Assembly: GCA_934086955.1 (NCBI GenBank)
Contig: CAKOIN010000002.1
Span: 73,401 to 137,400 of the forward strand
Origin: an uncultured Bacilli bacterium
Lineage (GTDB): Bacteria; Bacillota_I; Bacilli_A; RF39; UBA660
DNA: 64,000 nt
Direction of reading: 5' to 3'
Position numbers and translations under genes: made by a program. How positions within the stretch are numbered: position 1 is the stretch's first letter; the number at the start of each line of letters is the position of its first letter. The notes beneath the pieces are model-generated. The model made no database searches. It saw only the letters and a list, made by a program, of their open reading frames with translations, and was not told where the DNA came from. This document shows positions 1-64,000 of the stretch, piece after piece.

Positions 1-324
1 ATAATGATTACAGGTGATTTTATGGGAAATATTATAAGTTCATTATTACCACCTGTATTTTTTGTTAAATTATATAAAGGCAGTAATAAAGAAAAGAAAA
101 CTTACATCATTACTTATTTAAAAACATTATTTATAAGTAATATAATAACTATGTTTATAATATATAAATATTTTAATTTTAAGAATTTTGAAAAAAGTAT
201 AGAATTTACATTAAGATATGCAGTTATATCATTAATAATAAATATAATTATGATAATTATCTATAAAGTGATAACAAATTATATAGAAGTAAAAATTGAA
301 ACAAAAAAGGTAAGTAAAAAATGA
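1..324 (+). CDS. small or 5'-truncated integral membrane protein
   Basis: ORF 4..324 is hydrophobic. The frame stays open back to base 1. Its stop overlaps the next start (ATGA at 321-324). Confidence 0.35.
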   Translation: MMITGDFMGNIISSLLPPVFFVKLYKGSNKEKKTYIITYLKTLFISNIITMFIIYKYFNFKNFEKSIEFTLRYAVISLIINIIMIIIYKVITNYIEVKIETKKVSKK

Positions 325-1871
325 AAAAGTTAAAAAATATATTATTAATACTATATTTAATATTTTTAACACTAATATTAATAGTTACATTTTACTTTAA
401 ATTTTGTTTTACAAATGAAACAATAGAAGAAATGTATTTTTATGCCACTAATGGTGTTACACATGCAGATGCTGGAGTATTTTTAGTAGCAGTAGGAGAT
501 TGTATATTATTTTTCTTAATAGTTCTTGGTATATTACTATCTCTATATTTTAATGTACTTGTTAATAAAAAAATATTTTTAAATGTTAAATTAGGTAAAA
601 ATAAAAAAATAAAAAAACAAATATATCCAATAAACTTCTTTTTAAAACATAGAACAATATCGTTAATAATCACTACAATTGTGATGTTATTGATATCTTT
701 TATAAATATGGATGGTATAAAATTTGCTAAAGATAATATTCAAACATCTACATTTATAGAAGATAATTATGTTACACCTAAAAAAGCAAATATAGTTTTT
801 GAGAAGAAAAGAAATTTAATTCTTATATTTGCAGAATCATTTGAAACAACTCTTTTTAGTAAAGAAGAGGGTGGAGAATGGAAATATAATGTAATGCCAG
901 AAATGTATAAATTATTAAATGAAGAAGGATCAGTATATTTTGCTAGTGATGACAAAGTAGGTGGAGTAAATACATTATTTGCAACCACTTGGACAACTGC
1001 ATCAATAGTGGCAAATACAACTGGACTACCATTTAAAATACCTATTGATGATAATAAATATCATTCATATGACTTTATGAAAGGTGCTTATGCACTTGGA
1101 GATGTCCTAAAAGATAATGGATACTATAATGAAGTTATATCTGCTGCTAAAACATCTTTTGGAGGATTACAAGAATATTATACAAAGCATGGAAACTATA
1201 ACATAATAGATAACAGAAATATTAAAAAATATGATAAAACTTATAGTAAAGAAGATAAATCCAGTTGGGGAATGAATGATAAATATTTATTTGAAATAGC
1301 TAAACAAAGATTAGAGGAAATATCAAATAAAAATGAACCATTTAATTTAAATTTAATAACTATAGATACACATGCTAACGATGAATATATAGGTAAGTAT
1401 TCAGAAACAAAATACAAAACTAAAAATGAAAATGCATATGCTACTAGTTCAAAATTAATATATGAATTTGTAAATTATGTTAAAAAGCAACCATATTATA
1501 AAGATACAACTATTATAATATTAGGTGATCATCCTAGTATGCATAAAAGTGTATATAAAAATATAAGTAAATCAAGAAGACTAAGATATAATGTAATAAT
1601 TAACTCAACAAAAGCACCAGTTAATACAAAAAATAGAGTGTTTACTGCTTTAGATATGTATCCTACAATACTGTCATCTATCGGAGCTAATATAAAAGAT
1701 GATAGATTAAGCTTAGGAGTTAATCTTTTTTCAGATAAAGAAACATTATCAGAAAAATATGGATTAAAAGAAATGAATGCTGAAATACCAAAAAGATCAA
1801 TATTTTATAATGATGAGATACTCGGAACAGATTATGCTAAATTTTTGTTAAAAAATAAAGATAGACACTAA
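321..1871 (+). CDS. membrane-anchored sulfatase-domain transferase (LTA synthase / phosphoglycerol transferase family)
   Basis: N-terminal TM helices precede an alkaline-phosphatase-superfamily domain with motifs LIFAESFE, ITIDTHANDEY and ILGDHPSM. Confidence 0.7.
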   Translation: MKKLKNILLILYLIFLTLILIVTFYFKFCFTNETIEEMYFYATNGVTHADAGVFLVAVGDCILFFLIVLGILLSLYFNVLVNKKIFLNVKLGKNKKIKKQIYPINFFLKHRTISLIITTIVMLLISFINMDGIKFAKDNIQTSTFIEDNYVTPKKANIVFEKKRNLILIFAESFETTLFSKEEGGEWKYNVMPEMYKLLNEEGSVYFASDDKVGGVNTLFATTWTTASIVANTTGLPFKIPIDDNKYHSYDFMKGAYALGDVLKDNGYYNEVISAAKTSFGGLQEYYTKHGNYNIIDNRNIKKYDKTYSKEDKSSWGMNDKYLFEIAKQRLEEISNKNEPFNLNLITIDTHANDEYIGKYSETKYKTKNENAYATSSKLIYEFVNYVKKQPYYKDTTIIILGDHPSMHKSVYKNISKSRRLRYNVIINSTKAPVNTKNRVFTALDMYPTILSSIGANIKDDRLSLGVNLFSDKETLSEKYGLKEMNAEIPKRSIFYNDEILGTDYAKFLLKNKDRH

Positions 1872-1921
1872 ATTATTGACAAATATTAAATATACCATAT
1901 AATAATGTCCCGAGGTATATT

Positions 1922-2281
1922 ATGAATAAAGATGAACAAATCATGCTTAGTAGAATGATAGAAATATATAAACCAGATGGATATGATTGGATGGGAACTA
2001 AAGAAAAAAAGAATAATCCATTTACTTATCATCATATTGTTAAAAGAAAAAATAGCGAAACAACAGTTGAAAATGGTGCAATTTTAACTAAAAAAAGTCA
2101 TCAATTATTAAATCAATTACAAGCAAGAAATGAGGATTTATTTGATAGTTGGCAATGGCTATTTATGGAAATAAATCATTCGAATAATCCACCATCAACA
2201 GCTCATCTGGAAGAAATCAGAGATCTTAGAAAACAAACAAAAGAGTTTATATATGGAAAACCAAGACAATTAAAATTATAA
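1922..2281 (+). CDS. small HNH-motif protein
   Basis: FTYHHIV...ENGAILTKKSHQLLN resembles an HNH (H-N-H) core. A TTGACA-16-TATAAT promoter lies at about 1876-1903. Confidence 0.4.
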   Translation: MNKDEQIMLSRMIEIYKPDGYDWMGTKEKKNNPFTYHHIVKRKNSETTVENGAILTKKSHQLLNQLQARNEDLFDSWQWLFMEINHSNNPPSTAHLEEIRDLRKQTKEFIYGKPRQLKL

Positions 2282-2378
2282 AAATAGTAATAATATATAG
2301 AAAATTGTAGAATTTTACTTGAAATTTAGCGGTAATTGTTCTATAATCAATTATAGTCATGAAGGGAGGGAAGAAATA

Positions 2379-2570
2379 GTGACACACGTAGAAGTAAAAG
2401 ACGGAAATATCGAGGGCGCATTAAAACGTTTCAAAATGAAAGTTCAAAGAAGTGGAATCCCTACTGAAATGAAAAAAAGAAAAGAATATTCTAAACCTGG
2501 CATTAAGAGAAGAGAAGCTAAAAAAGAAGCTATCAGAAATGCTAAAAAACATAATAAACAAAGATATTAA
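2379..2570 (+). CDS. rpsU: 30S ribosomal protein S21
   Basis: VEVKDGNIEGALKRFKMKVQRSGI...KPGIKRREAKKEA is typical S21. The start was moved to GTG 2379, behind the RBS GGGAGGG; the track start at 2319 is too long. Confidence 0.9.
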   Translation: MTHVEVKDGNIEGALKRFKMKVQRSGIPTEMKKRKEYSKPGIKRREAKKEAIRNAKKHNKQRY

Positions 2571-2593
2571 TAAAATAAAGGAGTCTGATAATA

Positions 2594-3043
2594 ATGTTAT
2601 ATGAAACCATATCAAATGATATGAAAGAAGCTATGAAAGCTCATGATAAAGAAACATTAAATACAATAAGATTGTTAAAGTCTGCTATTGATTTATATTT
2701 AGTAAACAATAAGCTAGAAAGAAATACTTGTAGTGATGAAATAGTTATAGATATAGTAAGCAAACAAGTTAAGACTCATAAAGAAAGTATAGAAGAATTT
2801 AAAAAAGGTAATAGACAAGATTTAGTAGATAATCTTCTAAGAGAGATAGATTTACTAAGTAAATATTTACCAAAACAATTAACAGAAGAAGAAATAACTG
2901 CTGAAATTGATAAAGTATTTGATAAAATCAAACCTACTAGTATGAAAGATATGGGATTAATTATGAAAGAATTAACACCAATATTTAGAGGTAAAGCAGA
3001 TATGAAAACTGTTAATGAAATAGTTCGTTCTAAATTAAACTAA
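2594..3043 (+). CDS. yqeY: GatB/YqeY domain protein
   Basis: 149 aa with a YqeY-like sequence (LKSAIDL..., LSKYLPKQLTEEEI). It follows rpsU, as in other Firmicutes. Confidence 0.8.
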   Translation: MLYETISNDMKEAMKAHDKETLNTIRLLKSAIDLYLVNNKLERNTCSDEIVIDIVSKQVKTHKESIEEFKKGNRQDLVDNLLREIDLLSKYLPKQLTEEEITAEIDKVFDKIKPTSMKDMGLIMKELTPIFRGKADMKTVNEIVRSKLN

Positions 3044-3046
3044 TAA

Positions 3047-3075
3047 AAAAGCTTCACATTTGTGAAGTTTTTATT
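3047..3075. terminator. bidirectional intrinsic terminator
   Basis: Stem CTTCAC/GTGAAG is flanked by an A-run and a T-run, between convergent genes. Confidence 0.6.
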
Positions 3076-4651
3076 TTGTCTTTTGAAATTCAAGTTCAAT
3101 TATTTCGTTATCCATTGTAGAAAATAAATATTTACCTAAATAAGTATTAATATTTTCAAATTTATTTAATTCTTCTTTATCTTTATAAACTGTTAATATA
3201 TTGTCCTTTAATGTATAACCATATCCATTATCAAAATATTTATATAAAGCATCTATTTCACTTATTTCCTTTGAATTAGTTAAATCTAAATAAATAGAAT
3301 CATATTTACCAGTCGCTTCATAATATATATCTATATAGCAAATATTATTTGTTAAATAAACAGAATAACTATATTCAGAATTAATAAGTTTCTTAGTAGT
3401 ATATTTATAATATTCATAATAATCCTTATCATAAAAAGTTATAGTTACTTTATTATCATTAGTAGAAATAGAGTAGTAATATTTAACATTAGCATAATCA
3501 TCATCCTCAGTATATAATGGTTCAATATTTGATTCTACTGTAAATGATCTATCAATCCCTTTAGAACTAATAATATATGAATTTATATTTCCTGTAAATT
3601 CATCTCTTTTAATAAATAAACCACCCTCATCATAAAAGTATCCTTTAGGGTAAATCATAAGTAGAAGAGAATTATTTTCAGAAATAGCAGTATAAGTACC
3701 ATGAGTATCATTACCATATATATTAATAAAATTTACTCTTGTATCAATCTTAATACTATAATCAACTATTGTTTTATATTTATCATTTAAAACACCAAGT
3801 TTATCATTCTTAGTTACTATAATATATTTACCTGCATAAGATAAACTATCATATTCAAAATTTAAAACTGTCTTATTATTCTTATCAATAATACCATATT
3901 TATTGTTTAATTCAGCTATGAATAATCCATTTTTATAACTAATTATACTATCATAAATAAAGTCTACTAATATTTCACCATTTGAATTAATAATACCATA
4001 TTTATCGCTTTTGTTAATTGCAACAATTTCATATTCGTTATTAGTAATCTCACCATATCCAGAAAGTTCATCTCCAAGTTCAGGTAAAGATCTGATTTCT
4101 TCATTAAGAGTTACAACCTTATTTGTTTTAACATCTAGAAAACCAGATGTACCATCACTTTCACTTAGTAATAAATATCTAGGAGTTTTATTATCCTTAT
4201 AATAAACTGGCTCAATAAAATTATAACTTTTTGATTTAGTTTTATTTAATTTATCATAATAATAATATAAAGTATCATCATTTTTATCTTCATTTTTTCT
4301 AATTTCATATCTACCGAATTTTAATATTTCATCTTCTGCTTCCTCAGTATTAATATATTTAATTTTATCTGGATAAAGTTTACCATCAACACCTAAAATA
4401 TATTGATTATCATAATCTATTATCTCCATTATTTCTTTTGTTTTTCCATTATAAGCAATTCTTCCTTCATACTTTTTTAATAACTTTGAAGTAACAGCAC
4501 TATAGTCTTCAGTAATAACTGGTACAGTTGGAGTATCAGTAGGATTAACTTTAGGCTTTTTTCCAAGTGTAGCGAAAGCATAAATACTTGAAACCACCAT
4601 ACATAATAGAAAAGTTAAAACCACTGCATAAATAATTATTTTCTTTTTCAT
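3071..4651 (-). CDS. membrane-anchored WG-repeat (KWG-like) protein
   Basis: Repeats of the type KYGIINSNGEILVDFIYDSI / KYGIIDKNNKTVLNFEYDSL follow an N-terminal TM helix. The start was moved to MKKKIIIYAV. Confidence 0.6.
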   Translation of the reverse strand: MKKKIIIYAVVLTFLLCMVVSSIYAFATLGKKPKVNPTDTPTVPVITEDYSAVTSKLLKKYEGRIAYNGKTKEIMEIIDYDNQYILGVDGKLYPDKIKYINTEEAEDEILKFGRYEIRKNEDKNDDTLYYYYDKLNKTKSKSYNFIEPVYYKDNKTPRYLLLSESDGTSGFLDVKTNKVVTLNEEIRSLPELGDELSGYGEITNNEYEIVAINKSDKYGIINSNGEILVDFIYDSIISYKNGLFIAELNNKYGIIDKNNKTVLNFEYDSLSYAGKYIIVTKNDKLGVLNDKYKTIVDYSIKIDTRVNFINIYGNDTHGTYTAISENNSLLLMIYPKGYFYDEGGLFIKRDEFTGNINSYIISSKGIDRSFTVESNIEPLYTEDDDYANVKYYYSISTNDNKVTITFYDKDYYEYYKYTTKKLINSEYSYSVYLTNNICYIDIYYEATGKYDSIYLDLTNSKEISEIDALYKYFDNGYGYTLKDNILTVYKDKEELNKFENINTYLGKYLFSTMDNEIIELEFQKTK

Positions 4652-4748
4652 ATCTTTTACACCTCTTATTATTAATATTAGTATATCATACATATTTTTC
4701 TTTTAAAATATTAATTTTTAATATATAATATTTTAGTAGGAGTAGATT

Positions 4749-5609
4749 ATGGAAAAACAAGTACAACAATATATAACATATTTAACACCAGAATATATCT
4801 ATATTCCATTTGATAATCAAGAATTACTTACAATAAATAAAAATAGATTAGTCTATCATAATATGAGTTTAGGTACTCTAAATGATGGAAGTTATATTTT
4901 TAGTCCAGTAAGTGGTCAAATAATTGGATTAAAAGAAATGGAATTTAATAATAAAAAAAGCAATACATTAGTTGTTATGAATGACTATAAAGATAAAAGA
5001 GAAAAATTGAATCCATCTAGAAATATAAATAAAACTAAAAAAAGTGATATTATAGCTTCACTTCAAAAATATAACTTAAATAAAAAAATAAATAGTAAAA
5101 CAACATTAGTAGTAAACTCATTATATGATAAAAATTATGATTTAAAAGATATGGTTATTAATTATGAATCATATGAAGGCATATTAGAAGCAATTGATGA
5201 ATTTATGAATATTTTTAATATGAAAAATTGTTATATTTGTATACCAAAAAATGATTTATATTCTGCTTATGCATATGAAAAATATATAAATGCATTTATG
5301 AATATTTGTTTAGTTCATTCAAATAAGAAATTCAAAGATAGTACAGCGGTGTTTTATAGTATAGAAGAAATACTAGCAATTTATAAAGCAATACATTTAG
5401 ATTATATGTACGATAACACAATTATTACAATATATAATGGTAAAAGTACAATAGTTAAAGTAAAACTATATACTTCGTTATATGAGCTATTAAAAGCTCT
5501 AAAAATAGCCTATAAAGGTAAAAAAATACTAGTAAATAATAAAGAAATAAACGAAATAAAAGATTTTGTTATTGATCCTAGTATAAGAAGCATAATAATA
5601 AAGGATTAG
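4749..5609 (+). CDS. hypothetical protein
   Basis: Good RBS (AGGAG). The N-terminus faintly resembles an RnfC-type barrel-sandwich domain (SPVSGQIIGL). Function is unknown. Confidence 0.5.
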   Translation: MEKQVQQYITYLTPEYIYIPFDNQELLTINKNRLVYHNMSLGTLNDGSYIFSPVSGQIIGLKEMEFNNKKSNTLVVMNDYKDKREKLNPSRNINKTKKSDIIASLQKYNLNKKINSKTTLVVNSLYDKNYDLKDMVINYESYEGILEAIDEFMNIFNMKNCYICIPKNDLYSAYAYEKYINAFMNICLVHSNKKFKDSTAVFYSIEEILAIYKAIHLDYMYDNTIITIYNGKSTIVKVKLYTSLYELLKALKIAYKGKKILVNNKEINEIKDFVIDPSIRSIIIKD

Positions 5610-5611
5610 AT

Positions 5612-6535
5612 ATGATATATGTTTATTTAGGAAATGAAATTAATATATTAAAAATGAAAATAAATGAACTTATTTCTTCATTAGATATAAAAAATATAAT
5701 AGAGTACGATTACAGTAATACATCAATAAAAGAAATATTAGAAGAAGTATGTTATGTAGATTTATTTAATGAAAAGAAACTAATTATAGTTTCATCTTTT
5801 ACATTCAAAAAAATGAAAGATAAAGAAAAAGAATCATTAATGAAATACATAGATCATATGAATGAAAATGTAATTATATTTAAATGTTTAGATGAAAAAC
5901 TAGATTACAAAGATACTCTTATTAAAAAATTAAAAGATAAATGTACTATAAATGAAATAGTTAAAATGGATTATAAGGCTACTCATGAATTTATAACTAA
6001 TATTCTAAAACAAAATGGATTTAATGTAAGTTATGATATTGTTAAAAAAATACTCAATTTATGTGAAAATAATGGAGATTATGCCTTAAAAGAAATAGAA
6101 AAATTAATGCTTTATAAAATAGATGATAAAAATATAACTATCAAAGATGTAGAAACAGTAATAAGCAAAAGTAATGAAAAAGAAATGTTCAATTTAATAG
6201 ATGCGGTCATGAGTAAAAATATAGGATCATGTTTTACATCTTATAAAATATTAAAAGATACTACTGATGCAACTGTTATAGTAGATTCATTAAGCAAACA
6301 ATTTAGATATTTATATCAAATAAAAATACTTATGAATACAATGGCTTTACCAAGTATAGTTACAAAAATATCAATAAATCCATTTGTAGCTAAAAAATTA
6401 TATGAAAACACAAAGAATTTCAGTGAAAAAGAAATAATAGAAATTATATATAAATTAAGTGATATAGATATTGGAATAAAAATAAAAGGTTATGATAAAA
6501 ATAAGTTACTTGAAAACTTCTTTTTAAATTTATAA
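5612..6535 (+). CDS. holA: DNA polymerase III delta subunit
   Basis: 307 aa. The N-terminus (YVYLGNE... and LFNEKKLIIV) and the size fit HolA. Confidence 0.7.
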   Translation: MIYVYLGNEINILKMKINELISSLDIKNIIEYDYSNTSIKEILEEVCYVDLFNEKKLIIVSSFTFKKMKDKEKESLMKYIDHMNENVIIFKCLDEKLDYKDTLIKKLKDKCTINEIVKMDYKATHEFITNILKQNGFNVSYDIVKKILNLCENNGDYALKEIEKLMLYKIDDKNITIKDVETVISKSNEKEMFNLIDAVMSKNIGSCFTSYKILKDTTDATVIVDSLSKQFRYLYQIKILMNTMALPSIVTKISINPFVAKKLYENTKNFSEKEIIEIIYKLSDIDIGIKIKGYDKNKLLENFFLNL

Positions 6536-6618
6536 TGTATAAACTTTACATAAAAACCGTAAAATTATTATGAGAAGTAAATTATATAAAGTATAATAAA
6601 AGTAAGGGATGTGATAAA

Positions 6619-7611
6619 ATGCTAATTCTTGCTAAAAGTATTTTAGGACTAATGTTAGGCTTTTTTATAGCAGTAATATTTGGTTTCTTTTTAATACCAG
6701 TTTTAAGAAAGCTAAAATGTAAGCAAAGTATAAGTGCATTTACTGCATTTAGACATGCTTCAAAAAATGGAACTCCAACACTAGGAGGCTTAATATTTAT
6801 AATTCCAACACTAGTGACTATGTTATTTTTATATTTAAGAGGTAGTCTTGAAATAACACATAGTTTACTAATAATAATATTTGTATTTATAAGTTATGCA
6901 TTACTTGGATTTGTAGATGATTATTTAAAAATAAAGGAAAAGAATAATGCAGGACTTTCAATACCACAAAAATTATTAGTTCAAGTATTAATAGCTCTTG
7001 TGTTCTTCTATATTTATATGAAAGGTGGAGGAGATGCTAATGTTACAATAACTTCACTAGGGATAAATATAGACATGGGATGGTTTTATGGATTATTTAT
7101 TTTATTTCTACTTGTTGGTTCCTCTAATGCAGTTAATTTAACTGATGGATTAGATGGATTAGCAGGGGGCCTATCATTAGTTGCTTTTTTAAGCTTCGGT
7201 ATCATAACTTGGGGAACAACTTGGGTAGAAGGATATCAAGAAATAGCAATATTTTCCTTCATATTAGTAGGTTCAATATTAGGATTCTTAGTATATAATA
7301 CACATCCAGCAAAAGTATTTATGGGAGATACTGGTTCACTTTCTCTGGGAGCAACATTAGCTGCAATCGCAATACTTACAAAGCATGAACTTTCATTAGC
7401 GGTAATAGGTGGAGTATTCGTAATGGAAGCATTATCATCTATAATACAATTAATCGCAATAAAAAAATTCCATACAAAAGTATTCCTAATGACACCAATA
7501 CATCATCATTTTGAAAAACTAGGATGGGAAGAAACAGATATTGTAAAATTATTCTTAATTATTGGTTTTATGCTAGGAATGATAGCTATATACTACGGAG
7601 TATGGATGTAA
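6619..7611 (+). CDS. mraY: phospho-N-acetylmuramoyl-pentapeptide transferase
   Basis: Motifs NAVNLTDGLDGLA, FMGDTGSL and PIHHHFE. Confidence 0.95.
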   Translation: MLILAKSILGLMLGFFIAVIFGFFLIPVLRKLKCKQSISAFTAFRHASKNGTPTLGGLIFIIPTLVTMLFLYLRGSLEITHSLLIIIFVFISYALLGFVDDYLKIKEKNNAGLSIPQKLLVQVLIALVFFYIYMKGGGDANVTITSLGINIDMGWFYGLFILFLLVGSSNAVNLTDGLDGLAGGLSLVAFLSFGIITWGTTWVEGYQEIAIFSFILVGSILGFLVYNTHPAKVFMGDTGSLSLGATLAAIAILTKHELSLAVIGGVFVMEALSSIIQLIAIKKFHTKVFLMTPIHHHFEKLGWEETDIVKLFLIIGFMLGMIAIYYGVWM

Positions 7612-7678
7612 GAACAAAAACAAAAAGTTTAATATTAATAATAAATAATATCACTTATTCATATCTTTAAATGAATAG

Positions 7679-8770
7679 GTGATTTTTATTAAAAGAAATA
7701 AAATAATAATTATAACAACAATAATACTATCAATAATAGGTGTTATAATGATATATTCAAGTAGTTATATATGGGCTAGTTTCAAATATGGAAATGCCTA
7801 TAAATATTTTATTAGTCAATTTTGCTTTTTAATAATTGGTATTTTTATGATGTTTCTTTTTTCTAAAATAGATTATAATTTATATAAAAAACATTCAAAT
7901 AAATTTTTATTAATTAGTTTTATTCTACTAGTTTTAGTTTTAATTCCAGGAATTGGTTCAGTTAGAAATGGAAGTAGAAGTTGGTTTGGAATATTGGGCT
8001 TTGGATTTCAACCGAGTGAAATAACTAAACTATCATTAATTATATTTACATCTAAATACTTATCAAATAATGATAAAATAAAAAGAAATACATTTAAATT
8101 TATAATACCATTATTTTCAGTTATACTTTTATTCTTTGGATTAATTATGCTTGAACCGGATTTTGGTACTGGAATGGTTATAGTTTGCTCATTAATTGGT
8201 TTAATTTTTATAAGTGGAGCTGACTTTTCAATATTTATAAAATTAGGAGTTTTAGGAATAATAGGAATAGTAGTTTTAATACTAATTGCTCCATATAGAA
8301 TGGATAGAATAACATCATTCTTAAACCCTTGGAGCGATCCCCTTGGTAGTGGTTTTCAAATGATACAAAGTTTATATGCAATAGGCCCAGGAGGACTACT
8401 TGGTTTTGGATTTCTAGGCTCAAGACAAAAACATTTCTATTTGCCAGAACCACAAACAGACTTTATCTTTTCAATAATAACAGAAGAATTTGGTTTTATA
8501 GGAGCTTTAATAATAGTAATACTATTTATAACACTATTTTATAATATAATAAAAAAATCAATTGAGTGTAATGACTTATATGGAAAATACTTAATATTTG
8601 GTTTATCATTTTTACTTATGTTTCAAACCTTATTAAACCTATCAGTAGTAGTGGGCCTAGTTCCAATAACTGGGGTTACTTTACCTTTCATAAGTTATGG
8701 AGGAAGTTCATTAATAGTGAGTATGATTTCAATCGGAATAATATTAAATATTGGTAATAAAAACAGTTGA
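7679..8770 (+). CDS. SEDS family peptidoglycan polymerase (FtsW/SpoVE/RodA type)
   Basis: Motifs VRNGSRSWFG, QPSEITKL, LEPDFGTG, FYLPEPQTDFIF and LPFISYGGSS closely resemble SpoVE/FtsW. A GTG start is needed to retain TM1. Confidence 0.85.
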   Translation: MIFIKRNKIIIITTIILSIIGVIMIYSSSYIWASFKYGNAYKYFISQFCFLIIGIFMMFLFSKIDYNLYKKHSNKFLLISFILLVLVLIPGIGSVRNGSRSWFGILGFGFQPSEITKLSLIIFTSKYLSNNDKIKRNTFKFIIPLFSVILLFFGLIMLEPDFGTGMVIVCSLIGLIFISGADFSIFIKLGVLGIIGIVVLILIAPYRMDRITSFLNPWSDPLGSGFQMIQSLYAIGPGGLLGFGFLGSRQKHFYLPEPQTDFIFSIITEEFGFIGALIIVILFITLFYNIIKKSIECNDLYGKYLIFGLSFLLMFQTLLNLSVVVGLVPITGVTLPFISYGGSSLIVSMISIGIILNIGNKNS

Positions 8771-8811
8771 AAATATATAATTATTATTATAAAATTATAA
8801 TTAAAAATAAA

Positions 8812-8838
8812 TTAGCACTCTATATTGACAAGTGCTAA
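8812..8838 (+). promoter_or_regulatory. CIRCE operator (HrcA binding site)
   Basis: TTAGCACTC-N9-AAGTGCTAA, against the consensus TTAGCACTC-N9-GAGTGCTAA. It overlaps the clpB promoter. Confidence 0.75.
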
Positions 8839-8853
8839 TTTTTAGTGTATAAT
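8825..8853 (+). promoter_or_regulatory. sigmaA-type promoter of clpB
   Basis: TTGACA (8825-8830), 17-nt spacer, TATAAT (8848-8853). Confidence 0.6.
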
Positions 8854-8882
8854 ATGCTCTGGTAAATAAGGAGGTATAGATT

Positions 8883-10979
8883 ATGTTTAATATGAATAAT
8901 GAAGAAAACGAAAATGTTTTAGAAAAATATGGTCGTAATATAAATGAAGCAGTTAAAGATCGTAAAATAGATCCAATAATAGGTCGTGACGAAGAAATTC
9001 GTAGTATAACTAGAATATTATCTAGAAAGACTAAGAACAATCCAGTACTTATTGGTGAACCAGGAGTAGGTAAAACTGCAATAGTAGAAGGACTTGCTCA
9101 AAGAATAGTAAAAGGTGATGTACCAGAAAGTTTAAAAAATAAAACTATTTGGGAATTAAATATGGCATCATTAATAGCTGGTGCCAAATATCGTGGTGAA
9201 TTTGAAGAAAGACTTAAAAAAGTATTAGATGAAGTCAAAAAGAGTGAAGGAAATTTAATAATGTTTATAGATGAAATTCACTTAATAGTTGGAACTGGTG
9301 CTGTTGATGGAGCAATGGATACAGGTAATATACTAAAACCAATGTTAGCAAGAGGTGAAATTCATGTTATAGGAGCAACAACACTTAATGAATATAGAAT
9401 GTATATCGAAAAAGATGGAGCTCTTGAAAGAAGATTTCAAAAAGTTACAATATCAGAACCAACAGTAGAAGATACAATTACAATACTAAGAGGTTTAAAA
9501 GAAAGATTTGAAATTTACCATGGAGTAACAATACAAGATAAAGCATTAGTGTCAGCTGCAACTTTATCAAATAGATATATAACTGATAGATTTTTACCAG
9601 ATAAAGCAATTGACCTAATAGATGAAGCTTGCGCAACAATAAGAGTACAAATGGATAGTGTTCCAACTGAACTAGATAAAATCACAAGAAAGATTTTAAC
9701 ATTACAAGTTGAAAAAGAAGCAATCAAAAAAGAAAAAGATGAACTTTCTATAAAAAGATTAGAAAAAATAGATAATGAACTTTATACATTAAAAGGTAAA
9801 GAACAAGAATTAAGTACAAAATGGAAAGAAGAAAAAGAAATAAATGAATCTATAAAGAAAGTTAAATCAGATATATCTAAATATACATTTGAATTTGAAC
9901 AAGCCGAAAATAATTATGATTTAGAAACAGCAGCTAGAATTAAAAATGGAATATTACCAGAATTAAAAAAGAAATTAGATGAACTTTCTAAGAAAGGAGA
10001 TAACAATATTTTATCTGATACTGTAACAAGTGACGATATCGCAGGTGTTATAAGTAAATGGACAAATATTCCTATTTCAAAATTAATGAGTAGTGAAAAA
10101 GATAAAATATTACATTTAGAAGAAAATTTAAAGAAGAGAGTCAAAGGTCAAGATAAAGCACTAAAACTTGTTAGTGATGCTATTATTCGTTCTAGAAGTG
10201 GAATTAAAGATCCAAATAAACCAATTGGTTCATTTATGTTTTTAGGTCCAACAGGTGTAGGAAAAACAGAAGTAGCAAGAAGCCTTGCTTATGAATTATT
10301 TGATGATGAACATCATATGGTAAGAATTGATATGAGCGAATATATGGAAAAATATTCAGTATCAAGATTAATAGGTGCCGCTCCAGGATATGTTGGATAT
10401 GAAGAGGGCGGACAACTTACAGAAAAAGTAAGAAGAAATCCATATTCAATAGTGTTATTTGATGAAATAGAAAAGGCACATCCTGATGTTTTAAACTTAT
10501 TACTACAAATACTTGATGAAGGAAGACTTACTGATTCAAATGGTAGAACAGTAGACTTTAAAAACACAATAATTATTATGACATCAAATGTAGGTAGTGA
10601 ATACATTATTGATAATGAAGAAGATAAAGTAACAAATGAATTAAATAAATATTTTAGACCAGAATTTTTAAATAGATTAGACGAAATAATAGTATTTAAT
10701 AAATTAACAAAAGATAATTTAAAAGAAATATTAGATAAAATAATAAGTGAAATAGAACACAGATTAATAGATTTAAATATAAAAATAAATTTAACAGAAA
10801 CCGCTAAAAATTACTTTATTGATAATGGATATGATGAATATTATGGAGCAAGACCACTAAAAAGATTAATTAATAATAAACTAGAAACATTAATAGCTAA
10901 AAAACTTATCAATAATGAAATTAAATCTAATACTACTATTACAGTAGATTATATTAATAATGAATTAGAAATTAATTAA
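8883..10979 (+). CDS. clpB: ClpB-type AAA+ disaggregase lacking the N-terminal domain
   Basis: Two AAA modules (GEPGVGKTA; GPTGVGKTE) flank a long coiled-coil middle domain. The protein starts just before the IIGRDEEI motif. A strong RBS (AGGAGG) is present. Confidence 0.85.
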
Positions 10980-10981
10980 AG

Positions 10982-11010
10982 TCATCCCAAAAGGATGATT
11001 TTTATTTTTT
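10982..11010 (+). terminator. intrinsic terminator after clpB
   Basis: Stem TCATCC/GGATGA followed by a T-run. Confidence 0.65.
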
Positions 11011-11059
11011 AATTATGATATAATATTTATATAAAATTTATTAAATAAGGATGAAAATT

Positions 11060-11923
11060 ATGAAAAAAATATTTAGCTTATTATTGGTAATAATGCTTTT
11101 AGCAGGTTGTAATAAAACAAAAGTAAAAGAAGAAATTAATGAACCATTATCATTTACTAAAATGAATGTATCAAAGCAAACAATGTCTGCAAAATATAAA
11201 GTATGTGATATAAATAACGAATGTAATGAAAAAGAAATGAATGGCATTTCTAGTGTAGAATATATTAATATTGATTTTATCTTTAAATTAATGTTATCAA
11301 ACAAAAAACAAAGTAATTTTTCATATAATGTTGAACTCAATATTAAGTCTGATACTATAAATAAAAAAGAAAAGTATACAAAAGAAAATATCAATTTATT
11401 AAAAAAAGATTTTTCTCTTATAGATGATAGCCAAGTAAATATTGAAGATAGTTTTAAATTAGAGTTAAAGAAATATTATAATGAAATGTTAGAATATTAT
11501 AATGATAAAGGCTATAAAGAAGAAGATATTTCTACATTCTTTAATTTAGATTTAAAAATAACAAACGATAATAACGAATATTATAAAACAGAATTGTTAA
11601 CAATACTTATTGAAGTTAATAATGAATTTACAAATTCCAATGGTGTATCTGTTATAATGCTTAAATATTATCCAGATGGTGAAGAAGTTTCATTTGATAG
11701 TGTTAATATATGTAATAACCTAGAAGGGTATTCTTGTACATGTGGTGATGTTGATTATATAGCTAATTTGTTATTGCAAGGACAAACAGTAAATATTCCA
11801 ACTAATAGTGATATAAAAATATCTAAATCAAAAGGTATGCAATATTACAATCAAAACAATCCAGAATATACAGATTATACAATTAGTTGTGGTAGTTATT
11901 CAAAAACTGTTAGAGTAAAATAG
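11060..11923 (+). CDS. lipoprotein, function unknown
   Basis: Lipobox LLAGC follows the signal peptide. The second ATG was chosen because its RBS spacing is better. Confidence 0.55.
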   Translation: MKKIFSLLLVIMLLAGCNKTKVKEEINEPLSFTKMNVSKQTMSAKYKVCDINNECNEKEMNGISSVEYINIDFIFKLMLSNKKQSNFSYNVELNIKSDTINKKEKYTKENINLLKKDFSLIDDSQVNIEDSFKLELKKYYNEMLEYYNDKGYKEEDISTFFNLDLKITNDNNEYYKTELLTILIEVNNEFTNSNGVSVIMLKYYPDGEEVSFDSVNICNNLEGYSCTCGDVDYIANLLLQGQTVNIPTNSDIKISKSKGMQYYNQNNPEYTDYTISCGSYSKTVRVK

Positions 11924-11947
11924 TAAAGGAAATATCAATAAAAATAT

Positions 11948-12379
11948 ATGAAAGGAAATAATATGGAAACTTTAAAAGCAGGATGTTTCTTAATAAATAT
12001 AGAAACAAAAGAGATTTCATTAATTTATAGAAAAAAGCAAAATGATTATTCTTTTCCAAAAGGACATGTTGAAAAAGGCGAATCATTAAAAGAAGCTGCT
12101 ATAAGAGAAACAGCAGAAGAAACTAAAAGAATTGCTGAAATTATAAATGACTATGAACCTTATATTGAAAGATATACTACACCAAAAGGAGAAAATTGTG
12201 TTTGTTATATGTTCTTTGCAATCGATAAGGGTAAAAGTGATAATGATTCTACAGATACACACGATGTTATATGGACTCCACTAAACAAAGTTGAAGATAC
12301 TCTAAGCTATGATAGTTTAAAAAATACTTGGAAATCTGTAAAGGATATAATAATAAAAATAATAGAAGATAGATTATAA
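11948..12379 (+). CDS. NUDIX hydrolase
   Basis: Nudix box GHVEKGESLKEAAIRETAEET. The start could instead be ATG 11963. Confidence 0.8.
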   Translation: MKGNNMETLKAGCFLINIETKEISLIYRKKQNDYSFPKGHVEKGESLKEAAIRETAEETKRIAEIINDYEPYIERYTTPKGENCVCYMFFAIDKGKSDNDSTDTHDVIWTPLNKVEDTLSYDSLKNTWKSVKDIIIKIIEDRL

Positions 12380-12390
12380 TGAGGTATCAT

Positions 12391-13038
12391 ATGGGACTTA
12401 TAATAAATAATTATAATAAAGAATCAATTTCTTTTGCATCAAAAATACATTTATCAGTAGATAAAAAAGAATATTCAATTAACTTAGATAAATTTGATTA
12501 TATCAATGTATCAAATAAAAAGCATAAAGTTAAAATATTGAAAGGAAGATTAAAAAACAGTTACAAAACATTAGATTTTTCTAATGGTGAAACATATATA
12601 GTAAAATATTATTGTGGTTTGTTTAAATCAAAAGTTGAATATAAGAAAATAGATATATTAAGAAATTTTCAAATAGATAAAAATATATATGGTTTATTTA
12701 TATTAGATAAACATAATAGAAAAATATGGTTACCTGTAATAAGTAATTATATGGTTTTAAAGTATAAAGATATATTTACTTTTGAATTAAGAAAGCATGA
12801 AGAGGAAGAACATATTAATTTAAAATCAGCAATAGTAGGATATGCTTTTTTCGGTACAGCTGGTGCAGTACTAGGCGGAATGAATACAAATGATAAAACT
12901 AAATATGAAATACTAATAACACTAAATAATGCTCAAAAAATATTAATAGAAAATTTAGATAAAAAAGTTGCACAAGAAATACTCGAAGCATTTAAAGAAT
13001 TTGAAATAGAAGAATTAAATAACGGTAAAGAGGTATAA
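12391..13038 (+). CDS. hypothetical protein
   Basis: ORF with RBS GAGGT ahead of ATG 12391. No recognisable domain. Confidence 0.45.
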
Positions 13039-13039
13039 A

Positions 13040-13636
13040 ATGAAAGAATTTGAAACAGAGCTTTATAATAATGGGATAAATTATATAGCAGGAATAGATG
13101 AAGTAGGTAGAGGTCCACTTGTAGGTCCAGTAGTAGCAGCAGCAGTAATATTACCGAAAGATTTTTATGATGAAAGAATAAACGATTCTAAAAAGTTAAC
13201 TGAAAAGAAAAGAGAGCTTCTTTATGATGTTATTATGGAAAATGCAATCTCAGTTGGAATAGGCATATCGAGTGAAGATGTAATAGATGAAATAAATATA
13301 TTAAATGCTACTAAAAAAGCTATGATTGAAGCTGTTAATAATTTAAATATAAGACCAGAACATTTACTTATTGATGCAGTTAAGCTTGATATTGATATAC
13401 CACAAACATCAATTATAAAAGGAGATGCTAAAAGTGAAAGCATTGCAGCAGCATCAATAATTGCCAAAGTAACAAGAGATAGAATGATGGTTGAACTAGA
13501 CAAGCTACATCCAGAATATGATTTTAAGCATAATAAAGGATATGGTACTAAAAAACATATAGAAGCAATAAGAAAATATGGGATAATAAAAGAACATAGA
13601 AAAACTTTTGCTCCTTGTGATGAATATGTAAAATAA
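13040..13636 (+). CDS. rnhB: ribonuclease HII
   Basis: Motifs [19 protein letters not shown] and DSKKLT. Confidence 0.9.
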
Positions 13637-13678
13637 ATATTGAAATAAATAATGTTTTGTGCTAAACTATAACTCGTA

Positions 13679-13793
13679 AGCGATGAAAGTGTGATGGCAA
13701 AGCACTGAGGCTATAACTAAAGAGTGATTCTTCTAGAATAAATAGGGTGGAACCGTCCTTATGGACCCCTATAAATATTTTAGAAGTTTTTTT
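13679..13793 (+). promoter_or_regulatory. T-box riboswitch leader, glycine specifier (GGC)
   Basis: GA/K-turn motif GCGATGA...CTGAGGC. GGC at 13696-13698 is followed by A. Antiterminator AGGG[TGGAACC]GTCC-TTAT-GGAC-CCCT lies at 13744-13770. A competing long terminator helix and a T7 run end at 13793. Confidence 0.8.
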
Positions 13794-13810
13794 ATTTATT
13801 GGAGGTTTAT

Positions 13811-14533
13811 ATGAAAATACAAGGTTTAAAACAATTAGATCAAAATAGTTATGATTCAATATCTATTTCAGAAGATAGAGCTGTTATAAGTGGAAAAGAA
13901 ATCAAAACAGTACCGCTTATGGCGAGATTCAGTGATGAACTAAGAGGCAAAACTGATAAAGAAATACAAAACTTAATAGTTGACCAATTCCTAGATTACA
14001 GTAGAATTAGTTATGTATCTGATGACTATAGTAGATTAAGAGGAAATGTTGTATATGCCGGGACAGAACCAGGTAGACTTCTTATTTTAAATGATGTAGC
14101 CGATGAAGAAATGAAAGCAAAAATATTAGAAAAATATATCAAAAGTAGAAGAGCTTTCCTATATAACAATTGTAATGACACATATAGTTTAATGATAAAT
14201 TATGGTAAAACAAGTTCATATTCTATAACTAGAGAAGGAACAATAAAATTCAATTTATCTAAAACTGGAAAAGATCTAACAGAATTTGAAATACCATTTT
14301 TAGAAGAATTTTTAGATTATGTTTTTGAAAGTGAAACAATAACAATGGAAACACATGAGAATAAAGGCATAGAAGATGGAGTATATTTAGTAGGGAACAA
14401 TAAAAGAGTTATTGCAGCTGTTATAAATAAAGATATAATGAAAAAAATTGAAGAACACAATGAAAGATGTGAAAAAGAAAGATTAGAAAGAGAAGCAACA
14501 ATGAAATTGCAAATGCAAATGGAGGGATTTTAA
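13811..14533 (+). CDS. hypothetical protein inside the glyQS T-box operon
   Basis: RBS GGAGG precedes ATG 13811. The stop overlaps the glyQS start (TAATG). No recognisable domain. Confidence 0.6.
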
Positions 14534-15906
14534 TGGAAAACAAAATATCAATGGAAGAACTTACAAATTATTGTAAGAATTATGGTTACATATTCCAAGG
14601 AAGCGAAATTTATGGAGGACTTGCTAATACTTGGGACTTTGGACCATTAGGAGTAGAGTTAAAAAACAATATTAAAAAAGCATGGACTAAAAAATTTATT
14701 CAAGAAGATATTAATAATGTAGGACTTGATAGTGCAATACTTATGAACCCTAAAACATGGGAAGCAAGTGGACACTTAAAAACATTTAGTGACCCACTAA
14801 TAGATTGTAAACATTGCAAAACTCGTCATAGAGCAGATAAACTTTTAGAAGATTTAGGAATTGAAGATGCTGGAAAATTTAATAATGAAGAATTAATCAA
14901 TTATATAAGAGAAAATCATGTTAAATGTCCTAATTGTGGTAGTGAAGATTTTACTGATATAAGAAACTTTAATTTAATGTTTAAAACATTTCAAGGAGTT
15001 ACAGAAGATTCTAAAAATACAGTATATTTAAGACCTGAAACTGCTCAAGGTATATTTGTTAACTTCAAGAATGTTGAAAGAAGTATGAGACTTAAATTAC
15101 CATTTGGTATTGCTCAAATAGGTAAATCATTTAGAAATGAAATAACACCAGGTAACTTTATATTTAGAGTTCGTGAATTTGATCAAATGGAATTAGAATT
15201 CTTTTGTAAACCAGGTACTGAATTAGATTGGTTTAAACATTATAAAGAATATTGTAAAAATTTCTTACTAAGTCTTGGAATTAAAGAAGAGAATTTAAGA
15301 TTAAGAGACCATGAAAAAGAAGAATTAAGCTTTTATAGTAATGCGACAACAGATATTGAATATAAATTCCCATTTGGATGGGGAGAACTATGGGGAATCG
15401 CATCAAGAACTAATTATGACTTAAGTAAACATATGGAATATAGTAAAGAAAGTCTTGAATATTTAGATCCAGAAACAAATGAAAAATATATTCCTTATGT
15501 AGTTGAACCATCATTAGGTGTTGAAAGATTATTCCTAACAGTATTATGTGATGCTTATCATAAAGATATGGTAAATAACGAAGAAAGAGAAGTGTTAAAA
15601 CTACATCCTTTCCTTGCTCCAATAAAAGTAACAGTACTTCCACTAGTTAAAAAATATCACAATGAAAAAGCATTAGAAATATATAAAAACCTTTCAAAAT
15701 ACTTTATGTGTAGTTATGATGAAAGTGGTTCAATAGGTAAAAGATATAGAAGAGCTGATGTAGTTGGAACTCCATTCTGTGTAACAGTAGATGACGAAAC
15801 TATAAATAATAATACAGTTACAATAAGAGATAGAGATACAATGGAACAAATAACACTAAGCTTAGATGAATTAAAAGATTATATTACTGAAAAAATAGAG
15901 TTCTAA
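14533..15906 (+). CDS. glyQS: glycine--tRNA ligase (single-chain class II)
   Basis: Motifs [37 protein letters not shown] and GVERL. Confidence 0.95.
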
Positions 15907-15920
15907 AAACTCTTTTTTTC
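15897..15920 (+). terminator. intrinsic terminator after glyQS
   Basis: Stem AGAGTT/AACTCT followed by a T-run. It overlaps the stop codon. Confidence 0.6.
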
Positions 15921-16043
15921 TATCAAATTTTTGTATATTATTGTATAATAATGTTGATTTATTATTATTTTTGAAATATTTATTGCTACTAAAAAATATT
16001 TATGTTAAAATGTATTTGTATAAATAATAAGGAGGAATATAAA

Positions 16044-16439
16044 GTGGCATTCAAATTAAAAGAAATATTTACTGGCGAAGAAGAAGATACAGAAGTGAAT
16101 GATTATGAAATAAAAGAAACAACTAAAAAAAGTAATAATAAAGAATTTAAAAATAAAACAATACTAGTTGAACCAAGAGCTTTTTCAGAAGCTCAACAAA
16201 TTGCTGATTATTTAAAATCAAACAATCAAGTAGTAGTAAACTTTAAAAGAGTAACAAGCGATGTATCAAAAAGAATAATGGACTTTTTAAATGGAATAAT
16301 TTATGCAATCGAAGGAACTATGCAAAAATTAGGTCCAGGCATTGTTATTTGTGCTCCAAAAGGATTTGAAATAGAAGGAAATATTTCAGAAGAGGAAAAT
16401 AAAAAAACAAGTAAAAAAGACGATATGAACGAATGGTAA
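16044..16439 (+). CDS. sepF: cell division protein SepF
   Basis: VEPRAFSEAQQIADYLKSNNQVVVNFKRV is typical SepF. The start was moved to GTG 16044, behind AAGGAGG. Confidence 0.85.
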   Translation: MAFKLKEIFTGEEEDTEVNDYEIKETTKKSNNKEFKNKTILVEPRAFSEAQQIADYLKSNNQVVVNFKRVTSDVSKRIMDFLNGIIYAIEGTMQKLGPGIVICAPKGFEIEGNISEEENKKTSKKDDMNEW

Positions 16440-16470
16440 TATATTAGTATAAAATATTTGAGGTGAAAGC

Positions 16471-16920
16471 ATGAGAAAGTTTGATACAGTTTTTCATGGT
16501 TATGACAAATATCAAGTTCAGAAATGTATAGATGATATTATAAATAATTATGAGGTTTTGCTTAATAAAAGTAAAAAAACTGAAGAGCAAAATAAAGTAT
16601 TAAGAGAAAAAATACAATATTATGAAAGAATAGAAGATTCTATGAATAGAGCAATATTCACTGCTGAGACTGCTGGTGATCAAATCAAAAGCAGTGCTAG
16701 AAAAGAAGCAGAAGCTCTTATTACAGAAGCAAGACATAATGCTAGTAGAATAATAAATGATGCTTTATTAAAAGCAGAAAAAGCTCAAAATCATGCAGAC
16801 CAATTAAAAAGAAATACTAATGTATTAAAAAGAAGATTAAGACAAATAATAGAAAATCAACTAGAAGTAATTGAAGAAATAGATAATGTTGATTTTAGTG
16901 ACATAGATAATAAATATTAA
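16471..16920 (+). CDS. DivIVA domain protein
   Basis: N-terminal FDTVFHGYDKYQVQKCIDDI followed by a coiled coil. Confidence 0.8.
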   Translation: MRKFDTVFHGYDKYQVQKCIDDIINNYEVLLNKSKKTEEQNKVLREKIQYYERIEDSMNRAIFTAETAGDQIKSSARKEAEALITEARHNASRIINDALLKAEKAQNHADQLKRNTNVLKRRLRQIIENQLEVIEEIDNVDFSDIDNKY

Positions 16921-16921
16921 T

Positions 16922-16945
16922 GGATTATTAAATATAATCCTTTTT
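16922..16945 (+). terminator. intrinsic terminator
   Basis: Stem GGATTAT/ATAATCC followed by a T-run. Confidence 0.6.
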
Positions 16946-16992
16946 AATTGTATATAAATATGATAAAATTCTATATAGAATAGGTGGTAGTA

Positions 16993-18801
16993 ATGAAGAA
17001 TAAAAAAGGATTTACATTAGTGGAATTATTAGCAGTAATAGCTATACTTGCTTTACTTGTTATCATAGCACTTCCAAATATACTAAAAATGTTTAATGAT
17101 GCTAAAAAAGACATATTTTTAACAGAAGCTAAAACAATATATAAAGAAGTATCTAAAAAATATATAAGTGAATCAATGAAAGGAAATAAATTATCATTTG
17201 TTTCATCAAGCAACAATCAAAAACTAGATATATCAACTAAAGAAGGGCTAGAATATTGTATTAATTTAAGTAATAGTGGAAATATTACATCTATGGTAGC
17301 AGTAGATGAAAACTATTATATAGAATATGATGGTAAAAGTGATTTAAATAGTTATACAAAAGATAACATTAAAGAAATTGATAACAAAGTTAAAATGATT
17401 TGTTCTTCTACAATGTCAAAAATAATTGAAGAACCAGAATTAAAAGAGTGTTCTTATGGTGGGAAACTTGAAAATAATGTAACTTATAAAGATGACACTT
17501 ATACTTATACATATCATCCTTGGTCTAATGGATATTGGGAAGTAGTATTAACAGATAAAGAATCAACAACTGTAATAGATAAACCATTTTGCAATATGAT
17601 AGATGGAAAACCAATAAAGAGTGTTAAAGAGTTATTTAAAGATAGTAAAGCTGTATCCATTGATGTAACTAAATTCAATACTAGTAATGTTGATAATATG
17701 GAAAACATGTTTAAAAATACATCAGCAACAGAAATAAAAGGTTTAGAATATTTAGACACCAGTAATGTTACAAAAATGACAAATATGTTTGGTAATACTA
17801 ATGTAGATAATTTAGATTTAAGTGGTTTTGACACTAGTAAAGTTATTAATATGAGTTATATGTTTGTAAACAGTAAAGCGACAACAATAAATGTAAGTAG
17901 TTTTGATACTAGTAATGTTACTAATATGTATGGAATGTTTTATAATACTAGTATAAAAAGTATTAATATAAGTAATTTTAATACAAATAATGTTACAACT
18001 CTAAGCGGTATGTTTAGGGAAAGCAAAATCGAAACACTAGATTTAAGTAGTTTTCACACACCAAAAGTAACAAATATGAGTGATATGTTTGCTGGAACAG
18101 CAAATTTGAAAACTTTAGATCTAAACAATTTTGATACAAGTAATGTAACAAATATGGGCACAATGTTTAGTGGATGTGCAGCTATTACAATTAAAGGACT
18201 AAATAAATTTAATACATCGAAAGTAACTAATATGTATGCAATGTTTAATGCAACTAAAACAAAAGAATTAGATTTAAGTAATTTTGATACAAGTAAAGTC
18301 ACAAACATGGGACTAATGTTTAATGGAAGTAATGCAGAAACAATAAATGTAAGTAGTTTTAATACTAGCAATGTAGTTAGTATGAACTCGATGTTTAGAG
18401 GTACACAAGTTATCAAACTAGATTTAAGTAATTTTGATACAAGTAATGTAACAAATATGGAAGGTATGTTTAATGGTAGTAAAGCTACATCTTTAGATTT
18501 AAGTAATTTTAATACAAGTAATGTAACAAATATGCAATGGATGTTTTATGGTGCAAAGGTAAAAGAACTTGATCTAACTTCATTTAATACATCAAAAGTA
18601 ACTAATATGGGTGGAACATTTAGAGCTACAAGATTAGATTTATTAGATATTAGTAGTTTTGATATAACTAATGCAGATATATCATATATGTTTGATGGAG
18701 CAGTTGTAACTAAAGTACTAGTTAAAAATGAAGAAGATTTAGAAAAATACAAAAATTCTGGATCAGTATTACCATTAACAAAATTTTATATTAAAAGTTA
18801 A
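16993..18801 (+). CDS. prepilin-leader (type IV pilin-like) protein fused to DUF285/BspA-type repeats
   Basis: N-terminal KKGFTLVELLAVIAILALLVII is a class III signal / N-methylation motif. It is followed by 14 repeats of about 25 aa each, ending in N[MT]xxMF (FDTSNVTNMxxMF). Confidence 0.75.
   Translation: MKNKKGFTLVELLAVIAILALLVIIALPNILKMFNDAKKDIFLTEAKTIYKEVSKKYISESMKGNKLSFVSSSNNQKLDISTKEGLEYCINLSNSGNITSMVAVDENYYIEYDGKSDLNSYTKDNIKEIDNKVKMICSSTMSKIIEEPELKECSYGGKLENNVTYKDDTYTYTYHPWSNGYWEVVLTDKESTTVIDKPFCNMIDGKPIKSVKELFKDSKAVSIDVTKFNTSNVDNMENMFKNTSATEIKGLEYLDTSNVTKMTNMFGNTNVDNLDLSGFDTSKVINMSYMFVNSKATTINVSSFDTSNVTNMYGMFYNTSIKSINISNFNTNNVTTLSGMFRESKIETLDLSSFHTPKVTNMSDMFAGTANLKTLDLNNFDTSNVTNMGTMFSGCAAITIKGLNKFNTSKVTNMYAMFNATKTKELDLSNFDTSKVTNMGLMFNGSNAETINVSSFNTSNVVSMNSMFRGTQVIKLDLSNFDTSNVTNMEGMFNGSKATSLDLSNFNTSNVTNMQWMFYGAKVKELDLTSFNTSKVTNMGGTFRATRLDLLDISSFDITNADISYMFDGAVVTKVLVKNEEDLEKYKNSGSVLPLTKFYIKS
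17620..18710 (+). repeat. in-frame tandem coding repeats, about 75 nt each (14 units)
   Basis: Recurring LDLSNFDTSNVTNMxxMF units were counted from the translation. Confidence 0.7.
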
Positions 18802-18826
18802 TAAATATAGATATATATGAGACAAT

Positions 18827-18850
18827 AAGTAGGACTTCCTACTTTTTCTT
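18827..18850 (+). terminator. intrinsic terminator
   Basis: Stem AAGTAGG/CCTACTT followed by a T-run. Confidence 0.65.
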
Positions 18851-18887
18851 TTGGTCTAAATATTGTATAATTAAATTGAGGTATCAA

Positions 18888-21788
18888 ATGAAATATATTC
18901 CACTTAATATTAAAACTGAATATGATTTAATGAATAGTTTAATAAGAATTAAAGATCTTATTTCTTTTGCATTAAAAAAAGAAATATATGCTCTTGGAAT
19001 AACAGATACAAATATGTTTGGTACAATGGAATTTATTAATGAATGTAATAAAAATAATATAAAACCAATTATAGGAACAGAAATTAAAATAGATGATTTA
19101 TATATGCTACTTTATGCTAAAAACTATAATGGACTTACTAATCTTTTTAAAATAGTTTCATATAAGAATATCGAAGAAAAAATAAATATAGATTATATAA
19201 AAGATAATTCTAGTGATTTAATAATTGTAACTAGTGCCAAACATTACGAAGAATTAAGTAAATACTTTGATAATATTTATATAAAATATCATAATTCAAA
19301 GACTAAAGAAATTGCATTAAAATTAACTGATAATATTGTTTATATGGATATGATAAGATATTTTGATGAAGAAGATAAAGAATATTTTAAATATCTAAAA
19401 TATATAGATGAAGCAAAAACAATTGATGAAAAAATAAATGTATATGATAGTTATTTTAAATTAAATATTAATGATAGTGATACAGATACTACAATAGAAT
19501 TTGCAAATTTAATTGATATAGAATTACCGGAGACTAAATTACATATACCAGTATATAATGATAATTCTCTTTCATATTTAAAAGCTCTTGCTAAAAAAGG
19601 ACTAGAAAAAAGACTTAATAATGTAGTACCAGATGTTTATAAAAATAGATTAATGTATGAACTATCTGTCATAGAGAAAATGAATTTTGTAGACTATTTC
19701 TTGATAGTTTATGATTTTGTTTTATATGCTAAAAAACATAATATTTATGTTGGACCTGGAAGAGGTAGTGGAGCTGCATCGCTTGTTAATTATAGTTTAG
19801 GTATAATTAATGTAGATCCTCTTAAATATAATCTAATATTTGAAAGATTCTTAAATCCAGACAGAATTACTATGCCTGATATAGATATAGACTTTGATAA
19901 TACTAAAAGAGACAATGTAATAGAATATGTAAGTGATAAATATGGTCATGATAAAACAGCAAGAATTATATCATTTAATACAATGTTACCAAAGCAAATA
20001 ATAAGAGATATGGGTAGAGTACTTAAATATGATAATATAGTTATTGATAATATATGTAAAACTATAAATGATGAAAAAGATTTTATAAGTTTAAAAAGTA
20101 ATAAATCATTTGTAAATTTAGTTAGTAAAAATAATAATATTAGATACTTAGTAAACTGTTGTAATAAACTATGTGGTCTTAAAAAGAATACAAGTATGCA
20201 TGCAGCTGGTGTTGTTATTAGTGATATATCACTTAATAATTTTATGCCATTATACAAAAGTAATAATATAATTTTGACTGGTTATAGTATGGAATATATA
20301 GAAAGTCTTGGCCTTTTAAAAATGGACTTCTTATCAATTAAAAATCTTAACACTATTTCTAATATAGTAAATGATATCAAAAATGATAACTATGATATTG
20401 ATTTAAATAATATACCATTAAATGATCCACAAACATTAAAAATATTTAGTAGTGCATATACTACAGGAATATTCCAATTTGAAAGTAGTGGTATGAAAAA
20501 CTTTCTAAAACAATTAAAAGTAGACAATTTTAATACATTAGTAGATGCAATAGCATTATATAGACCAGGTCCAAGAGATATGATAGGTGAATATATATTA
20601 AGAAAAGAAGGTAAGAAGAAAGTAACATACTTGGTAAAAGAATTGGAACCTATCTTAAAAAGCACATATGGAATAATCATTTATCAAGAACAAGTACTTG
20701 AAATATTAAGGCTTATTGGTGGATATACTTATGCAGAGGCAGATTTAATAAGAAGAGCTATGTCTAAAAAGAAAGCTGATATAATAGAAAAATCTAAATC
20801 AAAGTTTATAAATGGAGTTATTAAACATGGATATGATGAAAAAATAGCCTTAGAACTTTATGATTTAATAATAAAATTTTCATCATATGGATTTAATAAA
20901 TCACACTCTGTAGTTTATTCATTAGTGGCATATCAAATGGCATACCTAAAGAGCCATTATACAAAGTATTTTATGAGAAACTTACTTAATATGAATATTT
21001 CATCAGATAAAATAAAAGATTATATAGAAGAATCTAAAAAGATGAATATTAAATTTTTGAAAGTTGATATAAATAAAAGTACAAAAGAATTTATTACCGA
21101 TAAAAATAATAATGAAAATAATAATTTAAGATTACCATTTAATATAATTAAAAATATATCTGGTATTGTAAGTGATGAAATAATTAATGAAAGAAATAAA
21201 AGCGAATTCAAATCATTTAATGATTTTATGATAAGATGCTATGGTAAGAATATAAATAAAAGAATAATTATTTCATTAATAGTTTGTGGAGCATTTGATA
21301 GTTTTAATATCAATAAAAAAGCTACAATTGGGGCATTAGATGAAATTATAAATTATGCAGTGCTTTGTAAAGATCTAAATATAGTTATGGATAATCCACC
21401 TATGTTACAAGAAATAGAAGATTTTAATGATATAGAAACTATTGATAATGAAATAAATAATTATGGATTTTATTTATCTAAACATCCAGTAACTAAATAT
21501 ATAAGAGAAGGATATATTAAGTTAAATGAACTATCAAAATATTATAATAAAATAATAAGTCTAATATTATTTTTAGAAGATACTAAAATGATAAAAACAA
21601 AGAATAATGATAAAATGTGTTTCTTGAAATTTAGTGATGATTATGGTACCATAGAAGCCGTAATGTTTAGTGATGCATTATTAAAGATTACTAATTTAGA
21701 TAAAAATAAAGTATATAAAGTAAATGCAAAAGTAGAAAAAAGAGAAGAATCATATCAGTTAATAGTATATGGTATGTTTCAAATATAG
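18888..21788 (+). CDS. dnaE: DNA polymerase III alpha subunit, short DnaE type
   Basis: PHP domain followed by the polymerase core (GPGRGSGAASLVNY, PDIDIDF, HAAGVVIS, FNKSHS). At 966 aa it is shorter than typical DnaE. Confidence 0.9.
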   Translation: MKYIPLNIKTEYDLMNSLIRIKDLISFALKKEIYALGITDTNMFGTMEFINECNKNNIKPIIGTEIKIDDLYMLLYAKNYNGLTNLFKIVSYKNIEEKINIDYIKDNSSDLIIVTSAKHYEELSKYFDNIYIKYHNSKTKEIALKLTDNIVYMDMIRYFDEEDKEYFKYLKYIDEAKTIDEKINVYDSYFKLNINDSDTDTTIEFANLIDIELPETKLHIPVYNDNSLSYLKALAKKGLEKRLNNVVPDVYKNRLMYELSVIEKMNFVDYFLIVYDFVLYAKKHNIYVGPGRGSGAASLVNYSLGIINVDPLKYNLIFERFLNPDRITMPDIDIDFDNTKRDNVIEYVSDKYGHDKTARIISFNTMLPKQIIRDMGRVLKYDNIVIDNICKTINDEKDFISLKSNKSFVNLVSKNNNIRYLVNCCNKLCGLKKNTSMHAAGVVISDISLNNFMPLYKSNNIILTGYSMEYIESLGLLKMDFLSIKNLNTISNIVNDIKNDNYDIDLNNIPLNDPQTLKIFSSAYTTGIFQFESSGMKNFLKQLKVDNFNTLVDAIALYRPGPRDMIGEYILRKEGKKKVTYLVKELEPILKSTYGIIIYQEQVLEILRLIGGYTYAEADLIRRAMSKKKADIIEKSKSKFINGVIKHGYDEKIALELYDLIIKFSSYGFNKSHSVVYSLVAYQMAYLKSHYTKYFMRNLLNMNISSDKIKDYIEESKKMNIKFLKVDINKSTKEFITDKNNNENNNLRLPFNIIKNISGIVSDEIINERNKSEFKSFNDFMIRCYGKNINKRIIISLIVCGAFDSFNINKKATIGALDEIINYAVLCKDLNIVMDNPPMLQEIEDFNDIETIDNEINNYGFYLSKHPVTKYIREGYIKLNELSKYYNKIISLILFLEDTKMIKTKNNDKMCFLKFSDDYGTIEAVMFSDALLKITNLDKNKVYKVNAKVEKREESYQLIVYGMFQI

Positions 21789-21796
21789 AGGTACAT

Positions 21797-22747
21797 ATGG
21801 CAAATAAGAAAAAGAATATTAAAAAGAAAAAATCAACAACTAAAAAGAGAAAAACTACTAATTCAAAAAAGAAGACGACTGTACAAAAATCAAAAGTTTC
21901 AAATAACACAAATAAAACTAGCAAAAATAAATCTAATAAAAATAGTGAAATCAAAAATAAAAAAACTGATAAAGTTATAAAAGAAAAATCTAACAAAAGA
22001 GAATTAATCTTTAATATAATAATAGCTGTATTAGTTATAGTTGTGATAATAAGTTTCTATTTTCTAATTCAAAAGAGAAAAGAAGAAGAAATTACTATTA
22101 AAGAAATAGATGAAAGTAAATTAGTAAAACCTGATAATAATCCTACTGATATTGATATACCTAAGAAAACTGTAAAAGAAGAAATAGCTGAATTAAAAAC
22201 AAAATATAATAATAATGATGTTATTGGTATATTAAATATAGATAATGAAATTTATACACCAGTAGTACAAACAAAAGATAATCAATATTATTTAAAGTAT
22301 TCATTAAGTAAAAAAAGAAGTGTTATTGGAAGTACATTTATGGATTATAGGTTAAATAAAGACAGTAAACAAATAAATATATATGGTCATAATCACAGTA
22401 ATAAAAAGTATAATCCTCCATTTAAAACACTTGAAAATTATTTAAAAAAAGCTTATTTTGAAGAACATAGATATATAGAATTCAAAGTAGATAATGAAAT
22501 TCAAAAATATGAAATATTTAGTATAGTTATTGGCGAAAAAGTTGGAACAGAAGAACACATGAATATAAAATATACTAAAAATAGTGATTGGTTAAAACAT
22601 TTCAATAGACTTAAAAATAGAAGCATATTTAAAACTGATACTAAATTAACTGAAAATGATAAAATAATAGTATTACAAACATGTTTATTTGGTAAATATA
22701 AAGGTAAGTTAATGTTAGTAATAGGTAAAAGAGTTGACAATGAGTAA
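21797..22747 (+). CDS. class B-like sortase with a ~70-aa polybasic N-terminal tail
   Basis: Motifs NIYGHNH and VLQTC plus a distal Arg. A K-rich low-complexity N-terminus is followed by a TM helix. Confidence 0.8.
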   Translation: MANKKKNIKKKKSTTKKRKTTNSKKKTTVQKSKVSNNTNKTSKNKSNKNSEIKNKKTDKVIKEKSNKRELIFNIIIAVLVIVVIISFYFLIQKRKEEEITIKEIDESKLVKPDNNPTDIDIPKKTVKEEIAELKTKYNNNDVIGILNIDNEIYTPVVQTKDNQYYLKYSLSKKRSVIGSTFMDYRLNKDSKQINIYGHNHSNKKYNPPFKTLENYLKKAYFEEHRYIEFKVDNEIQKYEIFSIVIGEKVGTEEHMNIKYTKNSDWLKHFNRLKNRSIFKTDTKLTENDKIIVLQTCLFGKYKGKLMLVIGKRVDNE

Positions 22748-22748
22748 A

Positions 22749-22773
22749 AGGTAATCTTATGATTATCTTTTTA
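22749..22773 (+). terminator. intrinsic terminator after the sortase gene
   Basis: Stem AGGTAATC/GATTATCT followed by a T-run. Confidence 0.55.
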
Positions 22774-22786
22774 ATTTTATAATTTA

Positions 22787-22813
22787 TAAAAAAGAAGTGT
22801 TTTATCATTTTAT
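22787..22813. repeat. 27-nt exact intergenic repeat, copy 1
   Basis: TAAAAAAGAAGTGTTTTATCATTTTAT is identical to 32616-32642. Confidence 0.9.
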
Positions 22814-22878
22814 TTCGAATAATAATATTAGATGAAAATATAGGCCTAAAGTTCTCTTAAATAAGAAAGGAAAATAAA

Positions 22879-23552
22879 ATGATAGAAGAAATAAGAAAAA
22901 AAGAAATAACAGCAATGAATGATAAGATGTTTAAGAACATTATGAAAACAGATAGTGGACAAAGATTATTAAAGGGAATTATAGAAGAAACAATAAATGA
23001 GAAAGTGGAAGAAATGATAATACTTAATCCAGAACTTAAGGTACCAAATGTATTTGTAAAAGGAAGAACAGTATCAAATAAATATAAATAGAAGATGTAA
23101 TTATACTGAATTAAATAGAGAATATTATATACAAAGTGATGATAAAAGAAAATTTGTAGAGAACTTTAAAATAATAGAATACAATATAAAAAAATATTAT
23201 GTGAATGTTATAATGGATATGTAAGTGATAAGTTATATTTATATTTATCAATGATAATAGCTAACTCGAAAGAGAGAAGAGAAATCATTAGAAATAATGG
23301 GGATGAAGTTATGGAAGATTTTAGTGAGAAACTAATGAATATGAGTGAAGAAGAATATTACAAAGGATGATGAGTGTAGGAGAAGATAATGCTTATATGG
23401 ATAAATTAGAAGCAAGAGAGTTTGGAAAAGAAGAAGGTAGAGAAGAAGCAAATTTATCTATGGCTAAAAAGATGCTTGAAGAAGGTGAACCTATAGAAAA
23501 AATATCTAAGTTTACTGGATTATCTATTGAAGCAATAGAAAAATTAAAATGA
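22879..23552 (+). pseudogene. decayed Rpn-family (PD-(D/E)XK, YhgA-like) putative transposase/nuclease
   Basis: The N-terminal piece is MNDKMFKNIMKTDSGQRLLKGIIEE...ILNPELKV. The C-terminal piece is AKKMLEEGEPIEKISKFTGLSIEAIEKL. The middle carries stops and frameshifts (fragments ENFKIIEYNIKKYY, SKERREIIRNNGDEVMEDF), and the nuclease core is missing. Confidence 0.6.
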
Positions 23553-23577
23553 GTTTATATTTTAATTAAAAACAAAT

Positions 23578-23610
23578 AAAAAAATCGTACCATTAAAAGT
23601 ACGATTTTTA
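23578..23610. terminator. bidirectional intrinsic terminator
   Basis: Stem ATCGTAC/GTACGAT is flanked by an A-run and a T-run. Confidence 0.7.
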
Positions 23611-23621
23611 TTATAAAATTA

Positions 23622-25133
23622 TTACATTAATTTCTTTTTAAGTAAGATAGTTGTACCAAGTGCAGCTAAACTTAACATAGAAATAATTTCAACTATATTA
23701 TTGCTTTCAATACCTGTTCTTGGGAAGTCTGGATCATCTCCACCAGTACCACCAACATAAGTATATACATATACTACAAGAGTATCTTCTTCAGTATATA
23801 AACCAGTTTTATTTCCTTCAACTTTTAGAAGTTCATAATATTGAAATTCTTTTTCTTCAGTTGTATATTCTTTACCAATCATTTCAGTGCTAAAAATTGA
23901 ATCAGTAAGTTCTTTTCCATTTTCATCAACATATTTAACTGTTAAATTACCTTTAGCAGCAGTATAAGATAAATGAGCATGTCCAGTTATTCTATAGTCA
24001 GCATAAGCATTTCCCATATAAGGACCACTTAAATGAATATTCATATCAATGTTATTTTCACTTTTAGTATCTAATTTACCAAGCTTTTCTTGAATCTTCT
24101 CATCACCTTTAGATTCATTTCTCATATATTCACCTGGTGCATATTTATCTTGATTAGTATTATCAATTTTTTCATCATCAAGTGAGACACCCATAGCAAA
24201 GTTAAATAAGTTATCAAAATGTAATGATATAATTACAGGATTACTTTCTTTAATATATTCACCATTTACATATGATGGCATATGATTTCCTTCTAAAATT
24301 TGATAAATTTCTTTTACAGTAAATTCACCTAATTTAGTTACTTTTTCTTTACCATCTTTTCCATAACCAAAATAATCATTATAGAAATCTAAGTAATATT
24401 TGTCTAGTTCTTCAACACCATTGTAACCTTTTTCTCTTAATAATTTATCAAGAGTAGCATCATCTAATTCTTCATATTTATTCTTACTAACTCTAGTAAG
24501 TTCTTTTAATGCTGTATTATAAAGTCTATAGAATTTATGTACTTCATTAACACTATCTCCATTAAAAGTTAAATCTTCATCAGTTAATTTTTTGAATCCC
24601 ATTTCTTTTTCTAGTTCTTCTGATGTATAAGGATATATAACAAATGAATTTTTATCATAGTTATATTTGTATTTTGAATTATTAACTATTGATACATTTA
24701 CTTTAATTGTATCACCTGGCATAATATCTGGAGTTTTTTCTCCTTCTTTAATATTTTGTCCCCAAGCTATAACTTCAAAAATATCAGGGTTGATAATAAG
24801 AGTTTCTTTTTCATAACTTTCATCAATTGTATAAACTAAATTAAAGTTAAGAATTCTAACACCTTTTTCTCCTTTTGTAATTCCCTTGTATTCCCAACTA
24901 ACTTTAACACCATCACTAGTTGTAGTACTCCCGGGTTGAATAGCAGCCCATTTGTAGTCATCGTCTTGATTACTTTCATCATTTGTTGTTTCGTTTATAA
25001 CATCACTGCTATCTGTTACATTTTGAACAACACTCTCATTTTTTTCAGTTTCATTATTTAATTCAGTTTCAGTAGCACTAACTGTACTAAATAATAATGA
25101 AAAAGAAATCAAAAATGATAAAACTTTTTTCAT
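23622..25133 (-). CDS. sortase-anchored surface protein with a C-terminal MucBP-like domain
   Basis: Signal peptide; MucBP-like segment LTVKYVDENGKEL...YVYTYV; then FPRTG followed by a hydrophobic stretch and KKKLM. Confidence 0.75.
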   Translation of the reverse strand: MKKVLSFLISFSLLFSTVSATETELNNETEKNESVVQNVTDSSDVINETTNDESNQDDDYKWAAIQPGSTTTSDGVKVSWEYKGITKGEKGVRILNFNLVYTIDESYEKETLIINPDIFEVIAWGQNIKEGEKTPDIMPGDTIKVNVSIVNNSKYKYNYDKNSFVIYPYTSEELEKEMGFKKLTDEDLTFNGDSVNEVHKFYRLYNTALKELTRVSKNKYEELDDATLDKLLREKGYNGVEELDKYYLDFYNDYFGYGKDGKEKVTKLGEFTVKEIYQILEGNHMPSYVNGEYIKESNPVIISLHFDNLFNFAMGVSLDDEKIDNTNQDKYAPGEYMRNESKGDEKIQEKLGKLDTKSENNIDMNIHLSGPYMGNAYADYRITGHAHLSYTAAKGNLTVKYVDENGKELTDSIFSTEMIGKEYTTEEKEFQYYELLKVEGNKTGLYTEEDTLVVYVYTYVGGTGGDDPDFPRTGIESNNIVEIISMLSLAALGTTILLKKKLM

Positions 25134-25243
25134 CTTCTTCCTCCCAAATTTATTAACACTCTTTTGGAAGAAATAAATAGTATTTCAACCAAACCCCCGT
25201 GTTTATAGCTCCATATTATATCACTAAATCACATTTTAATCAA
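25134..25243 (-). promoter_or_regulatory. promoter plus conserved structured 5' leader of the adhesin gene
   Basis: On the minus strand: TTGATT-17-TGATATAAT, then a leader with GGGGGTTTGGTTGAAATA...TTTATTTCTTCC that is shared with 27149-27260. Confidence 0.55.
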
Positions 25244-25274
25244 TTATTTTTATCAAAAACTGAAAAATATATAT

Positions 25275-25304
25275 AAAAAAGAGTAAAAATTAAATTACTC
25301 TTTT
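25275..25304 (-). terminator. intrinsic terminator after the 611-aa adhesin gene
   Basis: Stem GAGTAA/TTACTC with a T-run on the minus strand. Confidence 0.6.
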
Positions 25305-25312
25305 AAAATCAA

Positions 25313-27148
25313 CTATATTAATTTCTTTTTAAGTAGAATAGTTGTACCAAGCATAGCTAAACTTAACATAGAAATAACTTCAACTATATTATTGCTTTTA
25401 ATGCCTGTTCTTGGGAATTCTGGATCATCTCCACCAGTTCCACCAACATATTCATAAATATATGTAACTACAATATCTTCAAGTCCATAGGTACCTTTTT
25501 CATTACCTTCAACTTTAATTAATTCGTAGTATTGAATTTCTTTTTCACTTGTAGCATACTCACTTCTATATTTACCAGTAGTAATTTCTTCACTAGCTAT
25601 TTCTTTACCATTTTTATCTACATATCTAGCAATTACTTTATTATAAATATTATGAGCAGCTTTAATTGATAAAACACCCTCAAATGTTTTAGAATCTACT
25701 TCTTCAACATGAACTTCATCCTCAGTTTTACCATGAGCATTCCATCTGTTATTTTTTGAGTCATCATACCAATTATCTATTTTGTCATTACAATCATTTA
25801 ACTTTTTACCATCATTACGAGTTTCTTCAAGATTAACATCAGTAGTAGGGTTAGATATTGTTATAGTAGCCCCTTGTGCATTATAAATATCATCAGCTTC
25901 AGTTTCAGCACGATTATTATTAATAATAACACTACTGTCCATAACAAGAGTACCATTGTTATTAATACCACCACCAACAGTTAATTTTTCAGCTATATTA
26001 TTTGTAATTGTACCAGTTTCTAATTTTAATGAACCAGTATTTTTAATATAAATTCCAGAACCATTGTTATTAGTAATAGTTAATTTAGTAGTTTTATCTA
26101 TAATAGAATTTTTACCAGCTACATATAATGCACCAGGTTGAGTCCATTTACTACTAATAGTACATCCATTACCATCTATAATAAGTGTAGAGTTATTTCT
26201 AACTGTTAATGTATTAACAACATGTACTCCGTTAGCTCCATTATTATTAGCTTCAACATAAGAATTATCAATTGTTAAAATTACAGCTGATAAACCATGC
26301 GCACCGTTATTGTTAAATTTAACAATAGAACCATTTAATATTTCAAAATTTGAACCATTTGAACCATTACCAAGACTGTTAATAACATTAATTTTTGAGT
26401 TATCTGCTTTAACAGTAAATGTACCAGTTATTCCAGAACGATTGTTATCACTAGTGAATGTTGAGTTAGTTAATAGGAAATTATATCCACCATTTCCACC
26501 ATCCCATTCAATAGCATCTTGTTTGTAACCCTTAATTAAAAGAGTAGAGTTGTTTAATACTAATTTATTATTGCTACAAAAATAAATTACATGTGTGTTA
26601 GCAGCTGATTTACCATTAGCATCAATAGTCATTTTAACATTGTCTAATGTAAGACTTGCATTTGTACTAGCACAAATAACCATCCATCCCCATTCAGCAG
26701 TATAAGGAGTAGATGTAACTCCAACCATATTTACAGTTGCATTTTTAATAGTAAGTGCTTTTCCCCATAAAGCAATTCCTTTATCATCAAAAGTAATAGT
26801 AAAGTTTTTACCATCGATGATAAGATTTTTTCTTAACTCAATACCCTTAGTAGTAGCATTACTAAGTAATATAACAGTGTCATTATCATTAGCAGCATTA
26901 ATAGCTTCATCTAATGTTTCATAATTAACACCATTAACAGAAGCAACATATGTTTTTGATTCATCATTAGCAATAACAGTCTCATTAACATCTTCATTGT
27001 TAACCACAGTATCATTGTTAATTTCATTTTCAACAACATTGTTAACTTCAATTTCGCTATTATCCATATTTTCAATTTCATCAGCACTAATGCTAGAAAC
27101 ATTAAATATAAATAATAGAGAAGTAAGTGAAAGTAAAACTTTCTTCAT
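25313..27148 (-). CDS. sortase-anchored surface protein: parallel beta-helix repeats plus a MucBP-like domain
   Basis: Signal peptide; long N/G/T-rich beta-helix-like repeats (NNNGAHG..., NNNGANG..., NNNGSG...); segment VIARYVDKNGKEI...YIYEYV; then FPRTG, a TM helix and KKKLI. Confidence 0.75.
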   Translation of the reverse strand: MKKVLLSLTSLLFIFNVSSISADEIENMDNSEIEVNNVVENEINNDTVVNNEDVNETVIANDESKTYVASVNGVNYETLDEAINAANDNDTVILLSNATTKGIELRKNLIIDGKNFTITFDDKGIALWGKALTIKNATVNMVGVTSTPYTAEWGWMVICASTNASLTLDNVKMTIDANGKSAANTHVIYFCSNNKLVLNNSTLLIKGYKQDAIEWDGGNGGYNFLLTNSTFTSDNNRSGITGTFTVKADNSKINVINSLGNGSNGSNFEILNGSIVKFNNNGAHGLSAVILTIDNSYVEANNNGANGVHVVNTLTVRNNSTLIIDGNGCTISSKWTQPGALYVAGKNSIIDKTTKLTITNNNGSGIYIKNTGSLKLETGTITNNIAEKLTVGGGINNNGTLVMDSSVIINNNRAETEADDIYNAQGATITISNPTTDVNLEETRNDGKKLNDCNDKIDNWYDDSKNNRWNAHGKTEDEVHVEEVDSKTFEGVLSIKAAHNIYNKVIARYVDKNGKEIASEEITTGKYRSEYATSEKEIQYYELIKVEGNEKGTYGLEDIVVTYIYEYVGGTGGDDPEFPRTGIKSNNIVEVISMLSLAMLGTTILLKKKLI

Positions 27149-27260
27149 AAAACCCTCCCAAAATCTAGCAAATCATTTTCGGAAGAAATAAAGATATTTC
27201 AACCAAACCCCCATTGCTTTACGAGTTTGCTATTATAAAGCATAATTCATTTATTGTCAA
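27149..27260 (-). promoter_or_regulatory. promoter plus conserved structured 5' leader of the adhesin gene
   Basis: On the minus strand: TTGACA-17-TATAAT, then the same conserved core as 25134-25243. Confidence 0.6.
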
Positions 27261-27363
27261 GTAATAATATATAAAATATGATTTTTAACTAAAAAAGTGA
27301 TTGATTATTGAAAAATTAACATCAAAATGATATCATAATATATATAAGAATAGGTGATAAAAT

Positions 27364-29907
27364 ATGAGTTTATCTGACAAAATATTTGGAAATTATACTA
27401 GAAATAATCAAAGAAGAATAAGAAATATGGTTAAAGAAGTTAAGAGAACCATAAATTATTATAAGAAAAAAGGTATAAGTAAAGAACAAATAAGTAAAAG
27501 AAGTAAAACATTAATGGCAGCTATAAGAAGTGGTAAAACTACTGTTGAAGATAATATTATAGAAGCAACAGCACTATGTTATTTAGCAGCTGAACAAGCT
27601 CTTAATATTAGCTTTTATGATGTTCAAATAGAAGCTGCACTTGCTATGAGAGAAGGAACAATAGCTGAAGTAAAAACTGGTGAAGGTAAAACTTATATAC
27701 AAATAATTGAAGCTTATTTAAATGCACTGGATGGAAAAGGTGTTCATGTTATAACTGCAAATGATTATCTAATTGGAAGAGACTTAAAAGAAACACAACC
27801 AGTATATGATTTATTAGGATTAACATCATCTGTAGTATATGGTAATGAAAGAATGACTAGAGATGAAAGAAGAGAAAGATATAAGTGTGATATAGTTTAT
27901 GGTACTGCTAAAACATTAGCATTTGATTATCTACTTGATAATACAGCTACAAAAAAAGAAGATAGAGTATTTAATCCAGAAGGCAAAAATGATAGTAATT
28001 ATGGAAAATCATTTAACTATGCAATTATAGATGAAGCCGATAGTATATTACTTGATGATGCAACAGTACCTCTTATTATAAGTGGTTCATATCCAGGTCA
28101 AAGAAAAGCTGACATTGGAGAAGAAGAATTTAAAAGAAGAAACAATTTAAATAGAGAAATGTATAGAAAAGCTATGAGACTTGCTGATACATTAACATGC
28201 AAAATAGAAAATCAAGATCAATTAGGAAAAGATAAAGATATAAGATTCAGTGAAGACTGTTTGTTATATTTAGATGATCAAAGAGTTATATTTAGTGAAA
28301 AACTATATAGAAAAATATATGGAAATGTAGATATATCTAAGCTTAGTTTAGAAGAGCAAGAAAACTATATGAATTTTGTAATAGCTGTAGAAAATTGTAT
28401 TTTAGCAAAGTATTACTATAAAAAAGGCGAACATTATATTTTGAGTAGTGTACCAGTAAAACCACATAAAAAGCCAAGAAAAGAAATTGTTTTAATAGAT
28501 GAAAGTACAGGAAGACTTACTCCTGGAAGAAGAAGAGGAAGAGGACTACACGAAGCATTAGAGGCAAAAGAAGAAATGCTAGCAGAAGGAAAAGGTTACC
28601 ATGTAGCAATTCAAGCTCCAACAGTAACAACAGCAACTTGTACTTACCCTGACTTTATAAATAAATATAAAAGTGGAGTAAGCGGTATGACTGGAACAAG
28701 TAATATAACTGACTTTGATGAAATATATAATTTACCAACTTATGAAGTTCCAAGCAGACTTCCTAATATAAGAAGAGATTTAAAAAACTCAGTTTATTTA
28801 ACTAAAAAAGCTAAATATAAAGCTATAATTAACGAAGTTTTAAAAGCACAAGAAACACTTCAACCAGTATTAATTGGTACTACTAGTGTAGAAGAAAGTG
28901 AAATGATAAGTAAATTATTAGCAGAAGAAGGAATTAGACACCAACTATTAAATGCTGTTAATAATGAATATGAAAATGAAATTATTGAAAGTGCTGGTAT
29001 GAAGGGCAGGGTTACTGTAGCAACTAATATGGCAGGAAGAGGCAGCAATATCAAACTTGGCGAAGGTGTAAAAGAATTAGGCGGACTATATGTAATTGGC
29101 ACATCTAGAAATAATAATGAAAGAATAGATTACCAATTAAGAGGAAGAGCTTCAAGACAAGGAGAACCTGGAAAAACAAAATATTTTTCATCATTAGAAG
29201 ATGAACTTGTTAAAACAAGAGCCTATGAAAAACTATTTGATTTAGCAAAAAAACTTACAAGAAGTCCAAACAAAGAAATAGAAGATGCAAATATTGTTAA
29301 ATATGTTGATAGATGTCAAAAAACACAAGAAGGATTAGAAAGTAAAGCAAGAAGATTAAGTGAAAAATATGGAAAAGTAATGACTAAACAAAAAGATCTT
29401 ATGTATGCTCAAAGAGATGTAATACTAGATAGTACAGATGTAAGAAGTTTATTTAATAAGATAATACCTAGTTATGCTGAGTATTTAGTTAATAATTGTA
29501 CAGCAGAAGAAATAAGACAAAATTTAGATGGATTGGTTAGTATAAAAATACCAGAAACAAGAAATTTAAAGCCATTTAAAGAGGCTATAGAAAGAGAATT
29601 ATTAAAAAAAGTAAAAATAAATCTTACTACAAGAGAAAGTCTAGATGTAACAAAAAAGAATATGTTAAATGTTGTTGATACATATTGGATAAATCATTTA
29701 GAAAGGCTAGAAGATTTAAAAAAACAAACATCATATTATAGTTTATCAGGAGTAGATCCTTTTAAAGAATATGAAAGAGCAGCAAATAAAGAATTTGTAG
29801 ATTTAAACCCAAGAATTCAAAGAGATTTTCTAATTTATGCCACTAATCCTACATTACAATTTGGCAAAGCTGAAGCCTATGAAATGGAAGGAGCAAAAAG
29901 TTTATAA
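27364..29907 (+). CDS. divergent SecA-family translocase ATPase (SecA2-like)
   Basis: Motifs [70 protein letters not shown] and [11 protein letters not shown]. Several usually invariant SecA positions are changed. No C-terminal Zn motif is present. Confidence 0.8.
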   Translation: [847 protein letters not shown]

Positions 29908-30374
29908 TGAAAAATATACTAAATGTAATAAGAATTATCATAATTATATATTTAATTTTATTCACAGCTATAATGGTATCAATATATACAAAAAGGAAAG
30001 TATATAATGATCAGTTTCCAACTGTATTTGGCTATACATATTTAAAAATTGATAATGATTTATATGAACCAGATATTAAAAAAGGAAATATAATTATACT
30101 TGAAAGAACTAAAGCAATTGATGAAGGCGATTATGTAATGTATAAATACACAAATGATGCTAAATTTGGAAAAGTTAGTAAAGTTGATAAATACAAAGTT
30201 TATATAAAAGATGATAATGGAAAATTAAATGAATATGATCTACAAAATGTATATGGAAAAATGATATATAATAATGATAAATTTAGTAGTGTAATGAATA
30301 TACTTACTAACTGGATAGTTTTAGTAGTTTTATTATTTGCTGGAACAATTCTTCCTGAATTAATATTTAATTAG
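29907..30374 (+). CDS. SipW/S26B-like signal peptidase homolog, apparently lacking the catalytic Ser and His
   Basis: N- and C-terminal TM helices. It aligns by eye to SipW, with SGSMEP replaced by NDLYEP and THRI replaced by FGKV. The start overlaps the SecA-like stop (TAATG). Confidence 0.5.
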   Translation: MKNILNVIRIIIIIYLILFTAIMVSIYTKRKVYNDQFPTVFGYTYLKIDNDLYEPDIKKGNIIILERTKAIDEGDYVMYKYTNDAKFGKVSKVDKYKVYIKDDNGKLNEYDLQNVYGKMIYNNDKFSSVMNILTNWIVLVVLLFAGTILPELIFN

Positions 30375-30398
30375 CATCATACTTGATACAAAGTAAAC

Positions 30399-30438
30399 AA
30401 GAGATAACATTTGTATATAAAATGTAAATCTCTTTTTT
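30399..30438 (+). terminator. intrinsic terminator
   Basis: Outer stem AAGAGAT/ATCTCTT with an inner helix, followed by a T-run. Confidence 0.5.
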
Positions 30439-30590
30439 ATTACAATAACTGCAGGTAAATATGAAAAGAAAGATGTATCAACTGTAAATTTACAACTTTA
30501 CAATTGAAAACAATATGTAAATATAAAAAATAGTAATAATGCAGGAATAAACTCATATATTTTAGTAGTAAACTAGAAAGTGGGTAAAAT

Positions 30591-32066
30591 ATGGATAAAA
30601 GTGAAGTTATTAAAAGTTTAGGTAAAAAATCTAATGGCGAAATTTACTTAGGAGTAGTTGGTGCTGTTAGAACCGGGAAAAGTACATTTATTAAAAAATG
30701 TATAGAAACATTAATTCTTCCTTATATGGAAGATACAGATGAAAAGAAAAGATGTATGGATGAAATTCCACAGACAGCACAAGGAAAAACAATTATGACT
30801 GTTGAACCTAAATTTGTTCCATCATCAGGAGCAAGTATAAATATAGATGGTCTTGTAACTAATATAAAATTAGTTGATTGTGTTGGATATGTAACACCAG
30901 AATCAGTAGGCTATGAAGATGAACTTGGAAATCCTAGAATGGTAAAAACACCTTGGTTTCCAGAAGAAGTACCATTTGTGGAAGCCGCTTCAATTGGTAC
31001 TGAAAAAGTAATTAGAGATCATGCCACTATTGGTATTGTTGTATCAACAGATGGATCAATATTAGGGCTTCCTAGAAGTAATTATGTAGAAGCAGAAGAA
31101 AAAGTAATAACTGAATTAAAAGAAATAAATAAACCATTTATAGTAATTATGAATAGTACACATCCAAATAGTCCAGAAACTAAAACAATCGCAACAGCTC
31201 TTTCAAAAAAACATAATGTACCTGTAATACCAATTAGTGTAGAAGATATGAATATAGACGATATAACATCAGTATTAAAAGAAGCATTATATGAGTTTCC
31301 AGTTTCACATATTGAATTTAAAATTCCAGATTGGGTAGCGGTACTTAAAAATACACATCCATTAAAACAAAAATTCTTAAATAAAATGAAAGAATCTGTA
31401 GTAAATGTAGATAAACTAAGAGATGTAGAAAATATTAATATAGATTTACAAGATACAAAAGAAATTACAAAAGCATATGTTTCATCTTTAAATACAGAAG
31501 AAGATCTTGTCACTATAACATTAGATGCTGATGATAATTTATTTGACGATATATTAAAAGAAGTAGTAGGCTCTTCAATTAACAGTAAAGGTGAATTACT
31601 AAAAGTATTTCAAGATGTAAGTGAAGGAAGAAGTGAATATGAAAGTATAAAAGGTGCTTTAAAACAAGTGTATCAAACTGGGTATGGAATAGTTCTTCCA
31701 AGAATAACAGATATGAAACTTGATAAACCAGAAATAATTAAACAAGGTGGAAGATTTGGAATTAAACTAAAAGCAAAAGCATCTAGTGTACATATGATAA
31801 AAGTAGATGTAGAAAGTAGTTTTGAACCAATTATAGGTAGTGAAGTTCAAAGTAAAGAATTAATAGATTATATTATGAAAGATGAAGAAAATCCTGAAAA
31901 AATATGGCAAAGTGAAATATTTGGTAGAAGTCTAAATGAAATAGTTCAAGAAGGTATTCAAGCAAAATTATCATTACTTCCTGATGCAGCTAAATACAAA
32001 CTATCTCAAACAATAACTAAAATGGTTAATAAAGGAAGCAATAATCTAATAGCAATAGTCTTGTAA
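30591..32066 (+). CDS. spoIVA: stage IV sporulation protein A
   Basis: Typical SpoIVA features: N-terminal GVVGAVRTGKSTFIKK (Walker A), a length of 491 aa and the C-terminal ...NNLIAIVL. Confidence 0.9.
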   Translation: MDKSEVIKSLGKKSNGEIYLGVVGAVRTGKSTFIKKCIETLILPYMEDTDEKKRCMDEIPQTAQGKTIMTVEPKFVPSSGASINIDGLVTNIKLVDCVGYVTPESVGYEDELGNPRMVKTPWFPEEVPFVEAASIGTEKVIRDHATIGIVVSTDGSILGLPRSNYVEAEEKVITELKEINKPFIVIMNSTHPNSPETKTIATALSKKHNVPVIPISVEDMNIDDITSVLKEALYEFPVSHIEFKIPDWVAVLKNTHPLKQKFLNKMKESVVNVDKLRDVENINIDLQDTKEITKAYVSSLNTEEDLVTITLDADDNLFDDILKEVVGSSINSKGELLKVFQDVSEGRSEYESIKGALKQVYQTGYGIVLPRITDMKLDKPEIIKQGGRFGIKLKAKASSVHMIKVDVESSFEPIIGSEVQSKELIDYIMKDEENPEKIWQSEIFGRSLNEIVQEGIQAKLSLLPDAAKYKLSQTITKMVNKGSNNLIAIVL

Positions 32067-32082
32067 ATAAGACTATTTTTTT
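32056..32082 (+). terminator. intrinsic terminator after spoIVA
   Basis: Stem TAGTCTT/AAGACTA followed by a T7 run. Confidence 0.65.
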
Positions 32083-32111
32083 GTATAATTTATTTGAAAG
32101 TAGGTAAACAA

Positions 32112-32588
32112 ATGGAAGAAAATAATAATCAAAGAAATAATCAAAACCAAGAAATGAATGTTTTAACAAATGAGGAAATACAAAATATAACAGTAGATGA
32201 AAATATTGTAACTCCTGTAAATATTGATGAACCTCAAAATACAGTGGCTCCAAGTGTTGAAGTAACTCCAAATAATACAACTACACAAGTAGAAAATAAG
32301 CCAAAACCAAAAAAGAAAAAAAGTTTTATATCAAAAGTAATTAATTTAATTATATGGCTTGCTGTACTTGGTTGGGTAGGAATATTAGTTTATGATTTTA
32401 TAAATGTTTTAAGAGAAAAAGAACCAATGTTTTGTTTAGAAAAAACTACTGAAACAACTAGTGATGGTACTGTTAATATTTGTGAAGGAGTAGGATATAA
32501 AGTATTTAACTACGACTATGGAAGTTTAAAAGCATTAGAATTTGCTCCATTTTGGAATAAACCTAAAACAGCAGAAGAATTAAAATAA
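32112..32588 (+). CDS. membrane-anchored hypothetical protein
   Basis: A low-complexity N-terminus, a single TM helix (LIIWLAVLGWVGILVY) and a small extracytoplasmic domain. The start is uncertain (32094 or 32112). Confidence 0.45.
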   Translation: MEENNNQRNNQNQEMNVLTNEEIQNITVDENIVTPVNIDEPQNTVAPSVEVTPNNTTTQVENKPKPKKKKSFISKVINLIIWLAVLGWVGILVYDFINVLREKEPMFCLEKTTETTSDGTVNICEGVGYKVFNYDYGSLKALEFAPFWNKPKTAEELK

Positions 32589-32612
32589 TGAAAGAAGTTT
32601 CTTTCATTTTTT
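32589..32612 (+). terminator. intrinsic terminator
   Basis: Stem TGAAAGA/TCTTTCA followed by a T-run. Confidence 0.6.
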
Positions 32613-32615
32613 ATT

Positions 32616-32642
32616 TAAAAAAGAAGTGTTTTATCATTTTAT
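32616..32642. repeat. 27-nt exact intergenic repeat, copy 2
   Basis: Identical to 22787-22813. It also sits immediately 3' of a terminator. Confidence 0.9.
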
Positions 32643-32668
32643 CACTTATATAATAATAAGGAGGAAAA

Positions 32669-32851
32669 ATGTATAAATATATAAGATGTTACAAAATGGG
32701 ATATGAAGAAGGATATCAAACAGCAAAATTAGATCAAAAAAATAGAAAAATAAGAAAATTTATAGAGATAGATGATTATCTAATAATGGCAAAGATTTAT
32801 GATGCTGGATTTATTGCTGGATATAATAATTATTTAAAAAATATACTTTAA
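32669..32851 (+). CDS. small hypothetical protein (60 aa)
   Basis: Strong RBS (AAGGAGG). No recognisable domain. Confidence 0.35.
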   Translation: MYKYIRCYKMGYEEGYQTAKLDQKNRKIRKFIEIDDYLIMAKIYDAGFIAGYNNYLKNIL

Positions 32852-32898
32852 AATAAAATTTAATTATTGTATAATAAAAATATAATAAGGAGTTTGAT

Positions 32899-33357
32899 AT
32901 GAATAAAAATGGATTTACATTAATGGAACTCTTAGTAGTTATATCAATTTTAGTTATAACAAGTGTATCAGCAACACTTGTATTTGATACAGCAACATCA
33001 AGTACAGAAAAAGAAGATACAAGAAGATTATATGTTAATATTCAAAAAACAGGAGAAGTATATTTAGATTTAAATGATTCATGGATGAACTCATTTAATG
33101 AAAAAGGAGAAGTATATTTAAAAGTAAGTGAACTTGAAAATGCAAACTATTATAACTCTACCTACGAGGGAATTAAAACAAACAAAAAGATATCTGGAAA
33201 CTATTTTGTAAAAGTATTTGTAAATAAAAAATCTAATTTATCATATGTAGATACTTGCTTAATTTCTTATGATAAATCAAATCAGACACACTGTATCGCA
33301 GATAGAAATGGAAACTCTGATAATTGTGACTATAACACAAAATGTGTAGCATTCTAA
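32899..33357 (+). CDS. prepilin-type N-terminal cleavage/methylation domain protein (pilin/pseudopilin)
   Basis: N-terminal MNKNGFTLMELLVVISILVI. Confidence 0.7.
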   Translation: MNKNGFTLMELLVVISILVITSVSATLVFDTATSSTEKEDTRRLYVNIQKTGEVYLDLNDSWMNSFNEKGEVYLKVSELENANYYNSTYEGIKTNKKISGNYFVKVFVNKKSNLSYVDTCLISYDKSNQTHCIADRNGNSDNCDYNTKCVAF

Positions 33358-33465
33358 AAACACAAACATTTTTTTGTAAAAATATTGACATTAAATATTA
33401 AATATTATATATTTGTACATGTATAATATTTTTTATTTGATTAAAAATATTTAGTGAGGTTCATT

Positions 33466-36279
33466 ATGGATAAAATAATAATAAAAAATGCAAGAGAAAA
33501 CAATTTAAAAAATATAAATTTAGAGTTACCTAAAAACAAACTTATTGTTATGACAGGAGTATCAGGAAGTGGTAAAAGTAGTTTAGCATTTGATACTATC
33601 TATGCAGAAGGTCAAAGAAGATATGTTGAAAGTTTAAGTGCCTATGCAAGACAATTCTTAGGTAATATGAATAAACCAGAAGTTGATTCAATAGAAGGAC
33701 TTAGTCCAAGTATTAGTATTGATCAAAAATCAACTAATAAGAATCCCAGAAGTACTGTTGGAACAATAACAGAAATATATGATTATTTAAGACTTTTATT
33801 TGCAAGAGTTGGAACTCCATACTGTAAAAATCATAATATACCAGTTACAGAACAAAGTATAGAAGAAATGACAAATAAAGTTTTAGAATATCCAGTTGGA
33901 ACTAAAATAGAAATAATGTCACCTGTAGTTCACGGAGAAAAAGGAACTCATAAAGACTTATTATTAGACCTTAGAAAAGAAGGCTTTGTAAGAGCGAGAA
34001 TAGACTCAGAAATAAGAGATTTAAATGATGATATTATATTAGAAAAAAATATAAAACATAATATAGATATAGTAGTAGATAGAATTGTTATAAAGGAAGA
34101 TTCTAGAAGTAGAATATTTGAAGGCATAGAAACATCTACTAAAATGGCTAATGGTAAAGTTGTTATAAACATAATTGGAGAAAAAGAAATAGTTATGAGT
34201 GAAAACTATGCTTGTCCATTATGTGATTTTAGTTTACCAGAATTAGAACCAAGATTATTTTCATTTAATAGTCCATATGGAGCTTGTCCAGTTTGTAAAG
34301 GATTAGGAGTTAATCTACATATAGATGAAGATATATTAATACCTGATAAAAATCTATCTATAATGGATGGAGCTATTGCATCATTTCAAAGTGGTGAAAC
34401 ATTAAACATAGCATATAAAAAACTAAAATTAGTAGCAGAACATTATGGAATAGATTTATATAAACCAGTTAAGGATTTAACAAGAAAAGAGCTAGATATA
34501 ATCTTATACAAAAGCCCAGACAGATTAGATTTATCATTAACTACTAGAAGTGGAAGTACATTAAAAAGCTATGATTATTTCGAAGGAGTTATAACTAATC
34601 TAGAAAGAAGATATATGGAAACAACTAGTCCTCAAATAAGAGATTGGATTAGTAGGTATATGACAGAACTTCCATGTCCAGCTTGTCATCAAACAAGACT
34701 TAGAGATGAAGCATTAAGTGTAAGAATTAATAATAAAAACATATATGAAATAACTTGTTTGAGTATAAGAGATTTAATAGAATTCTTTGATAAATTAAAA
34801 CTTAATAAAGAACAAACAGAAGTATCTTTCCTAATAATTAAAGAAATAACAGAAAGATTAAACTTCTTAAAAAATGTTGGTCTTGAATACCTATCATTAA
34901 ATAGAGAAGCAGCAACTTTAAGTGGTGGAGAAGCACAAAGAATAAGACTAGCCACTCAAATAGGAAGTAGACTTTCAGGAATACTTTATGTACTTGATGA
35001 ACCTTCAATCGGACTTCATCAAAGAGATAATCAAAGATTAATTGATTCATTAAAAGAAATGAGAGATTTAGGTAATACCTTAATAGTTGTAGAGCATGAT
35101 ACAGACACAATGTTACAAGCAGATTATTTAGTTGATATTGGTCCAAAAGCAGGTACTGAAGGTGGATATTTAGTTGCAAAAGGTACACCAGAAGAAGTAA
35201 TGAAAAACGATAAGAGTATCACAGGTAGATACCTTTCTGGTAAAGAAAAAATAGAAGTACCAAAGAAGAGAAGAAAAGGAAATGGTAAATCTATTAAATT
35301 AACAGGATGTAAAGAAAATAACTTAAAAAATATATCAGTAGAATTTCCACTAGGTAAATTTATTTGTGTAACAGGAGTATCTGGTAGTGGAAAAAGTACA
35401 CTTGTAAATGAAATATTATGTAAGATATTATCAAGTACAATAAATAAATCAAAAGAAAAACCAGGTAAATATAAAGCAGTTAAAGGTATAGAAAATGTAG
35501 ATAAAATAGTAAATATTACACAAGATCCAATAGGTAGAACACCAAGAAGTAACCCAGCAACATACACTGGAGTATTTGATAGTATTCGTGATGTATTTGC
35601 AAGCACAAAAGAAGCTAAAATAAGAGGATATGATAAAAGTAGATTTAGTTTTAATGTAAAAGGTGGAAGATGTGAAGCTTGTAGTGGAGATGGTGTTAAA
35701 AAGATAGAGATGCATTTCTTACCAGATGTTTATGTGCCTTGTGATGTTTGTAATGCTACTAGATACAACAAAGAAACATTAAAAATAAAATTTAAAGGAT
35801 TAAATATTGCAGAAGTATTAAATACTAGAGTACATGAAGCATTAAGTATATTTGAAAATGTTCCAAAAGTATATAAAACATTAAAAATAATGGAAGAAGT
35901 TGGACTTGGATATGTACAACTTGGGCAAAGTGCTGTAACTTTATCTGGTGGTGAAGCATCAAGAGTTAAATTAGCAAAAGAATTGCAAAAGAAGCCAACA
36001 GGAAAAAGTGTATTTATATTAGATGAACCATCAACTGGATTACACCAAGATGATATTAAAAAATTACTTGTTATATTAAATAGAATAGTTGATAATGGCG
36101 ATACTGTAATAGTAATCGAACACAACTTAGATATAATAAAACAAGCAGATTATATTATTGATTTAGGACCAGAAGGTGGAGATTTTGGTGGAACAATTGT
36201 AGCTACTGGAACACCAGAAGAAATATGCAAAGTAAAAGAATCATGGACAGGTAAATATTTAAAAGATTATTTGAAGTAG
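33466..36279 (+). CDS. uvrA: excinuclease ABC subunit A
   Basis: Two ABC modules (GVSGSGKSSLAFDT; GVSGSGKSTLV) with LSGGEAQR and LSGGEASR signatures, plus Zn-finger cysteines. Confidence 0.95.
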   Translation: MDKIIIKNARENNLKNINLELPKNKLIVMTGVSGSGKSSLAFDTIYAEGQRRYVESLSAYARQFLGNMNKPEVDSIEGLSPSISIDQKSTNKNPRSTVGTITEIYDYLRLLFARVGTPYCKNHNIPVTEQSIEEMTNKVLEYPVGTKIEIMSPVVHGEKGTHKDLLLDLRKEGFVRARIDSEIRDLNDDIILEKNIKHNIDIVVDRIVIKEDSRSRIFEGIETSTKMANGKVVINIIGEKEIVMSENYACPLCDFSLPELEPRLFSFNSPYGACPVCKGLGVNLHIDEDILIPDKNLSIMDGAIASFQSGETLNIAYKKLKLVAEHYGIDLYKPVKDLTRKELDIILYKSPDRLDLSLTTRSGSTLKSYDYFEGVITNLERRYMETTSPQIRDWISRYMTELPCPACHQTRLRDEALSVRINNKNIYEITCLSIRDLIEFFDKLKLNKEQTEVSFLIIKEITERLNFLKNVGLEYLSLNREAATLSGGEAQRIRLATQIGSRLSGILYVLDEPSIGLHQRDNQRLIDSLKEMRDLGNTLIVVEHDTDTMLQADYLVDIGPKAGTEGGYLVAKGTPEEVMKNDKSITGRYLSGKEKIEVPKKRRKGNGKSIKLTGCKENNLKNISVEFPLGKFICVTGVSGSGKSTLVNEILCKILSSTINKSKEKPGKYKAVKGIENVDKIVNITQDPIGRTPRSNPATYTGVFDSIRDVFASTKEAKIRGYDKSRFSFNVKGGRCEACSGDGVKKIEMHFLPDVYVPCDVCNATRYNKETLKIKFKGLNIAEVLNTRVHEALSIFENVPKVYKTLKIMEEVGLGYVQLGQSAVTLSGGEASRVKLAKELQKKPTGKSVFILDEPSTGLHQDDIKKLLVILNRIVDNGDTVIVIEHNLDIIKQADYIIDLGPEGGDFGGTIVATGTPEEICKVKESWTGKYLKDYLK

Positions 36280-36298
36280 ATTTTTCTACTTCTTTTTA
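36273..36298 (+). terminator. intrinsic terminator after uvrA
   Basis: Stem GAAGTAGA/TCTACTTC followed by a T-run. Confidence 0.7.
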
Positions 36299-36334
36299 TT
36301 TCTTTGTGTTATACTTTTAATAGGAGGATATAAA

Positions 36335-37138
36335 ATGGAAAAGTTTTTAGAAAAATTAGTAGATGGTTGCATAGATATATCTGCAAAACTATTATTAGCA
36401 ATAGTAATTTTAGCTATCGGAAGTAAATTAATCAAAATAATAGAAAATAATCTTAGAAAAGAAAATAAATTAAAACATTTAGATGCATCAGTAAAAGGAT
36501 TTTTAATTAGTTTTATAACAATAACATCAAAAATAGTTTTATTTATTGTTATTTTACATATTTTAGGAGTACCAACAGCTTCAATAATAACAGTATTTGG
36601 TTCTTGTGCAGTAGCAGTAGGTTTAGCACTTCAAGGTGGTTTATCTAATATTGCAGGTGGACTTATGATCCTTATATTTAAACCATTTAAAGTTGGAGAT
36701 TATATAGAAGTTAGTGGAAAAGAAGGAACAGTTAAATCAATAACTATGTTCTATACAACAATAACAACATTTGATAATAAATTAATACAACTTCCAAATG
36801 GAAACTTATCTAATTCAAACATAACAAACTATACAGCAAATAAAAAGAGAAGAGTTGATATTGATATATCAGTTTCTTATAGTAGTGATATAGATAAAGT
36901 TAAAAAAGTTATTAACCAATTAATATCAAAAAACGAATTAGTATTGCAAGAAGAAAATAACTATGTAAAATTATCTAAACATGATGATTCAGCTTTAGTA
37001 TTTGCAGTGAGAGTATGGACAAAAACTGATAATTATTGGGATTTATATTTTGATTTAATGGAAAGTATTAAAAAAACACTTGATAAGAATAAAATTGAAA
37101 TACCTTTCCCACAAATGGATGTACATATTAATAAGTAA
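36335..37138 (+). CDS. mscS: small-conductance mechanosensitive channel
   Basis: Three TM helices followed by GGLMILIFKPFKVGDYIEV...TTFDNKLIQLPN. Confidence 0.85.
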   Translation: MEKFLEKLVDGCIDISAKLLLAIVILAIGSKLIKIIENNLRKENKLKHLDASVKGFLISFITITSKIVLFIVILHILGVPTASIITVFGSCAVAVGLALQGGLSNIAGGLMILIFKPFKVGDYIEVSGKEGTVKSITMFYTTITTFDNKLIQLPNGNLSNSNITNYTANKKRRVDIDISVSYSSDIDKVKKVINQLISKNELVLQEENNYVKLSKHDDSALVFAVRVWTKTDNYWDLYFDLMESIKKTLDKNKIEIPFPQMDVHINK

Positions 37139-37165
37139 AAAAGTTATAAAAAATAACTTTTTTTA
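37139..37165 (+). terminator. intrinsic terminator
   Basis: Stem AAGTTAT/ATAACTT followed by a T-run. Confidence 0.6.
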
Positions 37166-37228
37166 ATTAGATATTTATGTTAAAATATTATAGTAGATAC
37201 AGTAACTAGTTAGTTGGAGATGGTATAA

Positions 37229-38572
37229 GTGAATGATAAAGAATTTATAAAAATTAGAAATCAAATAGCAAATAAACTTTATGCTTTAGTTGCAAATGAG
37301 TATAATGAGTGTTTATCATTTTCAAATAAAGCAAAAACTAATAAATCACTTACATCAATAGCTAAAATGAAAAATGAAAATTATAGTTTAATGACAAATT
37401 ACTATAATCAAATAAGACAATGCAAATCAAGAACAGAATTAAATACTATTAGAGCAAAAATAGTCGCAAAAGTAGCAGAAATTAGACAAGCATATAAAGA
37501 ACTAGCAACAAAAAAAGCAACATCACAAAATAAAGATTTAATAACTGAACAAATGGAAGCTTTAAGATTAGCTAACTTATTTATGTATAACTTTGTTAAT
37601 GAAATGGATGCTCCGTTTAAACAACAAACGGAAGAAAAAAGAGAAACAGTAACTCACATAAATACACCAATACCAACAGTTAAAAAACAAGAAAGAACTG
37701 TAACTCCTACAGAAAGAAAACCAGAAATAAAACAACAAACACCTAAGACATATCAAACAGATCCAAATCTATATAGAGACAATGATATAAAAAATATAGA
37801 AATAATTAATAGAGCAATATGTCAACTTAAAGAAAAATATTATAGTTTAAATCAATACAGTGTAGAAGCAAAAGAATTAAGAAAAAAGATATATGCATAT
37901 TCTGTTAGAAGAGAAGAAGGTATAAGAAGAATCTGCGGTAATGAAGGCATTAAATTATTATTAAATGTTGAAAGTATAGAAGATAGCATTTATTCAAAAC
38001 CATTATTAGTTACGAGAAAGCCATATAGAATATCAACATCAAGTTATATGGCAAGATTAAATGGATTAATATCTGCAATAAGCGATTTGAAATGTAAAGG
38101 ATATGATAGTAAATACTATAAAGGTCCAAAAGGCGATTATAAAGTATTTAATAAATTATTAGATGCATCAATCGCGGAATATCATAATATGATTATGGCC
38201 GTTGCTGATGTTAGTCAAAAACCTGGAATAATTAAAACATCAAATGATATACTATCACTATTAAATATATATAATATAGATGGAGATTATACAAAATTTA
38301 AAGATATTAATAATGGTGGAATGGTTGGTGGAGAAAGAATATCAATCGAAGCCTATAGAGAAGGTGTTAACAGAATAAATGGAATGATTGATACAATTAG
38401 ACAGCAATCCTCTCTAGCAATAAAATCAAACGGAGGAGCAATCACAGTTAAAGATCGTTCTAATGCTAGAAGTGAAGACGAAAAGCATCTTCAAATAGCA
38501 AAAGAAGAATTATATAGAAAATATTTAGCAAGCAAAAAAGAAATGTTAAGTCAAGGAACTATAAGAAAATAA
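37229..38572 (+). CDS. hypothetical soluble protein (447 aa) upstream of the sigma paralog cluster
   Basis: GTG start behind GGAGA. No TM helix and no recognisable domain. A central T/P/K/Q-rich linker is present. Confidence 0.5.
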   Translation: MNDKEFIKIRNQIANKLYALVANEYNECLSFSNKAKTNKSLTSIAKMKNENYSLMTNYYNQIRQCKSRTELNTIRAKIVAKVAEIRQAYKELATKKATSQNKDLITEQMEALRLANLFMYNFVNEMDAPFKQQTEEKRETVTHINTPIPTVKKQERTVTPTERKPEIKQQTPKTYQTDPNLYRDNDIKNIEIINRAICQLKEKYYSLNQYSVEAKELRKKIYAYSVRREEGIRRICGNEGIKLLLNVESIEDSIYSKPLLVTRKPYRISTSSYMARLNGLISAISDLKCKGYDSKYYKGPKGDYKVFNKLLDASIAEYHNMIMAVADVSQKPGIIKTSNDILSLLNIYNIDGDYTKFKDINNGGMVGGERISIEAYREGVNRINGMIDTIRQQSSLAIKSNGGAITVKDRSNARSEDEKHLQIAKEELYRKYLASKKEMLSQGTIRK

Positions 38573-38593
38573 AGCAACTAAGGTTGCTTTTTA
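38572..38593 (+). terminator. intrinsic terminator
   Basis: Stem AGCAAC/GTTGCT followed by a T-run. Confidence 0.6.
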
Positions 38594-38610
38594 CTTTTAA
38601 AAATAACTGA

Positions 38611-38639
38611 TTGCATTTTTGATACAAATATGTTACAAT
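38611..38639 (+). promoter_or_regulatory. promoter of sigma paralogs 1-2
   Basis: TTGCAT-17-TACAAT with an upstream TG. It is nearly identical to 41150-41178. Confidence 0.6.
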
Positions 38640-38664
38640 ATACGGACATTTGGGGGAAAAGAAT

Positions 38665-39867
38665 ATGAAAAAAGAAATAAACGATTTTATAATGCAAAAT
38701 TTTATTGATGGACCAACAGCAGAACAATTAAAAAATTGTAAGAAATTAATTGAATTTTTAAATTCTAAAAAATATACATTAAATTTTAAAACTACTCAAG
38801 AACTTTTATTAGAAAATATGCAATTAAATAAATTAGCTGCAATTTTAAATGAACTTATTGAAAAAGGCGATATTGATTTAGTTAATAATGAAAATGTTAG
38901 TATGATTGTATCTGCATATTATTTAATGAATAATAAAGAAGAAACAGAACAAGAAGAAAAAGATGATGATTTTGATTATACAAAGTTTGATGTAAGTGAT
39001 GTTGATAATGTTAAATTATATTTAAGAGAAATAGGAACAATCAAATTATTAACTGCTGATGAAGAAATAGAATTAGGAAAAAAAATATCAATGGGAGACG
39101 AAGAAGCTAAAAAGAAATTAGCTGAAAGTAATTTAAGATTAGTAGTTTCTATTGCAAAAAGATATAATGGATCATCAGGTTCTTTAACTATACTTGATTT
39201 AATACAAGAAGGTAATATTGGATTAATGAAAGCAGTTGAAAGATATGATTATAGTTTAGGTTTTAGATTTAGTACTTATGCTACTTGGTGGATTAAACAA
39301 GGAATTTCAAGAGCAATATCAGATCAATCAAGAACAATAAGAATCCCATCTCATTTATATGAACAAGTTAGAAAGATGGATGTTGTTATCTCTAGATATG
39401 TAGGTAATTATGGTGTAGAACCAACTGATCAAATGTTAGCAGATATGTTTGATGTGTCAGTTGAAACAATAAGAGAAAGAAAAGTAATAATGCAAGATAC
39501 ATTATCTTTATCTCAACCTATTAGAACAAATGATACAGAAGATAGTGAAGAATTAGGAGCATTCATAAAAGATCCTAATGTTAATGATGAAGATTTTACA
39601 GATGAAGTATATTATAAAGATTTTTTAGCAGCTGTATTCGAAAGAGGTCCTTTAACAGAAAGAGAAAAAGAAATTATAAAATATAGATATGGACTTGGAC
39701 CTGATGGAAGAAGATACACACTAGAAGAAGTAGGGAAAATATTTGGAATAACTAGAGAAAGAATTAGACAAATAGAAGGAAAAGCTCTTAGAAAACTAAA
39801 AAAAAGTAGAGAAGTAAGAAGTTATTGTCCAGAATCAAAAAAATTACAATTAGTAAACTATAGATAA
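38665..39867 (+). CDS. SigA/RpoD-like sigma-70 factor, paralog 1
   Basis: Regions 1.2 to 4.2 are present: [55 protein letters not shown] and [27 protein letters not shown]. The start was moved to ATG 38665. Confidence 0.85.
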
Positions 39868-39899
39868 AAACATTTTAATATAATAAAAGGGGAAAAAAT

Positions 39900-41111
39900 A
39901 TGGAGCAAGAAATAATAAGATTTATAATAGCTAATTTTCAAGAAGGAAATATAGTAGTACAATTAAAGAATTGCAAAAGATTAGTTTCATTCTTAAAAAA
40001 GAAAAAGTATGAATTAGATATTGATTCAGCCACTAATTTATTATATGAAAGTGAAGAACTAAATAAAATGGCAATGATAATTAGTCAAATGAATAGTGAT
40101 GAACTAGAAAATGAAGAGAATATTTCAATAATCATGTCAGCTTATAAATTAATAAATAGAAAAAATGATAAAATAACTAAAAAAGATACAACTCAAAAAA
40201 CAAATTCTTATGAAACAGTAAACATTAGTGCATTCGATAATATGGATTTATATTTAAAAGATCTTGCTGAAATAGCTGAAATAAATAGATTAACACATGA
40301 AGAAGAAATAAAATTAGGGAAAAAGGTACTTAGCGGAGATTTGGATGCTAAACAAAAATTAATTGAATCAAACTTACCTGTAGTGATTTATGTAGCGAAA
40401 AAATATGCAAAGAATGCAGGATCTCTATCAATGTTAGATTTAATACAAGAGGGAAATATAGGCTTAATGCAAGCTGTTGAAAGCTATGACTATAGAGTTG
40501 GAGCAAGATTTATTACTCATGCAGTATGGTGGATTAGACAAGCCATAACAAGAGGAATTGCAGACAAATCTAGAATGGTTAGATTACCTGTATATTTATT
40601 TGAAGATGTTAAAAGAATAAACAAATTAATAAGAGATTACCAAGAACAATACGGATTTGAACCAACTGATGAAACAATTTCAGATATATTATTTATTCCA
40701 GTAGAAAAAGTAAGAAGATTAAAAGTAGAAATGCAAGAACCCTTATCATTTTCACAACCTCTATCAAAAAGTAGAAATAATATAGAAAGTAATGGAGAAC
40801 TTGGAGAATTTGTAGCTGATTCAAACTCAGAAATATATAATTTTGAAAACGAATCATTTTATAATAGTTTTAATTCTGTAATATTTAACTCAGATATATT
40901 AACAGAAAGAGAAAAATATATTATTAAACATAGATTTGGTTTTGAAGGTGAAAAGCACGAAACATTAGAAGATATAGGTAAAACATTAGGTTTAACAAGA
41001 GAAAGAGTTAGACAACTAGAAAAAGGTGCATTAAAAATATTAAGAAATAGTGAAGAAATTAAATGCTTTAATCAAGATAGAGAACAACAATTAATATTTA
41101 GACATAATTAA
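39900..41111 (+). CDS. SigA/RpoD-like sigma-70 factor, paralog 2 (most divergent)
   Basis: Same architecture as paralog 1, with NLPVVIYVAKKY, FITHAVWWIRQ, RMVRLPVY and TLEDIGKTLGLTRERVRQLEKGALKIL. It begins 32 nt after paralog 1. Confidence 0.8.
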   Translation: MEQEIIRFIIANFQEGNIVVQLKNCKRLVSFLKKKKYELDIDSATNLLYESEELNKMAMIISQMNSDELENEENISIIMSAYKLINRKNDKITKKDTTQKTNSYETVNISAFDNMDLYLKDLAEIAEINRLTHEEEIKLGKKVLSGDLDAKQKLIESNLPVVIYVAKKYAKNAGSLSMLDLIQEGNIGLMQAVESYDYRVGARFITHAVWWIRQAITRGIADKSRMVRLPVYLFEDVKRINKLIRDYQEQYGFEPTDETISDILFIPVEKVRRLKVEMQEPLSFSQPLSKSRNNIESNGELGEFVADSNSEIYNFENESFYNSFNSVIFNSDILTEREKYIIKHRFGFEGEKHETLEDIGKTLGLTRERVRQLEKGALKILRNSEEIKCFNQDREQQLIFRHN

Positions 41112-41135
41112 AAAGCGATATTATCGCTTTTTATC
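41112..41135 (+). terminator. intrinsic terminator
   Basis: Stem AAGCGAT/ATCGCTT followed by a T-run. Confidence 0.65.
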
Positions 41136-41149
41136 TTTTTAAAATCTAG

Positions 41150-41239
41150 TTGCATATTTGATACAGATGTGCTATAATATGTAACTACTCAGTGAGGGGA
41201 ATAAAAAAACTTGTGTTTTAAGTGAAAATATGCTATAAT
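41150..41239 (+). promoter_or_regulatory. two tandem promoters of sigma paralog 3
   Basis: P1 is TTGCAT-17-TATAAT (41150-41178). P2 is TTGTGT-17-TATAAT (41211-41239). The TGCTATAATATG element is duplicated. Confidence 0.5.
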
Positions 41240-41263
41240 ATGCAGGAATTTAGGGGTGAAAAT

Positions 41264-42478
41264 ATGAAAAAGGAAATATTAGAATTTATAAAAAATAATT
41301 TTGTAAGTGGTAGTCAATCAGTACAATTAAAAAACTGGAGAAATTTAGTTTCGTTTTTAGGTGGTAAAAAATATAAATTAGATTCTAAACTAGCAACAGC
41401 TTTATTAAATGAAAGTCCTGAATTATATGAAATGACAGCTGCTTTAAATGAATTAAATGAAAAAGGTGATATTGAATCATTTAATAATGATAATATTGCA
41501 GTATTAATCTCATCATATTATTTAATGAATAATACTGAAGAAGAAATAGAAAATCCAAAAGAAGAAAAAAATGTAAAAGAAGAGTTTGAACCACAAGATA
41601 TTAGTACTATTGATAATGTAAAATTATATTTAAGAGAATTAGATAGTAAATTGTTAACAAAAGAAGAAGAATGTGAACTTGGAAAAAGAGTATCTGAAGG
41701 TGATGAAAAAGCAAAAGAAGAGTTAGTTGCTTCAAATTTAAGGTTAGTAGTTTCAATTGCTAAAAAATATACTACTATATCTGACACATTATCATTTGAA
41801 GATTTAATTCAAGAAGGAAATATTGGACTTATGAAAGCTGCTGATAAGTTTGATTATACATTAGGATATAAATTCAGTACATATGCTACTTGGTGGATTA
41901 GACAAGCTATAACAAGAGGAATAGCTGATCAATCAAGAACAATAAGAATACCAGTTCATTTACATGATAATTTAAGAAAAATGAATGTAGCAATAACTAA
42001 CTATATGTCAGAGTATGGTGAAGAACCTAGCGATAAATATTTAGCTGATTTATTAGGCATAACAGAAGAAGCAGTTAGAGAAAGAAAACTGGCCGCTCAA
42101 GGAGTTGTTTCATTATCACAGCCAGTAAGAAATGAAGGAGAAGAAGACGGAGACGAATTAGAAAGCTTTATCGAAGACCCAACATATAGTGATAATCTTG
42201 TTGCAGATGTCTTATATTTAAGAGATTTCAAATCAGCAGTATTTGATAAATCACCATTAACAGAAAGAGAAAAAATGGTATTAAAATGTAGATTTGGAAT
42301 TGATATGCCAAGGAGATATACATTAGAAGAAATAGGGAAAATGATGGGTGTAACAAGAGAAAGAGTTAGACAAATAGAAGCAAAAGCAATAAGAAGATTA
42401 AGAACAAACAGAGAAATCAAATCATTTAATCCTGAAAATGATGAACCTGGAATAAAATTAATAAGAAGACATAAGTAA
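41264..42478 (+). CDS. SigA/RpoD-like sigma-70 factor, paralog 3 (most canonical)
   Basis: Motifs [41 protein letters not shown] and [27 protein letters not shown]. The start was moved to ATG 41264. Confidence 0.85.
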
Positions 42479-42479
42479 A

Positions 42480-42505
42480 ATGAGCTAGAAATAGTTCATT
42501 TTTAT
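42480..42505 (+). terminator. intrinsic terminator
   Basis: Stem ATGAGCTA/TAGTTCAT with a GAAA loop, followed by a T-run. Confidence 0.65.
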
Positions 42506-42553
42506 TTGAATATTTAATTGTATTTTATATATAATTTTGTTAAAATATTTCTT

Positions 42554-44344
42554 ATGGAAAGAGATAAAATAAAAAATTTTTGTATAATAGCTCATATAGA
42601 TCATGGAAAGAGTACTCTTGCTGATAGAATACTTGATATTTGTCATGCTGTAACAGAAAGAGAAAAGAAAGCACAAATACTCGATTCTATGGATCTTGAA
42701 AGAGAAAGAGGAATAACTATTAAATTAAATGCTGTTGAACTTAAATATAAAGGGTATACATTACATTTAATAGATACACCAGGACATGTAGATTTTAGCT
42801 ATGAAGTAAGCAGAAGTTTAGCAGCCTGTGAAGGAGCAATATTAGTAGTTGATGCTACACAAGGAATAGAAGCACAAACATTAGCTAATCTATATTTAGC
42901 ACTAGAAGCTAATTTAAAAATAATACCTGTAATTAATAAAATAGATTTACCTAATGCAGACCCTGAAAGAGTTAAAGATGAGCTTGTTAATACAATAGGA
43001 TTTGATAGAGATGAAATAATTTGTTGTTCAGGTAAAACTGGTGAAGGAGTAGATAAGTTACTTGATGCAGTAATTGAAAGAATACCATCACCAAAAAGTA
43101 ATAGTAATAAATTAAGAGCATTAATTTTTGATAGTTACTTTGATCCTTACAAAGGTGTCGTTATACTTATAAGAATAATGGACGGTACAGTAAAAGTAGG
43201 AGACAAAATAAGATTTATAAATAGTAATGCAGTTTATGAAGTTTTAGAACTTGGAAAACATACACCACATGAAATAAAGAAAAAAGAACTTACTAGTGGC
43301 GAAGTAGGATTTTTAAGTGCATCAATTAAAAGTATTACAGAAGTAGAAGTTGGAGATACTATTTGTATTGATGGTGAGACAGTTGAAGCACTTCCTGGAT
43401 ATAAACATGTAGTACCAATGGTTTATAGTGGTATATATCCAATAGATAGTTCTAAATATAATCAACTAAAAGAAGCATTATTAAAATTAAAATTAAGCGA
43501 TGCAGCTCTTGTATTTGAACCGGAAACATCAGTCGCATTAGGATTTGGATTCAGATGTGGCTTTTTAGGATTACTTCACATGGAAATAATAGAAGAGAGA
43601 ATAGAAAGAGAATTCAATATTGATATAATCGCAACTAGCCCTTCTGTTATATATGAAGTTATTAAAAGTGATGGAGAAACTGTAATGATAGATTCACCAT
43701 CTAAAATGCCTGATCCAGCTAAAGTATCAAAAATATTAGAACCATATGTTAAAGCTAATATATATGTTCCAAGTGAATATGTAGGAGCTATAATGGAACT
43801 TTGCCAAGACAAAAGAGGCACATATAAAAATATGTCATATATAGATTCAACAAGAGTTAATATTACATATGACTTACCACTTTCAGAAATTGTATATGAT
43901 TTCTTTGATAAATTAAAAAGTTATACAAAAGGTTATGCATCTTTTGATTATGAATTTATTGGTAATTTTGAAAGTAAACTTGTTAAAATGGATATCTTAT
44001 TAAATGGAGAAATCATAGATGCACTTAGTGTTATAGTTCATAAAGACTTTGCATATAAAAGAGGTAAAGTTATATGTGAAAACTTAAAAAAGATAATACC
44101 AAGACAAATGTTTCAAGTACCAATACAAGCTTGTATTGGCTCAAAAGTAATCGCAAGAGAAGATATAAGTGCTATGAAAAAGAATGTACTTGCTAAATGT
44201 TATGGTGGAGATGTTTCAAGAAAAAGAAAACTTCTAGAGAAACAAAAAGAAGGCAAAAAAAGAATGAAACAAGTGGGTAGTGTTTCAATACCACAAGAAG
44301 CCTTTTTAACTATACTTAGTACAGACTCAGTAAATGATGATTAA
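42554..44344 (+). CDS. lepA: elongation factor 4
   Basis: Motifs [28 protein letters not shown] and NKIDL, plus the LepA C-terminal domain. The start was moved to MERDKIKNF. Confidence 0.95.
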
Positions 44345-44592
44345 TGAAAGAAAGTAAGAGTATCATTGTAAGAATCATTTCTTACATCTACCTCATTACT
44401 TTCTTTTATATTGTCTAAAACTTTATCTTCCTTTTTAAATAAACTTTTTTCATGATTAACATAAGGCCTAATTTCTTTATATACTGGAATAATTTTCTTA
44501 ACAACTCCTAATGTTTTATTAGTACCAGATATTACACTAGAAATTTTAATTCCCTTCAAAATGCCTAGCAAATTACTATTCATATTATTCAC
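44341..44592 (-). CDS. small hypothetical protein (possibly VrrA/YqfQ-like)
   Basis: RBS AGGTGA. Its stop overlaps the lepA stop by 4 nt, tail to tail. The family call rests only on weak pattern resemblance. Confidence 0.4.
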
Positions 44593-44696
44593 CTATAATA
44601 TTATATTTAAAAGTATTAAAAAAGTTAAAAAATATGTTTTTATTTTTAATTTAATATGTTATAATCGATATAGTAGAATAAGAAGGAACTGATAGT

Positions 44697-46529
44697 ATGG
44701 CTAAGGAAAAAGAAAAAAAAGTCAAACCTAAGAAAAAAGATACAAAGAAAAAAGATACTATTAAAAAAGATACTACTAAAAAACCAAGAATAAATCCAAT
44801 AAAATTTATTATAAATGAAATAATAGTTTTAATTAAATCAGTTGGCATGGGAGTATTTGGTTTTTTCGATCTTATTGTATCATTCATTGTTTCATTTGTT
44901 TCATATACATACTGGGGAATAAGAAATATAATAGTATTCTTCTGGAAACTATGTTTTAAAGGTGTGTTTGGTGAATTATATGCAATGCTTTTTTCATGTT
45001 ATAGTGGTTTTATATTCATATTTTCAACAATATTTGTTGACCTTCCTATGTTTTTATATGATAAATGTAGTAAAGTAGTATATAAATATTATAAGAAATA
45101 TAAAGACTATCAAGAGGCTCAAAAAGCTAAAAAAGCATTAGAGGCTGAAAAAGCACTTGGAAGTAAATCACTTACAAAAACATTAGCTGATTACATAACA
45201 GAAAAATACGAAAACTTATCATTTGTAAAAGAAGCAAGAGCTAAAAAAGAAGCAAGTTTAGTAGTATTAACATTAGACCCAAATGGTGCTGATGCAGTAA
45301 AATCTGCTACAAAACAAACATATAGGTATCTAGTTAGAGGAAAAGATGGAAAACTTCTAAAAGGTTATTTCCCAGCTTTTTCAAAAATGGATGTATACTC
45401 TTATTTAACAGATGAAGGATATACAGTCTATGAAATAGTAACAAATTGGTCAATCAATTTCTTACATGCTGATGCAACTGCATTTAAACAAAAAATGAAA
45501 ATAAAAGATCTAGTATTCTGGCTTACTCAATTATCAACTTACATTAGAGCAGGTATTGCATTAACTGATGCAGTTAAGATACTAGCAAAACAAGATAAAA
45601 GAAAAAAATATAAACCTGTTTATGAGTCACTTATATATGAACTTACAATGGGTGAAAGTTTTAGTGAATCATTAAGAAAACAAGGAAATGTGTTTCCAGC
45701 ATTACTTGTTAATATGATTAAATCATCAGAACTTATTGGTAATATAGAAGATACATTAGATGAAATGGCTGATTACTATCAAGAGGTTGAAGATACAAAG
45801 AGAGCAGTAATAAGTGCAATGGCATATCCATGTGTCGTATTACTATTTGCTATAGGTATAGTTATATTTATGCTTACATACATAGTACCTAAATTCGTTG
45901 GTATTTATGAATCAATGAATGCTGAATTAAATATAGTTACTGTAATTACTCTACAAATATCAGCTTTCTTAAGAACACAATATGTCCCATTAATACTTGG
46001 AATTGTTGGATTTGCAGTACTTTATACAGTTCTATATATCAAAGTAAAAGCATTTAGAACATTTATGCAAACAATATTTATGAAATTACCAGTAGTTGGA
46101 AATATTCTTACATATAAAGAAATGTCACTATTTGCAAGAACATTTGCAACATTACAAAAGAACAATGTATTATTAACTGATAGTATTGATATACTAGCAA
46201 AAATAACAAATAATGAAATATATAAATCAATAATGAATCACACAATTAATAACTTAATTAAAGGTGAAAAAATGAGTGAATCATTTAAAGATAACTGGGC
46301 AATACCAGATGTAGCATATTACATGATTTTAACTGGTGAATCAACTGGTGAACTTGCAAATATGTTAGAAAAAATAGGCGACTATTATCAAAAATTAGAA
46401 AAGAATAGTGTTAATATGATTAAGACATTTATAGAACCAGTATTAATAGTATTCTTAGCAGTAGTTGTAGGATTTATTCTAATCGCTGTAGTTGTACCAA
46501 TGTTCGGAATTTATTCAACAATAAGCTAG
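44697..46529 (+). CDS. type II secretion/type IV pilus platform protein (GspF/PilC family) with a ~200-aa N-terminal extension
   Basis: Two GspF-type domains (FWLTQLSTYIRAGIAL...; FARTFATLQKNNVLL...). They are preceded by a K-rich tail and extra TM segments. Confidence 0.8.
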   Translation: MAKEKEKKVKPKKKDTKKKDTIKKDTTKKPRINPIKFIINEIIVLIKSVGMGVFGFFDLIVSFIVSFVSYTYWGIRNIIVFFWKLCFKGVFGELYAMLFSCYSGFIFIFSTIFVDLPMFLYDKCSKVVYKYYKKYKDYQEAQKAKKALEAEKALGSKSLTKTLADYITEKYENLSFVKEARAKKEASLVVLTLDPNGADAVKSATKQTYRYLVRGKDGKLLKGYFPAFSKMDVYSYLTDEGYTVYEIVTNWSINFLHADATAFKQKMKIKDLVFWLTQLSTYIRAGIALTDAVKILAKQDKRKKYKPVYESLIYELTMGESFSESLRKQGNVFPALLVNMIKSSELIGNIEDTLDEMADYYQEVEDTKRAVISAMAYPCVVLLFAIGIVIFMLTYIVPKFVGIYESMNAELNIVTVITLQISAFLRTQYVPLILGIVGFAVLYTVLYIKVKAFRTFMQTIFMKLPVVGNILTYKEMSLFARTFATLQKNNVLLTDSIDILAKITNNEIYKSIMNHTINNLIKGEKMSESFKDNWAIPDVAYYMILTGESTGELANMLEKIGDYYQKLEKNSVNMIKTFIEPVLIVFLAVVVGFILIAVVVPMFGIYSTIS

Positions 46530-46542
46530 TTGGGGTGAAGGT

Positions 46543-47304
46543 ATGGAAATATTTACAATGATTTATGTTACAATAGTAGGAGCAATAATGGGTAGCTTTT
46601 TAGGATGTATGGGCTATAGAATACCAAACAAAATAAAAACTACCTATCCAAGTAGCTTCTGTAATGACTGTGGAAAACCACTAAAATGGTATATGAATAT
46701 ACCAATAATATCTTACATAGCTCTTGGTGGTAAATGTGCATATTGTAAGAAACCAATAAATTTTATTTATCCATTTGTTGAAATAGCATGTGCATTATTA
46801 TTCTTATGTAACTATGTAACATTTAGCTTTACAATGAATTTCTTTATAAGTACAATACTTACTTGTGCATTAATGGTAACAATAGTAAGTGACTTCTTAT
46901 ATTTCTATATATCAGATAGAGTACTTGTACTTTCAGGAATTGGTATTGTAATAACATTATTATGTTTTGAAAGTACTGATATTGTATTTAAACATATAAT
47001 AGCAAGTGCTATCATATTTATATTAATGTATTTAATAAAACTACTTGGAAATGTATTATTTAAAAAAGAATCACTTGGTGATGGTGATATAAAATTAATG
47101 GGAATTGTAGGATTATCAATAGGAATTATGAATAGTATTGTTTCATTATTTATAGCTTCAGTAACAGGACTTATATTTTCATTAATAGTAAGTAAAAAGA
47201 ACAAAGAAGGAATAATTCCTTTTGGACCATTTCTTCTTATAGGAGCACTTATAACACTATATTTTAGTGATATAATAACACCGTTCTTACAAGCATATTT
47301 ATAA
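46543..47304 (+). CDS. prepilin peptidase (A24 family)
   Basis: N-terminal Cys pairs (CNDCGK...CAYCKK), polytopic TM helices and the GDGDIKLMG motif. Confidence 0.85.
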   Translation: MEIFTMIYVTIVGAIMGSFLGCMGYRIPNKIKTTYPSSFCNDCGKPLKWYMNIPIISYIALGGKCAYCKKPINFIYPFVEIACALLFLCNYVTFSFTMNFFISTILTCALMVTIVSDFLYFYISDRVLVLSGIGIVITLLCFESTDIVFKHIIASAIIFILMYLIKLLGNVLFKKESLGDGDIKLMGIVGLSIGIMNSIVSLFIASVTGLIFSLIVSKKNKEGIIPFGPFLLIGALITLYFSDIITPFLQAYL

Positions 47305-47326
47305 GCACTAGAAATAGTGCTTTTTA
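47304..47326 (+). terminator. intrinsic terminator
   Basis: Stem AGCACTA/TAGTGCT with a GAAA loop, followed by a T-run. Confidence 0.7.
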
Positions 47327-47365
47327 ATTGAATAAAAATATTAAGTTTTTACAATAAAAATTAGT

Positions 47366-47394
47366 CTTTACAATAAAAAAACATAGTGTTATAA
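47366..47394 (+). promoter_or_regulatory. promoter of the ileS leader
   Basis: TTTACA-17-TATAAT with an extended -10 TG. Confidence 0.6.
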
Positions 47395-47403
47395 TGTATG
47401 TAT

Positions 47404-47607
47404 TCAAAACAAGGGATGAAGACGATATATAATTAAAGTTGATAGAGAGCTAGTGTTTGGTGAAAACTAGTAACAATATTATATATGGATCACTTCTGAT
47501 GTTATCTATGGATAAGATAGATACGCATAATTGCGTTAAAATAATAAAGTAAATAAAGGGATGGTACCGTCTATTTTAGACTCCTTGTACTATCTCTTTT
47601 TTATTTA
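47404..47607 (+). promoter_or_regulatory. T-box riboswitch leader, isoleucine specifier (ATC)
   Basis: GA motif GGGATGA...CTGATG. AG bulge AGAGAG and distal loop GGTGAAA. ATC at 47488-47490 is followed by A. T-box AGGGATGGTACCGTC. An 11-bp terminator (AGGGATGGTAC/GTACTATCTCT) is followed by T6. Confidence 0.85.
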
Positions 47608-47623
47608 TAAAAAGGAGGAAAAT

Positions 47624-50600
47624 ATGAAAGAATTTGAAAGTCTAAGAAACAAACCAGTGGAAGAGAATGAAAAAATACTTATTGATTTTTGGAAAAATGA
47701 TAATATTCTAAATAAATCAATAGAACAAAGAAGTAAAAATTCTAACTATGTATTCTATGATGGACCAGCTACAGCTAATGGAAACCCAGGACTTCATCAT
47801 ATGATTGCTAAGTTTCTTAAAGATACTTTTTGTAAGTATCAAACTATGAAAGGCAACAGAGTAATTAGAAAAATAGGTTGGGATACTCATGGTTTACCAG
47901 TAGAAGTACAAGTAGAAAAAGAATTACACTTTGATGGTAAAAAGGATATAGAAAAGTACGGAATTGAAAAATTTAATGAAAAATGTAAAGAATCAGTATG
48001 GACTAATGTAGATGCATTTAATAGATTAACTGATGAAATGGGACAATTAATTGATTTAGAAAATCCATATATTACATATGATAATAGTTATATTGAAACA
48101 GAATGGTATATCTTAAAGAAATTTTTTGATGAAGGATTGTTCTACGAAGGAGTTAAAATTGTACCTTGGTGTCCTAGATGTGGAACAGGATTAGCTTCAC
48201 ATGAAGTTGCTCAAGGCTATGAAAGTGTTACTGCTAATACTGTAATAGTTCCATTTAAGAAAAAAGATAGTGATGAATATTTCTTAGTATGGACAACAAC
48301 TCCATGGACACTAATTGCTAATTTAGCACTTTGTGTAAATCCAGATGAAGATTATGTAACAGTAGAGAGCAAAGGATACAAATTTATCTTAGCTGAAAAA
48401 CTAGCTCCATCAGTAATTGGTGAAGACTACACAGTTTTAGAAAAGTATAAAGGTAAGGATTTAGAATATACTGAATATGAACAATTAATGCCATTTATTG
48501 ATGTTAAAGGCAAAGCATTCATGGTATTATGCGATAATTATGTAACTACTGAAGATGGTACTGGTGTAGTACATATTGCTCCTGCTTATGGACAAGATGA
48601 CGCTAATGTATGTAAAAAATATAAAATTACATATGTAAATCCAGTTGGAGAAGATGGAAAATATACAGAAGGTCCATGGAAAGGACAAAATGTATTCGAA
48701 GTTGATGAAATAATTATTAAATGGTTAAAAGAAAATGATAAACTATTTAAAAAGATAAAAATGGAACATGATTATCCTCATTGTTGGAGATGTCATCACC
48801 CATTACTATATTATTCAAGACCAAGTTATTATTTAGAAATAACTAAAATTAAAGATAAAATAGTTGAAGCTAATAAAACAGTTAATTGGTTTCCAACATT
48901 TGTTGGTGAAAAAAGATTCGGCAATTGGTTAGAAAATCTAAATGATTGGGCTATTTCAAGAAATAGATATTGGGGAACACCATTACCATTATGGAGATGT
49001 GAATGTGGTCATATGGAAATGATCGGAAGTAGAGATGAGTTAGCAGAAAAAGCAATTGAAACTGTTGATCCTAAAACAATAGACTTACATAGACCATATG
49101 TAGATAATATTCATATTAAGTGTCCACATTGTGGAAAAGAAATGACTAGATGTGAAGAAGTAATAGATTGTTGGTTTGATAGTGGTTCAATGCCATTTGC
49201 TCAATATCACTATCCATTTGAAAATAAAGAATTATGGGAAAGCCAATTTCCAGCAGACTTTATATCAGAAGGAATTGATCAAACAAGAGGTTGGTTCTAT
49301 TCATTACTTGTAATAAGTGTATTCTTAACAGGTAAAAGTCCATATAAAAATGTACTAGTAAATGAATTACTACTTGATAAAAATGGTCAAAAAATGCATA
49401 AATCAAAGGGTAATTCAATTGAACCATTCTCATTAATTCATAAATATGGTGCTGATCCAATCAGATGGTATATAGCTTATGCTTCACCAGTATGGACTCC
49501 ACTTAAGTTTGATGAAGATGGTGTTAAAGAAGCAAATTCTAAATTATTTAGTACACTTAAAAATACATATACATTCTTTGAAATGTATGCTAATGCTGAT
49601 AAATTAAGTCTTAAAGATTTTGATATTAGCTATGATAAGTTAGATCAAATAGATTATTGGTTACTATCTAAATACAATAATTTAGTTAAAAATGTTACTC
49701 TTAACATGGATAAATATGATTTAAATAAAACAGTACATTTAATTCAAGACTTCGTTTGTGATGATTTAAGTAACTGGTATATCAGAAGAAATAGAAGAAG
49801 ATTCTGGGAAAGTGAACTTACTGATTCTAAAAAAGCTGTTTATAAAACTACTTATGATGTATTAGTTGGTTTATGTAAATTAATAGCTCCAATAAGTCCA
49901 TTCTTAAGTGAAGAAATTTATCAAAAACTTACCGGTGAAGAAAGTGTTCATTTAGCTGATTATCCAGTATGTGATGAATCATTAATTGATGAAAAGTTAG
50001 AAGAAAAAATGGATTTAGTAATCGAATTAATAAGTTATACTAGAAATATTCGTGAAGAAGCTAAAATTAAAGTTCGTCAACCTATTAAAGAAGTAATATT
50101 CGAAGAAAAATATAAATCTTTAGCTGGTGAATTTGAAAATCTATTTAAAGAAGAACTTAATGTTAAAGAAATAAATTGGACTGATGATTTATCTAATTAT
50201 ATAAGTGTTTCATATAAACCAAACTTTAAAGTAGTAGGTCAAGTATTAGGAAGTAATATTAAAGCATTTACTGAATATTTAAATAATATTAGTAAAGAAG
50301 ATAGTGAAACATTAGAAAATGGAAATTTAACTATTAATTTAAATGGAAATGAGTATAATATTGATTCATCTTATGTATTAAAAACTATTAATGGAAAAGA
50401 TGGATATAAAGCAGTAATGTTAAATCATAAAACTGTTATTATAAATACTACACTTGATCAAAAACTAATTAATGAAGGTATAGCAAGAGAAATTGTATCT
50501 AAAGTACAAAATCTAAGAAAAACAAGTGGATTTGATATATCAGATAGAATAGATATGATTTATAATGGTCAAAAAGAGATAGTAGATGCTATAGATGAAT

Positions 50601-50719
50601 ATAGAGATTATATTATGGATGAAGTACTTGCCCTTACATTAGAACAAAGTGATAAAGCAGAAACTGAATTCAAAATAAATGATTATAGTATGACTGTATC
50701 AATAAAACAAGTAAAATAA
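47624..50719 (+). CDS. ileS: isoleucine--tRNA ligase, type 2 (long form)
   Basis: 1031 aa with GPATANGNPGLHHMIAKFLKD and KMHKSKGN. The start was moved to ATG 47624, behind AAGGAGG. Confidence 0.95.
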   Translation: MKEFESLRNKPVEENEKILIDFWKNDNILNKSIEQRSKNSNYVFYDGPATANGNPGLHHMIAKFLKDTFCKYQTMKGNRVIRKIGWDTHGLPVEVQVEKELHFDGKKDIEKYGIEKFNEKCKESVWTNVDAFNRLTDEMGQLIDLENPYITYDNSYIETEWYILKKFFDEGLFYEGVKIVPWCPRCGTGLASHEVAQGYESVTANTVIVPFKKKDSDEYFLVWTTTPWTLIANLALCVNPDEDYVTVESKGYKFILAEKLAPSVIGEDYTVLEKYKGKDLEYTEYEQLMPFIDVKGKAFMVLCDNYVTTEDGTGVVHIAPAYGQDDANVCKKYKITYVNPVGEDGKYTEGPWKGQNVFEVDEIIIKWLKENDKLFKKIKMEHDYPHCWRCHHPLLYYSRPSYYLEITKIKDKIVEANKTVNWFPTFVGEKRFGNWLENLNDWAISRNRYWGTPLPLWRCECGHMEMIGSRDELAEKAIETVDPKTIDLHRPYVDNIHIKCPHCGKEMTRCEEVIDCWFDSGSMPFAQYHYPFENKELWESQFPADFISEGIDQTRGWFYSLLVISVFLTGKSPYKNVLVNELLLDKNGQKMHKSKGNSIEPFSLIHKYGADPIRWYIAYASPVWTPLKFDEDGVKEANSKLFSTLKNTYTFFEMYANADKLSLKDFDISYDKLDQIDYWLLSKYNNLVKNVTLNMDKYDLNKTVHLIQDFVCDDLSNWYIRRNRRRFWESELTDSKKAVYKTTYDVLVGLCKLIAPISPFLSEEIYQKLTGEESVHLADYPVCDESLIDEKLEEKMDLVIELISYTRNIREEAKIKVRQPIKEVIFEEKYKSLAGEFENLFKEELNVKEINWTDDLSNYISVSYKPNFKVVGQVLGSNIKAFTEYLNNISKEDSETLENGNLTINLNGNEYNIDSSYVLKTINGKDGYKAVMLNHKTVIINTTLDQKLINEGIAREIVSKVQNLRKTSGFDISDRIDMIYNGQKEIVDAIDEYRDYIMDEVLALTLEQSDKAETEFKINDYSMTVSIKQVK

Positions 50720-50741
50720 TGGTTCTTTTGAACCATTTTTA
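50718..50741 (+). terminator. intrinsic terminator after ileS
   Basis: Stem AATGGTTC/GAACCATT followed by a T-run. Confidence 0.7.
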
Positions 50742-50790
50742 CTTGTCTATTTTTAAAACTTATTATATACTTAATACAGTAGGTGATTTA

Positions 50791-51270
50791 ATGAAAAAGT
50801 TATTAGTAATTATATTTTTATTTTTTATAGGTATATTTAGTGTATCAGCTAAAACTATAAATAATGAAATAATAAGTAATAAATTACAAAATATATCAAC
50901 AATTAGTAATGAAAAGATGTCAATGTTAAATTCGAAAGTGTTAATTGCATCAGCTCCATCTTTTGCAGGAGAGTCAAATCCATTTGGACCAAAAGGTGAT
51001 ACTTGTACTAAAGTATTAGGAGAAACTTTTTCTGCTTTAGTAAAAGAAGCTATAAAGTGGGTAAGAATAGCAGGAGCAATTATTGCAATTGTTAATGCTA
51101 TGATGAAACTAATACCAGCTGTTATGTCAAAAGATGCAGAAGCACTTAATAAAGCAATTAAAACATGTATAACAATGGCAATAGTTTTAGTATTCTGTGT
51201 ATTATTTGGATGGTTACTTGAAACACTAGGAAAACTATTTAAATGGGATGTATCTTGTATAGTTGGATAA
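50791..51270 (+). CDS. secreted/membrane hypothetical protein
   Basis: Signal peptide MKKLLVIIFLFFIGIFSVSA and two C-terminal hydrophobic helices. The start was moved downstream of the terminator. Confidence 0.45.
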   Translation: MKKLLVIIFLFFIGIFSVSAKTINNEIISNKLQNISTISNEKMSMLNSKVLIASAPSFAGESNPFGPKGDTCTKVLGETFSALVKEAIKWVRIAGAIIAIVNAMMKLIPAVMSKDAEALNKAIKTCITMAIVLVFCVLFGWLLETLGKLFKWDVSCIVG

Positions 51271-51272
51271 TA

Positions 51273-51974
51273 TTAAATTTTATTATTTTTAATAAATTCT
51301 CTGAGCATTTTAATTAATGCTCTTTTTTCTATTCTAGAAACATAACTTCTTGAAATTCTAAGTTTTTTAGCAATTTCTTTCTGTGTTTTTTCTTCTTCAT
51401 TTAAAAGCCCATACCTCATCTTAATTATCTCAAGTTCTCTTTTATTAAGCACATTTAAATATTTAGATAAATTCCTAATATTATCTTTAAATTCTATAGT
51501 AGTTTCTATACTTTCAGTATGTTCTTCAAGTACATCCATTAATGTTATATCTCCTCCATCTTTATCATGAGCAATAACATCATTTAAACTGATGTTAGTA
51601 TTATATTTTTTATTACTCCTAAAATACATAAGTATTTCATTTTCAGCACATTTAGCAGCATAAGTAGTAAGTTTAACACCCTTATTAGCACTATAAGAGT
51701 CAATACCTTTAATAAGACCAATTGTACCAATACTAATGAGATCATCAGCGGAAACTCCCTTTGTTTCATATTTTTTAACTATATGAGCAACTAGTCTTAA
51801 ATTATGTTCAATAAGTTTGTTTCTAGCATCTTTGTCCCCTTCAAGTAATTTTTCAATACATTCATTTTCTTCTTTAGTACTAAGAGGTTTATCAAATACA
51901 TTTAAAGAATAACTAGTAGTAAAAATCATTATTTCTTTTAAAAATTCTTTTATTTTATTAAACAATATAATCAC
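51273..51974 (-). CDS. sigK: sporulation sigma factor SigK (pro-form, uninterrupted)
   Basis: Motifs LIEHNLRLVAHIVKKY, DLISIGTIGLIKGIDSY and EIAKKLRISRSYVSRIEKRAL closely match SigK. The start codon is ambiguous (GTG 51974 or TTG 51965). Confidence 0.85.
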   Translation of the reverse strand: MIILFNKIKEFLKEIMIFTTSYSLNVFDKPLSTKEENECIEKLLEGDKDARNKLIEHNLRLVAHIVKKYETKGVSADDLISIGTIGLIKGIDSYSANKGVKLTTYAAKCAENEILMYFRSNKKYNTNISLNDVIAHDKDGGDITLMDVLEEHTESIETTIEFKDNIRNLSKYLNVLNKRELEIIKMRYGLLNEEEKTQKEIAKKLRISRSYVSRIEKRALIKMLREFIKNNKI

Positions 51975-52185
51975 CTAATTAATAATATGTAAAGCAAACA
52001 AATTAATGCTAAATTAATCTTTTGTAGGTAATACCTGGCTTTATGTTTTTTATAATCAAAAATTCAAAAAAGTCAAGATGTAAAATTTTATTTTTTTAAT
52101 AAAAAATATGCTAAAAAACATTTACAAAAAAATAAGTCCGTGATATTCTTAACTTGGTAATAGAAAACGAAGGTGAGGTAAAAAA

Positions 52186-54477
52186 ATGGAAAAAGATTTC
52201 CTAGACGATCTAGTGGTTGTCAAAAGAAGTGGTCAGAGGGTTAGCTTTAACGATGCTAAGATTGCATTAGCCGTTAAAAAAGGATTTGATAGTGTATACG
52301 AAGAATATGATGAGAAAAATGTATACAAAGTTAAAGAGAAAGTTTTAGATCAAATCAGAAAAGAATACAAAGATAGAAAAACTATTGGAGTAGAAGATGT
52401 ATCTGATGTTATTGAAGAAGTTCTTAAAAAATTAAAATATAACGAAGTATATGAATCGTTTAAAGGATATAGAGAAAGAAGAGATGCATCAAGAGAAGCA
52501 TTTGTAGTTAAACAACAACATAAATTTGTAAAAGCAATTGAATCACTTGGACTTAAAAGTGCAGGAGAAGAAAATTCAAAAAGAGAGAATGCTAATGTTG
52601 ATGGAGATGGTCCAATGGGAACTATGTTACATTTTGGATCAACCGTATCAAGAGAATTTGCAAAAGCATATTTAATGGATAACAAATATAGTAGAGCTCA
52701 TGATGAAGGTGCAATTCATATTCATGATTTAGATTTCTGGGCAATGGGAACTACAACATGTATGCAAATAGATTTAAATAAACTATTTAAAAACGGTTTT
52801 TCAACAGGACATGGTTATCTTAGAACACCAAATAGCATTGGAAGTTATTCAGCACTAGCAGCAATAGCAATTCAAGCAAACCAAAACGAACAACATGGTG
52901 GTCAAAGTATTCCAGCATTTGATTATTATATGGCACCAGGAGTTCTAAAAACATTTAAAAAAGAATTTAAACAAGCCATATATAATTATTTAGATTTTGA
53001 AGGATTTAAAGAATTAATTAATTTTAATAAAGTAACTGATATTATTGATAAATTAGAAAGTATTGAAACAGACTTAAATGTATTTGATGAATTTATGTCA
53101 AAGAGTACAAGACTTAAAGAAATTTTTGAAAGTTCATATGAAAATGCTATGAAGAGAACTGATAGAGCTACTTATCAAGCTATGGAAGCATTTATTCATA
53201 ATTTAAATACGATGCATAGTAGAGCAGGAGCACAAGTTCCATTTAGTTCAGTAAACTTTGGTACAGATACAAGTGCTGAAGGAAGAATGGTTGTTAAAAA
53301 TTATCTATTAGCTACTGAATCAGGCCTTGGTCATGGAGAAACTCCAATATTCCCAATTTCAATATTTAAAGTTAAAGAAGGAGTTAATTACTTTAAAGAA
53401 GATAAAAACTATGATCTATTTAGATTAGCTTGTAGAGTATCAGCAAAAAGATTATTTCCAAACTTTTCATTTATCGATGCTCCATTCAATATTAAATATT
53501 ATGTTCCAGGAGACTTCAATACAGAAGTAGGTTATATGGGATGTAGAACAAGAGTTCTTGCTAATGTATGTGGTCCATCAGTTACACCTGGTCGTGGAAA
53601 TTTAAGCTTTACTTCAATCAATTTACCAAGACTTGGTATTAAATATGGAATTGCTCTTGGAGAAAGAAATAAAGCAGATATGAAAGCTTTCTATAAAGAA
53701 CTTGATGAAACTATGGATTTAGTAAAAGGACAATTACTTCAAAGATTTGAATGTCAATGTTCAAAATCAAGAGCTAACTTTAAGTTCTTACTCGGTTCAG
53801 GAGTTTGGTTAAATAGTGAAAAACTAGAAAATAATAGTAAACTTAGAACAGTTTTAAAGCATGGAACATTATCAATTGGTTTCATTGGTCTTGCAGAAAC
53901 ATTAAAAGCTTTAATTGGTGAACACCATGGTGAAAGTGAAAAAGCTCAAAAACTTGGCTTAGAAATAATCGGACATATGAGAAAAAAATGTGACGAGTAT
54001 ACTAAAGAGTATAATTTAAACTTTACATGCTTAGCAACACCAGCAGAAGGTCTTTCTGGAAGATTTGTTGCAATAGATAGATCAATATATGGAAAAATAA
54101 AAGGAGTTACTGATAGAGATTATTATACTAACTCATTCCATGTACCTGTTTATTATAAAACAAGTGTTAAACATAAACTTGAAGTTGAAGGTAAATATCA
54201 TGAGCTTACAAATGCAGGTCATATTTCATATATAGAACTTGATGGAGATACAGTTAACAATGTAGATGCATTTGAAACAGTAGTTAGAATAATGCATGAT
54301 TGTGGTATTGGATATGGAGCAATTAACCATCCAGTAGATAGAGATCCAGTTTGTGGATATGTAGGGGTTATAAAAGATGTTTGTCCAAGATGTGGAAGAC
54401 ATGAAAATGAAGGCATTGAAATGGAAAAAATATCTTGTGCAGATTGTTTCGATAGCTGTGGAAGCTTAACAAAATAA
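52186..54477 (+). CDS. nrdD: anaerobic ribonucleoside-triphosphate reductase, large part (ATP-cone, barrel and Zn ribbon) without the glycyl-radical loop
   Basis: N-terminal ATP cone (VVKRSGQRVSFNDAKI), class III core and C-terminal CPRCG...CADC. The ORF ends before any RxxGY motif. Confidence 0.9.
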   Translation: MEKDFLDDLVVVKRSGQRVSFNDAKIALAVKKGFDSVYEEYDEKNVYKVKEKVLDQIRKEYKDRKTIGVEDVSDVIEEVLKKLKYNEVYESFKGYRERRDASREAFVVKQQHKFVKAIESLGLKSAGEENSKRENANVDGDGPMGTMLHFGSTVSREFAKAYLMDNKYSRAHDEGAIHIHDLDFWAMGTTTCMQIDLNKLFKNGFSTGHGYLRTPNSIGSYSALAAIAIQANQNEQHGGQSIPAFDYYMAPGVLKTFKKEFKQAIYNYLDFEGFKELINFNKVTDIIDKLESIETDLNVFDEFMSKSTRLKEIFESSYENAMKRTDRATYQAMEAFIHNLNTMHSRAGAQVPFSSVNFGTDTSAEGRMVVKNYLLATESGLGHGETPIFPISIFKVKEGVNYFKEDKNYDLFRLACRVSAKRLFPNFSFIDAPFNIKYYVPGDFNTEVGYMGCRTRVLANVCGPSVTPGRGNLSFTSINLPRLGIKYGIALGERNKADMKAFYKELDETMDLVKGQLLQRFECQCSKSRANFKFLLGSGVWLNSEKLENNSKLRTVLKHGTLSIGFIGLAETLKALIGEHHGESEKAQKLGLEIIGHMRKKCDEYTKEYNLNFTCLATPAEGLSGRFVAIDRSIYGKIKGVTDRDYYTNSFHVPVYYKTSVKHKLEVEGKYHELTNAGHISYIELDGDTVNNVDAFETVVRIMHDCGIGYGAINHPVDRDPVCGYVGVIKDVCPRCGRHENEGIEMEKISCADCFDSCGSLTK

Positions 54478-54504
54478 TTTATTTAAAGGAAAGGAATAAT
54501 TAAA

Positions 54505-54663
54505 ATGGATAAAGAAGTTAAAAAAAGTAAAAAAGTTGTTGGAGAAGGTGTAGGATTTGAAAGAATCAGAAGAATTACTGGATATTTAGTTGGAACATTA
54601 GATAGATTTAATAATGCTAAGAAAGCTGAAGTTAACGACAGAGTAACTCATGCTACAAAGTAA
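54505..54663 (+). CDS. stand-alone glycyl-radical tail of NrdD (52 aa)
   Basis: My own translation is MDKEVKKSKKVVGEGVGFERIRRITGYLVGTLDRFNNAKKAEVNDRVTHATK. It matches the NrdD C-terminal pattern RRVCGYLG...FNAGKxxEVxxRVxH. It has its own RBS (AAAGGAAAGGAA). It lies in the same frame as nrdD, but two stops intervene. Confidence 0.75.
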   Translation: MDKEVKKSKKVVGEGVGFERIRRITGYLVGTLDRFNNAKKAEVNDRVTHATK

Positions 54664-55219
54664 TGAATATATTCGTTTAGCAGCTGATCTTCAAAGTGAT
54701 TCAATAGTTGATGGCCCAGGATTAAGAGCAGTTATTTGGACACAAGGTTGTTCTCATAACTGCAAAGGTTGTCAAAATCCAGGTACACACGATTTTAATG
54801 GTGGTGGACTAGTACCAATAAAAATGGTTTGCGATGCAATTGATGAACTTGAATACCATACTGGAATCACATTTAGTGGAGGAGATCCTATGTTCCAACC
54901 AGTTGCATGTAACGAAATAGCAAAATATGCAAAAAGTAAAGGTTATAATATTTGGGTATATACAGGTTTTACATTTGAAGAATTAATAGAAATGTCAGAA
55001 AAGAATCCAATATATACAGAATTCTTACATAATATAGATGTTTTAGTAGATGGAAGATTCATTTTAGAACAAAGAGATTTATCACTATTATTTAGAGGTT
55101 CAAAGAATCAAAGATTAATAGACATCAAAAAAACATTTATAAATGGTGAAGTAACCTTACTAGATGAATATGTATATAATGAAACAAAAGTATTTGAAAA
55201 AGAGCCAATGTTTGTATAA
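54650..55219 (+). CDS. nrdG: anaerobic ribonucleotide reductase activating protein (radical SAM)
   Basis: IVDGPGLRAVIWTQGCSHNCKGCQNPGTHDF. It overlaps the 52-aa ORF by 14 nt. Confidence 0.85.
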   Translation: MLQSNEYIRLAADLQSDSIVDGPGLRAVIWTQGCSHNCKGCQNPGTHDFNGGGLVPIKMVCDAIDELEYHTGITFSGGDPMFQPVACNEIAKYAKSKGYNIWVYTGFTFEELIEMSEKNPIYTEFLHNIDVLVDGRFILEQRDLSLLFRGSKNQRLIDIKKTFINGEVTLLDEYVYNETKVFEKEPMFV

Positions 55220-55269
55220 TTGGTTCTTTTATTTGATAATGCAATAATTAAAATGAAAGGAGTGATTAA

Positions 55270-55998
55270 ATGAAAGAAAATACAAAAAGATTTATAGTAA
55301 CATTACTAGCTACAACAACAGTACTTACAGTAAGTGCTTGTTCATCTGAAAAAGAAGACACTATAGATGAAGAAAAAACAATAAATAGTGAACTTAAGAA
55401 AAATGCTGAAGCAGAAGTAGCAAGTTTCATCCCAATTGAAGATAATTTAGATGAATTAGTAGAACTTGAAAATTCACTTTATGATTATAAACAATACTTA
55501 TATTGTAGAAAATCTGAAGTTTATCGTGATGGTGTTCGTGAAATTTCAAATAGTTATAAATTAGAAGACGAATTACTTGATTTACCAGAACAAAAATTAA
55601 TATATTTTGGTTATAGAGAAGATAGTGATCCAAATGGAAATAAAGTAATGGTAAAAGATAAAGAAGGAAATAGTATAGAAGAATTAATTAGCGAAGGATA
55701 CACTTATATTAGAGCTAATGATATATATGAATATTGTGATCAAGAACTAATTATATCGCATATGTTTTATGGTTATAGAATAGAAACTTTACCAACAGGT
55801 GAGAATACAATATATAGAAGTGAACCAACTTCATCAATAGAAGAACTAATAGATAAAGGATATACTCATATTAAACAAGGAGAAATATATTATGCATATG
55901 ACACTATAACGGGAAAATTCATAGAATTTCAAGATACAATGGGTACTGAAAAAGTAAAAATACAAGAATTAACTCTAAAGAAATCATCATTAAACTGA
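55270..55998 (+). CDS. lipoprotein, function unknown
   Basis: Signal peptide with lipobox LTVSAC. Confidence 0.55.
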   Translation: MKENTKRFIVTLLATTTVLTVSACSSEKEDTIDEEKTINSELKKNAEAEVASFIPIEDNLDELVELENSLYDYKQYLYCRKSEVYRDGVREISNSYKLEDELLDLPEQKLIYFGYREDSDPNGNKVMVKDKEGNSIEELISEGYTYIRANDIYEYCDQELIISHMFYGYRIETLPTGENTIYRSEPTSSIEELIDKGYTHIKQGEIYYAYDTITGKFIEFQDTMGTEKVKIQELTLKKSSLN

Positions 55999-56081
55999 TG
56001 ATTTTTTCTATTTTTAAAAAGATTGTAAAATAATACTAAATATGCTATAATCTAAACGACAAAAGAAAGGAAGTGATAACT

Positions 56082-57365
56082 ATGTTTATAGATGAAGTTA
56101 ATTTAAAACTTATTGCTGGTAAAGGTGGAGATGGATGTACTTCATTTTTAAGAGAAAAATATGTACCATTAGGAGGACCAGATGGTGGCAATGGTGGTAA
56201 AGGTGGAAGTATAATCTTTAAAGCTGATAAAGGTCTTCGTACTCTTATTGATTTAAGATATAAAAAAATAATAAAAGGTAATAATGGCAATATGGGTAGA
56301 GGAAGAAATCAAACAGGTCAATCAGCAGAAGACATAGTTATCATTGTTCCAATTGGTACTACTATTAAAGATACAGATACAAATTTAATTATTTGTGATT
56401 TAGTTACAGATGGACAAGAATGTACAGTTGCTCATGGTGGAAGAGGTGGCAAAGGAAATGCTGCTTTTATGACTAATAAAAATAAAGCACCATATACAAG
56501 TGAGCTTGGAGAACCAGGAGAGGAAAGAAATGTACTTTGTGAACTTAAATTATTAGCTGATGTAGGTCTTGTGGGATTTCCAAGTGTTGGTAAAAGTTCA
56601 TTAATATCTGTAATAAGTGCGGCTAAACCAAAAATCGCAGATTATCATTTTACAACTCTTGTTCCAAATTTAGGAGTAGTAAAAGCTGGAGACTACAGTT
56701 ATGTAGTTGCAGATCTTCCAGGAATGATAGAAGGTTCTAGTGAAGGAATAGGGCTTGGTGATAAGTTCTTAAGACATGCTAGCCGTTGTAAAATAGTAGC
56801 TCATGTTTTAGATATGGGACAAGTAGACGGAAGAGATGTTATTGAAGATTATAAAATAATAAGAAATGAAATTAAGAAATATGATGAAAATCTATATAAT
56901 AAAAAAGAAATCATAGTGGCAAATAAAATGGATTTACAAGTTTCAAAAGAAAATTTAGAGAGATTTAAAAAAGAATTTCCAGAAGCAGAAATTATAGAAG
57001 TAAGTGCTGCTACAAAAGAAGGAACAAAAGAATTAATATTTAAATTAAAAGAATTATTAGAAAGTCTTCCAGAAGAAGAATTATATAATAAAAATGAATT
57101 TGAAGATTATGTATTATACGAATTTAAACATGAAAAACCATATAAGATACAAAAAGTTGGCGAAGGTAAGTGGAAAGTTACTGGAGATGAATTAGAAAAA
57201 CTTTTAAGAATGACTAGATTTAATTCAGATGAATCTGCTTTAAGATTTGCATCTAAATTAAAAAGACTTGGTATTGATGCAGAACTTAAAACACTTGGTG
57301 CTAAAGAAGGAGATACAGTTCAAATTTTAGATCAAGAGTTTGAATACGAAGAAAGATTATATTAA
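56082..57365 (+). CDS. obg: GTPase Obg
   Basis: Gly-rich Obg fold (AGKGGDGCTSFLREKYVPLGGPDGGNGGKGGSIIF), GTPase motif GFPSVGKSS and a TGS-like C-terminus. The start was moved to ATG 56082. Confidence 0.95.
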   Translation: MFIDEVNLKLIAGKGGDGCTSFLREKYVPLGGPDGGNGGKGGSIIFKADKGLRTLIDLRYKKIIKGNNGNMGRGRNQTGQSAEDIVIIVPIGTTIKDTDTNLIICDLVTDGQECTVAHGGRGGKGNAAFMTNKNKAPYTSELGEPGEERNVLCELKLLADVGLVGFPSVGKSSLISVISAAKPKIADYHFTTLVPNLGVVKAGDYSYVVADLPGMIEGSSEGIGLGDKFLRHASRCKIVAHVLDMGQVDGRDVIEDYKIIRNEIKKYDENLYNKKEIIVANKMDLQVSKENLERFKKEFPEAEIIEVSAATKEGTKELIFKLKELLESLPEEELYNKNEFEDYVLYEFKHEKPYKIQKVGEGKWKVTGDELEKLLRMTRFNSDESALRFASKLKRLGIDAELKTLGAKEGDTVQILDQEFEYEERLY

Positions 57366-57395
57366 TAAAAAAGAATAAATATTTTGGGGGAAAAT

Positions 57396-60300
57396 ATGTT
57401 TTGGTGGATTACTTATAAGAATATATTAGATTATCTAGAATTTAGTACTGATAGTAATGAACAAAAAGAAAAAATAATTTCAAGAAATAAAAAATCTATA
57501 TCTTCAAAAATAAATAAATTAGATGTTGATAAAATTATTCATTATTTGTTAGATGTAGACTTACCATTATCAGTAAGAAAGCTAATAAATGATAAAATAA
57601 ATGAATTATATAGTAAAAAGGATTCTATTATGCTTAAATTAGTAGCTAATAGAACTTTTAGCATTGAAGAATTATACCATTTACATACAAATTATCCAAA
57701 TAATGACTTTATAGATAAAATTATTAAAGAATCAACATTTGATTCTCCATATAAAAATATTTTAGATGAAAATATACCATTTGAATATAAAAAAATATAT
57801 ATTGATGTTTATAAAGAAGATTTCAGAGTATTATGCAATATATTAAAAGTTACAAAAGATGAAGAAGTGATATCTTATGTTATTGATAGCCATGATTATT
57901 CAACTCAAGTAATAGCATCAATATTATTTGATTTAGAAGTTGATCCTAAAATAAAAAAAGAGGTTTTAAAAAAACAAATTAATGCCGACAATATCATTGG
58001 AGTTTTATCTTCACCACTAACAGCAAACAAAGAAATAAGAAAAGAAATAGTAGAAGCAAAATATCCAGAATTAGTTCTAGCTGTTTTAAAATTAAATAAA
58101 CAAGAAATTAGTTCAATGATTAGATATGATAGTCATAATCATGAAACAATCGATTTAATAATAAGAAATAGAAGAAAAACCTTAGAAGAAGCAATAAAAG
58201 AAATAAAAATAGAAAATTTATTTTCAAGTATAATTAATTGTTCACACAAGCCACTAACTGATTTAATAATTGAGATAAGAAAAGATGATCTTGGACTTGC
58301 AGTAGAAAAAATTAAATATCAGAATTTAGCAAACATTTTAGCTTCAACAGCAATACCATCAAAATATAAAGAAATAATATTAAAAAATAGAAGCGAACAA
58401 TTAGAAAAAGATATCAATAAACTACATATATCTACAATACTTTCATATTTAAGAAGTCCTGATATAGAAGAATCAATTAAAAAATTATCCTTTGATTTAA
58501 GATTCAATGATATAGTTAATGAAATAACAGACTTTTCGTTTTATCAAGTGTTAGGTTATTATTTTGATGAAAATTGTTATGGGGATCTAAATAAATTAAT
58601 TGTTAAATTATGTGTAAGTAGTACAAATATATTTAGAATACTAAATAGTCAATATTTAAAAAAAGAAAAATGTATTCATTTAATAAATGAAAAAAATTAT
58701 TTAATTGCTGAAATGTTAAATAATATGCAGTTAGTTGATTTAATGGTAATAAGAACAGAACCAGATATTCCGATGGATTTTAAAGAAATAATTGTAGAAA
58801 ATAATAAAGGATTAATAAGAAAAAGATTAACAGAATCTATAGGTTTATCTTTTGCTCTAGCATCCAATTTAAAAGGAGTACCACACTCTATAAAAGAAAT
58901 GGTAATAGAAGAATTAAAACTAAATAAAGATGAAGTGGATAATATATTTATATTAAGTAAATATTGTAATCGTGATATATTATTAAAAAAATATAACGAA
59001 TTAAAAGAATATATAAATAGTTTAGGAATAGATTTTTCATCATTCTTACAATATGGAGCAGGAAGTACAAAATATAAGAATTGGTTTAATTCAATAAATA
59101 ATATATTAGTTAGAAATAAAAAAGAAGAATTTAAAATTGTAAAAGAATATTTCTTTAAAAATTATTACAATAGTTCTAAAGATAGTACAATAAATACAAT
59201 TGAAAACTTCTTAGAAATATTAACTAATTTTGATAAATATTATGATTTATTCATGTATTTTGCAACTAATAATTATATTTTATCAAAAGAAGAAAAAGAA
59301 AATATAAGTTTCTTATTTAGTAATGAACAATCAGTTATAATTGAAGAACCTAAAGATTTAAGTGAAGCTAGAAATGAATTATGTGAACGATATAAAAGAA
59401 TGATAAATAAAGAAGATTTAACATTAAATGAAATAAAAGAAATGTTTAACAGTATATTATTTTGTGATTCAAATAAGACAATTAGTAGAATAGGTGGAAC
59501 CCTAGGACTAGCAAAGTTAAAATCAATGAATAGTAATTCAAAAACAATGGTTGATTATATAAATGTTTTAATGGAATATGTATCTTTAATAGAAATAGTT
59601 AATCTTTCTACCAATACTGAAGGATTAAAAAGAGCATTTAAATCGCTTTTAGATAATAATATGGAAGAATTTATTAAAATGCAAAGTGAATATAATAAAT
59701 TATCAGATAGAATAAAAAAACTATATGAATTAGATTCACAAATAAATTTAACTAAAATTGATAAAGCAAGAAATATGAAATCAGTGTATAATGAAAAACT
59801 AAGTGAAAAATATGGAACAACCACTCTTGATTTTAGTGATAAAAATTATGCTTTATATGCTCATATATTAAGTGATAGAGAAAACATGGAAGACTTAATA
59901 AAAGGAAGAGCTGCTGGAGATAAAAATTTTATTTCTTTAAGTCCAATAAGTTATTTAGGTCAAAAATATTATTATGGTATAAATTATAAAGTGACATTTG
60001 CTTATGACACTATACCAGATGGCAATTTTATATGCAGTTCTAGAGAAAATATGGGTAGTAATGATTTAATAAATCAAAATTCAAGTGAAGTTAAAGAAAG
60101 AGAAAATGAACAACTTGGAATATTAGATACTAGTGCTGTAACAAGAAACAATGCAGAAGCATTACTTTATAGAGAAGGTTTAAAGCCATCAGGAATAATA
60201 TTAGTTGGTGGTAGAAAGCCAACGGATGAAGAAATATCAATAAGTATAAAATATGATTTACCACTTATAATAACCCAAGAAAAAGATAGTAAAGTTAAAA

Positions 60301-61274
60301 ATGTTAAAAATATTTTTGGTATCAACGAAGAATACCAAACAAAAATAACACACAATCCAAAAGTTAGAGAGATGTTTGAAATAGTAAATAAGAAAATAAA
60401 TATACAAAAAGAAAATAATGAATATACAGGAAGAGAAATAGCATTATTTACTGATAGTCATGGAATGTATGAACCAACATTAGCAATACTTGAGGATATT
60501 AAAAAAAGTGGAATTAAAGAAATATATAGTTTAGGTGATAATGTAGGATTAGGACCAAATCCTGATCTAGTTCATGATTTATTACAAGAATATTCTGTAA
60601 AAAGTATTTGTGGAAATAGTGAGTACTATAATATACTTGGAATTTCTCCATTTACATATTTCACTAAAGAAAAAGATGAAAATCAAAGATGGACTATGGA
60701 TAAATTAGGTAGTCAAAGAATAAAAGAAATGAGTAAATGGAGTCCATCAGTAGATTTAGAAGTTGGAACAAAGAAAATTGGATTATGTCACTTTTTAAAT
60801 GATATACGATGGGATTATTCAAAAAGAAGTACATGGACTTATCAAGAAAACTTTATTCCAGGATACTCATCAAAACAATTTGATTATACGAATAGTGAAC
60901 AAGCTAAAAAAGATTTAAATAATTTATTATTAGGAGATAAACCTGGATTAGCAAAAGGAGCTAGAGAAGTAATAAAAAATCCATTATTAGGTGGTAAGAG
61001 AGTTAATGAATATGATGCAATATTACAAGGACATACTCATTTTGATATACAAGATCATCTTGATGATACATTAATATATACATTAAGAGCAGCAGGTATG
61101 GGATATAAAAATGATATGAAAAATACTGCATGTTACTATATTTTAAGAGAAAAAAATGATGGAACATTTGATATTGAAAGAAAATTAGTAATTTTCGATA
61201 GAAGCTTATTATTATCAAAAATAGACTCTTCAACATTACCACATAAAAATTTTATATTAAAAATGGTAAAATAG
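57396..61274 (+). CDS. 1292-aa protein: helical-repeat N-terminal region plus a C-terminal calcineurin-like metallophosphoesterase
   Basis: The C-terminal ~270 aa carry the motifs FTDSHG, LGDNVGLGP, CGNSEYY, LCHF and LQGHTHF. The rest has no recognisable domain. RBS GGGGG precedes ATG 57396, 30 nt after obg. Confidence 0.7.
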   Translation: MFWWITYKNILDYLEFSTDSNEQKEKIISRNKKSISSKINKLDVDKIIHYLLDVDLPLSVRKLINDKINELYSKKDSIMLKLVANRTFSIEELYHLHTNYPNNDFIDKIIKESTFDSPYKNILDENIPFEYKKIYIDVYKEDFRVLCNILKVTKDEEVISYVIDSHDYSTQVIASILFDLEVDPKIKKEVLKKQINADNIIGVLSSPLTANKEIRKEIVEAKYPELVLAVLKLNKQEISSMIRYDSHNHETIDLIIRNRRKTLEEAIKEIKIENLFSSIINCSHKPLTDLIIEIRKDDLGLAVEKIKYQNLANILASTAIPSKYKEIILKNRSEQLEKDINKLHISTILSYLRSPDIEESIKKLSFDLRFNDIVNEITDFSFYQVLGYYFDENCYGDLNKLIVKLCVSSTNIFRILNSQYLKKEKCIHLINEKNYLIAEMLNNMQLVDLMVIRTEPDIPMDFKEIIVENNKGLIRKRLTESIGLSFALASNLKGVPHSIKEMVIEELKLNKDEVDNIFILSKYCNRDILLKKYNELKEYINSLGIDFSSFLQYGAGSTKYKNWFNSINNILVRNKKEEFKIVKEYFFKNYYNSSKDSTINTIENFLEILTNFDKYYDLFMYFATNNYILSKEEKENISFLFSNEQSVIIEEPKDLSEARNELCERYKRMINKEDLTLNEIKEMFNSILFCDSNKTISRIGGTLGLAKLKSMNSNSKTMVDYINVLMEYVSLIEIVNLSTNTEGLKRAFKSLLDNNMEEFIKMQSEYNKLSDRIKKLYELDSQINLTKIDKARNMKSVYNEKLSEKYGTTTLDFSDKNYALYAHILSDRENMEDLIKGRAAGDKNFISLSPISYLGQKYYYGINYKVTFAYDTIPDGNFICSSRENMGSNDLINQNSSEVKERENEQLGILDTSAVTRNNAEALLYREGLKPSGIILVGGRKPTDEEISISIKYDLPLIITQEKDSKVKNVKNIFGINEEYQTKITHNPKVREMFEIVNKKINIQKENNEYTGREIALFTDSHGMYEPTLAILEDIKKSGIKEIYSLGDNVGLGPNPDLVHDLLQEYSVKSICGNSEYYNILGISPFTYFTKEKDENQRWTMDKLGSQRIKEMSKWSPSVDLEVGTKKIGLCHFLNDIRWDYSKRSTWTYQENFIPGYSSKQFDYTNSEQAKKDLNNLLLGDKPGLAKGAREVIKNPLLGGKRVNEYDAILQGHTHFDIQDHLDDTLIYTLRAAGMGYKNDMKNTACYYILREKNDGTFDIERKLVIFDRSLLLSKIDSSTLPHKNFILKMVK

Positions 61275-61278
61275 AAAA

Positions 61279-61307
61279 ATAGTAGTAGAAATACCACTAT
61301 TTTTTTG
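61279..61307 (+). terminator. intrinsic terminator
   Basis: Stem ATAGTAGT/ACCACTAT (one mismatch) followed by a T7 run. Confidence 0.55.
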
Positions 61308-61341
61308 ATAAAATAATTATAGAAAATAGGGTGCATTAATA

Positions 61342-61836
61342 ATGAAGAAAAAAGTTAGCAGTACCAGTAGTAAAAAAAATTCGATTAATAATACATTTAA
61401 AATAATATTAAAGTTATTTTTAATAGTTTGTACTATGTTGACTAGTATATTGCTTTTAATGTTATCATTAAATGATCCGATTAGTTTAATATTAAATAAA
61501 AACTATAAAATCTCAAAAGCAACAATAACAAATTCAAAATTAATTACTAATGATGATAAATATCAAGAATATGAATTTTTAAAGTTTGAAATATCATATC
61601 ATTTTACTAATAACAATAAATCCGTAAAAAGTAATGATGTTATTGTTTCACCATTATACTATGCCATTCATAAATTAAAAAAAGACACATTAGTAATATA
61701 TAATATTGAAGATACTAGTAAAAATCATATATTTCAAATATACATTCTACACTTCATAGTAGCTATTATATTATTTTGTGTATCTATAACTGAATTAAAA
61801 AAAACAATTTATTATAAAAGAGTGGAAAATATTTAA
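61342..61836 (+). CDS. two-TM membrane protein (DUF3592-like topology)
   Basis: A basic N-terminus, a TM helix, a beta-rich middle region and a C-terminal TM helix. The family call is tentative. Confidence 0.4.
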   Translation: MKKKVSSTSSKKNSINNTFKIILKLFLIVCTMLTSILLLMLSLNDPISLILNKNYKISKATITNSKLITNDDKYQEYEFLKFEISYHFTNNNKSVKSNDVIVSPLYYAIHKLKKDTLVIYNIEDTSKNHIFQIYILHFIVAIILFCVSITELKKTIYYKRVENI

Positions 61837-61904
61837 AGGAAAGTATTATCTTTTCTTTTTTTTTAAGCCTAAAATTGATATAATATTTCTAAGGATGTGA
61901 AATA

Positions 61905-62429
61905 ATGGTAGAAAAATTTATGCCTGATATATATCAAAAAAGTATTTATTATATTAATTATGATAAATTATATAAAAAGGGAGTTAGATGTTTATTATTT
62001 GATTTAGATAATACAATAACACCTAGTCATGTAACTAAACCAACTAAAAGACTTAAAAAACTATTTGATGAACTAAGAGACAAAGGATTTAAAGTTATAA
62101 TAATGTCTAATGCTCCAAAACATAGAATAGAACCTTTTAAATCATATTTAGCAGTAGATGCTTGTGCATTTTCATTAAAACCAAGAAAAGATAAATATCT
62201 AAAAATAATGGATAAATTTAAATATAAACATACAGAAGTAGCAGCAATAGGAGACCAATTACTTACAGATATTTATGGTGCCAATAGACTTGATTTAGTA
62301 AGTGTTCTTGTTAATCCAATGAGTGAACATGATTACAGTATTACATGGATAAATAGAGCTCTTGAGAAGTTTATATATGGAAGTTTAGAAAAGAAAGATG
62401 TATTTAAAAGAGGAGAATATTATGACTAA
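61905..62429 (+). CDS. yqeG: YqeG-family HAD-IIIA phosphatase
   Basis: LLFDLDNTI, MSNAPKHR, IGDQLLTDI. Confidence 0.8.
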   Translation: MVEKFMPDIYQKSIYYINYDKLYKKGVRCLLFDLDNTITPSHVTKPTKRLKKLFDELRDKGFKVIIMSNAPKHRIEPFKSYLAVDACAFSLKPRKDKYLKIMDKFKYKHTEVAAIGDQLLTDIYGANRLDLVSVLVNPMSEHDYSITWINRALEKFIYGSLEKKDVFKRGEYYD

Positions 62430-63423
62430 AGAATGCTTAGGATGTGGTTCAGTATTACAAACAGAATTTCCGAGTAAAGAAGGGTTTATTAAATCAAGTG
62501 TATATGATAAATCATCATATTGTGAAAGATGTTTTAAAATAAAACATTATGGAGAATATAGTGTACTTGATAAAAAAGTAGATACAGATGGTATTATAAG
62601 AAATATTAATAGTGATAATATGGCAAGTGTTGCATTCTTAATAGATGTACTTAATATAAATGATACAATTAAAAAATATATAAACAGATTCAAAAATAAA
62701 AAATATATTTTAATAACCAAAAAAGATGTTCTTCCTAAAAGTTTAAAAGAAAAGAAAATAATAAATTACATAAAAGAAAACATTTGTAATACAGAAGATA
62801 TTATGTGTGTAAGCTCATATAAGAATTACAATATTGATAACTTTTTAAACAAAGTAAAGGAAGATGGTGTAAGAAGACTATATATAGTAGGATTTACAAA
62901 TAGCGGAAAAAGTACATTTATAAATCATTTACTTACAAGTGCACTTAAAAATCCAACAATAACAACAAGTAGTATTCCAAATACAACTGCTTCATATATA
63001 ACAATAAGATTAAATAATAAACTTACTATTGTAGATACACCAGGATTTATAGATAAAGATGCTATATATAATTTTATAGATTATAATAAAGTAGTTAAAC
63101 TATATCCTAAAAAAGAAATAAGAATTAAAACATTTCAAATAAGAAGTGGTTATTCAATAGTTATAAATGATATTCTTAGAATAGAAAATACAAGTGAAAA
63201 AACAAATAGTTTTAGTTTTTATATGAATGATAAATTAAGATATGAAAAAATAAAAGATAAAAATTCAAAATTAAGACATTTACCTAATATTAATTATAAT
63301 ATTGAAGAAGGTACTGATATTGTTATAAGTGGTCTTGGCTTTATTAGAGTAACAAAAGAAGGCAGTGTTAAAATATATACTTTAGATGAAAAATTAATTA
63401 GTAAAAGAAAGAGTATGATTTAA
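62422..63423 (+). CDS. yqeH: ribosome biogenesis GTPase YqeH
   Basis: N-terminal Zn finger (CLGCGS...CERC), circularly permuted GTPase (TKKD ... GFTNSGKST ... DTPG). The start was moved to ATG 62422, behind AGGAG. Confidence 0.85.
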   Translation: MTKECLGCGSVLQTEFPSKEGFIKSSVYDKSSYCERCFKIKHYGEYSVLDKKVDTDGIIRNINSDNMASVAFLIDVLNINDTIKKYINRFKNKKYILITKKDVLPKSLKEKKIINYIKENICNTEDIMCVSSYKNYNIDNFLNKVKEDGVRRLYIVGFTNSGKSTFINHLLTSALKNPTITTSSIPNTTASYITIRLNNKLTIVDTPGFIDKDAIYNFIDYNKVVKLYPKKEIRIKTFQIRSGYSIVINDILRIENTSEKTNSFSFYMNDKLRYEKIKDKNSKLRHLPNINYNIEEGTDIVISGLGFIRVTKEGSVKIYTLDEKLISKRKSMI

Positions 63424-64000
63424 ATGAATAAAATAGCAGTAATGAGTGAAAGCTTAGCTAATAAAATAGCTGCTGGTGAAGTAGTTGAGAGAATTGGCAA
63501 TGTAGTTAAAGAACTAGTTGAAAATAGTATTGATGCTGGCAGTAAAAATATTAAAGTAGAATTATTACTAAGTGGTACAAAACTTATAAAAATAGTAGAC
63601 GATGGATGTGGAATGAGTAAAGACGATGCAATGCTTTGCTTTAGTAGACATGCTACATCTAAAATAAAAAATGAAAATGATTTATATTTCATAAATACTC
63701 TTGGATTCCGCGGTGAAGCACTAGCTGCAATCTCATCAGTAAGTAATGTAGTATTAGATACTTATGATGGTAATGAATCAACTTACCTTGTTATAAAAGA
63801 TGGAAAATTTATAACTAATAAAGTAGGTAGTATGAGAAATGGTACTATAATTGAAGTAAGTGAATTATTTTATAATACACCAGCAAGATTAAAATTTATG
63901 AAAAGTTTACAAGCAGAACTATCTTTAACTGTTGGTTTTTTAGAAAAAATAGCATTATCTCATCCAGATATATCATTTACTCTTATAAACGATAATAAAG
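63424..64000 (+). CDS. mutL: DNA mismatch repair protein MutL, N-terminal part (runs off the window)
   Basis: My own translation is MNKIAVMSESLANKIAAGEVVERIGNVVKELVENSIDAG...DDGCGM...LGFRGEAL. It is absent from the ORF track because it has no stop. Confidence 0.9.
   Translation, partial: MNKIAVMSESLANKIAAGEVVERIGNVVKELVENSIDAGSKNIKVELLLSGTKLIKIVDDGCGMSKDDAMLCFSRHATSKIKNENDLYFINTLGFRGEALAAISSVSNVVLDTYDGNESTYLVIKDGKFITNKVGSMRNGTIIEVSELFYNTPARLKFMKSLQAELSLTVGFLEKIALSHPDISFTLINDNK

Follow-up and report, generated by a model that had tools for sequence, protein, structure and literature searches.

Three tandem genes for SigA/RpoD-like sigma factors, found in a 64,000-nt stretch of DNA (hereafter the window) from an uncultured spore-forming gut bacterium, raise the question of whether one of them is the housekeeping sigma factor of this organism or whether all three are accessory to a primary sigma factor encoded elsewhere. 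The initial annotation had suggested a housekeeping sigma factor plus two specialized copies. Our analysis points instead, with a probability that we place at about 0.8, to three accessory, RpoD-derived, group-2-like sigma factors, here denoted s1, s2, and s3, that belong to a subfamily defined by its N-terminal domain (N-domain) and stand beside a housekeeping RpoD. The features of the locus are as follows.

38571–38590, plus strand: intrinsic terminator hairpin that ends the p447 gene (terminator scan and sequence reading)
38611–38639, plus strand: predicted promoter of s1 and s2, sigmaA type (TTGCAT and TACAAT 17 nt apart, plus an extended −10 TG)
38665–39867, plus strand: s1, candidate accessory RpoD-like sigma factor, 400 aa (ORF, Pfam, NCBIfam, alignment)
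39900–41111, plus strand: s2, deviant paralog with its own ribosome-binding site, 403 aa (ORF, Pfam, alignment)
41109–41133, plus strand: intrinsic terminator hairpin 3′ of s2 (terminator scan and sequence)
41150–41178, plus strand: predicted promoter P1 of s3 (TTGCAT, 17 nt, TATAAT, with TG)
41211–41239, plus strand: second promoter-like element 5′ of s3 (TTGTGT, 17 nt, TGcTATAAT; by eye)
41264–42478, plus strand: s3, candidate accessory RpoD-like sigma factor, 404 aa (ORF, Pfam, NCBIfam, synteny)
42481–42508, plus strand: weak hairpin and T-run 3′ of s3, putative terminator (by eye)

The three co-directional ORFs each harbor the Pfam domains Sigma70_r1_2, r2, r3, and r4, corresponding to regions 1.2–4.2, and the motifs quoted in the initial annotation are found in their sequences. 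The s1 protein consists of the N-domain (residues 1–92), an acidic linker, regions 1.2–4.2, and a basic, non-canonical tail. Gene order in the window is UvrA-MscS-p447-[s1 s2 s3]-LepA, with PilC also among the neighbors. As proposed, the locus does not adjoin dnaG, which is absent from all ORFs of ≥120 aa scanned in the window; the one ORF left out of that scan (2594–3043) encodes 149 aa and is thus too short to be dnaG. A genuine SigK that passes its own NCBIfam subfamily cut-off is encoded elsewhere in the window. The 447-aa product of the gene 5′ of s1 (p447) has no match in Pfam, NCBIfam, PADLOC, PHROG, or PDB, and the corresponding locus in L106, a more distant relative, lacks it; we do not count it among the components of the system. 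Rfam and tRNA scans of the whole window returned nothing.

To which class of sigma factor do s1–s3 belong? Models for SigE/K/F/G, SigB, and ECF sigma factors score 83–116 bits on s1–s3, well under the RpoD scores and under their own cut-offs, and the best PDB and NCBIfam matches of the cores are primary sigma factors, in agreement with the original reading of these proteins as SigA/RpoD-like. The cores score 240–246 bits with primary sigma factors versus 190 bits with Mycobacterium tuberculosis (Mtb) SigB and 165 bits with RpoS. The RpoD equivalog models NF006666 and NF004208 (cut-offs of 572 and 555 bits) return 329 and 320 bits for s1, 239 and 251 for s2, and 305 and 333 for s3, all below cut-off, and PGAP labels the orthologues “sigma-70 family” rather than RpoD. 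At the residues that recognize the −10, extended −10, and −35 elements, s3 is canonical, and the most so of the triplet, s1 is almost canonical, and s2 has changed. The consensus recognition motifs of the family are identical to those of canonical RpoD. The noted s2 substitutions in core-binding, melting, and region 3.0 residues (NLPVVIYV, FITHAVWW, RMVRLPVY) are real and are retained in the s2 orthologue of a sister species.

Group 1 sigma factors combine sigma1.1 (Pfam PF03979), an RpoD equivalog score, regions 1.2–4.2 with canonical recognition residues, a place in dnaG-sigA-trmK synteny as the only such gene, and essentiality with very strong conservation. The triplet shares with them regions 1.2–4.2 and the recognition residues (altered in s2) but has neither sigma1.1 nor an equivalog score, lies outside this synteny, and evolves with dN/dS of 0.18–0.23 versus 0.02 for its neighbors. 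Group 2 sigma factors are defined as close to group 1, lacking sigma1.1, and present in several copies beside the primary sigma factor (PMC4598750). The triplet fits this definition in its architecture: it is close to group 1 over regions 1.2–4.2 and has a different structured domain at the N terminus in place of sigma1.1. In the sister species it coexists with a primary sigma factor, and across relatives the number of gene copies varies from one to three. We use “group 2” here for architecture and presumed dispensability, not for orthology, because the cores score nearer to primary sigma factors.

As the initial annotation had recognized, the N-domain is shared by s1–s3, where it spans ≈92 residues and aligns cleanly among the three and their homologues. 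PF03979 finds no match in 16 N-domains even at E ≤ 10, and hhalign of the N-domain against sigma1.1 profiles gives a probability of 1.3%. The AlphaFold2 model (pLDDT 88) predicts five helices over ≈90 residues with near-neutral charge, and a Foldseek search of this model against PDB yields no match, sigma1.1 included, whereas a model of the true sigma1.1 of this lineage, used as a positive control, retrieves 9A58, 5MWW, and 2K6X. A viral fold library likewise gave no significant match. Judged by these profile and fold comparisons, the N-domain is not sigma1.1, as had been suspected. It is not private to this locus, as had also been thought: it heads ≈95 representative clusters (at 50% identity) of RpoD-like sigma factors, nearly all of them 390–430 aa long with the N-domain in N-terminal position. 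On core regions alone this family is monophyletic in neighbor-joining trees (200 of 200 bootstraps, a value that long-branch attraction could inflate), and it evolves ≈2.7 times faster than the primary sigma factors RpoD/SigA. Of the flanking features described initially, s1 and s3 have acidic linkers (−9 and −8, respectively) and s2 a neutral one. All three proteins have a common tail following region 4.2, with a basic charge of +5 in s1 and +2 in s3 and no net charge in s2; in this tail, the canonical HPSRS..L.DFL is replaced by N-R-E-I-K/R-x-F-x-P.

In the sister species, a housekeeping RpoD is encoded apart from the triplet. We located this gene with a JGI scan using the lineage-specific sigma1.1, exact look-ups, and then contig look-ups. 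It encodes a canonical RpoD (P0371) of 363 aa with a PF03979 sigma1.1, in the cluster era-recO-hrcA-grpE-dnaK-dnaJ-dnaG-rpoD-trmK at 196,715–217,806 of ERZ28616524:scaffold_3. This scaffold of 571,527 bp also carries the triplet, at 501,347–508,549, ≈300 kb from rpoD, and a single block of NCBI accessions covers both (MCI7083136.1 for RpoD, MCI7083954.1 and MCI7083956.1 for s3 and s1). From the sister species we infer that RpoD also coexists with the triplet in the species of the window.

These findings bear on the reading in which one of the triplet, most plausibly s3, is the housekeeping sigma factor, shifted from its usual place beside dnaG, with two specialized copies. In its favor, s3 is canonical at the positions that recognize −10, −35, and extended −10 elements, primary sigma factors top its PDB and NCBIfam matches, and the window has no dnaG. 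The presence of dnaG-rpoD-trmK on the very scaffold that carries the triplet in the sister species speaks against it, as does the fact that s3 is 88% identical where LepA is 98% and the true RpoD core of the lineage is nearly invariant; s3 also falls far under the RpoD equivalog cut-offs and has no sigma1.1. This reading is thus largely refuted, and we consider it very improbable; in all likelihood none of s1–s3 is the housekeeping sigma factor. The initial proposal of one housekeeping and two specialized copies is not supported, given the separate dnaG-linked RpoD of the sister species and the ≈10-fold faster evolution of all three tandem genes relative to their neighbors, although three redundant housekeeping copies sharing the load would likewise be expected to show raised dN/dS.

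Between the window and the sister species, UvrA and LepA are 98.8% and 98.3% identical versus 82.8%, 76.1%, and 87.8% for s1, s2, and s3; across the sister species and another relative, L199, orthologues of s1 are 83–88% and those of s3 88–92% identical. At broadly similar dS, dN/dS is 0.02 for UvrA and LepA and 0.19, 0.18, and 0.23 for the sigma factors. In L106, a single copy is found between ppa and lepA-pilC-pilD, and synteny identifies s3 as the positional orthologue of this single ancestral copy 5′ of lepA. A tandem duplication in which the promoter was copied along with the gene is supported, with s2 as the deviant copy. The middle position is the variable one: in the sister species, the orthologue of s2 is 311 aa long and lacks the N-domain, s2 is frameshifted in L197/L198, and L199 has a different paralog in its place.

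One might regard the copies as redundant duplicates that drift toward loss with no distinct function, given dN/dS ≈10 times that of the neighbors and the truncation, frameshift, and replacement of s2. Yet dN/dS of ≈0.2, and of 0.18–0.24 for the N-domain alone, indicates from sequence comparison purifying selection that includes the N-domain, and s1 and s3 are intact in all relatives examined. A single copy is kept in the more distant L106, the family spans ≈95 clusters at 50% identity, and the promoter is conserved. Drift toward loss is improbable for the triplet as a whole and plausible, though less likely than not, for s2 alone. The initial annotation had named pseudogenization or lack of expression of two of the three in relatives as an outcome that would count against it; this is borne out in part, by s2 with its missing N-domain in the sister species and its frameshift in one strain.

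Rapid evolution and turnover would also be accounted for if the extra sigma factors, as decoys, drew phage anti-sigma proteins away from sigmaA or, as back-ups, stood in for it under such attack, and the middle slot does turn over between near-identical genomes. MzaA, a sigma-70 protein of a known anti-phage system (NF041931, PDLC02203), has an RpoD-like C-terminal half that aligns to regions 2–4 of s1–s3, and this sigma-like part is the best PADLOC match of the triplet. This match reflects only the generic sigma core: s1–s3 score 217–292 bits (NCBIfam) and 143–192 bits (PADLOC) against a cut-off of 800, align only from positions ≈340–470 to ≈710 of the profile, and lack the ≈440-aa N-terminal region of MzaA, and no Mza partner genes are found beside the triplet, where the neighbors are UvrA, MscS, p447 (with no PADLOC match), LepA, and PilC. 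We thus rejected membership of s1–s3 in the MzaA family. With dN/dS below 1 in each segment tested and no N-domain homologue in phage or plasmid records (50,697 and 72,556, respectively), an arms-race origin seems quite unlikely. The same records argue against acquisition of the triplet through phages or mobile elements of another kind, for which the match of the cores to phrog_351, a phage sigma factor family, might be taken as evidence. This match again involves the generic sigma core, four species share the chromosomal gene order around the locus, its GC content is that of the remaining window, and no integrase or phage genes lie close to it; we regard such acquisition as highly improbable.

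Returning to the preferred reading of s1–s3 as accessory group-2-like sigma factors, the promoters suggest how they may be expressed. The pattern TTGCATnTTTGATACAnATnTGnTAnAAT matches the window exactly twice, at 38611–38639 and 41150–41178, against 0.00 matches expected (100 shuffles), and the two promoters are identical at 25 of 29 bases, which bears out the claim that paralogs 1 and 3 have near-identical promoters. The sister species and L199 both retain the s1 promoter 5′ of their s1 orthologues, and the stretch at 41211–41239 is also kept 5′ of the s3 orthologue in L199. The hairpin at 38571–38590 separates the s1 transcription unit from p447. The 32-nt gap between s1 and s2 has no terminator hairpin, and hairpins lie on both sides of the pair; s2 is thus probably cotranscribed with s1, consistent with the operon proposed initially. 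The terminator scan found four sites in the window versus 0.6 expected; the hairpin at 42481–42508 is not among them, as the scan demands three G-C pairs. A generic sigma-70 promoter scan (40 sites versus 40 expected) is uninformative in DNA of 25% GC. We considered the promoter spacer, identical in s1 and s3, as an operator site and rejected this idea because single-copy L106 retains only the −35, TG, and −10 elements.

In the explanation that we favor, sigma1.1 was exchanged in this subfamily for a five-helix N-domain of ≈90 residues and an acidic linker. The ancestral state is one copy 5′ of lepA; in the lineage of the window it was expanded by tandem duplication, promoter included, and the middle slot is still turning over. 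Transcription of s1–s3 from sigmaA-type, extended −10 promoters would be carried out by RpoD holoenzyme and possibly by s1–s3 themselves. Because their recognition residues are canonical, s1 and s3 would associate with core RNA polymerase and recognize standard promoters with −35, TG, and −10 elements; from this shared promoter reading, they would compete with RpoD and give rise to holoenzymes that might differ in initiation or regulation via the N-domain and tail. Since melting and recognition residues have changed, s2 and the middle gene of L199 may have altered specificity or be on the way to loss.

Relative to Firmicute RpoD/SigA (Bacillus subtilis SigA; PDB 7CKQ, chain F), regions 1.2, 2, 3, and 4 are collinear and ≈50–55% identical, and the family consensus is identical at the −10, extended −10, and −35 motifs, but the triplet has a five-helix N-domain rather than sigma1.1, lacks the HPSRS tail, is not linked to dnaG or trmK, and coexists with a true RpoD in the sister species. 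Primary-like, non-essential group 2 sigma factors, which typically serve in adaptation to stress or stationary phase, include cyanobacterial SigB–E, Streptomyces HrdA/C/D, Mtb SigB, and Escherichia coli RpoS. The triplet resembles these in architecture and in its group 1-like recognition residues, but its origin within reduced-genome Bacilli is independent, and its N terminus is a structured replacement rather than a mere absence of sigma1.1. A precedent is found in Clostridioides difficile 630, annotated with sigA1, which adjoins dnaG, and sigA2 (CD1498; “stationary phase,” group 1), the latter with a SigH-type promoter (PMC7438776); extra SigA-like sigma factors in spore-forming low-GC bacteria are thus not undescribed, as the initial annotation had supposed. 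Compared by annotation, both are extra SigA-like sigma factors in a spore-forming Firmicute, but sigA2 is one copy whereas s1–s3 form a tandem array, and the promoters of the triplet read as the sigmaA extended −10 type (TTGCAT, 17 nt, TGnTAnAAT), with no SigH-like element noticed by eye at those of s1 and s3.

What is new here is an uncharacterized N-domain subfamily, with no Pfam or PDB match for the N-domain, and its tandem expansion; the locus defines a monophyletic, fast-evolving RpoD-derived group found in abundant uncultured gut Bacilli predicted to sporulate with unusual regulation. In cyanobacteria, actinobacteria, and proteobacteria, accessory primary-like sigma factors are a known means of redistributing RNA polymerase; to our knowledge, they have barely been studied in Firmicutes. 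An N-domain that alters the kinetics of initiation or brings in a regulator would represent a new solution to the usual role of sigma1.1. A bolder and rather doubtful extension holds that, across the lineage, N-domain sigma factors form a second primary-like transcription system of spore-forming gut Bacilli with reduced genomes (RF39-like and relatives). The N-domain and co-varying tail would then act as a sigma1.1 substitute or provide the site at which an unknown regulator docks, and would support a distinct housekeeping-like mode of RNA polymerase, used, for instance, in the forespore, during germination, or in stationary phase. On this view, the rpoD position of some relatives may even have passed to an N-domain-like sigma factor: in L201, P0093 lies directly 5′ of trmK and has no detectable sigma1.1.

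Finally, sigma blocks conserved between paralogs and organisms give rise to many chimeric “RpoD” entries in public metagenome catalogues, which can mislead annotation. Two proteins, P0038 and P0069, join a canonical N terminus to s1/s3 C termini and were dropped as evidence for a fourth sigA in the same genome because they are cross-organism assembly chimeras; their N terminus is that of P0340 from a different, abundant organism, in which MraY and holA are 61% and 24% identical to those of the window. A genome-collection scan with P0069 as probe gave, among the matches listed, sigAs of ≤61% identity from other taxa only, and a search with full-length L005 RpoD listed matches of 93–100% identity with no contig link. 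The L005 rpoD contains an in-frame TAA that arises from a single C-to-T difference on one long-read contig; this codon reads CA- in L007, and the intact RpoD protein occurs on at least 1000 contigs, so we treated the stop as an error or strain variant.

The three tandem sigma-factor genes, designated s1, s2 and s3, lie directly downstream of a 447-residue ORF, p447, and are arranged as follows.

37229-38572, + strand, p447, 447-aa ORF directly upstream of the triplet
38571-38590, terminator hairpin directly after p447
38665-39867, s1, 400 aa, co-directional with s2 and s3
39900-41111, s2, 403 aa, co-directional with s1 and s3
41109-41133, terminator hairpin directly after s2
41264-42478, s3, 404 aa, co-directional with s1 and s2

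Pfam identifies sigma-70 regions 1.2, 2, 3 and 4 in each protein and finds region 1.1 (σ1.1), the N-terminal domain of canonical primary sigmas, in none of the three. They share 46-54% pairwise identity, and each is about as close to B. subtilis SigA; their top NCBIfam models are those of RpoD, with scores of 239-333 bits vs cut-offs of 555-572. Only 32 nt, including a ribosome-binding site, separate s1 from s2. A 29-nt element, TTGCAT-17 nt-TGnTAnAAT, occurs exactly twice in the 64 kb (≈25% GC), before s1 and before s3, vs zero expected. The initial annotation had described this triplet and its promoters from sequence, and was borne out in every detail of the ORFs, Pfam regions and duplicated element; the deviant motifs that it ascribed to s2 are likewise present as described.

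That annotation further proposed a housekeeping sigma accompanied by two specialized copies, which was examined by comparison with a sister species that carries the same triplet. Synteny is identical (SpoIVA...UvrA-MscS-p447-s1-s2-s3-LepA-PilC), and UvrA, LepA and MscS are 98.8%, 98.3% and 96.6% identical, respectively, with only 82.8% for s1, 76.1% for s2 and 87.8% for s3. UvrA and LepA each have a dN/dS of 0.02, and s1, s2 and s3 have 0.19, 0.18 and 0.23, at broadly similar dS (0.29-0.53 for s1, s3 and the neighboring genes; 0.81 for s2). A dN/dS some ten times that of the neighbors at similar dS indicates that s1-s3 evolve under purifying selection that is relaxed about ten-fold, rather than having been imported from a distant donor. 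Scanning contigs with the lineage-specific σ1.1 recovered, in many of them, a 363-aa RpoD of ordinary type, carrying the usual 'RKLRHPSRAKKLKDFLIE' tail and a core that is nearly unchanged across species. The sister-species copy, P0371, corresponds to MCI7083136.1 by exact look-up, and triplet proteins MCI7083954.1 and MCI7083956.1 fall in the same NCBI accession block. Both loci map to a single 571,527-bp ENA scaffold of the sister species.

ERZ28616524:scaffold_3 196,715-217,806, era-recO-hrcA-grpE-dnaK-dnaJ-dnaG-rpoD-trmK cluster with P0371
ERZ28616524:scaffold_3 501,347-508,549, sister-species triplet

In a second sample, the two loci are on separate contigs of equal coverage (7.9x and 7.5x). 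The fast evolution of s1-s3 and the canonical RpoD in a triplet-bearing genome argue strongly against a housekeeping member among the three. For the species of the window we infer a canonical RpoD as well, from this relative with 98-99% identity in housekeeping proteins.

The N-terminal domain shared by s1-s3 (N-domain) gives no significant Pfam match, and its alignment to a profile of the lineage's own σ1.1 has an hhalign probability of 1.3%. AlphaFold2 models it confidently as five helices (pLDDT 88, pTM 0.79), and this model retrieves no significant match from the PDB (best E 0.57, TM ≤0.41) or from viral models. A model of a genuine σ1.1, an α+β fold, served as a positive control and matched B. 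subtilis SigA (TM 0.78), 5MWW, which is the B. subtilis σ1.1 domain in isolation (TM 0.75, rmsd 1.4 Å), T. maritima σ1.1 and E. coli σ70. Whereas canonical σ1.1 and its linker are strongly acidic, the N-domain carries little net charge (-1 to -3), with an acidic linker following it in s1 (-9) and s3 (-8). Judged by sequence profile and predicted fold, the N-domain of s1-s3 is distinct from region 1.1; its dN/dS of 0.18-0.24 reflects purifying selection. Nor is it private to this locus, as initially annotated: when 1.84 billion representatives were searched with its profile, 95 clusters reached E≤1e-3. Nearly all are 390-430-aa proteins that start with the domain, and every one inspected is an RpoD-like sigma. 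These N-domain sigmas are monophyletic on the core regions alone (200/200 neighbor-joining bootstraps, with a long-branch caveat), at a mean distance from B. subtilis SigA of 0.84 vs 0.31 for canonical RpoDs. No phage or plasmid record searched encodes the domain, no Pfam or NCBIfam model covers the family, and we found no published description of it.

By textbook definition, group 2 sigmas are close to group 1, lack σ1.1, are non-essential and often occur in several copies (PMC4598750); s1-s3 fit in their group 1-like core, absent σ1.1 and copy number, with dispensability here putative. We therefore regard s1-s3, with a probability of roughly 0.8, as a fast-evolving tandem expansion of accessory group 2-like RpoD paralogs, which form part of an undescribed N-domain subfamily and stand beside a normal RpoD. 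This retains from the initial interpretation an RpoD-derived origin and an N-domain other than σ1.1, and drops the housekeeping member and the private domain. Extra SigA-like genes, put forward there as novel for spore-forming low-GC bacteria, have a precedent in C. difficile 630, where sigA1 adjoins dnaG and is annotated for exponential growth and sigA2 is annotated as a stationary-phase, group 1 sigma with a SigH-dependent promoter (PMC7438776). Membership in the MzaA/MZA anti-phage system was rejected, since the generic sigma core alone matches and the partner genes are absent.

We consider it unlikely that the N-domain marks out a second, primary-like mode of transcription, or even replaces σ1.1 of the primary sigma in some relatives. 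The latter idea comes from P0093 (L201:5651-6880), a 409-aa sigma of another organism with a canonical RpoD core, a 'RHPSRSKKLKDY' tail and no σ1.1 by Pfam, the N-terminus of which is weakly N-domain-like (E 8e-6 in a 485-protein set). Its gene lies directly upstream of, and overlaps, trmK, which is the housekeeping rpoD position, and no dnaG is found upstream of it in L201; P0093 may be a primary sigma with a replaced σ1.1.

For the accessory paralogs of the window, relatives suggest a history. A more distant relative, L106 (LepA 92% and PilC 69% identical), has P0076 as the one N-domain sigma of the locus, flanked by ppa on one side and lepA-pilC-pilD...ileS on the other, which is where s3 sits. 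In L199, the third of the close relatives (LepA 98.7%), the locus again comprises three genes, of which the first and last are orthologs of s1 (88%) and s3 (92%); the middle gene, P0065, comes with a terminator and promoter copy of its own and matches s2 at just 41% identity. Sister-species s2 encodes a 311-aa protein without the N-domain, and one strain has a 1-nt deletion in s2. On core regions, the ortholog groups of s1, s2 and s3 each have 200/200 support in a neighbor-joining tree. The picture is of one ancestral gene upstream of lepA that would have been duplicated in tandem with its promoter, giving two copies that persist and, between them, a slot that is unstable; the matching promoter spacers in the window would follow from how recent that duplication is. 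Of the promoter, L106 retains no more than TTGCAA and TGcTATAAT at 17-nt spacing, which marks the element as a σA-type extended -10 promoter; the spacer sequence is not kept there, and we rejected it as an operator.

The family consensus equals canonical RpoD at the DNA-melting/-10 motif, region 3.0 (RTIRIPVH) and region 4.2. Because their recognition motifs are canonical (s3) or nearly so (s1) and the core-binding helix is intact, s1 and s3 are expected to bind core RNA polymerase and to use ordinary σA promoters, which would include their own, and would thereby compete with RpoD. They differ from RpoD in the replaced N-domain, in a region 3.0 that reads PVHLHE and in lacking the HPSRS tail, the likeliest parts to change autoinhibition, open-complex kinetics or partner binding. 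In s2, Y-to-H and T-to-V changes in region 2.3 accompany R-L-to-P-V in 2.1 and H-to-Y in 3.0, and P0065 is altered at Q/T of region 2.4 and R of 4.2; the activity of both is probably altered or weakened.

The window otherwise encodes SpoIVA, SigK, FtsW/SpoVE, MraY, DivIVA, SepF, type IV pilus/competence proteins and ordinary housekeeping functions, and its gene content points to a walled and probably spore-forming organism.

30591-32066, + strand, SpoIVA (E 3e-97)
51273-51974, - strand, SigK, uninterrupted (303 bits, exceeding the subfamily cut-off)

Close sigma homologs come from gut metagenomes and metagenome-assembled genomes labeled 'Tenericutes/Mycoplasmatota bacterium' at NCBI, and the lineage RpoD shares 97% identity with its counterpart in 'Clostridium sp. 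CAG:524' and is also related to the CAG:1000 protein. The contig itself is present in Hadza human-gut samples. These matches point, tentatively at order level, to the uncultured, fast-evolving, reduced-genome Bacilli orders named RF39, RFN20 and ML615J-28 in GTDB. An RF39/RFN20 study, which makes no mention of SigA paralogs, predicts that these orders sporulate under unusual regulation (PMC10868615). The upstream p447 is kept in the three closest relatives (91% identical in the sister species, dN/dS 0.10), is missing from the single-copy locus L106 and matches nothing in Pfam, NCBIfam, PADLOC, PHROG or the PDB. No tRNA gene was found in the 64 kb, and no Rfam family, T-box included, reaches gathering score in it; this covers the stretch 47305-47560 ahead of ileS and the one ahead of the glycyl-tRNA synthetase gene (upstream of 14533). 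Other features of the window are listed here.

16984-18801, + strand, and 32899-33357, + strand, proteins whose N-terminus bears a prepilin methylation motif; four DUF285 ('Mycoplasma') repeats are fused to one of them
23622-27148, - strand, two MucBP-domain surface proteins, in the sole stretch of inverted GC skew (-0.32)
44697-46529, PilC, and 46543-47304, prepilin peptidase, just downstream of lepA
57384-61274, + strand, ORF of 1296 aa lying downstream of obg and unmatched in NCBIfam at E≤1e-8

Public metagenome protein catalogs contain many chimeric 'RpoD' proteins from short contigs, joined at conserved region 2 blocks (e.g., P0037, P0038, P0067, P0069, P0082 and P0083; loci L104, L105, L110, L115, L120, L125 and L135), in some cases linking paralogs within a genome and in others linking separate organisms. 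The sister genome has shared exact stretches of 32 nt (rpoD/s3) and 29 nt (s1/s3), long enough for k-mer assemblies to mis-join. In another gut Bacilli species, a long-read contig of 250 kb has an in-frame TAA at the conserved 'ADQ' codon of canonical rpoD (L005:10580-10600); two short contigs stop exactly there, L007 reads CA-, and the intact version is present on at least 1000 contigs. An error in sequencing or a rare variant, together with contig breaks induced by repeats, probably accounts for this. Finally, some strains of an unrelated abundant organism, whose RpoD is P0340, have a reverse-transcriptase gene (RVT_1) and two unassigned ORFs inserted between hemN and mscS, at a distance of a few kb on the upstream side of dnaG-rpoD (L095:3972-5249 and L103:4052-5329).

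What the first reader, a model, noticed from the sequence alone, without database searches (positions are those of the whole stretch)
54478..54663. Split class III ribonucleotide reductase: the glycyl-radical loop is encoded as a separate 52-aa ORF between nrdD and nrdG
The 763-aa NrdD ORF ends just after its Zn ribbon (CPRCGRHENEGIEMEKISCADCFDSCGSLTK*), without the RxxGY glycyl-radical motif. After two in-frame stops (54475-54477 and 54484-54486) and an RBS-like AAAGGAAAGGAA, a 52-aa ORF at 54505-54663 encodes MDKEVKKSKKVVGEGVGFERIRRITGYLVGTLDRFNNAKKAEVNDRVTHATK. This is the missing C-terminal radical domain; compare the E. coli NrdD tail RRVCGYLG...FNAGKQEEVKRRVKH. Its end overlaps nrdG by 14 nt. 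It is shorter than 60 aa, so it is absent from the supplied ORF track. If real, the activase would install the radical on a free mini-protein that must dock into the barrel in trans. Conceptually this resembles the GrcA/YfiD spare-part protein of pyruvate formate-lyase. I know of no description of it for NrdD.
Basis: partly seen in the sequence, partly recalled or inferred. Interest (0 to 1): 0.7.

Follow-up and report, generated by a model that had tools for sequence, protein, structure and literature searches.

The report
Two-piece anaerobic ribonucleotide reductase
In this gut bacterium, in many related gut Firmicutes and in their phages, the short loop of the anaerobic DNA-precursor enzyme that carries its free radical is encoded by a separate gene for a ~50-residue protein, an arrangement I found described in no paper.

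Summary
nrdD (52186-54477, 763 aa) stops just after its zinc knuckle. A 27-nt spacer carries a Shine-Dalgarno motif. A 52-aa ORF (54505-54663) encodes the missing RITGY glycyl-radical loop and overlaps nrdG by 14 nt.

It is not an error or a pseudogene. 77 of 78 informative species-level relatives have the same split. The small ORF sits in all three frames relative to nrdD, 73 of 76 have their own SD and ATG, and selection is purifying (dN/dS 0.12 for the loop core). The same three-gene locus occurs in cultured Clostridia (Intestinibacillus, Agathobaculum) and in thousands of metagenomic sequences.

The tail of the large subunit is a decayed copy of the start of the small protein, so the fission probably arose by partial tandem duplication.

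76 of 80 phage contigs carry the mini-protein alone. Two carry it with nrdG only. This suggests it works in trans.

No paper I searched describes this. Reviews from 2021 and 2026 call spare-part proteins for glycyl radical enzymes other than pyruvate formate-lyase an open question.

The subunit architecture is shown by sequence. Assembly, activation and exchange are inferred. AlphaFold runs were uninformative.

The parts
52186..54477 (+). nrdD-large: ATP-cone, ten-stranded barrel and Zn knuckle, without a radical glycine (763 aa).
   Evidence: PF03477 ATP-cone covers residues 10-100. PF13597 NRDD covers 134-744 (E 2.5e-184). PRK07111 scores 995 bits against a cut-off of 764. Residues 10-743 align to residues 8-709 of P. 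copri NrdD 8P23 (E 2.5e-174). C192, C453 and N472 align with the TC, MGCRTRV and RGNLSF motifs that hold Pc Cys171, Cys416 and Asn435.
54343..54396 (+). Zn-knuckle region DRDPVCGYVGVIKDVCPRCG (D720, C723, C733, C736).
   Evidence: It aligns to NRCLDCGY...CPKCG of 8P23. The first Cys is replaced by Asp. dN/dS is 0.03 across 78 relatives.
54397..54474 (+). Tail of the large subunit, RHENEGIEMEKISCADCFDSCGSLTK. It is a decayed duplicate of the strand that leads into the glycine loop, followed by a Cys-rich end.
   Evidence: It occupies the position of ...EDGVKFERIRRITGY in fused relatives. HMMER aligns it to KTVDVVKRTCG of 9D3X. BLASTP on the Intestinibacillus tail/small pair gives E 2e-4. hhalign of tails against small proteins gives E 0.004. 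MAFFT places fused and small EGVxFERIRRITGY onto it. dN/dS is 0.22.
54475..54504 (+). Stop codon plus 27-nt spacer: TAA 54475-7, second in-frame TAA 54484-6, SD-like AAAGGAAAGGAA 54485-54496.
   Evidence: Read directly. In 76 related loci the spacer is 14-54 nt (median 24) and 73 have an SD motif. There is no Rfam match and no terminator.
54505..54663 (+). Radical mini-subunit, 52 aa: a Lys-rich leader (residues 1-12), then GEGVGFERIRRITG26Y27LVGTLDR34FNNAKKAEVNDRVTH.
   Evidence: PRK07111 positions 710-745, E 4.5e-12. The family profile aligns to 8P23 residues 708-740, so G26 = Gly711, Y27 = Tyr712 and R34 = Arg719. The best 120 database hits are all stand-alone proteins of 48-67 aa. dN/dS is 0.12 for the core and 0.49 for the leader.
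54580..54582 (+). GGA codon of Gly26, the predicted radical site.
   Evidence: Gly26 lies in the RITGY motif and is invariant in 99 diverse small proteins. It is equivalent to Gly711 of PcNrdD.
54650..55219 (+). nrdG activase (189 aa). Its start overlaps the end of the small ORF by 14 nt.
   Evidence: TIGR02491 NrdG scores 139.9 bits against a cut-off of 126.1. PF13353 scores E 1.1e-37. The -14 overlap recurs in most related loci.

Best explanation
This is a class III (anaerobic, glycyl-radical) ribonucleotide reductase made from two polypeptides instead of one.

- The 763-aa large subunit holds the ATP-cone, the catalytic barrel with the thiyl-radical cysteine, and the zinc knuckle.
- The 52-aa small subunit is translated from its own SD and ATG. 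It holds the RITG26Y loop, the short helix and the C-terminal tail.

The proposed steps, all inferred:
1. NrdG is translationally coupled to the small ORF. It abstracts the hydrogen from Gly26, on the free peptide or on the complex.
2. The loop inserts into the barrel next to Cys453.
3. Catalysis then proceeds as in single-chain NrdD, with formate as reductant because Asn472 occupies the formate-type position.

The fission arose by a partial tandem duplication of the 3' end. The upstream copy decayed into the present tail. The downstream copy gained an SD, an ATG and a leader.

The likely benefit, also inferred, is that the oxygen-labile part becomes a cheap, exchangeable cartridge. After O2 cleaves the chain at the radical glycine, only a 6-kDa peptide need be replaced. 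Phages appear to exploit this by carrying the cartridge, and sometimes the activase, without the large subunit.
For: Shown by sequence:
- The two ORFs together cover the NrdD model exactly once.
- 77 of 78 informative GTDB species-representative loci (68-99% identity) are split.
- Frame offsets of the small ORF are 26, 27 and 23 for the three frames. An SD is present in 73 of 76. Spacers are 14-54 nt.
- dN/dS is 0.12 for the small core, 0.22 for the large tail and 0.03 for the Zn region.
- The catalytic Cys, Cys and Asn residues and the NxN flap are intact in the large subunit.
- The same nrdD-small-nrdG trio occurs in the isolate genomes of Intestinibacillus massiliensis and Agathobaculum sp. 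Marseille-P7918, and in metagenome contigs that carry the small protein recorded for Butyricicoccus porcorum.
- At 50% clustering there are 2042 clusters with E <= 1e-3. The best 150 are nearly all 51-124 aa and the 149 retrieved sequences all start with Met.

Duplication origin.

Trans action: 76 of 80 phage loci carry the small gene with no NrdD-large or NrdG within up to 10 kb each side, less where the contig ends. Two carry nrdG followed by the small gene only. One has the large and small genes 1.9 kb apart. The neighbours are phage genes.

Background: in PcNrdD the glycyl radical domain is mobile and becomes disordered in the dATP-inhibited state (PMC11226230). YfiD shows that a free radical domain can be activated and then dock (PMC13450708; PMC8683613).
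Against: - There is no protein-level, EPR or activity evidence.
- Two AlphaFold2 runs on a large+small concatenation gave pLDDT below 50 for the whole Zn-tail-small region, so docking is unsupported by modelling.
- The window shows only 64 kb, so another RNR elsewhere in the genome is not excluded (one search found none here).
- The exchange benefit is an argument from analogy plus the phage distribution. A neutral fission would give the same bacterial loci.
- The role of the conserved Cys-rich tail is unexplained.
- Only part of each phage contig was read, so a distant nrdD-large cannot be ruled out.
Confidence: 0.8

Rival explanations
1. The fission is neutral. The two pieces fold together once into a stable complex that behaves exactly like single-chain NrdD. 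There is no exchange and no repair role. The phage copies have some other function or are remnants.
For: Split class II NrdJa/NrdJb works as a complex with no known repair role (cited in PMC9669993). Fused relatives sit among split clades in the NJ tree, so the two states seem to interconvert easily. The leader is only weakly constrained (dN/dS 0.49).
Against: The split has persisted across lineages down to about 55% NrdD identity, in Bacilli and Clostridia. Fused forms are rare: 12 of the 120 listed hits. 76 of 80 phage loci keep an intact, conserved small gene alone. Two pair it with nrdG only. That is hard to explain unless the peptide acts on a separately made large subunit.
Confidence: 0.3
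2. Recoding produces a single fused NrdD. Stop-codon readthrough, frameshifting or ribosomal bypass would join the two ORFs, and the separate small ORF would be an annotation illusion.
For: In this window the ATG is in frame with nrdD, only 10 codons after the stop. Bypass of a coding gap has a phage precedent in T4 gene 60 (my own knowledge).
Against: Two TAA stops lie in series here, and TAA is the main stop codon of the window (22 of 30 long ORFs). In relatives the small ORF is in frame 0, +1 or +2 in equal shares, spacers are 14-54 nt, and 73 of 76 have an SD before an ATG. The large tail continues about 20 codons past the point of homology and is itself under selection. No RNA family matches. 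Phage loci have the small ORF with no upstream nrdD at all.
Confidence: 0.03
3. The locus is a sequencing or assembly artefact or a decaying pseudogene. The organism would use another RNR.
For: A truncated NrdD that lacks its radical glycine is what a nonsense mutation would give. Only 64 kb of the genome is visible.
Against: The same architecture is found in 77 species-level genomes from independent projects, in isolate assemblies, and in hundreds of independent contigs (P0352 is listed in 720 blocks of the collection). Purifying selection acts on both parts. Catalytic residues are intact.
Confidence: 0.01
4. The small protein is a true GrcA-like spare part for a complete NrdD encoded elsewhere. 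The adjacent large ORF would be an inactive or regulatory paralogue.
For: The phage-borne orphan copies look like T4 Y06I, a spare part for an intact host enzyme.
Against: The large ORF keeps all catalytic residues and is under very strong constraint. Large, small and nrdG are adjacent in all 76 bacterial split loci that were fully read. The small gene never has PFL-type Gly_radical or GrcA signatures. No second nrdD is in the window.
Confidence: 0.05

Closest known systems
Single-chain class III RNR NrdD with NrdG (Prevotella copri 8P23, phage T4 1H78, E. coli)
   Same: The fold family, ATP-cone, finger-loop Cys, formate-type Asn and NxN flap are shared. So are the Zn knuckle, the RITGY radical loop followed by DRFN...DRV(K/T)H, and the adjacent radical-SAM activase.
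   Different: Here the chain is cut inside the glycyl radical domain, between the Zn knuckle and the glycine loop (about PcNrdD residue 705). The insert is about 40 codons: a tail on the large subunit, a stop, an SD and a leader on the small subunit. The first Zn cysteine is Asp.
GrcA/YfiD of E. coli and Y06I (vs.6) of phage T4, the autonomous glycyl radical cofactors for pyruvate formate-lyase
   Same: All are small stand-alone proteins that carry a glycyl-radical loop. In GrcA the loop is activated by the partner's activase and docks into a barrel that lacks a working loop. GrcA also has a strand that overlaps one retained by the large protein, and a poorly conserved N-terminal leader. Phage-encoded versions exist.
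   Different: The small protein here is NrdD-type, not PFL-type. It has no PF01228 or GrcA model hit and is 52 aa against 127 aa. Its partner never has its own radical glycine, so it is an obligate subunit rather than a back-up. It is encoded between the enzyme and activase genes.
Split class II RNR NrdJa/NrdJb (Pseudomonas aeruginosa, Thermus phage phiYS40)
   Same: An RNR catalytic chain is encoded as two consecutive ORFs. The C-terminal functional module, which includes a Zn finger, lies on the second piece (PMC9669993; PMC3653736).
   Different: It belongs to a different class (B12-dependent, no glycyl radical). NrdJb is a large folded protein, and the cut does not separate the radical-bearing element.
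Fragmented nrdD/nrdA genes in phages (T4 nrdD group I intron, intein or homing-endonuclease insertions, Aeromonas phage phiAS4 nrdD in three pieces)
   Same: RNR genes occur in pieces in phage genomes (PMC3653736).
   Different: Those cases are sporadic. They are caused by mobile introns, inteins or endonuclease genes, or are unexplained recent breaks. Here there is no intervening element (27 nt, no Rfam hit), and the cut site is conserved across two bacterial classes.

Membership tests
Class III ribonucleotide reductase catalytic subunit (NrdD) | NRDD barrel domain that scores above the curated family thresholds. | tested here: met
   PF13597 scores 614.5 bits (cut-off 26.2). NF005497/PRK07111 scores 995 bits (cut-off 764) for the large ORF.
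Class III ribonucleotide reductase catalytic subunit (NrdD) | Thiyl-radical cysteine on the finger loop, a second active-site Cys, and Asn at the formate-type position. | tested here: met
   C453 (MGCRTRV), C192 and N472 align with the motifs that hold Cys416, Cys171 and Asn435 of PcNrdD. All three are invariant in 28 relatives.
Class III ribonucleotide reductase catalytic subunit (NrdD) | C-terminal glycyl-radical motif (R-x-x-G-Y) on the same polypeptide as the barrel. | tested here: not met
   The large ORF ends at model position 715 of 746 with no RxxGY. The motif RITG26Y is on the separate 52-aa ORF. The same holds in 77 of 78 relatives.
Class III ribonucleotide reductase catalytic subunit (NrdD) | Four-cysteine structural Zn site before the glycine loop. 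| tested here: inconclusive
   Three of the four Cys are present (C723, C733, C736). The first position is Asp720. Fused relatives share this. Metal binding is not testable here.
Class III ribonucleotide reductase catalytic subunit (NrdD) | Adjacent NrdG radical-SAM activase. | tested here: met
   TIGR02491 scores 139.9 bits against a cut-off of 126.1, at 54650-55219.
Class III ribonucleotide reductase catalytic subunit (NrdD) | Formation of a glycyl radical and reduction of NTPs. | not testable with these tools
   This needs EPR and an activity assay.
GrcA/YfiD autonomous glycyl radical cofactor | PFL-type Gly_radical domain (PF01228) or a GrcA family model. | tested here: not met
   The small ORF hits only NrdD models. 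It has no PF01228 hit and no GrcA NCBIfam hit at E <= 1.
GrcA/YfiD autonomous glycyl radical cofactor | Small stand-alone protein that carries the radical glycine. | tested here: met
   The ORF is 52 aa with its own SD and ATG. Homologues of 48-81 aa are stand-alone in hundreds of contigs.
GrcA/YfiD autonomous glycyl radical cofactor | Acts as a back-up for a partner enzyme that normally has its own radical domain. | tested here: not met
   The adjacent partner has no radical glycine at all.
Intron-, intein- or endonuclease-split RNR genes | An intervening self-splicing intron, intein domain or homing endonuclease gene between the pieces. | tested here: not met
   The spacer is 27 nt here and 14-54 nt in relatives. 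No Rfam family matches in 51900-55400. The tail and leader are too short for split-intein halves.
Programmed translational bypass or readthrough (T4 gene 60 type) | Fixed frame and geometry between take-off and landing sites, with a stop immediately after take-off. | tested here: not met
   Frame offsets are 26, 27 and 23, and spacer length varies. About 20 conserved codons follow the last point of homology before the stop.

The most novel reading that the evidence does not exclude
The radical loop of this RNR is a diffusible, consumable 'radical cartridge'. NrdG charges the free 6-kDa peptide. The peptide plugs into the large subunit and is swapped out after oxygen damage. Gut phages carry their own cartridges, sometimes with an activase, to run the host's large subunit during infection. 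This would be the first spare-part system for a glycyl radical enzyme other than pyruvate formate-lyase, and a new type of phage auxiliary gene.
Probability: 0.4. Interest if true: 0.88.

Novelty: new variant of a known kind. Interest (0 to 1): 0.78.

Why it matters
All characterised glycyl radical enzymes carry the radical glycine on the catalytic chain. The only known free radical domains (GrcA/YfiD and T4 Y06I) serve pyruvate formate-lyase. A 2021 paper and a June 2026 review both state that it is unknown whether other glycyl radical enzymes have such partners.

Here an essential enzyme of DNA synthesis has the radical loop on a separate mini-protein as its normal state. This holds in a large set of gut Firmicutes that includes cultivable species, so the question becomes directly testable.

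It also gives a natural minimal substrate for NrdG. It offers a system for studying how a glycyl radical domain enters and leaves the barrel, and how anaerobes cope with transient oxygen. It adds a candidate class of phage auxiliary genes.

There are practical consequences too. RNR surveys that discard sequences under 400 residues drop the small subunit. They would therefore score these large subunits as ordinary NrdD. Annotation pipelines label the small gene 'hypothetical protein', or give it the same name as the full enzyme.

Tried and rejected
1. AlphaFold2 on large+small joined as one chain.
   - Run 1 used 28 rows. Mean pLDDT was 67.9, but residues 715-735 and 740-815 were below 50.
   - MAFFT had aligned the fused homologues' EGVxFERIRRITGY onto the large tail.
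   - Run 2 dropped the fused rows and used 142 rows. It was worse: mean 54.7, with residues 611-799 below 50.
   - No structural conclusion was drawn and fold search was not used.
2. NrdR-box search gave no more matches than chance, and none upstream of nrdD.
3. The promoter and terminator scan found nothing above background and no terminator between the three genes.
4. Rfam found no match in 51900-55400.
5. tblastn against cultured phages (INPHARED) found the small-protein motif only inside fused NrdD of C. difficile phages and in unannotated faecal 'Bacteriophage sp.' contigs. No cultured phage with an orphan copy was found.
6. PHROGs has no family for the small protein. It hits only the C-terminus of NrdD families.
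7. Explanations rejected:
   - split intein: the pieces are too short;
   - stop-codon reassignment: TAA is the main stop;
   - a second copy in the window: none.
8. Literature searches with eight term sets found no description of a split class III RNR at this junction.

Full report
**Observation**

- nrdD runs from 52186 to a TAA at 54475-54477 and encodes 763 aa.
- A second in-frame TAA lies at 54484-54486.
- A purine-rich AAAGGAAAGGAA lies at 54485-54496.
- An ATG at 54505 opens a 52-aa ORF that ends at 54663.
- nrdG starts at 54650, 14 nt inside the small ORF.

Profile searches show the two ORFs are two parts of one NrdD. The large ORF covers positions 4-715 of the 746-position NCBIfam model PRK07111 (995 bits, cut-off 764). 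Residues 16-51 of the small ORF cover positions 710-745 (E 4.5e-12). Pfam NRDD gives 1-533 and 533-562 of 562. NrdG passes its equivalog cut-off (139.9 against 126.1 bits).

The window is AT-rich (25.6% GC) and TAA is its main stop codon. The neighbours are housekeeping genes: DnaE, SecA, UvrA, LepA, IleRS and Obg. No other RNR is present.

**Where the cut falls**

The closest solved structure is Prevotella copri NrdD (8P23, E 2.5e-174). Its authors define residues 676-739 as the glycyl radical domain. That domain is a structural Zn site, then the buried loop with Gly711, then a helix and a surface tail (PMC11226230).

The large ORF aligns to residues 8-709, through the Zn site (CLDC...CPKC against DPVC...CPRC here). 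The small-protein profile aligns to residues 708-740.

The cut is therefore inside the glycyl radical domain. The Zn knuckle stays with the barrel. The loop, helix and tail form the mini-protein. G26, Y27 and R34 correspond to Gly711, Tyr712 and Arg719.

The large subunit keeps the active-site residues:
- C192 aligns with the TC motif that holds Pc Cys171.
- C453 (MGCRTRV) aligns with the motif that holds Pc Cys416.
- N472 (RGNLSF) aligns with the motif that holds Pc Asn435.
- The RENAN flap is also present.

All of these are invariant in relatives.

**It is not an error or a pseudogene**

A scan of one genome per GTDB species returned 80 loci with 68-99% identical NrdD. All are uncultured gut MAGs, variously labelled Bacilli, Erysipelotrichaceae, Mollicutes, or Clostridium sp. 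CAG:524 and CAG:1000. Two loci are cut off by contig ends. Of the other 78, 77 are split and one (L074) is fused.

In the 76 complete split loci:
- The small ORF is in frame 0, +1 or +2 relative to nrdD in 26, 27 and 23 cases.
- The spacer is 14-54 nt (median 24).
- 73 have an SD motif before an ATG.
- The small protein is 49-67 aa.

Pairwise dN/dS is:

| Region | dN/dS |
|---|---|
| Small-protein core | 0.12 |
| Small-protein leader | 0.49 |
| Zn region of the large subunit | 0.03 |
| Tail of the large subunit | 0.22 |

The varying frame rules out readthrough, frameshifting or bypass as the general mechanism. The in-frame arrangement in this window is a coincidence.

**The family is wide**

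A search with the 52-aa protein returned only stand-alone proteins of 48-67 aa among the best 120 hits. In a library clustered at 50% identity there are 2042 clusters with E <= 1e-3 and 508 with E <= 1e-10. The best 150 are nearly all 51-124 aa, and the 149 retrieved sequences all start with Met and have very diverse leaders and tails.

A profile of 99 of them found members in cultured Clostridia of the family Butyricicoccaceae:
- Butyricicoccus porcorum (OUM21316.1)
- Intestinibacillus massiliensis (WP_087065423.1)
- Agathobaculum sp. Marseille-P7918 (WP_125116237.1)

The loci that carry these three proteins are the I. massiliensis and Agathobaculum isolate assemblies, plus metagenome contigs for the B. 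porcorum protein. They read nrdD (769-784 aa), small (61-75 aa), nrdG, at 56-62% GC. Databases name the small gene 'hypothetical protein' or give it the name of the whole enzyme.

**Origin**

In fused relatives the sequence after the Zn knuckle reads CP.CGR.E.DGVKFERIRRITGY. In split forms the large subunit continues CP.CGR.EGEGVEMEKIN..., and the small protein begins ...VGEGVxFERIRRITGY. Both pieces therefore carry a copy of the GEGVxxExI strand.

In Butyricicoccaceae the tail is about 40 aa (GEGVSLDKLRRIGVYKHLNS...). It matches the small protein with BLASTP E 2e-4: RRITGY has become RRIGVY and the glycine is lost. Further support:
- hhalign of tails against small proteins gives E 0.004.
- HMMER aligns the window's tail to the pre-glycine strand of 9D3X.
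- MAFFT spontaneously places fused and small sequences onto the tail.

The simplest reading is a partial tandem duplication of the 3' end, followed by decay of the upstream copy.

A neighbour-joining tree places the fused forms (12 clusters) between split clades. This suggests secondary re-fusion by recombination between the repeats. The tree has no support values and this is tentative.

**Evidence that the mini-protein works in trans**

A scan of IMG/VR viral contigs with the small-protein profile found 566 relatives. The best 80 are all short ORFs.

With up to 10 kb read on each side, and less at contig ends (mean locus length 13.5 kb), the contexts are:

| Context | Loci |
|---|---|
| No NrdD-large and no NrdG | 76 |
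| nrdG directly followed by the small gene, nothing else | 2 |
| Full trio | 1 |
| Cone-less nrdD-large, 1.9 kb of unrelated genes, then the small gene | 1 |

In the two loci sampled, the neighbours include anti-repressor, DNA methyltransferase, PAPS reductase and small terminase families. This parallels T4 Y06I (vs.6), the phage copy of GrcA.

**Mechanism: shown and inferred**

Shown by sequence: two separately translated, co-conserved polypeptides that together make one NrdD, next to the activase.

Inferred from established knowledge of NrdD and of YfiD/PFL:
- NrdG makes the radical on Gly26.
- The loop inserts next to Cys453.
- The chemistry is then that of formate-type NrdD.

The proposed advantage is that the oxygen-labile element becomes a cheap, replaceable cartridge. 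This rests on analogy with YfiD and on the phage distribution. I put it at about 0.4-0.45. A neutral fission is the main rival.

Two AlphaFold2 runs failed to give a confident model of the junction, so docking geometry and the role of the Cys-rich tail remain open.

**Comparison with what is known**

By sequence this is a class III RNR. It fails one defining feature of the family as described: the radical glycine is not on the catalytic chain.

It works like GrcA/YfiD but is not a member of that family, having no PF01228 or GrcA hit. Unlike GrcA it is an obligate subunit.

Split class II NrdJa/NrdJb and intron-, intein- or endonuclease-split phage RNR genes are precedents for RNR genes in pieces. 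None separates the radical element, and none of the nrdD cases is a conserved two-gene architecture.

Eight literature searches found no description of this arrangement. Andorfer et al. 2021 and a June 2026 review both state that spare-part proteins are known only for PFL, and that their existence for other glycyl radical enzymes is undetermined. The largest RNR phylogeny discarded sequences under 400 residues, which would hide the small subunit.

**Verdict**

The feature is real, conserved and widespread. It is a new variant of a known enzyme class. The biochemical consequences are unproven but directly testable in cultivable species. Interest 0.78.

Noticed in passing
L090-L169 and L171-L246 (IMG/VR viral contigs): 76 of 80 phage or prophage contigs encode an NrdD-type radical mini-protein. 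None of the 76 has an NrdD-large or NrdG gene within up to 10 kb each side, less at contig ends. In the two loci sampled, the neighbours include anti-repressor, DNA methyltransferase, PAPS reductase and small terminase families. These look like orphan radical cartridges, parallel to T4 Y06I/vs.6.
   Followed up: partly
L177:9478-10162 and L184:262-970: Two AT-rich phage loci carry nrdG directly followed by, and overlapping, the small gene. They have no nrdD-large. The phage seems to bring the activase and the cartridge only.
   Followed up: partly
L193:6189-10144: A 60% GC phage contig has an nrdD-large without an ATP-cone (641 aa, ending ...CPRCGRREGEAVSEEKLESLKKKYKLR). About 1.9 kb of unrelated small ORFs follow, and then the mini-protein gene.
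   Followed up: no
L074:2385-4757; proteins P0385-P0394, P0399, P0404: A minority of close relatives (74-78% identical) have an ordinary fused NrdD (...CPCCGRSEEDGVKFERIRRITGY...). In an unsupported NJ tree they sit between split clades. That would mean re-fusion by collapse of the duplicated GEGV segment.
   Followed up: partly
window 54343-54354 (D720...C723): The first cysteine of the canonical four-Cys Zn site of NrdD is Asp in this whole clade, split and fused alike (DRDPVCGY against RCLDCGY in P. copri). The large-subunit tails of the Bacilli lineage end in extra cysteines (CxxC, NCGC, CC) of unknown role.
   Followed up: no
L083:4850-4966, L086:4860-4978, L088:4860-4981: The tails of the Butyricicoccaceae large subunits contain a conserved T(V/I/L)GYHGDP..EE.DR.PN segment. 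It may be a second vestige of the glycine loop and of the AEE.DRVKH helix. It lacks the Arg of the RxxGY fingerprint.
   Followed up: no
window 16984-18801: A 605-aa ORF has four DUF285 ('Mycoplasma') repeats and an N-terminal prepilin-type methylation motif. A T2SS-F-like gene lies at 44697-46529. These look like parts of a type IV pilus or competence-like system in a reduced, 25.6% GC genome.
   Followed up: no
window 51273-51974 (- strand): A 233-aa ORF that looks like a sigma-70-family factor (my reading of the translation; no family search was run) is divergently oriented just upstream of nrdD. No NrdR box or Rfam element lies in the 211-nt intergenic region.
   Followed up: partly
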